64,000 nucleotides of DNA from Podarcis tiliguerta (lineage: Eukaryota). Position 1 is the first letter of the stretch. The number at the start of each line of letters is the position of its first letter. Location of the stretch: assembly GCA_965153285.1 (NCBI GenBank), contig OZ229111.1; one strand, 5' to 3'. Below the pieces are notes generated by a model. That model made no database searches. It saw only the letters and a program-made list of their open reading frames with translations, and was not told the DNA's origin. This document shows, piece by piece, positions 1-64,000 of the stretch. The position numbers and the translations under genes were made by a program.

Positions 1-485
1 CAAACAACCCCCTCTTGAAATGTGAATGGTCCAAACACAGGAGCAAACCTAAAACATTATGGGCCCTTCATCACATCTATTTTGGTCCAAGGAATGAAAT
101 CACTATGATGCAAGATGCAGTGGTAGAATTCTGGACTGTGTTACTACAGGTTGCAGGTGCCAGTGGAGATCTTATTTCTGAATGCTCTCCCATGTAAGAC
201 AACCAACAAACCTGCTTGTATTAACATTAGGCAAGTACCGTCATTACACTGTTTTAAACACCTTTTAAAAGCAGCAAGCCTACGCCAACATATAATTTAG
301 TTGTATTTGTTTTTAAATTTATGCTAATTTTATCTGTATACCACTGATAATTATTTCACACTGTTTGTGTACACTACTTAGGAGAGTTTTGATTGAGCAG
401 TATAAATTCTTCTAAACAAATAAATGCAGCAGTCTAGCACATCAGGGGGAAAGATTTTGCTGTAGCTCTCTTCCTGACATGCTTG

Positions 486-491
486 TTTATT
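486..491 (-). terminator. Candidate DTX3 polyadenylation signal AATAAA
   Basis: tttatt on + strand about 410 nt beyond the DTX3 stop. Confidence 0.4.
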
Positions 492-901
492 ACATGCCTG
501 GATATGGAGTTTGTTATTATTAATGTTATTTAAACCCACACAACATATTGTCATCAAATAAAAACAAAACCCCTCCCTGCAAACATTTCGAAGTGGTACA
601 GTCCAGGACTCTACCAACTCACTCATTCTGTGTAATGTGCAGATTGACTTGAACTTTCTAACCCAGCCAATTCAAATGCAGGTCTCTAGCACAGCCTTCT
701 TTCCCATGCCTCTGTTCCCAACTCCTTCCGGCAAGAAATTCCATTCAAAATGTCATCTCAGAATGCCCAGCACTTTGCATCCTGGGTCAAGATCACACTG
801 TGAGATGCTTTGCTCTGAGAGATGAGGACGCTTTCTCCACGATTGCTGGACCAGGCAGAAACAACACACCATTCCTGGAGACACAGTGGCCGGGAGCAAG
901 A

Positions 902-11205
<10,304 letters not shown>

Positions 11206-12057
11206 GGGAGAGGCTGAGCGCGAGGACCAGCCGGATGTGGGAGTTCAGCCGAGCTGCGAATCAGAAACTGCAAAGGGAAAGAAGGGGGCGGGTTAGGTCG
11301 CGGCTGCGCCGAGAGGGAAATTGCGCGATATTTTTAGCTGCCGCGGACGAGCTTCTCTTCTTGCGCCCGAGCGCAGCGCTCCATCCAGAAGCGCGCCTGG
11401 GCAAGCGCTTCCTCAAGCCTGACTGAGACAAGGCCTTCACCTTCAATATCCCCAAAAACCTTTTCGTCTCGCCTGTTTACTGCCAAGAGTTCAATGCGTC
11501 TCACTACCTAGAGAGTTTAAAGATTGCCGTTTTGCCTCACGTTACCCGGGCATTTCCATTTTGCTTTCGGGCGCAATCCTAGGTACACTTACCTGGAAGT
11601 AAACCACGCAGAACTCCGCCATGCATAGGATTGCGCTGGAAAGGATTAGGGCAGATCAGCATCTGCTTCTGCACTTGAGGCGCAATCCTGTCTTTGTCTA
11701 CCAGAGAGTTTAAAGAGGTAACACCCTCAACTAAGAGGGTTATAGGATTGCAACCTTACCGTGCTTATGAAGTTCAATGAGAGTTAGGTGCTTGTGTGTA
11801 CAAGATTGCAGCTTTAGTGATTTGTAAAATTCGGCCTAATAAAGGATTGTTTCACTGAGCCTTTTGGGATGCAGAAGTTCTTCGCTCCTGAATTTGTCTT
11901 CAGAGCACGAGTCCAAATTTAGAGTTTATGCAATAGTTTTATTCTTATTTCACTACAACATATATATTCTGACTTCTGTGTGATATTAAATGAGCTAGTG
12001 ACACAATTTTAAACTGCAAATGCAAAAATAGCATTACAATAAGGAATTAAGGTGCCA

Positions 12058-12059
<2 letters not shown>

Positions 12060-12090
<31 letters not shown>
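12060..12090. repeat. (TG)n microsatellite
   Basis: Directly visible. Confidence 0.95.
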
Positions 12091-12091
<1 letters not shown>

Positions 12092-12196
12092 AGAACTTGC
12101 CCTTACCATCATGTACTGGCCACAGCTCTTCCTTACACACCCAAAGAACAAAGCTTAAGATGGGCTAGTGGTTAGATTAGACCTATCTGTAACCCA

Positions 12197-12555
12197 GGGA
12201 TGCGGGTGGCGCTGTGGGTAAAAGCCTCAGCGCCTAGGGCTTGCCGATCGAAAGGTCGGCGGTTCGAATCCCCGCGGCGGGGTGCGCTCCCGCTGTTCGG
12301 TCCCAGCGCCTGCCAACCTAGCAGTTCGAAAGCACTCTCAGGTGCAAGTAGATAAATAGGGACCGCTTAGTAGCGGGAAGGTAAACGGCGTTTCCGTGTG
12401 CGGCTCTGGCTCGCCAGAGCAGCGATGTCACGCTGGCCACGTGACCCGGAAGTGTCTTCGGACAGCGCTGGCCCCCGGCCTCTTAAGTGAGATGGGCGCA
12501 CAACCCTAGAGTCTGTCAAGACTGGCCCGTACGGGCAGGGGTACCTTTACCTTTT
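12197..12555 (+). mobile_element. Sauria SINE, full length
   Basis: gggatgcgggtggcgctgtggg head, B-box ggttcgaatcc, (acctt)n tail; TSD tatctgtaaccca. Confidence 0.9.
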
Positions 12556-12735
12556 TATCTGTAACCCAGAAGCTGGTTTTGAATGCTCATTCTAAGGTAT
12601 CCTTGCCTGTTCTGCTACCACAGACCATTAAAATAATCACTTAAGAGCCTTCTCCCAATTACATCAGTACTGCCCCATTCTACTGCATTATTATTGTCTC
12701 ATCTGCACTACACATTTAAATCAGTATCGCTCCGT

Positions 12736-12803
12736 GCCTGGCGTGCTCTGGTCCATGGGGTCACGAAGAGTCGGACCCGACTGAACGACTAAACAACAAC
12801 AAC
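12736..12803 (+). mobile_element. BovB/RTE 3' tail
   Basis: cctggcgtgctctggtccatggggtcacgaagagtcggac...(caa)n. Confidence 0.75.
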
Positions 12804-13363
12804 CACTTTAAACAGTCATGGCTTCCAGGGCCGTCTTAAGCATATCTGGTGTCGTTCCGGCGCTGGTGCCCACCCCCACCCCACCCCTGGTTTCCAATAG
12901 TTTTTTAGGAAGGACGGTGCTGCCGGTGGGGCTGGAGGCGGGCAGTGGCTGGAGGGTGGCTCCTCCCGCAGGGAAGAGGCAGAGGCTGGAAATGGCGCCT
13001 CCTGGCTCAGCTGGCCGCTTCGTGCCATGGTGGCCACGGCAGATGGAGGCTCCGGGCACAGCGCTGCTTTGGTGTGGCATGGCGGAGGCAGGCGAGGGTG
13101 GCGAGCTGATGCTAGGAGATGCCACGTCCAGCCTCTGCCTCTTCCCTGGCACCCTCCAGAACTTGGTGCCCTGGTGCCCCATGCCAGTAGCCTCTATGGG
13201 TAAGATGCCCCTAATGGCTTCCCCCCAAGTATCCTTGAGTTCGTTAAGGGTACTGAGAGTTGCTAGGAGATCCCCATTCCCACCACAGAGCTGAAAACCA
13301 ATCCCCAAAGATGATGGCAGGGTCATATCACTGTACAGAGTTGCTGGGAGCTATGTAGAATAC

Positions 13364-13435
13364 CCTGGCGTGGCGTGCTCTGGTCCATGGGGGTCATGAA
13401 GAGTCGGACGCAACTAAACGACTAAACAACAAGAA
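13364..13435 (+). mobile_element. BovB/RTE 3' tail
   Basis: Second copy of the same tail. Confidence 0.7.
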
Positions 13436-13921
13436 GAACATGTAGAATACCCAGCGCAGACCTGGAAGAGGAAGAGGTCTACTGACATCCTGACTGGAGC
13501 TCTTTCAAGTGCAACTCTTGGATGACCTCAGACATGGCTGGAAAATGCTTTTGGTGGCGTCGTGTGGGTGGGTGCTGCAATTCATCAAAAGTTTCTTTGC
13601 CTGGAAGAGAGCCTTACTTCACCATTTCCAAAGCCAATCTTGCAGGAACATTGGTTGGTTCGTGAGAAAAAGCCACCATTCTACCTATTTTGTGAAAGCT
13701 TGAACAAATCTGCAACAACTGCCTATGTAGCAAGCTCAACTCACCTGGATTTCCTTCCAGTTCTGGGGGTAGACCAGGTACAAATCTCACTTGCAGGGCT
13801 CTCTACCTAAGTAAGGGGGATGTTTTCATGGGTGTAATGTTGTAACTCGCTCTTGGATCCCTTTGTAGGCATGAAGAGCAGGCTATAAATATCTGAAGTA
13901 ATTAGTAAGTTTTATTGGAGA

Positions 13922-14095
13922 GGGCTATAGCTCAGTGGTAGAGCACATGCCTTGCCTGAAAAAGGCTCCAGGTTCCACCTCTCGTGTTTGGGAGACTCTC
14001 CTGAAATCCTGCCTGTCAGTGTCAACAATACTGAGCTAGACTGGTGGCTGCAGCCAATGGTCTGACTTGGTATAAGGCAGCTCCCTATGTTCCTA
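13922..14095 (+). mobile_element. tRNA-derived SINE (related copies about 46135-46340 +, 28640-28800 -)
   Basis: tagctcagtggtagagc A-box head; tataaggcagct...tatgttccta tail. Confidence 0.65.
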
Positions 14096-14771
14096 AATGC
14101 TGAGATCCCAGGTGCTGCAAAGCTTCCTTGTCCTGGAAGTCTTTATGGAGCTTTTGCCTGGACCAAATTGGGGAGGGGGGAACAAGAAGGAATGAGGGCA
14201 AGAGATGGTGAGCCAACTCTCTTCCTGCTGCATAGGTCACCACACCACCCTTTCCAAATACACTAGAGCTGAGGAAACAAAACAAAAACCCATCGAGATC
14301 ACACAAAAATCAAGTAGGTCTGTGCAGTCACTTGTGGTTTGGAAGGATCTTGAAGGAACAAACCCAGCTCATAATGAGTTCAACTCTACAACTAAACAGT
14401 TGAGAACTCTACTACGACAACAACAACCAACCAACCAACCAACCACACACACAGTTTTCCATCACCACAGGCCAGGCACCATACAGGAAACACTACTAAC
14501 TCAATCCTAACAGCTGCACTGAGTCATTATTGGATCTTTAGTAGAGGGAAAACACCACCACAGGATTTGGGAATACTGGATATGCCTTGAAAGATCACAG
14601 GGGAACAGTTGGGGTGGGGTGATTTTCCATCTCTATTTTCTGGTACCATCAGTATGGAGGCCAAGGCATTTACCCTTTGTCAACAGCAACACCACAGGTA
14701 GCCTTTAATCCTCTGTACCAGCAAATATGGGACAGCCAGTGAGGGCAGTCCAGTAGCAAAGGACCCAATCT

Positions 14772-15850
14772 TAGAATCATAGAGTTGGAAAGGACCCAAG
14801 GGTCATCTAGTCCAACCCCCTGCAATGCAGGAATCTCAGATAAAGCATCCAGGACACATGGCCATCCAACCTCTGCTTAAAAGCCTTCAAAGAAGGAGAG
14901 CCCACAACTTGCCAAGGGAGACCGTTCCTCTGTCAAACAGCTCTTACCTTCAGAAAGTTCTTCCTGATGTTTAGTCAGAATCTCCTATCTTGTAACTTCA
15001 AGCCATTGGTTCAAGTCCTACCATCCAGAGCAGGAGAAAACAAGCTTGCTCCATTTTCTTTGTGATAGCCCTTGAGATATTTGAGGATGGCTATCATATC
15101 TCCCCTCAGTCTGCTTTCCCCCCAGGCTAAGCATACCCAGCTCCTTCAACCTTTCCTCATAAGGCTTGGTTTCCAGATCCTTGATCATCTTGGTTGCCCT
15201 CCTCGACACATGTCAACATCCTTCTTAACTTTCCAGAACTGGAAACAGTATTCCAGGTGTGGCCTGACCAAGGCAGAATAGAATGGTACTATTACTTCTC
15301 TTGATCTGGACACTATGTTGATGCCGCCTAAAATAGCATTAGCTTTTCTTTGCTGCTGCATCACACTGTTGACTCATTTTCTTAGCTTGTGGTCCACCAA
15401 GATGCCTAGAACCTTTCCACCTGTACTGCTAGTAAGCCAGGTGTCCCCCCATTCTATATTTGTGCATCTGGTTCTTCCTGCCTAAGTGCAGAACCTGACA
15501 TTTGTCCCTACTGAAATTCATTTTGTTAGCTTGTGCCCAGTTCTCCAATCTGTTAAAGTCATTTTGAATTCTGATTCTGTCTTCTGTGTTAGCTACCCCT
15601 CCCAGTTTGGTGTCATGAGCAGATTTGATGAGCATCCCCTAAATTCCTTCATCCAAGACATGTATAAAGGCGTTGAACAACAACGGGCCCAGGACACAAC
15701 CTTGCGGCACCCCACTTGTCACTTTTCCCCAGGGTGACAAGGAACCATTAATGAATACTCTTTGGGTTCGGTCAGTCCACCAGCTACAAATCCACTTAAC
15801 AGTTACCTTGTTTAGTCCACATTTTACGGGATTCTTTACAAGAATATTAT
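14772..15850 (-). mobile_element. Older CR1 3' fragment (frameshifted RT)
   Basis: tagaatcatagagttggaa tail; peptides RRATKMIKDLETKPYEERLKELG and [10 protein letters not shown] in broken frames. Confidence 0.9.
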
Positions 15851-16499
15851 AAGGGGGGGGGGGTTCAATTTATATTTCTGCCACTTGAGAATGGGGAATT
15901 TTAGCATGCATGGCTTTCCCCACCTCTGTGTCCTGATGAGAAATCATGCTTGTTAAAAGGGTTTTGTTTTGTTTTTTTGCATAGCCATGAAGTGTACAGC
16001 AGCCCTGCTCCCTATTTCATCTGGACACTTCTACCTACGTGACCTTGGGCACAGCAGGGCCTTTACATTTCAACAGGCCTCACCTGTACAATAAGGATAA
16101 AAGGCCCCAGCCCACCGCCACTGCGATGGAGGAAAAAGGAAAACAAACATGGAGTGGAGGGGGGAATAGAAGAAAAGAAAGCTACTGCAATTGGGTGGGG
16201 TTGGGGAGTGAGAGAGAAAATCACCTTTCAGGGTGGCTCCCTGCCCCTGGGTATGTGGGGGGTGAGAGAGATTTCTATATCAATCCATCCATCCCCCCCC
16301 CTCAAATCTGGGTGCAGCTGCCAGTCTTAGCAGGCTGCCTCCTCCATTCATCGGGGTTGTTTATCAAAGAGGAGGCCCAGCAGCCTTCACTCCCTTGAAG
16401 AAACCGGGATAAAAACGGAACAAAGGGGAAGGGCGGGGGGAGTTGGGGTGAAAGACAATGCCTGGGAAAATAAGGCTTTATTTCTCCATTCCTCTTCCA

Positions 16500-17850
16500 C
16501 ACGTCCCCGGCCCAGAGTGCGCATCAATACAGCTTCATCCCCATCCCCGCCCCAGCTCCAAAGAGCCCCCCACCCCACTGCACCCCGCCCTGTTTTCCAG
16601 AGCCCTTCCCCGCCACCCTCAGGGCGAAAGACCCGAAACACGACGCGCAACAGGGAATGACAAAATGTGTCCATCTCCGCACCTTCGCCTGATGAGAAAC
16701 AAGGTGGGCAGTCAAGTTTCCTCCTCACTTGACCCAGTTCTGCCTCGGCCCAAGACCGCCTCGCCTGGGTGGGTGGGGGGGGCGGCCGAGGGAGGCGAAT
16801 AGAAAGCGCTTTCCCTGCCCGCCTCCGCGATTCGGAGACGCCTGACAGGTAGACGAGCAGGCAGCGCGACGGGCTCCTCGTTACATAAAGCCCCGCAAAC
16901 AAAAAGCCCCTCCGCGCCCCCCCCCCAAAGATGAGGGAACCCATTTGGTAACGTGCCCCCCCCCCGCCTGTGTGTGTGTACACAACGCAACCGCACGCGC
17001 GCACACCCGCCCTCCCCGCCAAACAACCCTCCCAGGCAACACCCCGCTGCAAAGCCAGCTGGCAGCAGCGCACAATGAAGATGCCGCCGCAGCTGCTGGC
17101 CTCGACGGCCGCCCGAATGTGCAGACGAGGCCCGGTCAATGCACCGCATTCTCGTCCTTCTTTTAACTGAACCGAGAAAAAGCAGCAGCAGCAACTGCAG
17201 CGCCAGCCCCGCACCCGCCGCCCGCCCGCCCGCCGCGCTCCCCGCGCAAAAAGCGCCGCGCTCTCGCAAGCGGGCTCCGCGCGCGCCCGCCCGCCCCCTC
17301 CTCTCCCCCCGGAGGCGGCGGCGGCGGCGGCGGCACCCACCATAGCGGAGCATCCGAGGCTGGCGAGGAAACTCCGTCCATCGGAAGCTTGGCCCGGGCT
17401 GCGCTGGCGAAGGCGGAGGAGCGGGCGAGCGAGCGGAGGACGACGACGAGGCGGCCTTTGGCGCGCCCAGGTGCCGCGGGGTTGCTGCTGCCGCCGCTCA
17501 GCGCCGCGCTCCCCGCCAAGCAGCCATCGCCGGGCGCGTCACGTGGCGCCCGCTTGGTGCCGGAATGGTGGTCATAGCCATAGCAACACCGCGACGTGGC
17601 TGCGGAGAGAGCGCGAGGCCCGGCCGGCTGCGCGCGCGGGAGAGGTGGGCGGCGGGAAGGAGGAGGGGGGGAAAGCGGCAGCAGCAGCAGCTCACGACAT
17701 CCTCCTCTCACGGCCGCCCCACAGCTCGGAAGTGGCGACGCAGCCCGATCCTATCGCTGCGCCCCCTTGCTCAGAAACACGCCCCCCCCCCCCGTTACTG
17801 GGACCCGCGCCCAGTAAATTGGCAGCCCCCCTCCCCGCCCGCCTGGCTCT
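16500..17850. promoter_or_regulatory. Large CpG island between the PIP4K2C 3' end and DTX3; probable distal DTX3 promoter
   Basis: Very GC/CpG-rich, GGC/GCA triplet runs, GTCACGTGG E-box at 17538-17546, CGGAAGT ETS motif near 17727, several minus-strand splice donors. Confidence 0.75.
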
Positions 17851-18535
17851 GCTTTTATCCAGAAGAGTGATGGAGGAGCTCTTACAATCACAATCGTTAC
17901 AGGTGCAACCCCGTGCGCCCTCACTTGAGAATAAACCCCAGGGAATAAACCCGTATAGATGAATGGCACACTGCTCTGTATTGCAAGTGCCATGGAGCTC
18001 AAGGCAATCTTGGGATGACGCCACTCCTGTGGAAGCTTGCTCAGAAGTAAACCTGGAGGTGTCCTGTGCAGCTTCTGTCGTCTTCTCCATGATCTTCACA
18101 ATCCCTTGCTAAGCATAGCTTGGCGTTAGCCTTCTATAGTAGTAGATCAGCAAGGCAGACGTAGGCCTATCTAGCTGCTTGCCTAAGGCCAGCTGGCAAG
18201 CCTGCAACTGGGACAAGATTTGAATCCAGGAACTTCTTGGCTCACATCCTCGGCTACTACACCAGCTCTCAGGCTAGCTATACTAATTTTCTGAATGGCT
18301 ATAAAGATTGGCAGCAATGAATAGTAAGGAGGCCGCAGCAATGGGTATTTAGGCACTCTGTTTTAATTCATTTAGGCTCACTGCATTCCACCCGGGCACT
18401 CTTCGTGTTCCATGGAGGTGGGCACTTGGAAAAGCAAGAGACAGCATTTACATCTAATAACAGGAGAGCACGCTCCAGCAGCACGGGCCAGCCTCTCCGT
18501 CTATTGCATTCAAAGATGTTAAGGCAGTAGATGTG

Positions 18536-19199
18536 TTTATTTGATCAAATATACAGGCTGAGGATTGCTTCTAGTCTGCACTAAATTCTGCACTACCGTT
18601 GCAAAGGATGGTAGTCTTTCTGGATGCATGAACACAAGATTTATTATGTATGAAGCCTGAGAGTGAAAGAGGCACCATGGCACTTGGAAAAGGCAGGGCA
18701 GCCAACAACCAGGGCACAGGTTCCAAAACTATTTTCAGTGAGAAAGTTCAAGCCAGGACAATTAAGCAGCACATAATAAAGGCAAGTGCATCCCAAGTAA
18801 TATGGGCATCATCTTCCCCCTAATTAATCCTGGCTGCCAGCAGTAATAATGATTTTTGTGTCCAGAACCATCGCCATGGCCAGTACAGGCATGCAAAGCG
18901 ACCAATATTAGGGATTGTGTAAGCATTTTCTCTTTGCTACTGGGGTACAGTTTTTAGTCCAAACGAGCAAGAGCAGCCTTGTCCTTCCGCTGGGCTTCTC
19001 CCATGCTGGCAGAATAGGAGCAGCTCAGGTACAGCTGGATTTTTGCATGCAGACAACTTCTGGTTCAATAATTTATTTCTATGTGATACAAGAGTGAACT
19101 GGAAATACACAACGTCTTATACAATAAGAAACATTGAAAAGGGGCTGATAGTACAACAGCCCCAGGGCACAAGCATGTTTCCATGGCACAAGCTTTATT
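18536..19199 (-). terminator. Cluster of candidate PIP4K2C polyadenylation signals
   Basis: Minus-strand AATAAA at 19194-19199, 19072-19077 and 18536-18541, 1.7-2.4 kb past the stop. Confidence 0.4.
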
Positions 19200-20891
19200 G
19201 CATTGAAGGAATGGCATCAAGTCCCAGCAGAACCACAATATTGGGGGCAGAGGGGAGGGAACTGATGGAACAGCATAGCACTACCCCGAGTTCTAGGCCT
19301 AAAGCAGCCAGCTGGGTGGCTGTGCCACTGTCAGAGCCGGCCATAAGCCTCTCTCCTTACCAGAACAGCTGCCATGGCGTGTTAAGATGGTGCGCCAGGC
19401 CAGGAAGAGCAACTGGCCTGTGATCAACTTTGACAGCTGTGCTCTGCTGAACTAATGAATACACTATTACAGAGGGATGTTCTCTTTAAGACACCTCACA
19501 GCTCCTTGGCATATAAACTGCTTCCTCAGAGAGCCCCATCACACAGCTACTGACAGACAGATTGACATCCTTCAGCATATAAGTTTGTTAGTTCAGAAGG
19601 AAACATTTAGGGCCCCTTTCACAAGATTGTGCACACACACACATAATGTTTCTGAAAACGCCCCCGTCCTGGGCATGGCATTTCCACATCATCCTGTCCC
19701 CAAAAGCTATGCTAAAATAGGGAACGGATAAGGCTTTCGCCTTGACATTTTCTGGAGGCTTCAACTGGACAAGCTATCTTTGGGTGGAGCTGGGAAGCCA
19801 GGACTTTCTACAGTCACAGGCCTTACTAGTGAGCAGAGCTACTCAACACAGTCTGGTACATACTGAAGCAAGGGGAACAGCTGGATGCAATATATTACAC
19901 AGGGCCAGAATAATTCTGTCTCTTCTCCCCTACACACACCCATCTGCCTCTGCCAAAGCAGGCACAGCAAGCCACCTAGAGGACATTCTCAAATCCCCAC
20001 GGGCAGCCCCGAAGTAGCTCCCAAACCCTGAATCAGTTCTAATCCTCCTTTGGAGTGATGGCTGAGGGAGAATCATAGGACTTCTGAAAGCAGCCCTTCG
20101 TGGAAGAGGCTCTTGTCGTAAGGAGCAGAACTTTGGCAACAAGGTTTAGTGGAGGCTGCACTGCTGGGGGTGAGAACTGGAGTGCTAGGCTCACAGGATG
20201 CTCATCAGAGCCTCTGCTATTTACTGGAGTGCTAGAAGGAGCCAACACCACTCAGGAGGGGTGGGTTACAGCACAACCTTCCAGCAAGGGGTGGTAAAGA
20301 ATAAGGAGGAGGACCTTGAAACACCGAGGCACTACCACTGGGTATCATGGGGTAAGCTAATATATACTATCAGTCACCCTCAGAGGGAATTGATTGCATA
20401 AATGGGGAAGAATCCACTTGACCCCCTTCTTTCAAGGCACAAGACTAAATTCTTATTGCATATTATTCTGTCTCTGAATAAAATACCATTAAACCTTATG
20501 TGCGAGCTTAGATCCTGCCCTGACCAGAGTCACCAATGTAGCGTGTACCCTGTACAGTTTAGAATATCAATGCTGGGATGAATCTGAAGCCAGCCATCTT
20601 TCTCCTGCTTAGGCTGCCTTCAAAAGCAGCAACCTCTTTAGTGCTCTGGACGGTTGTTCATCCCGACGGAAGGTCAAAGATAAGGCACTTGATTCAGCAG
20701 CCATCCCCCAGACCAGCCACAATGGGGCTCAAGTCAACCCAACTCTCCTGCTGACCCAAACAGCAGGGGGGGAAACCATCCCTCTTACTGAGAATTGGGG
20801 TGGGGGAGAGAGGGAGAACTACAGGTGGGGGGAGGAGGGCAGGAAAGCCTTTGATCTGAAGCTTCAGCCAACAAGACAGACTGCACAACTG

Positions 20892-20972
20892 CTAAGCAAA
20901 TACATTCGTGACGAAGTCCAGAAAGCGCTTGGCATATTGTTCTGGATGCACCGTGGAGATCTCTGCACCAGC
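20892..20972 (-). CDS. PIP4K2C: PIP4K2C exon 10 coding part
   Basis: [26 protein letters not shown] (TAG 20894-20892). Confidence 0.96.
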
Positions 20973-23900
20973 CTGAAAAGGAAGACAAAGTGTCAACAAC
21001 CACCATAAAATGCCCCTATCTTTCCACACACACTGGGAAAAATAACAGTTTGAGGAGCGAATATATTGGAAGGGCAGGGAAGAGAGAACATCTGAGCAGA
21101 AGTCTGAAAATGGCCTTGATCAACCATTTCTCTCACACACATGTGCTTTACAATGTCTCCTTTGGCATTATATAACCCCCAACCCTGGCCTAGTTTAGTA
21201 CTGATGCCACTTTATTTCAAGGAAGTGCCTCTGGCACAAAAAGGATTAAGCCAATTATGCAATAAAAATGACTTCGGAATAAATCATTCACACGGTGTGA
21301 CATTTTTATCACCCCATACCCTGAAGATGATGCTGTCTCACCAGTCCACCTTTTTTGGTCTCTAGGTTGTGGCTACCGTCACCACTATGGATGCTATGAA
21401 ACTGACCAGAAGTCTGGAAATCCTCACGTAGGTGATGTAGTTGACTCTTTGATTTAGTAAGGCTAGGTGGGGGCCACCAGAGTCCACACCTAGGGGGCCC
21501 ATTGTGAAGAACTGTGCAGGCCAGACTCACCCCGTGCTTGACGGTCTTAGCTGCATGGGCAGCCTTCTTCTTGGCATCATACTGTGTGAGGATGTCAATC
21601 AGGCCCATGAAATAAACCTCCTTCTGGGGGCTATCTGGAAAAGTAAAGAGAGTCGATGAAGCTCATGGGCACTGCTACCCTCTGCATTCCACCACATACA
21701 CACACACACACACACCTCATGCCATGAGGCTCTTTCTGCACTGGATTCCAACAGGGCAAAATGCGAGTTACCAAATCTTAGGACGGGGTGGGGGCAGGAG
21801 GGAACCTGTCAGCACTCCCCCCCCCCCAATGCATAAAACTACACAGTCAAGGGTACATGGGACGTAAGTAGGAATTAATAGGATGCACCAAACCAAAGTA
21901 GCATAAGAACTGAAAAACGTCCAATAACTCAAGAAAGTGAAACAAGCTCAAGCTGGGAGGAAAGACAAAAAAAGCCACATAAGGAACATTAGATTATATC
22001 AGTTAAATTTGGGAAGAATCCCTTCCTGCCCCAAGTATAGCAAACAATTCAAGAATGATTAATTCATCTTCTACATGTTTCTTCCTAAAGAAGCCTGCAT
22101 TTTACAGATGAAGCCACCGCATTATCCAGAAAATACTACAGTGGCAGGAAGTAAACTTCAGAATCCCTATTATCAAATCTGACTCCTCTCCAGGAAGCAG
22201 ATATCCACCTGGCTCGCCCACAGCAAGGGCTGTGCGTGCCACCCTCTCTCCCACAAGCCACATTTTCTGCAGTCAAAACTAAGCAAGTTGAGCAGATGTA
22301 CACATCTTCTTATTTGTGTGTAGTTTAGCTGGCATTTAGATTCCACATTTAAGAAAGACCCAAAGGAGGAAGGAGTGATGACTTGAAAGAAGAGAAGTCT
22401 GGCTCAGAGGGCCAGACAGGACTTCCAAGACCTAGTTTTTAACGGAAGAGTCTCTCATGAAGCTCTTGTGTCTTGTGTCCTATGAAGCTCTTCAGGATCA
22501 CAACAGGATCCATATAAGGCAAAAAAATGGAAGCTTGTTCATGGGTATCTTGTGTAAATCTGTTTGACATCTCAGATCGTAGCAGGCACTAGCTGATACA
22601 GCTTTTCTGTGCGCCCCCAAGGGCTACAAACTTTTATTAAAAATTAAAAGGCGTTGAAATTTGGTGCCAAAGGGTAGATAACATACTTGCACTACAATCT
22701 TGCTGATGCATGCATACACACAACAATCTAGTCAAGTTCTGTCTCTGATTTCTGCAGTTTTCTTCCCCAGTTAACTCCACAGCATTCATGGTAAAACTCT
22801 CTTTTAGCCATGTTTGCATGCCATGGTAAAAGGTAAAGGTAAAGGGACCCCTGACCATTAGGTCCAGTCGTGACCGACTCTGGGGTTGCGGCACTCATCT
22901 CGCTTTATTGGTCAAGGGAGCCAGCGTACAGCTTCTGGGTCATGTGGCCAGCATGACTAAGCCGCTTTTGGCAAACCAGAGCAGCGCATGGAAACGCCGT
23001 TTACCTTCCCGCCGGAGCGGTACCTATTTATCTACTTGCACTTTGGCGTGCTTTTGAACTGCTAGGTTGGCAGGAGCTGGGACCGAGCAACAGGAGCTCA
23101 CCCTATCGCGGGGATTCAAACCGCCGACCTTCTGATCAGCATGTCCTAGGCTCTGTGGTTTAACCCACAGCACCACCGTTAAGCATAGTTAACCATGAGT
23201 GTGTAAATGACTCCTACTTCACTTCTCTACAAGCGGGAGCAACAAACCAGGATCCCTGGGTTAGGTCTAGTGTTTTATCTGAATTGGGGAATGTGGTTTG
23301 TTTCACAGAAGCAAATAGCAAATAGAAGTCAAAAACAAACCTTAGCTTCTTGTCATGGTTTGTTTGGGGGTGGGGGGAACGAGCTAGTTGAGACACAAAA
23401 CCTAAAACAAGGATTGTGGTTTGCAGCTTCCACAAGGGTGGGGGCAAAGGGAGAGCTGTTATAGATTGCCGCAATGTGTAAATAATTGACTGGAATATTG
23501 CCCTTCCGTGAAATATGCAATCAAAGGCACAAAGTAGGCAGACTGACTCCTGTGTCACAGAGGATAATTAAGGTGTTTTGACTAAAGACAAAGTTGACTT
23601 GTGGGAAGTTCCCTCTTGTCCTTACTTACTTTCAGCACTTTTTATGGCATAGACATCAATGTACGGGTCAAAGTCACCAGGTCCCAAAGGCTTGTGGGAG
23701 TTGAGATAGCTGCCAATACCCTCAGGAGAAGTTCCATAGGAACCTACTGATGCCACACCCCCAGGTTCCCCCTCTCCATCCTCCTCTTCCTCTTTCACAT
23801 CCTCATCTTCTTCCTGTTCAGCTCGTTGCACGTCATGGATCCCCAACAGTAGGCTGTAGTCCATAATCTTTAGTTGCACTAGGAACTGAACATATGGACA

Positions 23901-26900
23901 CAATTGTCAGTAAACTAAGAAGTTAACAATGGGCTTGCTTTCTAGTTATTACAAGTGGAACGCCTCTAAAAAACTGGTTGTTATCCAGTGCTGTCTCTGC
24001 ATGAGCAAAACGGACAACCCCATGTGCAATGCAGAATAATAATAGAATAATAATTTCCAACAGAATACAGGCAACGACCAAGATACCCATGTCCAATAAA
24101 CATGTGCACATGTACACTGTGGCAATCTGGAAGTGGCTGGAAAAGGAAGCATAAGGGGCTTATGCATGCTCCGCCGTTGCGCACAATGATCCGGAATGAA
24201 AGCCTTGTGCAAATCGAGGGTTGCCTGTTTTATAAACATACCAAGGGTTAACTACGGATTAAATTACCTTTTGTAAGCTACTGATCTTTTCAGCTACTGA
24301 TCGTAAGTGCAAAACCCAGAGGGCAGAATTTACTTTGGATTCATCAGGAAAAATAAAGACCATTTCCTCTTCTTTAAAAAGGGAGTGCAGTTTTAATCCA
24401 AAGGTGGCATGTGGTGTTTCTTTGGGGGGGGGGGGGAGAAAAGAGAACCACCCTCTCCTGGCAGCCTGTCCCCATGATTAATTGCCTTGGCTGTTCAAAG
24501 CTGTGTACCTCCTTTGTAACTGGAATGCCTCCAGGTTTTGACTCTCAGACTCCTGTCCTTGTTCTGCCTCCGCTCAGTTGACTGAAGCACCATTAGTAAT
24601 CCGTATTTTCTTCATAATGCTGAGAAAGCTGGCAAACCCACCAAAACTTCTCCAGCATCACAGACTGAACACTTACACAATGATAGCCAAAAATGTCATG
24701 CGCAAGTGACACGACTGGCATCAAGAGGCAGGGAAGGGGCCACAAACCATCCCACACCCCAGTATGGGGCCTTAGAGACCTAGAGAGCTTTACTTTAGGG
24801 TCTCAGTCCACGCTTGTGTGAATATGTGCCTCAGTTCTTCAGGTGCTTAAGGCATTCTCATGCTCACTGAGAGAGAAGTTAAAGCACTGAAGGAGTAGGG
24901 ATTATTTGGAAAGCATTTACTTGTATTAATGGATGCAATACTATTATTAGTACTTCCAAAGAGCTCAAGGTGGTGCACATGGTTCCCCTCCTACCCATTT
25001 CATCCTCACAACAACCCTGTGAGGAAGGTGAGGCTAAGAGATGGTGACTGGGCCAAGGTGAGCTTCATGGCTGAGTGGAGATTTGAACCCTCGTCGCCCA
25101 GGTCATAGGCCAACACTGTAACCATTATGCCACCCTGGCATAACAGTACCACTACTAGTGCTAATAATTTGCATTTCTACAGTGCTTGAGAATGTTCAAA
25201 GCGCTTCATGTAATTACCTCAGTAATCCTTATGGCACTACACACAGATCAGGTCAGCAGCACCTGCAGATCCCAGGTGCTGGGTCAAGGCTGTAAGAATT
25301 CATATCTGAGATTTTGTTCCAAGGACTTCTTGGCTCAAATCTCACGTGCTTAACCAGGATGCTACAACAGCTCTTTCGGTGGAGGGACTGTACGGCTCGT
25401 TCAAGTTTTCTCTCAACCATGAAACTCACTATCATCTCAGCCTTACCGACCTCACAAGATTGTTGTCAAGATAAAACAGAGGAGGGAAGAATTACCTCTG
25501 CTACAGGAAGGGGAAAATGCAAATGCAATAAAATTTAATACTCCGTAAATCCTTGTGCATGCGAATATTAACATCATATGGCTCAGTTTCCCCTTGTGCT
25601 TCCATCTTTGAAGTCACCATCATCATAAATAAAGTTACGCACATTTCAAGTATTAAAAGTTGTAGTTAGTGCCAGACTAGGCCCAGGGAGAACTTGGTTA
25701 AAAACCCCCACTCAACCACAAAGTTCAATGGGTGACATTGGGCCAGTTATACCTGAAGGAGCATCTCCACCCCCGTCGTTCTGCCCGGACGCTGAGGTCC
25801 AGCGCCGAGAGCCTTCTGGCGGTTCCCTCATTGCAAGAAGCAAAGCTACAGGGAACCAGGCAGAGGGCCTTCTCGGTAGTGGCGCCCGCCCTGTGGAACG
25901 CCCTCCCATCAGATGTCAAAGAGATAAACAACTACCTGACATTCAGAAGACATCTGAAGGCAGCCCTGTTCAGGGAAGTTTAATGTGTGATATTTTAATG
26001 TATTTTTAATCTTTGTTGGAAGTCGCCCAGAGTGGCTGGGGAAACCCAGCCAGATGGGCGGGGTACAAATAAAAAAATATTATTATTATTATTACTTCTC
26101 TCTCCCAGTCTAACCAACCTCATTTCATTCTGAAATGAAATGAAATATTTCTATTGCACATGGGAAGCCAAGGTCGACACACCATTGGGTGTTTGCGGCT
26201 GAGGTAAGTTTGAATGCGAGGCATACGCTGCCGCTACCAGGTGTCCCCCTCAGGAAAGCAGAGGGGAATTTTGGTGTAAGCCACTTTGTAAACCCTTTTT
26301 GGAAGCATTATGTATATGAGATGACACCAGAGTACAGAAGCAGGGCATTCAAACAGAAGAATTCAAGGCCTTCTTCCCCTCTCTTTGCTCATGTGGCCTG
26401 TGCAGACGATTTCACAGAGACCAACTAGCAGAAGGGCATCCGTGCTGAGGAAAATTCCAGGCAGATTATTCCTAGGGGCCGTCACTAGGCGACTCCAATT
26501 TCTGTCCTCAAAAATGCTTCAAGTTCTGTAAATCACGAAACCTAATTTTCTATCGTTTCCCTGATTTGGGTCACAAGCGATGTTCAGCTCTAAGCTGGGG
26601 TGGGGTGGGGGGGAAGGTCAGGGTGGGACTCAGCTGATGGAGGGGGTAAGGCTGCGCAGAATACTGGGTTAGAAATTAGACTCCGAGCGGCTGCAGCCTT
26701 CCCACCCCCCACACATGCTATTAGCAGTCATTAAGGCTAATAGGGTGAATCTTGCACTGCAGAAGCATTTTCAGTTCTGCAGACTCAGTCCCCAAGGAAA
26801 TATAATAGCTGATGAGATAGTGGCTGGGAGCATTTTTCTAGTCTTGGAACCTAACCTCATCTCATTGCAGCAAATTTTGGTTTGGGGCGGGTGGGGAAGA

Positions 26901-29900
26901 TCTGCCATCCCCAAAAACAGTTCTATCTGCACTGTACAGATTGAAGTGGTCCCCAAAGTGGTGTGGCTTAAAATGGTATGGCTTCCGCCATACCTGGGAA
27001 CTGTAATTTGTCCATGGTGAGAGCTGAGGTAACAGCTGAAAGCTGTTAAAGGTAAAGGGACCCCGGATCATTAGGTCCAGTCGTGGCCGACTATCTTCTT
27101 GCTTTACTGGCCGAGGGAGCCGGTGTACAGCTTCCAGGTCATGTGGCCAGCATGACTAAGCCACTTCTGGCGAACCAGAGCAGCACACAGAAACACCGTT
27201 TACCTTCCCGCCAGAGCGGTATCTATTTATCTACTTGCACTTTGACATGCTTTCGAACTGCTAGGTTGGCAGGAGCAGGAACCCAGCAACGGGAGCTCAC
27301 CCCATCGCGGGGATTCGAACCACCGACCTTCTGATCGGCAGCCCTAGGCTCTGTGGTTTAACCCACAGCGCCACCCACGTCCCACTGAGAGCTATTAGGA
27401 CACCACTATTTCCCTCGCAGAGCTACAATTCCTATCGTGCTTTGACATTCAATCATCTTTCTCAGGGAACTCTGGGAACTGCAGCCATACACCAAGTAAC
27501 ATATTTGATTGGCGACACTTGCAAAGCTCTGAGAAAGCCCAACATGCAGCACTTGGGAAGCCCCGACGACCTATGCCAGCCCTGGCAATCCGCTGTTTGT
27601 TTGGCCTTGCAAAGCACAGCACCTTGGCCTGAGCAACTTGATTTCCAAACTGCACGAGCATGAAGAGGACAGGCAACTGTCAAGTCAAACTTGCCCACTA
27701 GCTTGCGTGGGAGATCAGAATCCATCCCGCTCGCCGGATCCAACTCTCCATCCCTGAACAAATAGTTACACATAGCTCTTAGGAAAGGGGGGCAGGGATG
27801 CAACACTGCACTAGCACCCCTGTTTCTTGACACTAGCTTGAAAGCCTATTAAAACTCAACACATTTGGGGCTAGAATAAGCTCTTTATCAGGGAACATTG
27901 CTCAAAAATGGAGCCTGTTTCAAAGCGTGGCTGTGTAGTTCCTGCAAAAGTCCCTGTTCTGTCAATAAATCCCTTTCTGTGCCCATGGATCATTTCCTAC
28001 TGATATGCATTGACCAGCTACTCCTGTCTTGCTGTGACTGTATCAGAGCTAGGCCCCCTAAGCCACAGTACCTCCACATCTCTCTTTAATTTCTCCATGA
28101 AATCCCTCTTGGCTTCTTCGTCAACGTACACTTTCTGGTTCATGTTTCGAAAGTCAATGTCCTTGAGGGTTGGTAGCTCCTTGCCCTAGAAAGGAATAGA
28201 AACATATTTCGAATGAAGAGGAGGCTGGGAGCTGAGTCAACAGCTGGCTGAATCTAGACTTGGAGGGCAGAACCAGAGCCAAAACAAGGAAGAAGCGCAC
28301 TGAAAGAATTTTTTTAAATTTTGCTTTCAACCTTCTTGCAAGCCCTTGCACAACATGGTTATGGGGCACCATCTAACTATTTTAAATAAATAATAAAACA
28401 TAACTAACTCCCAGTTTTCAGCAAGATCACTTTCAAGAACAACATGGACTTTTATTATGCAATAAATCTCCTGGCCAGGAGATCACTGCAGAATTACCCC
28501 CTGCCTCAAAAGGATTTTCAGGAAGCTGAATTCTGTGCCCATGGCTACATTGTTCTGCTGGGCTTCCAGCAGAATCACAGCCCACAGAAGTCCTGACTAT
28601 AATGTTAAATGCTACTTAGTTCCATAAGATGCTGCCAACCATTGGTCCACCTAAGCCTGGAATTGCCTGTGACAACTTCTTTTTAAGGTCCTTTTCCATC
28701 CCCTGCTAATGGAACCTTTTTTAAACCAGCGATACCAGGAATTCAACTTGGGATCCTCTGCATTCACATCACATGCTCCACCACTGAGTTATAGCCCCTC
28801 CCCTCTTGATCTCCATTTTTGAACCCCCTGGAATTTGATGTCAATGCAAACATTAATCCTGCAAACTTATTCCAAGGAAACAACTCGCCAGTAATACCCC
28901 TTTGCTCATATTTTAAGCCTCCATAGTCTCCACTTCTTCTAGTTTAGTCAAGGTCTGTTTATTCTTCCTAGCACATGCAGATACCAGGAGTGCAATGTAA
29001 ATGCATATATGCCCTTGCCTAATTTTTTAAAGAGATAAATATGCTCTCAGGTCATGCCTCTATCTTCCTTTGCAAAGACGAAGGTCTATCATCATCTTGA
29101 GGTTTAAGCCAGCAAGCCAAAAATCACTTCGCAACACATCAAAACAGAGGGAGAGCCACCACCTTTCACCAGAAAGCCATAATCTCAAATTACCTTCTCT
29201 TTATCACTAGCTTCACGGGACACCAGGGAGCCCTGGGAAAAAAAGCAGAAACACAAACATTAAGAGCATGGATCATAAACACAAATGGACATGGCCTTCA
29301 GGGCAAGTCTGAAATCAATGGGTGTTGTGCTAAGGAGATTGTTCCATCAGGGCTCGACAAGACAATCTTCCCTCTCTTCACTCCATGTGCTGTTTTGGGG
29401 GTTCCCCCCGACCCCCCAAGGCAGATGAGGGAGGCACAAGGGGCACATAGGAAGAGGCGTGTGGGGAAAGCCCCGCTGTGCCAGCACTGGCTTCTGCTAC
29501 CAGGACCCGTTGGTTGAATCCAGCCCACAGCGTTCGAATAAACATCAGTTAAACAAGCTGGAAACCAAAAGATCAATGTTCTATTTTTCATAGTGTGTGT
29601 ATTTTAAGCAACTGACTTTGATATTTTATTTTTATATTGTTGTGATACACCCTGGCTCCTCATGGCAAAGGGTGGGTAAGAAATCCAAGTAATAGTAACA
29701 GTAAAAGCAGTGTTTTTATACATTATGATGTTGTCCTGCCTTGACCAGATGTGAGATAAAAACAATATTGTTCAAACTGTTCCTCTGTGAAACTGAGTTT
29801 CACAGAGATACCTGCCATAATTCTGTCCCCAGGGGCTATTACAATGGGCAAGATAAGACCTACGGACACTGTCCTCCACCATCTGCCGACCACAAAGGCA

Positions 29901-31589
29901 CCAGTTCAGATGCAAGAAATCTGTGTCTCCATCAGGATAGGCAGAGGGCACAGTCAGGAATCAAAAGGCTGCAACATAAACAGCGGCGATGGCACTCTGC
30001 ATAACACCCTTCACCGTGCAAATTACAGACTATTCATTTTAACCATATAAGGCAAGCAATTATATTCTCTCCCACTTCATAGGAGGAGGGCAAGAGGCTG
30101 AGGAAGCATGACTTGCCAAGGCTACCCAGAGAGTTTTTGATGTAGCCAAAATATGAACCTAGGTAGGTCTCACCTGCTGCAAAAGCTCTGCTTGGGCAGT
30201 AAAGTAGCTGAGTTGTTGCTGCTGCTGTTTGTTTGTTTGTTTGTTTTTAAATAAGACTTCAGATGCTAGGATGGAAACCTTTCTTGGCATTTTTCAAAAC
30301 GCAAAAATTATACCACAAGGGTGTTGTTTCAGGCTTAAGGATGCAATGGTACTTGCAGCCTGATGCAAGTACAGAATGGAGGTATCAGCAGGTCTGGGGG
30401 AACCCCAAAGGCTTGCACAAGAACTATTAAAACACACACACACACAAAAAAAAAAACCATGGGGGGAGCAAAACAACACAGTGAGGTCCAATCATGCTCA
30501 GTGGCCACAGAACGCTGACTGGCTGCTTGCGGGCAGGGACTGGGAGGGGGAAACAACATGAGAGGGAGAATAGAATACGAGTTGTCCTGCAGGCACCGAA
30601 CAGAAACACTCCACACTGCAGCATTCCACTGCAGGCCACAGCATCTGTCTTCTCAACCAGGGCTACACTGCTGCTATGTTCTGTGCAGCACCTAGCACAT
30701 TGCTGGCCCTAAAAGTGGAGCTGACAAACAGCAGAGCCTGGGCATCAGAAGGGGAAGCAACTCAGTGGGTTAAATCCGGTATTTTGCCCTGAAAGGAGAG
30801 ATCCTATTTTGAAAACCTCACAGGCAATGCCTATTTTGTAATCCTAGACCGACTGCACTGGCTGCCGATTCGCTTCCAGGCCCAATTCAAAGTGCTGGTT
30901 TTGACCTAGAAAGCCCAGGACCACAATACCTCAAGGGCCGCCTCATATGAACCGACCTCTGAGGCCCTTCTTTGTGTGCCTCCTCCACATGAGGCCCAGA
31001 GGTAGCAACAAGAGAACAGGCATTTTCTGCAGTGGGTCCCCACTTGTGGACTGAGCTCCCTAGGAAGATTCGCCTGGCACCTTCATTGTATATCTTTAGG
31101 CACCAGGCAAAAATATACCTCTTTTTCCAGGTCTTTGACTAATTAAACAATATATGGCCTTTTAAACTGTGTGGGTGGGTGGGTGTATTGTTTGTTTTTG
31201 TTACCATGTTATGTATTTTCATGTTTTTATATTGTATATTGCCCTGCAGTCCTCAGACGAAGAGCTGTATAGAAACTTAATAAGTAAATAATCAGCCATC
31301 CAGGTTGATTAACAACATATCCAAGTTACTCCAACTGCATTCCTTTATAATAAGCACCTCAGCTGTGGCCCTCCAGCAAAAGCTGCTTTTATACTGTGGC
31401 CCTCATTGCAGTTCAACCCTCCAGCCGCATCTTCTAAAATGTTCGTAACTGCAAACAAGGGCCTAGTTAACTCCACTATAAAAGATCTATGTAACCTTGC
31501 TCTGGGTCAGTTTGATGATGTGCAGCCAGGCTGAAGGAAGATAGGGGCAGACATGATTCATCTCATTCTCCTAGCTTGGTTTTCCAACA

Positions 31590-31655
<66 letters not shown>

Positions 31656-34600
31656 CTGAGTTTGATACTGTCCATGTACTGAACAAATACCCTGAGGGGG
31701 CCATTTCATTGCAATATCAGAACATTTAATCAGCACAGCAAGCCACATGTTGCTTAATAGGAATTGGAAGAGGGAGCAGAGCGTGAAGCACAGAGCTATC
31801 AGAGAAGGTCTGTACCACAACCTATTTTAACTGTCCGCCTAATGCTGGGCAATGCCTCTGCCAGGCAAGGACACGAGGAGGGCTGTGGAATGAGAATGTG
31901 CTCAGCAGGCTGGCAGGAGCCTTCAGATTGTCAAGGAAGGAGGAATAGATCCTCTCTTACGCGCTGCCTTCAAATCAGAAGCGGATGCCCTTCTTGGGAG
32001 ATGCAACTCAGCCAAATATGTTTTAATTGGCTTGATCAAGATGGTTGGTGGAAGCCCAAAAGGGAACTTCCTGACCGGAGCAAACCAAAATTTATCTGAC
32101 CTTAGAAGTGATACGTCATCAAACTAAGAGGGAAGCAAAGGATTCCTGCCTTGGAGATGGAGCTATTTATCAGTGTGAAGGGTGCTTTGCAGAGCAGCAT
32201 AAGCAAAAGACAGTCCTTTGCTCCAAGCAGCTTATGATCTATATTTAGGCACCCTGGTTGGGTGGGGAGGGAGGGAAAAGGAGATACGAGGAACAAATAG
32301 AAGCAAAAGCTTTTGAACACACATAGGCTTCATTTCAGGTGGGAATGAGGACTAAGGATGTCCAGAAGAGGAGAGTTTGGAACTGGGGTTGCAAGCCAAA
32401 GAGGGGAGGCTTTTGTAGTAAGGGGAGTGCAAGTTGTCAGGAAAGCCTCAGGCAGCTCAAGACAGGAGAGATGAAGGAACAAGCTATTTATTCAGTCATT
32501 CAACATTTGTAAATACTGCTTTTTTCTCTGTTTTGTTGGCAAGCCGCTAGCCTGCGGAAGTCACATTGTTGCCCTTAGAGTACAGTTCAGCAGAACCTCA
32601 GCCTCCCTCTGCACCAGGGTTAATGGCTATTGAAGCCATGGCCCTGTCAAGTGAAGATGCTTCACTGGCCAGAGCCAGAGCTAGTCACCCGGACAAAGCT
32701 GTGCCTCTGTTTAAGTCTAGGTTTGAAGGTTGCTGAAGCAATATTTGAAGGAGGTTTAACAAAGTGAAGGACGTCGTCCTCTTTCTATGCTCCTCCCAAA
32801 GGAAACACGCAGATGGGGACAGATATACCCCTGCTTTAAGTCATTTACATTCTGTCTTCTCTTGTATATTATTTTTGTTGGGTCTCTGGACCATAATAAA
32901 GATTGTTGTTGTTGTATATTATTTGCTACAAAGCTTGATGATTAAGCTCTTCAGCAATGAAACATAGGATTACTGGAACAACGTCTGAGCTCTGAACCAT
33001 TGGTATATTACAAGTGGACTCTTAGTACTATGTTTGCTATTCTTTAAGATAAAACCTATTTGGGAAAGAAACTACTTTTGCCATTTTTATGGACTTTCAT
33101 TGTTTGTTTACAGATATTGTGTCGATGGCAGTAGTCATTGTATCACCACCCTGTTCACTGTTTTATTGAAGCAATATTTGAGTTTGCTCATATGCCTCTC
33201 AGGCTTGAGCTTCAGGCCCAACTATGCAGGGTGCTACCCAGTTTATTTGACTTTGCCTTCCAGGAACTTGATTTTTGCTTTGCTTGAATTCTGCCTTACC
33301 AGAATCTGAACTTGTGCTTGATTTTGTCTTGCTCCCTTTGGAGCAGTGGTGGGAAACCTTTTTGGCTCCATGGGCCAGACCCGTATCAGGATCTGCTTCA
33401 CGGGTCAAATCTTGACAGGTAAATGGGGGTGCCCACCTGTCAAAATCCCTTTTGCGCTGCTCTTAAAAGGGAAGTGGGAGGAGACTTAAAAGAAGGGGAC
33501 TCTTTTGCCAAGTCTCCTCCTCCTCCTTCCCTTTTAAATCCCCAGATCTTGCTCCACTCAAATCTTGCTGCCTAGCCTGCTGAGAACAGGATTGTGCAGC
33601 CAATACAGATTGAAACCTTGTTCTCCCACCCATCACTTGATGGGTGCATGTGGTTTGGGGAGGGGGAATGGCTTGGCAGGCAAAGGCTGGCTCATGGGTC
33701 AGAGGTTCCCCACTCTTGCCTTGGAGGAAGCCAAACTTTTGCCTACAGTACACATGAACCCATCAGGCTGCAATTACATCCAGCCAAAAACTCTGCCTGG
33801 AACTAACGGCATCTCAACTTAATAAGCAGAGAGAGGATCACCTGAATTGAGCCAATTTCTCATGTCTTACAAGCAGATGTCTGTCTCATTCCTGCTACCA
33901 GAGATAATTAAAAGAGATGGAGGGCTGAAGAAGGGAGCTTGTGGGTGCAAATTGCACACCCTGCCTCTGAACAATGGCCTCTGTGGCTGCCACTTCACAC
34001 AGCAGGTGGGAATGGTGCAAATCACAGTCACAGGACCCAGCCTATTTCAGTGACTCTGTTTCATTTTTAAACTGTTTCGAACACTTAAAAGTTCAGATGA
34101 CTGAATTTTAGATTCTGGGACCTGATGCTGAAAAGTGTGTGCGAAATCTTTTTATAAACAGTTCCACGCATGCTCATATGTTTTCACAACTATGTAGTGA
34201 CTATCATGTCTACTTTACAGATGGAGAACAGAGGCGCAGAATTCTTTGCAAACAAGGCTTTTCAGAATTCTTTTGCAAACAAGGCTTTTCAGGAGAAAAC
34301 CTGGATGCCGCAACTCAGCACTGTGTTTTCCAGCTTCCTGCCTGATGACGTATTTCCTTTATATCTCCTGCGCTGGCTCTGTACTCTCAGGGCAAAGTGA
34401 GGATGATCTGAAATTCAGTAATGTCATGGAAGGCATACAGTGCCAGAAAGCTAGATAAGAACTTTATGGCCTTTTAAAAAGAAGAACAGAAGACACACAG
34501 GCAATTACTGACTCCACCTAGATACAACTACACCCAGTGCCACCTGGTGACTAAAGCGTATAATGACACCATCTACTCAAGCATCTTCTGAAAGCCAGGC

Positions 34601-37600
34601 GTGCCAAGGTGGGGGGAGACTGCAAACTTTTGAATAAATATGGGCCAATAATAAGAAACTGGTGACATAATTCCATGACAACCTTTGCCTCTGGTGTAAA
34701 AACCCAGCATTGCTCTGTCTGACATATTAGCATTTTAGACACAGCATTATGCAACTACCACGCATTACATATTGCAACTTCCACAGCTAATTGGTAAAGC
34801 TCTGGAGATTTCCGGAGCAAACATCATGCACATACATGGGCAAATGAGGGAGAAAAAGATGGACAAACAGGACCAAAGACTTGGGACTCAGCTACATTGG
34901 CAAAGAAAAATCACTTTATATGTGTTGTTTATGCATTCTAACACTGTGACACCAGATGGCGCTGTGGAGTTCCGTTTTTGCTAACCTGATTTCTCATACA
35001 AAGTTTGCAACGCGTTTAACTGAAATGCTTCTTTGATGTGTCTAGATTCAGCCTTGGCGCACACTTCCCGCCAGCCCTCCACTACCCGTTACCTTCAGAT
35101 CGTACTTCCTGTGCACGGTGAGCCTGTGGCTGAACATGTTCCTCATGACCAGCATGTAGCTCTCCTCGTTGTCCACACTGAGCCGGTACATACCCAGGAA
35201 CTGAGGCAGCAGGGTGCTCCCATGACACTTCACAATGTACTGCAAGAAGGAAACAAGATGTTCAGGAAGTACCATTTGCTAAGTCTAGTGAGCCCAGAAC
35301 AAAGATCACCAAAAGCTTAGACAAGACTTATGCACAGTAGGAGGACGACTTCAGGAAGGCAAATCCAAAAATGGAATTGTATTCTTCTCTGTTGGAGTCC
35401 CAGTCCCCAAACCACAATTCTCCTGCATTTTGGCTTGTTGGGGCTTTCGTCGGTCAGGGTGCAACAGACTCAGCTAGCTATCCTTTGCCAATGAGGACTA
35501 TTCCTCAGCACTTGGCTTGCTATCCCGTTCTTTGGGTCCTACTCCCTCTTCATTAACCTCCATCCTCTCTTGATCACAAGACCACTGTCTTTTTTTGAGC
35601 ACCAAGTACTGTATTTTTCACTCTATGGGACACACTTTCCCCCCTCCCAAAATGAAGGGGAAATGTGTGTGCGTCCTATGGAGCGAATGCAGGCTTCAGG
35701 AAGCTATCCGCAAGCCTTGGGAGCTCGGCGGGAGTGCCCGCTGGGATAGCAGCCTGCATCCCGAAGCCTGGGGTGCACTGCAGCGCTTCTCCCCACCGCC
35801 AGCCCCACAAGCTCGGCGTTCACCTGAAGCCTCCAGAGCCCAGCGGAGCGTCGCCTTCCCGCTGTTCCCCGACCTGGTCTTTGGGGCTGGAGGTGGGAGA
35901 AAGCAGCACTCCCCCCCCCCCCGCCAGCCCCGGTCAAAGACCAGGTCAAAAGGAACCCAAAGCCTCCAGAGCCCAGCGGGAACTCCTGCTGGGCTCCGGA
36001 GGCTTCGGGTGAACGCACCTTGAACACACAGAACGCACCTTGACTTAGAGGGGGAGAACAAGAAATTCCCCCCCCCCCCCCCGTTCTCCCCCTCCTATGG
36101 TCCGGTGCGTCCAATAGAGCGAAAAATACAGTATATCCAGCCTAGATTTAAAAGGCACTCTAGATCTTCCATCACAGCGGCTCAAGGGGGACTAATACCC
36201 ACCCATCCACTCACACAGAGGCAGACAGTGAAAATCCAGTCAGTTTTCCTAGTGCATCATCTGTAATTAATCTCTGGCCTTGCTAATACAGACATTGCCA
36301 TGCTTTTCTTTACTTCTCCACTCTGCCTTATGAGTCCTGCGCATGCTGGTGAGCACTAGAGACATATATAAAAAGTCAGCAATATTTTGATTTTCTTTTT
36401 TTAAAGGAGAGCAGCCATTGTTTTCTTCACCCCGGAACACATCAACCTGCAATCTGTTTTGCATCATAACCTAACCTAAGGAAGCTGGTGTGAAGTTACA
36501 GGGAACCAGGCAGAGGGCCTTCTCGGTAGTGGTGCCATCCCTGTGGAACACCCTCCTATCAGATGTCAAGGAGATAAAGAACTACACAACTTTTAGAATA
36601 CATTTGAAGGCAGCACTGTATCGAGAAGTTTTAACGTTTGACATTTTATTATGTTTTTATATGTGCTAGAGGCTGCCCAGATGAGCTGGGAAAACAAAGC
36701 CAGATGGGCGGGGTATAAATAATAAAATTATTATTATTACAATTCATCCTAAAGCTATTATAAAGTACAAACTAGGGCTTTTCATCATGGCCAGCAATAT
36801 TCTTCACCACATTTTTTTATAAATGCTTAACATGTAATCTGAAAAAGAGTCGTGGTGGACTCAAAGGTTTACTCACTACTTTACGAATTTTACTTTGTTA
36901 TGTTAAAGGTACTGCAATAATGTTGCTGTTTGGATTTTTTCATCCTAGTGGACCAACATGGCTGTCTATATGGAATGCTTCCATACCAATACTGATGAAC
37001 AGGTCTCATTGTATTCCTTCCACCTATTATTAGTTGGCCCAAATGAAGAATTTGGCAGCCTGAGGATAGGGCCTATTTTGTGTTTTGAACTTCAGTACAG
37101 TGCCCACATCTGTGAGGTGCTTCACAAACAACACTGGTGTTGTTCTTAGCTAGCAGGGCACTCGGCATTCCTTAAATGTTAGCTTTCAGTATTTTTCCAT
37201 TTGAAAATTGCTCCTAAGGCTATGGAGAGAAGCTTGACAGCATGGCAGCAATGCCTGCTCAGATCTCAGAAGTAGGTGAGGAACGGAGAACAACCTCCAG
37301 TGGTCAGGGGGCAGGAGCCACGCAGAACCCTGAAGCCCTTTTCCCTGTCCGTGGCTAGCAGAAAGAACTGTGCAAACTTGCTTAGTTTTGCTCTTCAGTG
37401 CACTAAGATTTTATATTTACTGCTATTTAATATATTCTCGTGGAGGTTAGTTTGGAGGTTTGGATCCCAAGTTAATTTTAAAAAGTTCACAGGAAGACAG
37501 ACCATTTCCTGTCCCCGCCTCCCGTCGTGCAGCTACCTGCACACCAATAAGTCACTCTGGAGGATCAATGGGCCCCACTGAACAGATGTGGGGTGAGGCA

Positions 37601-40600
37601 CAGGTGGCCCTTTGCTTCCATGAGCATCCTTCAGGTGAACTTATTTTACGCTCCAAGTCAGAGTCCACATCACATGCCTGCAACCCCATACAAAGAAGCC
37701 CGCTTGCCTTCTCGTCTTACCTGGTGGTAGTGAGACAGAAGGCTATGCACGTCAGCCACATCTTCACTGGAGATCTCCTTGATCACCAACGTTCTGTCGT
37801 AGGACAGGAGGAAGCGCCCCCCACCCTCAATCTCATAAGTGGGCGGACTGCGTGTCAGCGAGACCTGAAGAAGTGAGAATGAACCAATGACAACAAGGCT
37901 CTGTACCGATGACCCTGGCATGGCTGATTTATCTTTTTGATAAGGGTGGGCAACAAGGGAGTTAAAGATAAACCTTCCCTAGCAATGGAGTAGCAAAAAG
38001 CTGAACAAAACTTCTGGGCTCCAGATCTTCCCTCACGTCCCCTTTGACAGCCACCCTCAAGGCAGCCGTTCCTTTAAAAAGGCTCTTAGGGAAATGAGGT
38101 GGTGCAGGAAATGTTGAATGATAGAATCATCAATTTGGAAGGGACCACAAGGACCATCTAGGGACACAGGTGGCGCTGTGGGTTAAACCACTGAGCCTAG
38201 GGCTTGCCCATCAGAAGGTCGGCGGTTCGAATCCCTGCGATGGGGTGAGCTCCCGTTGCTCGGTCCCTGCTCCTGCCAACCTAGCAGTTCAAAAGCACAT
38301 CAAAGTGCAAGGAGATAAATAGGTACTGCTCCGGCGGGAAGGTAAACGGCATTTCCGTGCACTGCTCTGTTTCGCCAGAAGCGGCTTAGTCATGCTGGCC
38401 ACATGACCTGGAAGTTGTACGCCGGCTCCCTCGGCCAATAAAGCAAGATGAGCACTGCAACCCCAGAGTCAGTCACGACTGGACCTAGTGGTCAGGGGCA
38501 CCTTTACCTTTTACTAGGACCATCTAGTCCAACCCCTTGCAATGCAGGAATCTTTCTGCCCAAGGTGGGGCTCAAACCCACAACTCTGATATTAAGAGTC
38601 TCATGTTCTACTAACTGAGCGATCAATAATTTTTATGAAGTCCAGGAAAGAAGCTCTGCTGCCTGCTTCAGTTTGCTTCAGTGCAAAGCCAGAGCGGTGC
38701 CCTCTGGATGTTTTTGGGCCACAAAACTGCCCATTGGGTCATGCTAGCTGGGGCTGATGGAAACTGTAGTCCACAACATCTGGAAGGCCCCATGTTTGTT
38801 ACCCTTGCTCACATGATGGAAACCAGACCAAGAACACATTAAAGAGGGTACACTCAAATGCTGCATCCCAGAAGTCTCACTCTGGCTCCCTTTAAAGAAA
38901 AGGAAACTTGGAGGGTTAAAATGCGCAGAGAGAAATGGCCAGTTCAAGGGGTCTGTGGGAGCTGCTGGGGGCTCTTTCCCCTTCTATTGTGATGTCTCAT
39001 ATGCTATCTTTCCTCTTCTCCCTCTTCCAATAGAGAGAATGCAAGTCACAAATAGTGATGTGAGGTGAGAATATTCTCGAGAATGCAAATATTCTTGAGA
39101 ATATTTTCTGCTAGAAAATTCTGTGGAGAATATTCTCCACAAACTGTAAATTCTAGTGTAGGAACCAGTTTTATAACCCACATTAAAGAAATCTAGTAAA
39201 TAATAAGTCAAGCTGTGATATTGCCAGTGTAAGTAATGAATAATGATTTTTTTTTCCTGGTCCAATTACATTACTAGGCATTGTGTCTTTCAATATGGGC
39301 AGTTCTGAAATGTGAGCTACAGAAAACATTTTAATATTTTTTTAAGTTTTAAAAATGCCATTCATTTAATTTGATGAATATTTGAATCTGTATGTATTTC
39401 AACTATATGTGATAGCCTTTTTTTCTAGTTTGGTGTGACCTTATTCTTAGAAACTGTATACCCTTGGCCATACAGTGTAATTTTAAAAAAAAAAAGGAAA
39501 GTAGCTTTAATGCTTTATACACTTAAAGTACCTAAGCCTATACAATTATGTGTAACAGCATGCGAGGTAGCCTTGATTTAAACAGTTGACGTTTCTATAT
39601 TTTTATTCAGTGCCAGTAATTGGTTTTGCAGTGCCATTTTTAAATATTCCTTTTACTTTAAAAGCTACATTTCATGCATACACAACATAATTTGAATTCA
39701 AATTGGATGGTAAATATACGTTTAGTGGCAGGCTCAGTGATTAACATGAGTCATTCACGTTGCATTTTCAATTTCAAGTTTGGTGCAAAAAATCAAAGAA
39801 TGTGAATTCACTGCATTGCCCCATTGAATAAAAGTATCTGTACAGTTTTTGGTTGCCATCTGAACAGGTTTACCAATGAACAAACATGTATATTAAGTAA
39901 TTATATCATTTTCAATGCATTAAAATGAATATTCTCCTATTTTAAATGAAAATTCTCTAATATTCTCATTAATCGAGAATATTCTCAAGAATGTTCTCCA
40001 AAAGATTATTCTCAAGAATTTAACATCACTAGCCACAAACATCCATTTGATGCAACTCGTGCAACCATCTTATATGCAGTAGGCCAGCCTCACTACCCTC
40101 ACAATGCAGACAGGAGCGGGGCTATCTAGAGAGCAGTTCATGGCAGAGGTAAGGTTCAGAGTGCGGACTTTGTAATTACTGTATTTTTCGCCCTATAGGA
40201 CGCACTTTTTCCCCTCCAAAAATGAAAGGGAAATGTGTGTGCATCCTATGGGGCGAATGCAGGCTTCAGGAAGCTCTATGCAACCCTCGGGAGACCAGCT
40301 CCGAGGGTTGCGCAGAGCTGCCTCCAGTCCCGGGCTCAGCGCAGCTCTGCGCGGCCATCGGGAGCAGGTCGCGAAGTCCCGCCCGGCTCCCAATGGCCGC
40401 GCAGAGCTGCCTCCAGTCCCGGGCTCAGCGCAGCTCTGCGCGGCCATCGGGAGCAGGTTGCGAAGTCCCGCCCGGCTCCCGATGGCCGCGCAGAGCTGCC
40501 TGCAGTCCCTGGCTCAGCGCAGCTCTGCGCGGCCATCGGGAGCCGGGCGCGAAGTCCCGCCCGGCTCCCGATGGCTGCGCAGAGCTGCCTCCAGTCCCGG

Positions 40601-43600
40601 GCTCAGCGCACTTCTCCCCATCGCCAGCCCCACAAGCTCGGGGGTCAGCGGGGAGGTGGAGCACGTCTTCCCGCTGTTCCTGTTCCTCTTCCAGCCCCGC
40701 ACCTGGAGGGGGAAATAAAATATTTTTTCTTTATTTCCCCCCCAAAAAACTAGGTGTGTCCTATGGGCCGGTGCGTCCTATGGTGCGCAAAATACGGTAA
40801 TAGCTCATTCTCTTAAGCCTTCCAACTCCCATTGGGTGTTCATACACAACTCAGTACCCAACTGGCTATTTGTAACAGGTGTCATAACTACTGCTGTGCC
40901 TGGGCAAGCAAATTCAGGAACAAAGGCAGTAATCTATGGCTGCAGTCAGAACACTGGCCTTATCCCACCTCAAACATCAATTTCTCTCATGGGAACATGC
41001 CTGCAACCAATGCCTCCAGTGAGCTTATTAGTAGCCTATGATTGCGCCTTATGCGGCAATCTTCCTGCAGTGTGTCCAGCTGAGCAATTTATAACCCTCC
41101 CAATTAGCTCCACACTGGAAGTCTACACTCTGATTTATTAGCTGAATTTCAAACTTGCTTTCGAACCAGCATTCTCAGTGTTCGAAAAACATGGATGATT
41201 TTAAATTTAAAACTAGCAGATACATACTGTACTAAAAAAACTATAAAACCTGGACAAAATCACAAAACTATAAAACCTGAATATATAATAAAATAACAGC
41301 AACTATAAAATCTGAATGAACCCAGTAAGAAAACACCTTCTCATTAGCTTTCTTCTAAAACAGCAGAAGCCTAACGGGGAAAGCATTAGCAATTTCTCCA
41401 GAAATTTAGAACAGGCGAAGTCCCGGCGGACTGGAGGAGGGCAAATGTTGTCCCTATTTTCAAAAAGGGGAAAAGAGAGGACCCAAATAATTACCGCCCA
41501 GTCAGTCTAACATCAATACCAGGGAAGATTCTGGAGCAGATCATTAAGCAAACAATCTGTGAGCACCTAGAAAGGAATGCTGTGATCACCAATAGTCAGC
41601 ATGGATTTCTGAAAAATAAGTCATGTCAGACTAACCTGATCTCATTTTTTGACAGAATTACAAGCCTGGTAGATGAAGGGAACGCAGTGGATGTAGTCTA
41701 CCTTGATTTCAGCAAGGCATTTGACAAGGTGCCCCATGATATTCTTGTAAAGAAGCTGGTAAAATGCGGTCTTGACTATGCTACCACTCAGTGGATTTGT
41801 AACTGGCTGACTGACCGGACCCAAAGGGTGCTCATCAATGGTTCCTCTTCATCCTGGAGAAGAGTGACTAGTGGGGTGCCACAGGGTTCTGTCTTGGGCC
41901 CGGTCTTATTCAACATCTTTATCAACGACTTGGATGATGGACTCAAGGGCATCCTGATCAAATTTGCAGATGACACCAAACTGGGAGGGGTGGCTAACAC
42001 CCCAGAAGACAGGATCACACTTCAAAACGACCTTGACAGATTAGAGAACTGGGCCAAAACAAACAAGATGAATTTTAACAGGGAGAAATGTAAAGTATTG
42101 CACTTGGGCAAAAAAAATGAGAGGCACAAATACAAGATGGGTGACACCTGGCTTGAGAGCAGTACATGTGAAAAGGATCTAGGAGTCTTGGTTGACCACA
42201 AACTTGACATGAGCCAACAGTGTGACGCGGCAGCTAAAAAAGCCAATGCAATTCTGGGCTGCATCAATAGGAGTATAGCATCTAGATCAAGGGAAGTAAT
42301 AGTGCCACTGTATTCTGCTCTGGTCAGACCTCACCTGGAGTACTGTGTCCAGTTCTGGGCACCACAGTTCAAGAAGGACACTGACAAACTGGAACGTGTC
42401 CAGAGGAGGGCAACCAAAATGGTCAAAGGCCTGGAAACGATGCCTTATGAGGAACGGCTAAGGGAGCTGGGCATGTTTAGCCTGGAGAAGAGGAGGTTAA
42501 GGGGTGATATGATAGCCATGTTCAAATATATAAAAGGATGTCACATAGAGGAGGGAGAAAGGTTGTTTTCTGCTGCTCCAGAGAAGCGGACACGGAGCAA
42601 TGGATCCAAACTACAAGAAAGAAGATTCCACCTAAACATTAGGAAGAACTTCCTGACAGTAAGAGCTGGTCGACAGTGGAATTTGCTGCCAAGGAGTGTG
42701 GTGGAGTCTCCTTCTTTGGAGGTCTTTAAGCAGAGGCTTGACAACCATATGTCAGGAGTGCTCTGATGGTGTTTCCTGCTTGGCAGGGGGTTGGACTCGA
42801 TGACCCTTGTGGTCTCTTCCAACTCTATGATTCTATGATTCTATGATTCTCCAAAAGCAGGCCTGGAGGGCATCTCTGGGAAAGGAGTTCCACAACAAGG
42901 CTGCCTTGGTCAAGAAGGCTTTCAGCCTCGTGCATTACACTCTGAAGTCCAGTATATGACAGCAGTAAGGGGGTCGGAGGCAGAGATACTGCCTGCACAC
43001 TGCAGCTGAGTACCTAAAGTTTTGGGCAGGCTTGTAAGAGTCTGAAGTGTAAGACGAGGCCCACATACCTGGTAATCCTGGTCATCAATGCTGAAACGTT
43101 CGCGAAGATTGCGGAAGACCTGCGGGCAGTATTCCTTGAATTTGAAATGGCTGGGCAGGTTTTCTCTGCAAGAGTCGAGTGACAGAGTTAGCTGCTACTC
43201 CAAAACTCGGACTGCACATGCAGCAGGGTGAGCTGGAGGAGGGAGCTGAACTGGGGTGGGGAGAATCACATTTCTGAATGCACTTCTATGAAAAAACAAA
43301 AACAGAAAAGCCTCCCCCCTTCTGCACAAAAATAAGAACCTAGCACATCAGTGCAGTGGCGTTGCGTGGGTTGTCAGCACCCGGGGCAAGGCAAGTAATT
43401 TGCGCCCCCTAACCCGGGGCAAGGCAAGTAATTTGCGCCCGCCCCCCCCCTGCTGCACTGTCCCTCCCCCAGATAGTCCCTCGCTCTCTCTCCGCACCGC
43501 ATCGCACGCCTGGCACCCCCCCCCTCCACAGTGGGCGGCGACCCGGCGGCTCGGATCGGATTCGCACAGCAGTGAGAGAGAGTGAGTGAGCCAGGTAGGG

Positions 43601-46600
43601 GCAGAGAGCTGCGAGCGCGAGCGCGCCTCCCCCCAGATGTTGCGCCCGGTGCGGCCGGCCCCCCTGCACCGCCACTGCATCAGTGAAGACTGCAGCCCAG
43701 CCTGTTCGCTCCCTGTTGCGCTAGTTTCTATTTACAGGGTGGGTTTTGGTTTCAACAAATAAAGAAGCATGATGAAGTTTGATTCTGCCCACCTTGCAGC
43801 AGTTTGAAGTGGTACAGCCCAGACCATCACCTCCGACTCTGCTATGTTTGTGGTCCAGGCCTCACCTTCTCCTGCTGTAGATGGGACCAGCTCTCCATCA
43901 GAAGCAGCCCATTACAACCCAGTCTTATACGCAACCAAGCTACTTCTGCCTCCTTACCAGAAGGCCAGTTTTTCTGACAAGTGAGCAAGGCCTAGTAATA
44001 GCTACCAAGTCAATCTGGGCATTATCTCAGTAATCTGCGACCCAAGCCCCATAATCCCCTGCCCATTAGTATCCTCTACCACAGGGTGTAATCCTCCATT
44101 ATTATGCAAATGGTCTCATGACCAGACGGGCAGAACAATCTTCCTTTAATACTAAGCATTAAATACCAGGCAGAGGGGACAGTGTGTGAGTGGGAAATGA
44201 TTTTTTTGTCCAGCTTTGCATACGCTATTCAATTTTTTTGTACTTTTCCTGGAGGAAGGTTCAAATCAAGCAATTGCTGGCCTTTCTGGAGTGCTACAAC
44301 AGAGGTGGGTAACCTGTGGCCACATGCAGCTCCTAATACCTTCTGACACCACCCCACCCTTCCATCCCTTCAGCGGTCCTACCTTCCTCCTTACCGTATT
44401 TTTCGCCCCATAGGACGCACTTTTTCTCCTCCAAAAATGAAGGGGAAATGTTTTTGCGTCCTATGGGGCGAATGCAGGCTTTCGCTGACCGACCCCTCTC
44501 GCTCTCCAGGCTTTAGGAAGCTCCGAAGGCTTGCAGATAGCAGCCTGTTCTGGGGGCTGGGGTCGGGGGAAGCTTGGGCTTACTCTGCCCCAGCCCCATG
44601 GCTGGGGGGGGGGGGAATAATTATTTATTTATTTATCCCCCCCCAAAAAAAAAAACTAGGTGCGCCCTATGGGCCAGTGCACCCTATAGGGCGAAAAATA
44701 CGGTAATTTCCATAGCTTTAAAAAGCTGTTTCCCCACCGTCACCCCTCTCTTCCTGTGTGGATTCAGAATAAAAAGGGCCATATATTATTTGACAGAAGT
44801 AAACTGATGTGTTTAACAAATCTTTTTCCTGGTATCAAAGCTTGGGAAAAAGACGTTTTCTTCTTGGTTTCTGCTCTCTCTGTGTGCGGTCACACCAAAG
44901 TCAGAAAAGAATTATTTTCACATGCTTTCTAGAGCAGTAGCTGCACTGGTCTGCTGAATTAAAAACAATAATCTCTGTACAGTTATTTGAGAGTAAACCT
45001 TTCAAACCAAGTGGGGGCTTACTACTCTTCCCAAGAGTAAGTAGGCTGGCCTGGGACTAGAAATTCTGAGCGAAGGTAAAGATGGAAGAAGGGCAGTCAT
45101 CATTCAGGTTCAATAATCCATAACATTTTTGGAGTGCCCTCCATCCATCGCTAACATGCAGTCCCCAACCAGCTATCCTGAAGGAATGAGGCCCTTAACA
45201 GAAAACACCTGTCCTCCCCTGCGGCACAGTCATAGGAGACCTAGACACCTACACCGCCGCCCATGTGCAGGCTATGCTCTTAAAATGAGAGTGTTGCTAA
45301 TAGTTGACTTATGGTGAGAGCTGGAGGGTGCTATGCTAGCTTCCCCTGTATTATAGCATGTGCATTCGGAGGAACGATGTCCCTGGGGTACAGCATCTGC
45401 AGTCTTTTCTCACAGATGCCTGAGGGAAGCCCACAAGAAAGAGTTGAGCACCACAGCTCCCTCCTGCAACAGGTATATAGAGGTATACTGCCTCTGATAG
45501 TGGAGGTAATACATAGCCATCATGACTGAAAGTCCCAAGCCTAATACCTTGCACTTCCAGTTAAAGGATCTCAAGCAGCAGGGGTGGAATCTGAAGTTGG
45601 GCTAGGAAGACTATGTGCCTTTCTGCTCCTAGACATATGCACCACCGGTCCTCACCTGTTGAAGAGATGATTGTTCACCTTTATTTTAGAATTCGCTTTG
45701 AAGTCATCAGGAAGCAGCATCACTGGCTGGGGAACTTGACTCAGCTCATTGATCTAAAGAAGGAAAGCAAATGTGAAGCCACTGGCTTCTCTTGTACAAA
45801 GCAGCACATGTCAGGAGAATGTAACAGCACCAAGGCAAGGCCTTGAGAGGAGAGTTCTTGTCTACCAAGAGCCCCCGGAGGAAGTGACATCTGGCCGAAT
45901 GCCATGCCATTTGCAACCTAAGACTTGGGCACTAAAGCTATGCTGTTAGTTTCTCCAGGAACAGGCTTCTTCCTCAAACTCGGCCCTCCAGGTGTTTTGA
46001 GACTACAATTCCCATCATCCCTGACCACTGGTCCTGCTAGCTAGGGATCATGGGAGTTGTAGGCCAAAAACATCTGGAGGGCCGAGGTTGAGGAAGCCTG
46101 TCAAAGCATATCAGCAGGGTGGACCTTTGGGAAAGGGCCATGGCTCAGGGGTACCAGCACACCTGCTTTGCATGCAGCAGGTCTCAGATTCAATCTCTGG
46201 CACTTCCAGGTACAGGTGGGAAAGATCCTGGTCTGAAATCCTGGAGGACTGCTATGAGTTGGCATAGGCAGTACTGAGCTTGACTAACCAGTGGCCTGGC
46301 GCAGTACTAGGCATCTTTCTAAGGCAGCTTCATGCGGTCCTAGCGTGGCGTACAACCAACAATAAATTAAGTTCAAAGTTGCATCAAGAACCTATGAAAA
46401 TGTATACAGTATATACTTACAGGAAGAGCATTCAGGAACGTTTGGGTTATCAACAAAGTTAATACAGCAGTTCAGACAGGATTAGCCTAGGAAGACTAAG
46501 CTAGAGACTCATAGCAGGGAACCGCCAGTCAAGACAATGGGCTTCAGATGGAGACAACCAAGGAGGAAGGTTATGGTGAGGATTAAGAGCGGTGAAGAAA

Positions 46601-49600
46601 ATGTTGCTTTAGTCCAGGGGTCAAATAGTCACAAAATAGGTTGCCTCAAAGCATGGGAAAGGAAGACTGTAGGGTTGAAAAATGGATTTTCTTGTATTTG
46701 CATAATTTTTACCTGGGATTTACTCCAAGCCACCATCAAAAGAAATATCGTACCTATCTCCAGTGCTATTTTTCTAGAAAAATAGGTGCTGGAACTCACC
46801 ACAAACACCTCTCTTGTCCTCTTCAAATGGCAATGGCACCCACCTGAGGGGTGCCGGAACAGAGTTCTGGCTAAAAGAAAGCCCTGCCTACCTCCATGGA
46901 ATGACCTGTAAAAACTACCGTAATTTTTGCTCTATAAGACTCACTTTTTCCCTCCTAAATAGTAAGGGGAAATGTGTGTGCGTCTTATGGAGCGAATGCA
47001 GGCTGCGCAGCTATCCCAGAAGCCAGAACAGCAAGAGGGATTGCTGCTTTCACTGCGCAGCGATCCCTCTTGCTGTTCTGGCTTCTGAGATTCAGAATAT
47101 ATTTTTTCTTGTTTTCCTCCTCCAAAAACTAGGTGCGTCTTGTGGTCTGGTGCGTCTTATAGAGCGAAAAATACAGTACATATTCAGCACCTGTCAATGC
47201 CATCATGGCACAAAACATGGACCCTTGGAACAAATCCACGTACTATAGTGGCTGCAGTAAGTGCTGGATAGCTTGGGGAAGGGTGGGTTACAATGCAAGC
47301 CACAGAAACCAATGGCAGGTTCAATTTGATGGTTGTTTGGAGGAGATGCCTTTAAAAAGTCATAAGGATCCATGGTTTTTTGCCATTACTGACCCCACCC
47401 TGCTGCCCTGAGGTCGCCCTTTGCCCATACAGTTGCTTCTCTTTTATACATCTGTCTTTCTGTACCTCACAAGCCCATCCACCACAGCTCACAGTTTCCT
47501 TTGTTCTAGATAGCATTTAGAAGCGGTGTTCAATCAGAAGGGTAGAGGGCGTGTTTTAAACTTTATGCCCACATTCATCACCCCAAGTACCAGCATCTCT
47601 CAGGATGTCTCCCCCCACCTTGTGCTCCTCCAGTGAGTTTTCCTTAGGGGCACCTAGCTTGCCACTGCAGGAGACACAATCCCAGGCTAGGAAGACCTTT
47701 TGGCAAGGCAGTTCTTAGGGATCTGTCACTAACTCAGGAGCTATGGTCAAACTGGACTGTCAATTCTTGTCCATGGACTTATCCCAGGATAAAAACTCTG
47801 TGATAACAGTCTGGAGTTAATCACCTCTGAAACTTGATTATGAGAATGAGTCCAAAAGAGAAGGATTAAACTGATTGTTGTGTAGGCTTCCACATTTAGG
47901 AGAGTGAATCTCCCACAGGGAGTTTCTTTTAAGCACCCTCCAGTTCACAAGCCAGGAAAAACACGGAAAATGTACCAGCAGCCTGGGCTGCTACAAAAGA
48001 TCAGGAAGTGATCTGTATTGATATGATCATGGAGAGATGAGTGAAGGTGACTCATCGGCATACATATCTGGGCCTGGCCTCTGTGTGAGAGACTGTTTGC
48101 TGGCAAGGGAGATGGCAATGCTGAGGGGCCAGCCTGAATTTCAGTTGCCACAGCCCTTTCTTCTGCAGCGGAAGCTGCAGTGCTGAGGTAACTTTAAAAC
48201 CAGTCCTAAGCTGAAGTGATATGTATGAGTTGACCGGTTGCAGGCATCCAGCATGTCTTGTTTATGGGGGGACCGGACTGTGATGCCTGCTTTGTTGGGG
48301 ATTGTGTATTATGGAATGAAGGGTTCAAGTCTGCAACACATATAAATTACACAAATTAAGCAAATTTGCTCAATATCGTTTTGTAAATTTAAACTGCAAA
48401 AAATGGTTAAAAAAAGAAAGAAAAAACAAAATGTTCTGTCTTTGCCGGGGGGAGGGGGAGAAAAAAAGTCTACTGGAGGACATGGAAGCTCTGCTGGCGT
48501 CTGTTATTTCCACAGGCATCACCTACACATTTTCAAGAATGTAATTGCAACCATAGGGTCTAGAAACTTGTCTTTACAAACATTAAAGGTTAGATATTCA
48601 GGAAGTTGAATCCCACCGGATTCTGCATGTTCTCTGTGCTGCCCCAGAATCACAGCATACACACTGCATAGGCCAAGTCAGTGGGTACAGAATACACATG
48701 GATGACTGAGTAGAGAGAACAAAATAGTAGGTATCGTATACTGACTAATGCTGAATATGGTGTGACGACCCTGCATACATAGGACCAAAGAGGGGGCACC
48801 TGTGGTCCTCCAGTGTTGCTGTTGGGCTTCAACTCCCAACACCCTCAGGCACCATGGGCAATGGTCAGGGGTCATGGGAGTTCGTCCCATCTGGAAGTCC
48901 AGATTCCTGATCCTTGCAGTACACTATTCCTCATGACTTTATTCCACTTTCACTTCACTTTCCCTCCAAAGAGTACATAGCTGTTTACATACAGTTCCCA
49001 TGCAGTCTCCCGTCAAAATACCTAAAAGGGCCTGACCTACTTGGCTTCAAAACCGCAGAACTGTGTCATGTGCCTTTGGACTAGACTCAAATTGAGAGCA
49101 CTCCAGTTATTGTCAGCCACCAAGAGAACCAATGGAGTTTGTAGCTTTTCCTTACTTCAGGTTTCTGGGAAAGATCAAAGCTATTTATCGGGCCTACAGG
49201 AATGAACCAATCTGGGATAGATCCTTTGTGGCAAAAAAACTGCAAGACCCAATATGCTTCAGAGAAAACAGTAACTGCAGCAAAATGATCAGGCAAATTA
49301 TTTGCACAGGGTTGTGACTGCAAGCTCATTCAGCTGGAAGTCTTCTGACATGGGGCAGTCTGACCTATCAAATACATAAACAGTGCATTGATTTGAACAT
49401 CATAATAAACCAGTGTTAAAATATACTATGGTTTGTATCTAACTAAATCACTGTATGTGCAGCCCTTCCTTTCCCCATGCACTGCCCCCAATCTGTTACA
49501 CAAGGTTTTTTTTGGGGGGGGGGGGAATCTGGAGCAGATGGGGGGGTGTATGCAGGGGGAGAGTTCTATTGGGGTTTGGGCTGGGTGTTCACCAGTATGT

Positions 49601-50754
49601 AGTTGATACCCAGCTCAACCTCGCCTTCCAGTCAGAACCAGTGAATGTCCTGTGTGAGTGTCTGGAATTGGTTGGAGGATGGATGGCGGATAACTGATTG
49701 AGGTTGAATCCTGACAAGACAGAAGTACTGTTTTGGGGGGATGGGGTGGGCAGGGGTGGGGGACTCCCTGGTCCTGAATGGGATAACTGTGCCCCTGAGG
49801 ACCAGGTACACAGCCTGGGAGTCATTTTGGACTTACAGCTGTCCATGGAGGCGCAGGTCAATTCTGTGTCCAGGGCATCTGTCTACCAGCTCTATCTGGT
49901 ACGCAAGATGAGACCCTATCTGCCCGTGGACTGTCTCACCAGAGTGGTGCATGCTCTGCTTATCTCCCGCTTGGACCACTGCAATGCGCTCTATGTGGGG
50001 CTACCTTTGAAGGTGACTCGGAAACTACCACTAAGCCAGAATGCAGCAGCTAGACTAGTGACCAGGAGTGGCTGCCAGGACCATATAACACCAGTCCTGA
50101 AAGACGTACACTGGCTCCCAGTGCATTTCTGAGCACGATTCAAAAAGTGTTGGTGCTGATCTTTAAAGCCCTAAACGGTCTCAGCCTAGTATACCTGAAG
50201 GAGTGTCTCCACCCCCATCGTTCTGCCCAGACACTGAGGTCCAGCTTTGAGGCCCTTCTGGCCTTTCCCTCACTGCGAGAAATAAAGCTACAGGGAACCA
50301 GGCAGAGGGCCTTCTTGGTAATGGCACCTGCCCTGTGGAACATCCTCCCATCAGATGTCAAGGAAATAAACAACTATCTGACTTTTAGAAGACACCTGAA
50401 GGCAGCTCTGTTTAGGGAAGTTTTTAATGTTTGATGTATTTTTACTATTCTGCTAGGAGCCGCCCAGAGTGGCTGGGGAAACCCAGCCAGATGGGCGGGG
50501 TATAAATATCATTACAGTTGTACCTTGGTTTTTGAACACCTTAGTTCTCAAACATTTTGGCTCCCGAATGCTGCAAACCTGGAAGTGATTGTTCCCATTT
50601 GCAAACTATTTTTGGAAGTTTCAGTGGCTTCCGATTTGTGGTAGGAGTTTCCTGCAGCCAATCAGAAGCTGTGCTTTGGTTTCCGAATGTTTTGGAAGTT
50701 GAACGGACTTCTGGAACAGATTCTGTTTGACTTCCAAGGTACGACTGTACATCA

Positions 50755-50800
<46 letters not shown>

Positions 50801-53800
50801 TATACCCACAAACGCTATTCTGCACATTCAGTCATTTAGTTTGAGAGCAGAGATGGTGAACGGAGGTCAAGAGGCAATGCCTTGCGAATGCCAGTGAATC
50901 CAATGTGGTCCAAGGGCAAAGACTGCTTCACTTTCTCAAACAGTAAGAAAAATCACCACTTGCTTCATAAGGCTGTTGCGAGGAAGAAAGAGAGAGATTG
51001 GGACTGTATGATGCTATGCATATTTAAACTGTTCCATACATAATTATCAAGTTTCTCTGGTATCATTCCCAGCACTGAATGAGGGTCAGAACAGAGTCAA
51101 TGCTTCTAAATGAGTTAATGCAGCTTGCAATTTAGTAAGCCAGTTCTAAAATGGAAGCTATCTCCCACCAACATTAATAGCCATACAGAAGAAGACTGCA
51201 CACACAGAGTTAAGAGGTTAGAATGATCTGGAAACACCTAAGCCAAGATATATTACCAGAAAGTTTCCATCCAGGCCAAGTGAAAAGGACCCAAGACACG
51301 CAAGGCAGACTTAACTTCACCAATTCTATTTTATCTCGTTTCTTAAAAGAGAGAAGGGGAGGAAACACGAGCCACACAGCATATTATTTTTAGGCACAAA
51401 TACAAGCTTTGCAATCACACTTTGGAAGCACTGAAGGGCAAAACGGAAGGAAGCAAACTGGCTTTTTGTTCATCAAGAGGCTTATGCTTGCGGCAATCAA
51501 GACAGTTTGCAAGGCAGAAGGGCATGCTATGAGGCCCACGTACCAGCCGCCTCCTTCATTCCGGAGTCTGAATTATCCTGGTGTTGTGCCATAGAGCTCA
51601 TATGCTCCGCCCTCCCCCAATACTTTGGGGTCGTAAAACTGTTGGAATCAGAGGGAAAGGGTCAGTTGAGCTTAGGGAGGGAAAAGAAAGGAATGCAGCC
51701 AGACAGCTTAAGACCTGTGCAAGCATCTCACAAAGAGATGCCACTATTGTTCTACAGAAAACACACTCTAGGCCTATAGGTGTTGGTTAATTCCCTTCAC
51801 ATCCAAGGTCTGGGGAGTGACATTATTTTGGAGCTGAAAAATGAAGCCAGGCTCGTCACAGAGGATGTTGCAGAGTGTGCTACAGGAACTGCAGCTTCCA
51901 CTCATGATGCTTTAATACATTTATCAGAGCACTGCACTCTTGACACTTTTGCAGTGCCCAAAATCAGGCTACTCATGTTCCTGTGAGCCATGGAAAGGAG
52001 TCCCTCAGCAAGCAATCCCAGTTTGTTAATATGAGAGCACACCAGGGCATTCGTGGCCCAACTGACCTGGTCATTCCATCACATGTGCATTCCAACTGTG
52101 GAGACAGAAGCCAAGAACACCAAGAATCTACATGTAGCGTACTTGGCGCAAATCTCCATATTCATAGCCACAAATCCTCTTCTTAAAGAGAAAGTAAGTA
52201 AATTTTGATTGAGCCATACTTGGACATGTAAAGTTCATTCTATACCTTCCCCTATTAACTCAGAAGAAGAAAAGAACCTGATGCAAGTTCGCAGGAGACT
52301 TCAGCAAGGGATTTCAGTAAAGAACAGGAAACACCACACCTCCCAATGGGACCAAAACAAGGCTAAATAGTATTGGTGAACCCCTTGTCACAAGGAATAT
52401 GAAAATAATGGTGCTGAAGAGCAAAATGCTGACTACCATCCTGAATTTTAGACTATATGTAGTCACCTGGGAAGTACTGCCTTAACAAAGGCATGGCACT
52501 CTGGAAAGCCTTACCTGTTGACCTTGAGAAGTCCACAACAATAATCATTTTGGAAAGCTGTGCTGTGAGAACAGTTTCAGGTGGCTTGTGGACAGGCAGC
52601 ATTATTCAGCTGTAGGAATCTTTTACTGCTGATGTTATATAACATATAGCAGTATGTTGTATAGAATGCGTCATCTGAATTGCCTTTCAGGAGTTTCAGG
52701 TTGGGTGTGCATATGTGTGCTTTATTCTGTCACAGCTGATGACGCACTTTTAACATGCAAGCCAGCTTGGATGAATTTTTTAATCTAAAAGACAGCATGT
52801 AAACATTCTAAAGTAAAAATTGAAAAGATATCTAAGTGACAAAAAGGACAAAGGATAGAGAAATCAGTCGGAGCACAATCCTACAAGCGTTTTCTTGAAA
52901 ATAAGTCCCACAGTGTTTAGTGAAGCTTATACCCAATTAAGTGTGGATAACAGTTTTGCTGTTCTGTCTACTGTCTAAAAATAATCTTTGCCAGAAGCTT
53001 TGGATGCATGAGAGGGAGCCTAACTGGCCAATCAATCTTCAGCCAGTCAGAGTCCTATAAAAAATCCCCAATATGGTGAGAGGGTTTATATAATCTCTAC
53101 TGCCATCACAAACACTCCCAACAAAGCTTCTATGAGTTGAGAAAGCATACCACTCACTAATGAAAAGGACTAGCATAGGATACTGGTAGCAGGTCAAGAG
53201 CAAAAACACAGAATAAAAAGAGCAAGAATGGAGGATGGAAAGAGGATTCCACAAGACAACAGTTCAGCTGTTAGTCCCAACACATCTCCGCTGTTCATGC
53301 CTCTCAGTCCCACAAGGGAGACTAAAAGGTAAATGTTAAGAGAATAGATGACCAACCATAGAATTGGACGCAACAATGATTGGGGGGAAATGGGGAAGGC
53401 AATCTTCAGATACGTCAGTACAGATACCTAACAATGACAGCAAAAAACTATGCAGGTCCCAGAGGAAGAAGTGTATTTGCCCAGTAACAATGGCAGGATA
53501 GTCAATGTTGAGTAACTGATGACATTTCAGCATCTCTGTCTCTCCGATGATTCCCCAAACTACGGTCTCAAAAGATGAGAGTCTGATGGGGAGAAGGGCA
53601 TTGTTTGGTAAGAGATTAAAACTAAGAAGTGCTGGTATCAACCTGGAATAGCCTATGTGGTGCCCTCCAGATATTGCGAACTACAACTCCCATCAACCCC
53701 AGTTAGCATCACCAACAGTCAGGGACCATGGGAACTGTAGTCCACAGCATCTGGAGGGCACCACATTAGCTATCACTTTATAGAGCCACAGAATCATAGA

Positions 53801-55781
53801 GTCTGAAGGGACTCAGGGGCTCAAACACCCTGCAAGAATCAAATGAAAAAGCAAGCAAGTGAAGGGGATGAGTATTTGGAGGATGAAAAGTGACATTTTG
53901 AGAAGTAATCCGTCTACTTCTTTGTTCATTCATTTCTGTTCGCTGGTGAAAATCCTTTAATGCAAAATTCCAAGATTATGATCTCAAATGGAGGGAAATA
54001 TTTTTTGATGTCAGGTTCACCCAGAGAGTTCCTTGAGAGCCGGTCCGCAAATACATGACTGAAAGAGTAATATTTTGCACGTTCAGTGAGAGGTAAGCTC
54101 CACTGTGTTCAGTGGGGCTTACTGCTCGGTTAAGTGTGTTTAGGACTACAACCTGGGTATTCATTTATTTATGGTATATATATCTGTATACTGCTTTTCA
54201 CCTGAAGATCACAGGCTGGTTCACAAAATGAAGACACAAAACACATAATCAAACCAAAACAAACGAAGGTACCTGTTTGATCTCAAGAAAGTCCCACAGC
54301 AGCTACCTGACTGCTTTCCAAAACTCCAACTGCTAGTCCCAGGCAGAAGGAAATTATCACCGAGCAACAGATGAATACAGGAAAGTTTCAGATCTGGTTA
54401 CCAGAAGCCTGCTACCTGCAACTACACTCTTCCAACTGAAGAAATGTTCTCTTTTTCTACTGCAAGGCTAAAGTGGTCAGAACACCTGTCTCTCCTCCAC
54501 ATTTTGAAGAAGCACATGGGCTATTCACAGGCATGTAAGAAGGGTGAGCCTTGAAGTAAATAAGGAAAATCTCCCTGAAACTATGGCAAATAGGATACCT
54601 GTGCGATGTATGGTTGAGAGTCTTTCTTAGCCACCCTCCTATCAGGTGGGCAGTCCTCACCCACCAGATTTGGAAGCAAGGGACAAGACAGAAAAGGGGA
54701 AAGAGATGAATGTGTTGATTCACCCCTTCAGTGTCAACACAATGATTGCTTCAGCCTAGCCATCAAGAGCACTGTCCCCAGAGAACATGGAGAAATAAGT
54801 TTAATATCAATATTTGACTAATGTACTTATTGATGCTGTTTATTTGCCTTTGGAATGCTTCATTTTCAAGCAAATACTACACTTCCCTAACACGCATTTA
54901 AAACAGCTCACAATAGCCGAGGAAGTGCCTACATTAACGTAAAGCCAATATAAACTGTAACAAAGCAGAAATTATTGCTAGCCAGTGTATTCACACAGTG
55001 AAGAATTCTTAGCACCAGGTATTGGGGAAGATTAACTGAAAAGAGAAGAGGGCAGCTACTATAAGCTATTACATCTTGAAGAATGGTGATGGTGAAGTGA
55101 TAAAAAGAAAGAGGTAATGAGTGGTGGTGGGAAGGAATGTGTTGGATACCAAAGTTGCCAAATACCTCTGGATCAGGATAATGCTTTATGTGCATGTGAT
55201 GAAGGGGATTCTGGCCCGTGAAAGCATGTGCCATAATAACGTCTTATGGTCTGTAAGGAGTTTGGGGGTTGTTGTTTTGCTACAGAGAGATTAGGCATGC
55301 AAATAATCATAATTTGTATACTGTCCTTCATCCAAAGATCACAATAGAAAAATGCAAATTATTGCAATTCAGGACAGTTTTGTGAATGGATCCTAAACAA
55401 GAATCTTCCTTCCTTCTCCCACCTACCAGGAGTAGATCTCGCCCCGCCCCAACTCAGTAGCTGCCCGCCGCATCCCACATACATGGGTCAAGGGTAGAAT
55501 TGGAAGGGATTCCGACGATCATCCAGCCCAACCCCTTGCAATTGCAGGACCCTTTCACCCAACGTGGGGCTCGAACTCACGACCCTGAATTACGAGTCCC
55601 ACGCTCTACCCCCTGAGCCATCCCACTCTGGGGTCTGACCGGGAGGCGTTACCTGGTGGTTGATCCCCCAGCCCAGCACGCCCAGCAGAGGGTCGGCTGA
55701 GCGCAGCACCTTCACACGCTGCGGCACGAAGTGCTTCTTCTTGGTCTTCGTGCGGGTCCCCGGCCCCACCGAGGCTGCCAT
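20892..55781 (-). CDS. PIP4K2C: Phosphatidylinositol 5-phosphate 4-kinase type-2 gamma, spliced CDS of 10 exons, 402 aa
   Basis: join(complement 55781-55653, 45753-45656, 43165-43069, 37864-37721, 35239-35093, 29232-29194, 28185-28072, 23885-23630, 21634-21531, 20972-20892) = 1209 nt, all GT-AG and in phase. Motifs [32 protein letters not shown]; gamma-like [20 protein letters not shown]. Confidence 0.96.
21531..21634 (-). CDS. PIP4K2C: PIP4K2C exon 9
   Basis: [34 protein letters not shown] (activation loop). Confidence 0.96.
22825..23178 (-). mobile_element. Sauria SINE
   Basis: Reverse complement of the same family with (aaaggt)n tail. Confidence 0.9.
23630..23885 (-). CDS. PIP4K2C: PIP4K2C exon 8
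   Basis: [18 protein letters not shown]...acidic insert...[10 protein letters not shown]. Confidence 0.96.
25744..26093 (+). mobile_element. L2-clade LINE 3' end
   Basis: Same family as 50190-50510; [15 protein letters not shown]...FRRHLK; (att)n tail. Confidence 0.85.
27047..27383 (-). mobile_element. Sauria SINE inserted in an older repeat
   Basis: Family sequence on the minus strand; degenerate TSD ctgaaagctgtta / ctgagagctatta. Confidence 0.88.
28072..28185 (-). CDS. PIP4K2C: PIP4K2C exon 7
   Basis: [38 protein letters not shown]. Confidence 0.94.
29194..29232 (-). CDS. PIP4K2C: PIP4K2C exon 6 (39 nt)
   Basis: [13 protein letters not shown]; ttttttcccag acceptor, gtaatt donor. Confidence 0.94.
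30843..31290 (+). mobile_element. Older L2-clade fragment
   Basis: [18 protein letters not shown]-like coding remnant followed by an L2-style tail. Confidence 0.7.
31587..31653. repeat. (AC)n(AG)n compound microsatellite
   Basis: Directly visible. Confidence 0.95.
35093..35239 (-). CDS. PIP4K2C: PIP4K2C exon 5
   Basis: [49 protein letters not shown]. Confidence 0.96.
35609..36131 (+). mobile_element. Same MITE family, copy 2
   Basis: Same TIRs and left arm; TA TSD. Confidence 0.85.
36494..36739 (+). mobile_element. L2-clade LINE 3' end
   Basis: Same tail family as 25744 and 50190. Confidence 0.8.
37721..37864 (-). CDS. PIP4K2C: PIP4K2C exon 4
   Basis: [48 protein letters not shown]. Confidence 0.95.
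38120..38620 (-). mobile_element. tRNA-Lys-derived SINE with CR1-like tail (split by the Sauria SINE)
   Basis: Reverse complement gctcagttagtagaacatgagactcttaat...tttgagccccaccttgggc resembles tRNA-Lys(CTT), followed by a CR1 3' end. Confidence 0.75.
38161..38515 (+). mobile_element. Sauria SINE nested in a tRNA-Lys/CR1 SINE
   Basis: TSD aggaccatcta (38150-38160 / 38516-38526). Confidence 0.9.
39053..40031. mobile_element. AT-rich non-autonomous hAT element (979 bp)
   Basis: TIR tagtgatgt / acatcacta; TSD gtcacaaa / gccacaaa; subterminal arrays of the GAGAATATTCTC palindrome. Confidence 0.8.
40179..40797 (+). mobile_element. Same MITE family, copy 3, with internal 89-bp tandem repeat
   Basis: Same TIRs, TA TSD; gcagagctgc recurs at 40312, 40401, 40490 and 40579. 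Confidence 0.88.
41408..42850 (+). mobile_element. Young 5'-truncated CR1 LINE with uninterrupted ORF2 RT region
   Basis: Open frame from [21 protein letters not shown] through ORF 41582..42766 ([23 protein letters not shown]); (attctatg)n tail; possible TSD ttctcca. Confidence 0.95.
43069..43165 (-). CDS. PIP4K2C: PIP4K2C exon 3
   Basis: [32 protein letters not shown]. Confidence 0.95.
43354..43677. mobile_element. GC-rich hAT MITE
   Basis: TIR cagtggcg / cgccactg; perfect 8-bp TSD catcagtg; internal duplication acccggggcaaggcaagtaatttgcgccc. Confidence 0.85.
44394..44703 (+). mobile_element. Same MITE family, copy 4
   Basis: Same TIRs, TA TSD; internally shorter relative of copy 1. Confidence 0.85.
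45656..45753 (-). CDS. PIP4K2C: PIP4K2C exon 2
   Basis: [33 protein letters not shown]; AG/GT bounded. Confidence 0.95.
45962..46100. mobile_element. Short palindromic MITE (older relatives near 9990-10290, 38690-38800, 48780-48910, 53640-53775)
   Basis: ttcctcaaactcggccctccag...actacaattcccatc / gatcatgggagttgtag...ctggagggccgaggttgaggaa fold-back structure. Confidence 0.75.
46918..47176 (+). mobile_element. Same MITE family, copy 5, with internal hairpin
   Basis: Same TIR pattern, TA TSD; 31-bp inverted repeat 47017-47047 / 47057-47087. Confidence 0.82.
49590..50512 (+). mobile_element. L2-clade LINE 3' fragment
   Basis: [39 protein letters not shown]; tail gccgcccagagtggctggggaaacccagccagatgggcggggtataaat plus (att)n. 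Confidence 0.88.
50515..50747. mobile_element. Tigger/mariner-like MITE inserted in an L2 (att)n tail
   Basis: TIR cagttgtaccttgg / ccaaggtacgactg; TA TSD. Confidence 0.85.
50750..50803. repeat. (ATT)n microsatellite, L2 tail-derived
   Basis: Directly visible. Confidence 0.9.
55495..55624 (-). mobile_element. tRNA-Lys-derived SINE with CR1-like tail, start of PIP4K2C intron 1
   Basis: Reverse complement gctcagggggtagagcgtgggactcgtaattcagggtcgtgagttcgagccccacgttggg plus CR1 tail. Confidence 0.75.
55653..55781 (-). CDS. PIP4K2C: PIP4K2C exon 1
   Basis: [43 protein letters not shown]|gtaacg, in a CpG island. Confidence 0.93.
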
Positions 55782-55995
55782 CCCCGGGCGCCGCCGCCGC
55801 CGCTGCCAGCCTCGCCCGCTCAGCCGCCCTGCCCGCCGCTCGCTCAGCCTCGCCGCCGGCAACGGAAGCGGCGATCAGCTGATGCCGCCGTCACGTGACC
55901 CGAGGGAGGGAGGGAAGGAAGTCGGCTGGGACAGAGAGGAAAAGCGCGAAGTGACGCACAGAGGGAGGGAGAATGACCTGCACTTCCGGTAGCAG
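55780..55995. promoter_or_regulatory. PIP4K2C CpG-island promoter with CLEAR/E-box, ETS and CRE-like motifs
   Basis: GTCACGTGAC 55890-55899; CGGAAG 55863-55868; GTGACGCA 55951-55958; ACTTCCGG 55982-55989. Confidence 0.75.
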
Positions 55996-56062
55996 ATGAA
56001 TCATAGGTAGAATGAGAGAGTTCATTACAGATGCAAGAATCTCAACTAGACCATACAGGGCA

Positions 56063-56459
56063 TAGAATCATAGAATCATAGAGTTGGAAGAGACCACAAG
56101 GGCCATCGAGTCCAACCCCCTGCCAAGCAGGAAACACCATCAGAGCACTCCTGACATATGGTTGTCAAGCCTCTGCTTAAAGACCTCCAAAGAAGGAGAC
56201 TCCACCACACTCCTTGGCAGCAAATTCCACTGTCGAACAGCTCTTACTGTCAGGAAGTTCTTCCTAATGTTTAGGTGGAATCTTCTTTCTTGTAGTTTGG
56301 ATCCATTGCTCCGTGTCCGCTTCTCTGGAGCAGCAGAAAACAACCTTTCTCCCTCCTCTATGTGACATCCTTTTATATATTTGAACATGGCTATCATATC
56401 ACCCCTTAACCTCCTCTTCTCCAGGCTAAACATGCCCAGCTCCCTTAGCCGTTCCTCTA
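56063..56459 (-). mobile_element. Young CR1 3' fragment nested in an older CR1
   Basis: Near-identical to 42450-42845; flanked by agggca; older diverged CR1 continues 56460-56715. Confidence 0.9.
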
Positions 56460-57799
56460 AGGGCAGGGCAGATGGCCATCCAGCCTCTGCTGAAAAACCT
56501 CCAAGGGAGGAGAGCCCACCACCTTCCGAGGAATCTGATCTGCTGCCGAGCAGCTCGTAGTGACAAAAGGTTTTCCCTGATATTTAGTCGGCATTTCCTT
56601 TCTTGTAACTTGAAGCCGTGGGTTCGAGTCCTGCCCTTCGGAGCAGGAGAAAACAAGCACGCTCCACCCTCCACGTGGCAGCCCTTTAGACATTGGAAGA
56701 TGGCTATCATATACTTTTCCTCAGACCTTGTGGGGGGCCGGACTGTATTTTGGAAGGGGGGGGGGAGAACGAATTCCTCTGCCCCACAAATAACCCAGAG
56801 ATGCATTTTAAATAAAAGGAGACATTCTACTCATGTAAAAACACAGATTCCTGGACTGTCCACGGGGTGGATTGAGAAGGCGATTGGGCCAGATCCGGCC
56901 CCTGGGCCTTAGTTTGCCTACCCATCATATATCTACTCGCAGGCCCATGAGCTGCACCTCGCTTCCCGTGCAAGGCCGGACCAGCGCCCACCTGCCCAGC
57001 CTTCGCACCCATTCCTGAAGGGGAGCCTGGCGTGGAGCCAGGGCAGGTGGGCCGTTGTCTCCGCTGAGGGAGACGGCTGCACGCTCCGTAAGCGCTGGGC
57101 GGGAGCCTACTTCCGAGTCCACGCATTACAGTCCTGCCCTCCCTGTCTCAGATTAGCTGGTTTAATGTAGGTTTTGGATGGCTGGTATTGTTTCATTACG
57201 CTTTCCACACAACGACCCTGTGAGGTAGGCTGGGGGCAGGTCCCTCCACTCTCTATTTTCTAAGCCAGCATTGCTTCCAGGAAGTTGCTGTTGGGGAAGG
57301 AAAGGAACTAACAAGATTTAAGACAACATCCAGAGTGACAGAACGGAAAATCCCCCCTCCCCAGCCAAAATGTATTGGGTCGGCCCTGTTCCAAAGTGTT
57401 ACTGATTGTGATTGTGAAGGCAAAGTATTGCAACTACGGCTCGTAGCCATTGTTCTCCGTTGTCTGATCCTCCTTTAAAGCCATCCAAGTGGTTAATATA
57501 CTGTGGTGTCCAGACCGGACTAGGACCCAGGTGTCCAGGGTTCAAGCCCCCTCTTGGCTATCAAGCTCCCTGAGTGACCTTGGACCAGGTTATGAGCTCT
57601 CAGCCTAGCCTACCTCACAGGATTACTGTGAGGATAATTTGGAGAGAGGGATTGCATCTTGTGCACCACTTTGAGTTCCGTGGAGAAGATGTAGAGTTTT
57701 CACTTAATAATACAATAAAGCACCAAGAAAGGCCTCTAGCTGCACAAACATATTTTAAAAAGATACCTAGAGGTGGCAAATGTGGGTGAGCACATAGGC

Positions 57800-58126
57800 C
57801 ATGGGTAGGCAAACTAAGGCCCAGGGGCCGGATCCGGCCCAATCGCCTTCTAAATCCAGCCTGCAGACGGTCCAGGAATCAGCATGTTTTTACATGAGTA
57901 GAATGTGTCCTTTTATTTAAAATGCATATCTGGGTTATTTGTAGGGCCTGCCTGGTGTTTTTACGTGAGTAGAATATGTGCTTTTATTTAAAATGCAACT
58001 CTGGGTTATTTGTGGGGCATAGGAATTCGTTCATTCCCCCCCCCCCCAAAAAAAAATAGTCCGGCCCCTCACAAGGTCTGAGGGACAGTGGACCAGCCCC
58101 CTCCTGAAAAAGTTTGCTGACCCCTG
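57800..58126 (+). mobile_element. hAT MITE (same family as 9082) with internal duplication; partial inverted copy at about 56719-56926
   Basis: TSD acataggc / acctaggc; duplicated tgtttttac.tgagtagaat...gggttatttgt block. Confidence 0.85.
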
Positions 58127-59146
58127 ACCTAGGCAGACAGAGAAGGTGGCTTCATAATACAATAAAGCCCCCCCCCCCATTTTTTTAAAGACGATTCAGC
58201 CCACTGGAACCTATAATACACCGTGACCTAATGATGAACGACTAGCCAGCCAACACCTGGGCAAACAGGTGAGTTTTAAGGAGGGGCCAGAAACTGGACC
58301 CCAGCCATGGCCTGCCTTATTTTCTTGATTATCCAGAGGGATGCAAAGCTGGGAGAATTGGGGAAAACTCTTAAGGGGAGCCTAGATCCAGCTTCCTGAG
58401 CCTTCTGCTTGGGGGTAAATGCAGGGGTGGGCCACACGCTTGGCAGCTGCCTGAAGTTGCCCAGTGGTGCCATGGGCCTGGCAGGGAAAGCGTTCCTGGA
58501 TCCCAGAGCCCATTGGCTCCAGTCCTTCTTCAGGCTCTGACCTCACAACCAGCTGTGGAATCCTGCAGAATGTTTGGTTTCCTAGGAGGCCAGGTGAGTT
58601 GTTTAAAAGGATCCCTGGGTCAGTTGAAAGCCAGTTGAATCAGTCAGCCGCCCATAAAGCAGCCATTCTTCTTTTGTTGTCTTGAAAGCTGTTTGACTGA
58701 CTTTCTGGGCCTTTTTGGTTCTGAAGATCTTTTGCATAATGTGCATAATGGTGGCATAGAGGTAAAGTCATGGGAAAGGAGGGAGGCATCCTGAAGATTC
58801 GTGCCCCCGCCACATGCCTAGTTTTTAAAGATGCTCCTTGGTTATTTGACCTTTCTAACCCCCATGCTGTGTGTTACATGAGCCAGCAATTTCCCCAAGG
58901 AGTTTTCAGATGAATTTTCTGAGTTTTCATTATTGTCACCATCCAAATTGCAACAGAACTGCAACAGTTGGAGTCCAGTAGCAACATCTGGAGGGAACCA
59001 GGTTTGGGGAGGCTTGATGTAGAAGACATCAGGGTAATTTAGCATCGTAACACTGGGTGACTGGGCAGAGGTTTATTTTGGCCCTGAACAAGGGCTGGAG
59101 ACCTATAGCACAGACTTGAGACCCCTGCTTCTCCCTTCCTCCACAG

Positions 59147-62100
59147 AAGAGCCAGAGTCTCCGACCTGAGAGCCAAGGCAGACCCCTCCCTCCCCTCGCA
59201 GCTGGAAGAAGAATTCTGCGATGAAAGGCTATGGAGAGAGACAGGAGATTGCCGCTTCTCTTCCGGCACGGGAGGCCCTCCGCCAAGAAGCCATCCATGG
59301 TGAGGAGGGTCTTTCTGTGGCTCTTTCCTCAGGTCTCCCTCAGAAATATTGGGCAAGGGAGTCCAGGGGGATCTTCACTTTCTTAAAGCATAGGGAGGGA
59401 GGGAGTGCCTGGGCGATCTGCTGGGAAATGGGTCCTTCTCCCTCCCAAGGGGAGCCTGCAACCTTTGAGTTCTCAAAAATGGCCAGGAGATAATTTTTCT
59501 CCAAACAAGACCCAGAATGGCAGTGGTGACCTTGGAGCTTTCAAATTCCAGTGCCACCCTGTGCAACTCCTCCCCTCCCCCAGCCAACTGCCGCCTCTTG
59601 CGCTCTGTTCTACAGCATTGTTTTGGCACCCCTTGCAGTGCGGCGCCCAGCGTGGCCACACCGGTCATGCCGCCCTAAAGTCACCAGAGCTACTGGTTGC
59701 TTCCTGGTGTCCAGGCTGGCAAATGGCCATAGCTCAGTGTGCAGCACTTGCCTTGCCTGCATGAGCCCCAAGTGCAGTAGCATCTCCAGGATGGCCTGGG
59801 AAGGAAAGACTCCCTTCCTGAGGTGCTGGAGAGTCACCTGCTGGACAGTGTGGAGGTCACTTTGGGCCAAGGAGGACCCCACCAATGGCCACTCTTTTGG
59901 CTCTGCTCCCAGTTCAGGAGGAGAGCAGGATCCATCTCTCCTTGTCAGGCAGAGCCCAAGTCTTTTTGGAAAGAACAACCCGCTTTAGCTGCCTCTTTTC
60001 CAGACCCTGCTGGGATTCAGCCTCTACCTAACCTTCTTCCCCTTCTGCCCTCTTTGCACAGAGCTGTTTATGACAGAGGCCTCCCATCTGCACTCACTGC
60101 ACATTCATATTGCTCCCCTTAAGGCCCTTTCCACCTGGCCCAGGGGGCTGGGCCCACACTCACCAGCCCCACTGAAGAGGCTCCTCATGAGGCCAGAGGA
60201 ACATCGCCTGGCTATTGTTTTATTGATTGATTTACTTAATATGCTGTAAACCGCTTTGAGTTTTTCAGTAAAAATATAAAGCGGTATAGAAATTTAAAAA
60301 TAAAGAAATTCTGGTGGTCCTGTTTTACCAGTGGATGTATCAGGATAAACTCCAATCACAGGAGGAGCTGTCCCCAATCTACGAGAACTCCTTAAGATCC
60401 ATAGTAAGTCTGCTTCCCCTCCAGACTGGTCCCCATTCTGTGGCTGGCCCAGGCCTCTGCTTCTTCCTGGGTGGGTCAGGAGCAGAGGGAGAAGGGACAA
60501 AAATAGAAGCACAGCACCCAGAGAGCTCTGCCGCAAGATCAGGCCCAAGGGGCCCAGTTAGACCTGCAGCCTGTTTTCAGGGGGGCCCACAAGCAGCAGG
60601 GCAGGAGTGCAAGCACAGTGCCCCCCCCCAGGAATGGGGATTGTTCAGAGGCATCCTTGGGCAGGGGAGGATGGAGGTGGCAGCCAGTTGCTGCCTCTAA
60701 GCCTAACCTACCTCACAGGGTTGTGAGGATTAAATGAGAAGGGAATCCATGGACACCCTCTTAAGCTCCTTGGAGGATAAGGTGGGGTGTAAATGACATA
60801 AATAAATGAGATTCCTGGTCTCTCCAGCACTGAGAAAGTGGTATTAAAAAAAGAGCAGGCCGTCTCCATCCCCCTCCTGTCCCTGCTGGGGTTGTTCTTT
60901 ATTCCCCCACTCCCATTGCCTTGCTCAACCTCCCCTCCCGTGTTTCTTCCCTCTCCTCCTAGGTTCTTTGTTGGGGAAAATGAAGGATCTGCAGGAGAAA
61001 GGGCCTCTCATTCACAGGTAAGGATCCCAGAGCAGGGCGGAGAGGCTGGTGGCAACTGGGAGGGGGTTGCTTGTGGGTCTCCAGTGGACTTTGGCCCTTG
61101 ATTTCCTGATGCTCACCAGGCGTGTTTCCGCTCCCCTGCCCCCCTCCTGCCTTCCTTCCCGCCAGTTTGGTGTGGCTGCAAGTGAGGAGCTCCGGCAGGC
61201 CACCCTGAAGTGCAGCTTGCAGCAGGCCAGGGCCCTGGAGATCCTTAAAATGAAGTAGCAGAGGGATGCTCGGTTCTGGCGTGTCATCCAGGTAAGCTGT
61301 GTGAGAAGAGGAGGCTGAGCTCACGGTAGGGGCCTTCTCAGCTGCTAGCTGGCCACTGTCCGGGGGGGGGGGCTCTTTTCCCATGCGAGGGGAGGGGCAG
61401 GAGGCCTGTCCTCTTCTCCCTGCTGCCCACTCCCTGGGCAAATGCAAACGTGCAGGAGAACTAGCCAGATGGTGTAGGTTAGGGGGTAACCCCAATCTCC
61501 AGGTGGTGCGAGATTGCAGGGGTTCTGGGGGCTTTCCCTGGGTTTGGTGTCCTTGGAATGAGGGGCAGCCTTCTGTTCTGACAGCAGCAACCCACCTGCC
61601 CCAACAGAGAATTCCCTAAGCAGGCAGGAGCTGAGCAGCAAGGCTCACCCCACTGGTTTTGCTGCTTGTGACCCTGGAGGTGGCTGACTTTCTCTGGTGT
61701 CCAGAAACATGTTGTCTGCTTTCTTCTTTCCCTTTCCCTGGAAATTGAGAGCAGCCCTGAATGCCACGACCACCAACTGACCGATTTCCTGGATTGTGAG
61801 ATGCAGTGCCGGGCCAGTTACCCTCTGCTGCTGAATAAGATCATCCAGCGCACCAATGGTATAGCTCTCTTTCTCCATGTCTTTGTGTGGTGGGGAGGGT
61901 GTCCCAGGAGAGCTGCATCTCTCCATGATTCCATGTTGATATGCTTTCTATTTTTGGGAGATTGTGAGCTGCATTGAGCCTGCCTTACTAGGGTAAGCCA
62001 GCACTTAAGAGGGTGATGGGGGGGGAGACGATGCTCTGTGTTTATACAACCCCCATCTGCTTGCATTAGTGCCCCCTGAGGCTGTAGGGCATAGGTGTTG

Positions 62101-62641
62101 TTCAGCAGCCCACTTTGTTCCTACCAGCAAACAAGGATCTGTTTGCCTTATGCATCTGGGCTGCTGCTGCTCATCTGCCTTCCAGACCTGTTTGCTTTTA
62201 AATGCAGCCTTGCTCCTAGTTTGTGCTGGGAGTTGCTTTAAATAAAACCAACTTTGCAGGCAGCCTCTGTGCCCCACTCTCTCTCTTTGCACCTTCCTCG
62301 CTCAGAGTCAACCTATGAGCACCAGTATCTCTGCCTGGCCCGCAATGAGGTCAAGGAGATCCTGGAAGACATTCAGGATTGGCAGGCAGAGAACCACTGG
62401 CAGCTGCAAGTCTACCAACAGACTTGCCTGGACGACCGATCTCTGTGCAAGAGCAGCCAGCCACTGGCCAGGTAGTTCCAGGTAGAGCCTCCCCTTCACC
62501 CTCCCCTCCGATCCCTGGCCTTGTCCCGCTCTTCCCCTCTGTGAATTGCTGCCTTTTTTCTGCCCCTGCTGTGCAAAACCTTGACCTTATGGAGCACCAG
62601 CTAATCCAGGAGGGGCGTCTGCAGCAAAAAGAAGACTGTGG
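59147..62641 (+). pseudogene. Non-processed pseudogene of an RGS-RhoGEF (ARHGEF11/PDZ-RhoGEF-like), DH domain and start of PH domain
   Basis: Exon remnants 59147-59299, 60062-60106+60312-60403, 60963-61017, 61166-61291, 61741-61858, 62306-62481, 62577-62641 translate to REALRQEAIH|ELFMTEASHLHSLHIL-VVLFYQWMYQDKLQSQEEL/PNLRELLKIH|SSLLGKMKDLQEKGPLIH|FGVAASEELRQATLKCSLQQARALEILKMK*QRDARFWRVIQ|EIESSPECHDHQLTDFLDCEMQCRASYPLLLNKIIQRTN|ESTYEHQYLCLARNEVKEILE...SSQPLAR*FQ|NLDLMEHQLIQEGRL/SKKKTV. This is colinear with the ARHGEF11 DH-PH sequence as recalled, with multiple stops, frameshifts and broken acceptors. Confidence 0.88.
60107..60311 (+). mobile_element. Short retroposon (L2-type 3' tail) inserted into a pseudo-exon
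   Basis: Interrupts the codons ATT C|TG; ends in tgtaaaccgctttgag...aaagcggtatagaaat...aataaa; attc repeated on both sides. Confidence 0.7.
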
Positions 62642-63052
62642 GTAAGTGGAAGAAAAAAACCTCTCCTGCTAAGACACACCCACGTGTCCACTTTTGGAAT
62701 CATAATTCTTTTTTTGCAAATATGGGACATTCTGTAAGATGTCCATTATCAACAGTGTAAATGACTTTAGCCACTTTATCTTATTTCCTTACATTTATAT
62801 CCCACCTTTCTCCCATCATTGAACCGAAGGTGGCATGCATGCAGTTCCCAGGTCACCTCATCTAAGCCTTGACTGGACCCAGACCTGCGTAGCTTCAACA
62901 TACAAAGTGGTCTCATGTGCTCTCAGATCATACCCTGGGACTGTATCATTTGTAACTTAAATGTGCAAATTGCCCACTCCCAACTACTATTTTCTAGAAC
63001 AGTATTGCTTATGCAGATTTGTTTCAATCTGCATTTGGGAATTCAGCACTAC

Positions 63053-64000
63053 CTTTCTTTTTTCTTAAAAATATTTTTTATTAATCATAGAGTCTTTTTT
63101 TAAAATAGATCAGTTACATTCGAAGTGTGTGGGGGGGTTGATTTTTGGATCAGGTTTGCCATATTAATTCATATGCTGTCAGCAGATTCTTGTTGTTGTC
63201 GTGTTGGGCTGTGTATATGATGAAGAGGAACCATACTGGGGTGAAGGCACGCTCTTTTAATTGTCCCCAGGTCAGTTTCAGCCTGCTGGTTAGCTTTTCT
63301 AGTAAGGGTGTTTCCCATATGATTTAGTGCCAATGATCCATGTTCACTCCTGACAGGTCTCTCCAGTGTCTGGCTATGGTGCTTCTGGCTGCTGAGAATA
63401 GGTGGGTTATAAGCTCTTTATAATGTGAGTGGGCATTATATTGGAAAATGTTCAATAGGGCCAGTTCTGGGGTGACTTCTAATACCTGTTTAGTTATTTT
63501 GTATATTTATTGTAGGACTGCTGCCCCAAAGGGTCGGATTATGGGACATTCCCACCGTATGTGTAGGTATGGGCCTGTAGAGGTGCAGCCACTCCACCAT
63601 TTTGGGGAGGTTCCTGGGTGTATCAGCACCAGTTTTGTGGCGTTAGGTACCATCTGTAAGCAAGTTTCAATGTGATATCCTTTATCAGATGAGATGGCTT
63701 TAAAGGGAGCTGTAGACCACATTCAAGTCCATTGGATAGGGTTCATTTCATAGCCTATGTCATGCTCTCATTGTTTTTTTATTGCATTGAGGGGGTTTGT
63801 GGGATTCTGAAGCAGTATTTTGTATATTATGGATACCAAGCCCCTGCCATATTCCTCTGCTGCCAGGAGAAAGTTTTTGAAGGTGGTCAAGGGCCAATGA
63901 CTACTGATTTTACTGTGGGATTGTTTAAAAAAGTGTGCAAGTTGGTGGTGTGTTAGCAAAGGTATATGAGTGTCCCCTATTTTGTCTTGTATTTCTTGTG
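63053..64000 (-). mobile_element. L1-clade LINE 3' portion (degenerate ORF2 C-terminus), continuing beyond the window
   Basis: Minus-strand ...PKWWSGCTSTGPYLHIRWECPIIRPF resembles the L1 cysteine-rich CxxC...HxxWxCP motif; T-rich + strand end near 63055-63100. Confidence 0.75.

Follow-up and report, generated by a model that had tools for sequence, protein, structure and literature searches.

The ARHGEF11-like locus upstream of PIP4K2C

The window is a 64,000-nucleotide stretch of the Podarcis tiliguerta genome (contig OZ229111.1). Between positions 59147 and 62641, its plus strand carries a series of exon-like blocks. The series lies head-to-head with a type-2 PIP4K gene, PIP4K2C, the first exon of which is at 55653–55781 on the minus strand, and a DTX3-like gene is situated further on. 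The original prediction described the blocks as a decayed, intron-containing remnant of an ARHGEF11-like gene that encoded a DH domain and the start of a PH domain. The blocks are real, all peptides quoted in that prediction are present in the translation, and the phmmer and Pfam matches together with the lesions bear out the description. The related loci of lacertid lizards are referred to as copies A to D, with the locus in the window belonging to copy A. The features of the locus are listed in Table 1.

Table 1. Exons, insertions, and remnants of the ARHGEF11-like locus, numbered by window position
Feature	Position	Strand	Description
First-coding-exon remnant	58739–58761	+	ATG TGC ATA ATG GTG GCA TAG, then GTAAAG
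E1	59147–59300	+	Linker directly 5' of the DH domain, ending ..AREALRQEAIH; 8-nt deletion at ca. 59244, frameshift
E2	60062–60105	+	5' part of the exon encoding the first DH helix, ELFMTEASHLHSLHI; residues 70–84 of PDB 3t06
Insertion	60106–60310	+	205 bp with A-rich tail, splits the first-DH-helix exon; no GT..AG ends
E3	60311–60403	+	3' part of the same exon as E2, LVVLFYQWMYQDKLQSQEEL then PNLRELLKIH; 10-nt deletion near 60370, frameshift
E4	60963–61017	+	SLLGKMKDLQEKGPLIH; 15 of 16 residues shared with copy A in both P. lilfordi and P. muralis
Degenerate remnant DFLMLTR	61100–61120	+	Of the conserved ..D/H-L/F-L/M-L-S-Q codons
45 extra bases	61118–61162	+	Opened by the last DFLMLTR codon; in none of the related proteins
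E5, main part	61166–61292	+	FGVAASEEL..KMK*QRDARFWRVIQ; TAG at 61256–61258
E6	61741–61858	+	EIESSPECH..YPLLLNKIIQRTN; acceptor lost, CTG at 61738–61740
E7	62306–62481	+	ESTYEHQYLCLAR..PLAR*FQ; two codons fewer and one more than in the related proteins
E8, start of the PH domain	62577–62641	+	NLDLMEHQLIQEG..; acceptor lost, CAA at 62574–62576

Upstream of E1, the remnant at 58739–58761 is, from a short match, probably that of the short first coding exon of copies A and B. The proteins of P. muralis copy A (P0006) and P. lilfordi copy B (P0008) both start with MCRWW-H/R-R-R. In the window, WWHR is found in a different frame, with one base gained after codon 2 and one base lost ahead of the donor. 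E1 is recovered by tblastn of P0006 as two segments in separate frames (59145–59243 and 59242–59301; 90–91% identity), and its 8-nt deletion cuts the T-V-G codons that are conserved in the related proteins and in human ARHGEF11. The seven-block map of the original prediction holds for the blocks themselves, but its exons 2 and 3 are a single 147-nt exon with the 205-bp insertion inside. The two pieces, E2 and E3, amount to 137 nt, compared with the 147 nt expected from residues 70–118 of 3t06. The A-rich tail may be SINE-like, and the insertion is a putative mobile element. A local blastn search of the window on both sides of 60650–60800 found no second copy of it.

An in-frame TAA is located just 3' of E4 (61019–61021). 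The junction between E4 and E5 (61013–61165) is rearranged and not reconcilable with the P. muralis product, and two long gaps are needed at 61100–61162 when P0006, P0008, P0009, and P0014 are aligned by tblastn. E5 shares 25 of 29 residues with P. muralis copy A, and copy B reads Q-Q-R-D without a stop at the site of the E5 stop. In Lacerta agilis copy B, a Q occupies the position of the E6 acceptor, and its protein (P0005) continues through the intron end as ..CLSQ-EIESS. The exon ends needed correction in two respects. E7 extends farther than originally mapped, to 62481, and contains a second stop (TAG at 62473–62475) where the related proteins have E, and mutation has turned the acceptor of E6 into TG and that of E8 into AA. 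E8 loses its frame ahead of the GTAAGT donor through a deletion of 11 nt near 62625. L. agilis copy B retains all 12 codons from EG to this donor, and its read-through corresponds to the other frame of the window at E8, KKTVGKWKK. The window contains only the first 13 residues of the PH domain.

Similarity to the DH and PH domains of ARHGEF11

Each window exon was searched as a separate piece, not as part of a spliced model. Against the PDB sequences, phmmer aligned E6 (61741–61860 searched) without gaps to residues 146–185 of human ARHGEF11 (PDZ-RhoGEF; 1xcg), with E-values of 9e-5 for ARHGEF11, 1e-3 for ARHGEF1, and 1e-2 for ARHGEF12. E7 (62302–62472 searched) continues directly with one small gap along the adjoining residues 186–240 at an E-value of 4.6e-4, and ARHGEF11 is its sole match in the PDB. 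The Pfam RhoGEF family (PF00621) matches E6 with an E-value of 3e-4 and 21.4 bits, which is below the gathering cut-off of 27.6 bits because the piece is just 40 residues long. The cut-off is passed by the related proteins P0001 (34.6 bits) and P0005 (40.4 bits). Searched singly, E1, E2, E3, E4, E5, and E8 matched no Pfam family, and E3 and E5 matched no PDB sequence. The weaker blocks E1, E4, E5, and E8 are colinear with lizard ARHGEF11-like proteins, which themselves match ARHGEF11 at E-values from 1e-23 to 1e-132.

As originally predicted, the blocks are colinear with the DH and early PH residues of human ARHGEF11 (1xcg, 3kz1, and 3t06) and belong to the same DH/PH sequence family. The nearest relatives are in the ARHGEF1/11/12 subfamily, with ARHGEF11 on top, followed by ARHGEF1 and ARHGEF12 (for E7, ARHGEF11 only), and other GEFs score lower. 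Human ARHGEF11 is the best-scoring solved relative of the window pieces and of all related lizard proteins. Different from human ARHGEF11, the window copy has no PDZ domain, RGS domain, or C-terminal part, its frame is destroyed, its two best exons are only ca. 50% identical, and it adjoins PIP4K2C instead of residing at the ARHGEF11 locus.

A family of related loci in lacertid lizards

In P. lilfordi, related products annotated as "ARHGEF11-like" are encoded on four chromosomes (contigs of 123.2, 53.0, 85.0, and 41.3 Mb). A HMMER search of the whole library with E7 returned four proteins, all from Podarcis, and nothing outside this genus at E-values up to 1e-3. Further searches for relatives added proteins solely from Lacerta and Podarcis, among them no fragment of a true ARHGEF11; they covered cluster representatives of 0.55–1.75 times the query length that pass a word filter, so that longer relatives or those of other squamates could be missed. 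The orthologues of the window locus are CAI5765101 in P. lilfordi and XP_077781425 (LOC144327089) in P. muralis. The identity of the window pieces is 89% with copy A in these two species, 66–79% with copy B (XP_033023496 in L. agilis), 56–57% with copy C (CAI5782053-55 in P. lilfordi), and 49–50% with copy D (XP_028565021 and XP_077776686 in P. muralis, XP_053224084 in P. raffonei, and CAI5798124 in P. lilfordi). In an unrooted tree with every window exon as its own row, the groups A+B, C, and D have support values of 97–100%. The gene models of these relatives are automatic predictions, two of which run through introns or out of frame. We found no papers mentioning the loci, which are known solely as automatic annotations.

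One of the models that enter introns is informative. The alignment of L. agilis copy B (P0005) with the window spans the E7–E8 intron and extends beyond E8 as well as into the intron end 5' of E6. As its intron read-through matches the window introns, the loci are DNA-level duplicates of far more recent origin than the vertebrate genome duplications. We then compared the copies between P. lilfordi and P. muralis. The differences amount to 9 of 372 residues in copy D, 12 of 60 in copy C, and 6 of 31 in copy A (Fisher p 4e-8 for D versus A plus C), corresponding to a conservation of 97–98% for copy D and 80–81% for copies A and C. Judged from these sequences, constraint at the protein level appears to act on copy D only.

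Decay of the window copy

The lesions comprise two stops within exons, a third stop past E4, four frameshifts, the 205-bp insertion, the 45 extra bases, and two lost acceptors. A complete open DH domain, with the first helices (CR1) that exchange requires, is absent: the CR1 exon is split by the 205 bp and carries the 10-nt deletion, stops occur at 61256 and 62473, and E1, E3, and E8 are frameshifted. It is hardly conceivable that the animal has an intact gene and that assembly or sequencing errors produced this picture. Independent runs of the same species contain 53–71% of the words sampled from the stretch, which speaks neither for nor against such errors. The lesions number more than ten and are of differing kinds, and some of them recur elsewhere: in P. 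muralis, the product likewise stops after ..LKMK, and the P. lilfordi model of copy A avoids the same acceptor and has the same two-codon loss in E7. Since some lesions are common to P. muralis and P. lilfordi, decay would have begun before these species split; since others are private to the P. tiliguerta genome, it would have gone on afterwards. Among the copies read, decay is most advanced in the window copy.

No RhoGEF could come from the window copy, which can at most be transcribed as a non-coding RNA. It is unlikely that the locus is still used from its own start, ca. 2.9 kb from the first exon of PIP4K2C, with the broken exons being skipped to yield a non-coding RNA or a short peptide. 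Such use would agree with the GT donors, which are mostly kept, and with the gene models at the orthologous sites, namely a spliced NCBI model in P. muralis (LOC144327089, 118 aa, exon 1 + E1 + E4 + E5) and a 197-aa model in P. lilfordi. However, the short frame of the former is broken in the window by the indels of exon 1, the 8-nt deletion in E1, and the TAA after E4, and gene models alone do not prove a stable RNA. Besides, no RNA run on record contains the stretch, and the interspecies protein identity is about as high as for copy C, without any indication of constraint. We infer that the window copy has no function.

A processed (retrocopied) pseudogene is ruled out, as the blocks are 448–761 bp apart and most of them have pyrimidine tracts and GT donors. 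The hallmarks of a duplicated (non-processed) pseudogene, which are paralogous loci, shared intron sequence, and lesions, are all found, with the other copies being seen in related genomes and not in this one.

Origin of the shortened family

The original prediction named the locus an RGS-RhoGEF coupled to G12/13. In RGS-RhoGEFs, an rgRGS domain precedes the DH domain, and ARHGEF11 and ARHGEF12 have a PDZ domain in addition. Neither name is supported. No PDZ or RGS domain is present in the 14 related lizard proteins, whose Pfam domains are RhoGEF and PH_16 only, and five of the plus-strand stop-free stretches of at least 45 aa in the 3.3 kb between the first exon of PIP4K2C and E1 match no Pfam family. 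Copies A and B open with a common short new first exon (MCRWW) directly 5' of the pre-DH linker.

Taken together, the locus in the window is very probably a non-functional, non-processed pseudogene, copy A of a shortened ARHGEF11-derived family found only in lacertids. We infer a single founder and the following order of events, with the parent, the breakpoints, and the dates read from the proteins alone. A partial DNA duplication of ARHGEF11 would have taken only the pre-DH linker plus the DH and PH domains, leaving the PDZ and RGS domains behind and gaining a short first exon. The shortened unit would then have been copied onto further chromosomes, where one copy (D) remained open and conserved, while the one that came to lie between PIP4K2C and the neighbouring gene upstream decayed.

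The original prediction preferred an extra paralogue that is ancient at this position. In its fullest form, the locus would be the relic of a fourth ARHGEF1/11/12 ohnologue, a neighbour of PIP4K2C from early vertebrates onwards that was lost in this lineage. Human 12q13 is part of the 1/11/12/19 paralogy group, which also includes ARHGEF11, ARHGEF12, and ARHGEF1, and a fourth copy at 12q13 would fit this group; the retained exon–intron structure and the low identity of E6 and E7 to human ARHGEF11 would fit as well. We nevertheless consider this origin very improbable, as the same sequence type is present on four different chromosomes in a single lizard species, the introns of copies A and B are still alignable, and no copy has a PDZ or RGS domain. 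The bit scores of the related proteins on ARHGEF11, ARHGEF12, and ARHGEF1 are 444, 280, and 241 for copy D, 167, 113, and 121 for copy C, and 93, 57, and 58 for copy B; the gap between 444 and 280 was judged, not measured, to be too wide for siblings of 2R age. In a survey of Dbl-like RhoGEFs across 175 eukaryotic genomes, which counts 71–72 per bony vertebrate, the passages matching a term search mention no fourth member of the subfamily (PMC5499878). The locus provides no evidence for a lost fourth G12/13-coupled vertebrate RhoGEF. The fallback offered in the original prediction, a translocated duplicate, proved right. The suggestion that the gene died here and may be intact in other reptiles or amphibians is not supported; an intact sibling, copy D, is in Podarcis itself, on another chromosome, and is a shortened DH-PH protein instead of a full RGS-RhoGEF.

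The other lacertid ARHGEF11-like loci have the same truncated architecture and exon set as the window copy, which shares its first exon and intron similarity with copy B. The human genome has comparable partial-duplication families, such as SRGAP2B/C and ARHGEF5 with ARHGEF35 and ARHGEF34P. They likewise consist of shortened, DNA-level duplicates of signalling genes, some expressed and some dead. Different from these families, the lizard copies are dispersed over chromosomes and not clustered, and an action on the parent protein is not evidenced here. The shortened ARHGEF11-like copies represent a clean case of a partial gene duplicate that has spread over several chromosomes within a single family of lizards and is mostly dead.

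Copy D, the conserved member

Copy D encodes 370–372 aa, is open in three Podarcis species, and resides on a chromosome of 41–43 Mb. Compared with the window copy, it is open and conserved and has a complete PH_16 domain (E-value 3e-41). Its DH domain covers only positions 57–178 of the 180 in the PF00621 profile; the segment corresponding to residues 70–84 of 3t06, which is the E2 piece in the window, is absent from the protein. The N-terminus reads MGGCLSS and fits the pattern for myristoylation plus palmitoylation. The conserved survivor hence has an odd architecture, composed of an acylation-like start, a clipped DH domain, and a full PH domain. A query of the ESM Atlas with copy D returned generic small DH-PH clusters only.

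As the first helices of its DH domain are missing, copy D probably lacks exchange catalysis. Such a protein could be located at membranes and bind RhoA in its active form, without being an activator of it. Tentatively, and with considerable doubt, the whole may be read as an undescribed lizard-specific family in which copy D is a real gene for a membrane-associated RhoA-binding protein and copies A, B, and C are its failed siblings. When the PH domain of PDZ-RhoGEF alone is recruited to the membrane, RhoA activity is lower in some cells (PMC12113259).

Exon blocks and their decay

The region 58800-64000 was read and translated in its three plus-strand frames, and all peptides quoted in the original prediction are present there. 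The ARHGEF11-like exon blocks (E1-E8, of which E2 and E3 are parts of one split exon) lie at 59147-62641, and each was searched separately, never as part of a joined exon model. Among PDB sequences, E6 (61741-61860) aligns without gaps to residues 146-185 of human ARHGEF11 (PDZ-RhoGEF; 1xcg) with an E value of 9e-5, compared with 1e-3 for ARHGEF1 and 1e-2 for ARHGEF12. E7 (62302-62472) aligns to 1xcg residues 186-240, directly after the segment of E6 (E 4.6e-4), and ARHGEF11 is its sole GEF match in the same set. E6 also matches Pfam RhoGEF (E 3e-4). As two neighbouring blocks on one strand match adjoining parts of one protein in order, the similarity is not due to chance. The shorter blocks gave no match when searched singly, and were confirmed later through lizard proteins.

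The ordered DH blocks that match ARHGEF11 carry stops, frameshifts, and lost splice acceptors (see the table), and the predicted pseudogene is real. No PH exon follows E8 up to the window end, and none of the runs on record as RNA contains the stretch. The P. muralis product has the same ..LKMK end as the window; the P. lilfordi model has the same two-codon loss in E7 and begins E6 within the exon, at SSPECH. Since they are visible in these products, the ..LKMK end, the E7 loss, and the E6 start lesion seem to have arisen before the species separated. Private to the window genome are the E1 deletion and the indels of the first exon, neither of which occurs in the P. muralis product. By the share of 31-letter words, the window diverges from four related organisms by roughly 3-5% of bases, which makes its source closely related to these Podarcis species.

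Features of the pseudogene and its neighbourhood in the window
Feature	Position (nt)	Strand	Detail
RING and start of Deltex-C, open frame	5088-6032	-	domain match
Type-2 PI5P 4-kinase, first coding exon	55653-55781	-	sequence match
CpG island around kinase first exon	55.5-56.2 kb (about 55500-56250)		
First-exon remnant	58739-58761	+	two one-base indels, runs into TAG
E1	about 59244	+	8-nt deletion cutting conserved T-V-G
First-helix exon	60106-60310; near 60370	+	205-bp split; 10-nt deletion
Stop after E4	61019	+	TAA
E4-E5 conserved codons	61100-61120	+	DFLMLTR remnant, 45 extra bases starting at its last codon
Stop	61256-61258	+	TAG
Splice acceptors of E6 and E8		+	TG (E6), AA (E8)
E7		+	two codons missing and one extra relative to related lizard proteins
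E7 stop	62473-62475	+	TAG, E in related lizard proteins
E8		+	11-nt deletion

Four related loci in lacertid lizards

When E7 was searched with HMMER against 1.84 billion representative proteins, four matches came back, all of them short and from Podarcis. Three word-index searches, covering length-limited and clustered proteins, found further relatives from Lacerta and Podarcis only. Cluster look-ups provided accessions and contigs of these relatives (P0001-P0014), which were sorted into four loci, referred to as copies A-D. Copy A, the window locus, has orthologues in P. lilfordi (P0001, 123-Mb contig) and P. muralis (P0006, LOC144327089, 126.8-Mb contig). Copy B comprises P0008 and P0002 (P. 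lilfordi, 53.0-Mb contig) and P0005 (Lacerta agilis, 52.5-Mb contig). Copy C comprises P0007, P0013, and P0014 (P. lilfordi, 85.0-Mb contig), P0003 (P. muralis, 92.0-Mb contig), and P0004, whose contig is not on record. Copy D, which is intact and conserved, comprises P0009 and P0011 (P. muralis), P0010 (P. raffonei), and P0012 (P. lilfordi), on 41-43 Mb contigs. Identity of the window pieces is highest to copy A (89%), followed by B (66-79%), C (56-57%), and D (49-50%). A tree without a root, in which every window exon forms a separate row, gives support of 100/98 to A plus B, 97/94 to C, and 100/100 to D.

All these proteins score far higher with ARHGEF11 than with ARHGEF12 and ARHGEF1 (444, 280, and 241 bits, respectively, for copy D; 167, 113, and 121 for C; 93, 57, and 58 for B). 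None has a PDZ or RGS domain, and Pfam finds RhoGEF and the ARHGEF11-type PH_16 only. Copies A and B share a short first exon, MCRWW, and copy D starts with MGGCLSS; these starts are followed by a pre-DH linker matching residues 5-71 of 3t06, another human ARHGEF11 DH-PH entry. In the gene models of A, B, and D, E4 follows E1 directly, so that the first-DH-helix exon (3t06 residues 72-116) is omitted. The L. agilis copy B model includes introns, and its read-through aligns to the window's E7-E8 intron, the sequence beyond E8, and the intron end before E6. A and B are therefore duplicates at the DNA level, recent enough for their introns still to resemble each other.

The original prediction had offered an ancient RGS-RhoGEF paralogue or a translocated duplicate, and the latter is right. 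The ancient paralogue is unsupported, because the sequence is multi-copy with introns alignable between copies, RGS and PDZ were found neither upstream in the window nor in the relatives, and the resemblance to ARHGEF11 exceeds what we would expect of siblings of 2R age. Across 175 eukaryotic genomes, a survey of Dbl-like RhoGEFs gives 71-72 for each bony vertebrate, and its passages matched by term search mention no fourth member of the ARHGEF1/11/12 subfamily (PMC5499878). We found no mention of the four lizard loci in the literature. We infer a single founder, a partial ARHGEF11 duplicate without the regulatory half, which would then have been copied onto other chromosomes.

Apparent constraint on copy D

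Copy D, located outside the window and annotated only as 'ARHGEF11-like', has 370-372 residues and is 97-98% identical among three Podarcis species. Its PH_16 domain is complete, and the first DH helices are missing. A comparison of P. lilfordi with P. muralis shows differences at 9 of 372 residues in copy D, 12 of 60 in C, and 6 of 31 in A (Fisher p = 4e-8, D against A plus C). By this protein-level proxy, copy D looks like a gene kept by purifying selection, and A and C like free-running sequences. The MGGCLSS start resembles an acylation motif. Copy D may be a conserved protein, possibly acylated, whose DH domain is clipped and whose PH domain is whole. Membrane recruitment of the PDZ-RhoGEF PH domain alone lowers RhoA activity in some cells, which was ascribed to its binding of RhoA-GTP (PMC12113259). 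Given this effect, copy D, if membrane-bound and DH-dead with its PH domain intact, could conceivably damp RhoA signalling; such a role would concern copy D, not the window copy.

Neighbourhood of the pseudogene

The kinase first exon lies on the minus strand, bearing out the predicted head-to-head arrangement. It matches alpha with an E value of 3e-11 and the N-terminally shorter gamma constructs with 7e-6, and alpha, beta, and gamma are indistinguishable from this exon alone. The RING/Deltex-C frame probably represents the final large exon of DTX3, the gene next downstream of PIP4K2C in human 12q13. Because DTX3 adjoins here as well, the kinase is putatively gamma (PIP4K2C). The 3.3 kb from its exon to E1 consist of repeats. 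Five of the longer open plus-strand stretches there have no Pfam domain, so that no PDZ or RGS was found. Inverted copies of one repeat (56713-56938 and 57788-58089, 83-95% complementary, about 0.9-1.3 kb apart) lie in the interval that separates the kinase promoter from the pseudogene, and a 63-nt unit is tandemly duplicated at 57885-58018. The window's strongest CpG island (16500-18000, GC up to 0.75, CpG observed/expected about 1.0) has the DTX3-like exon on one side and the kinase gene on the other, and may be the DTX3 promoter. An open 394-residue reverse transcriptase frame (41582-42766, plus strand; RVT_1, E 2e-27) belongs to a fairly young LINE copy that apparently sits in a kinase-gene intron. 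One GC-rich interspersed repeat has four copies (2014-2508, 35595-36114, 40222-40800, and 46814-47248), whose open frames, some on both strands, share a 22-letter protein motif. A GAG/GAA-type simple repeat at about 11100-11250 reads EGEGEG..RERERE within the ORF 10821-11426.
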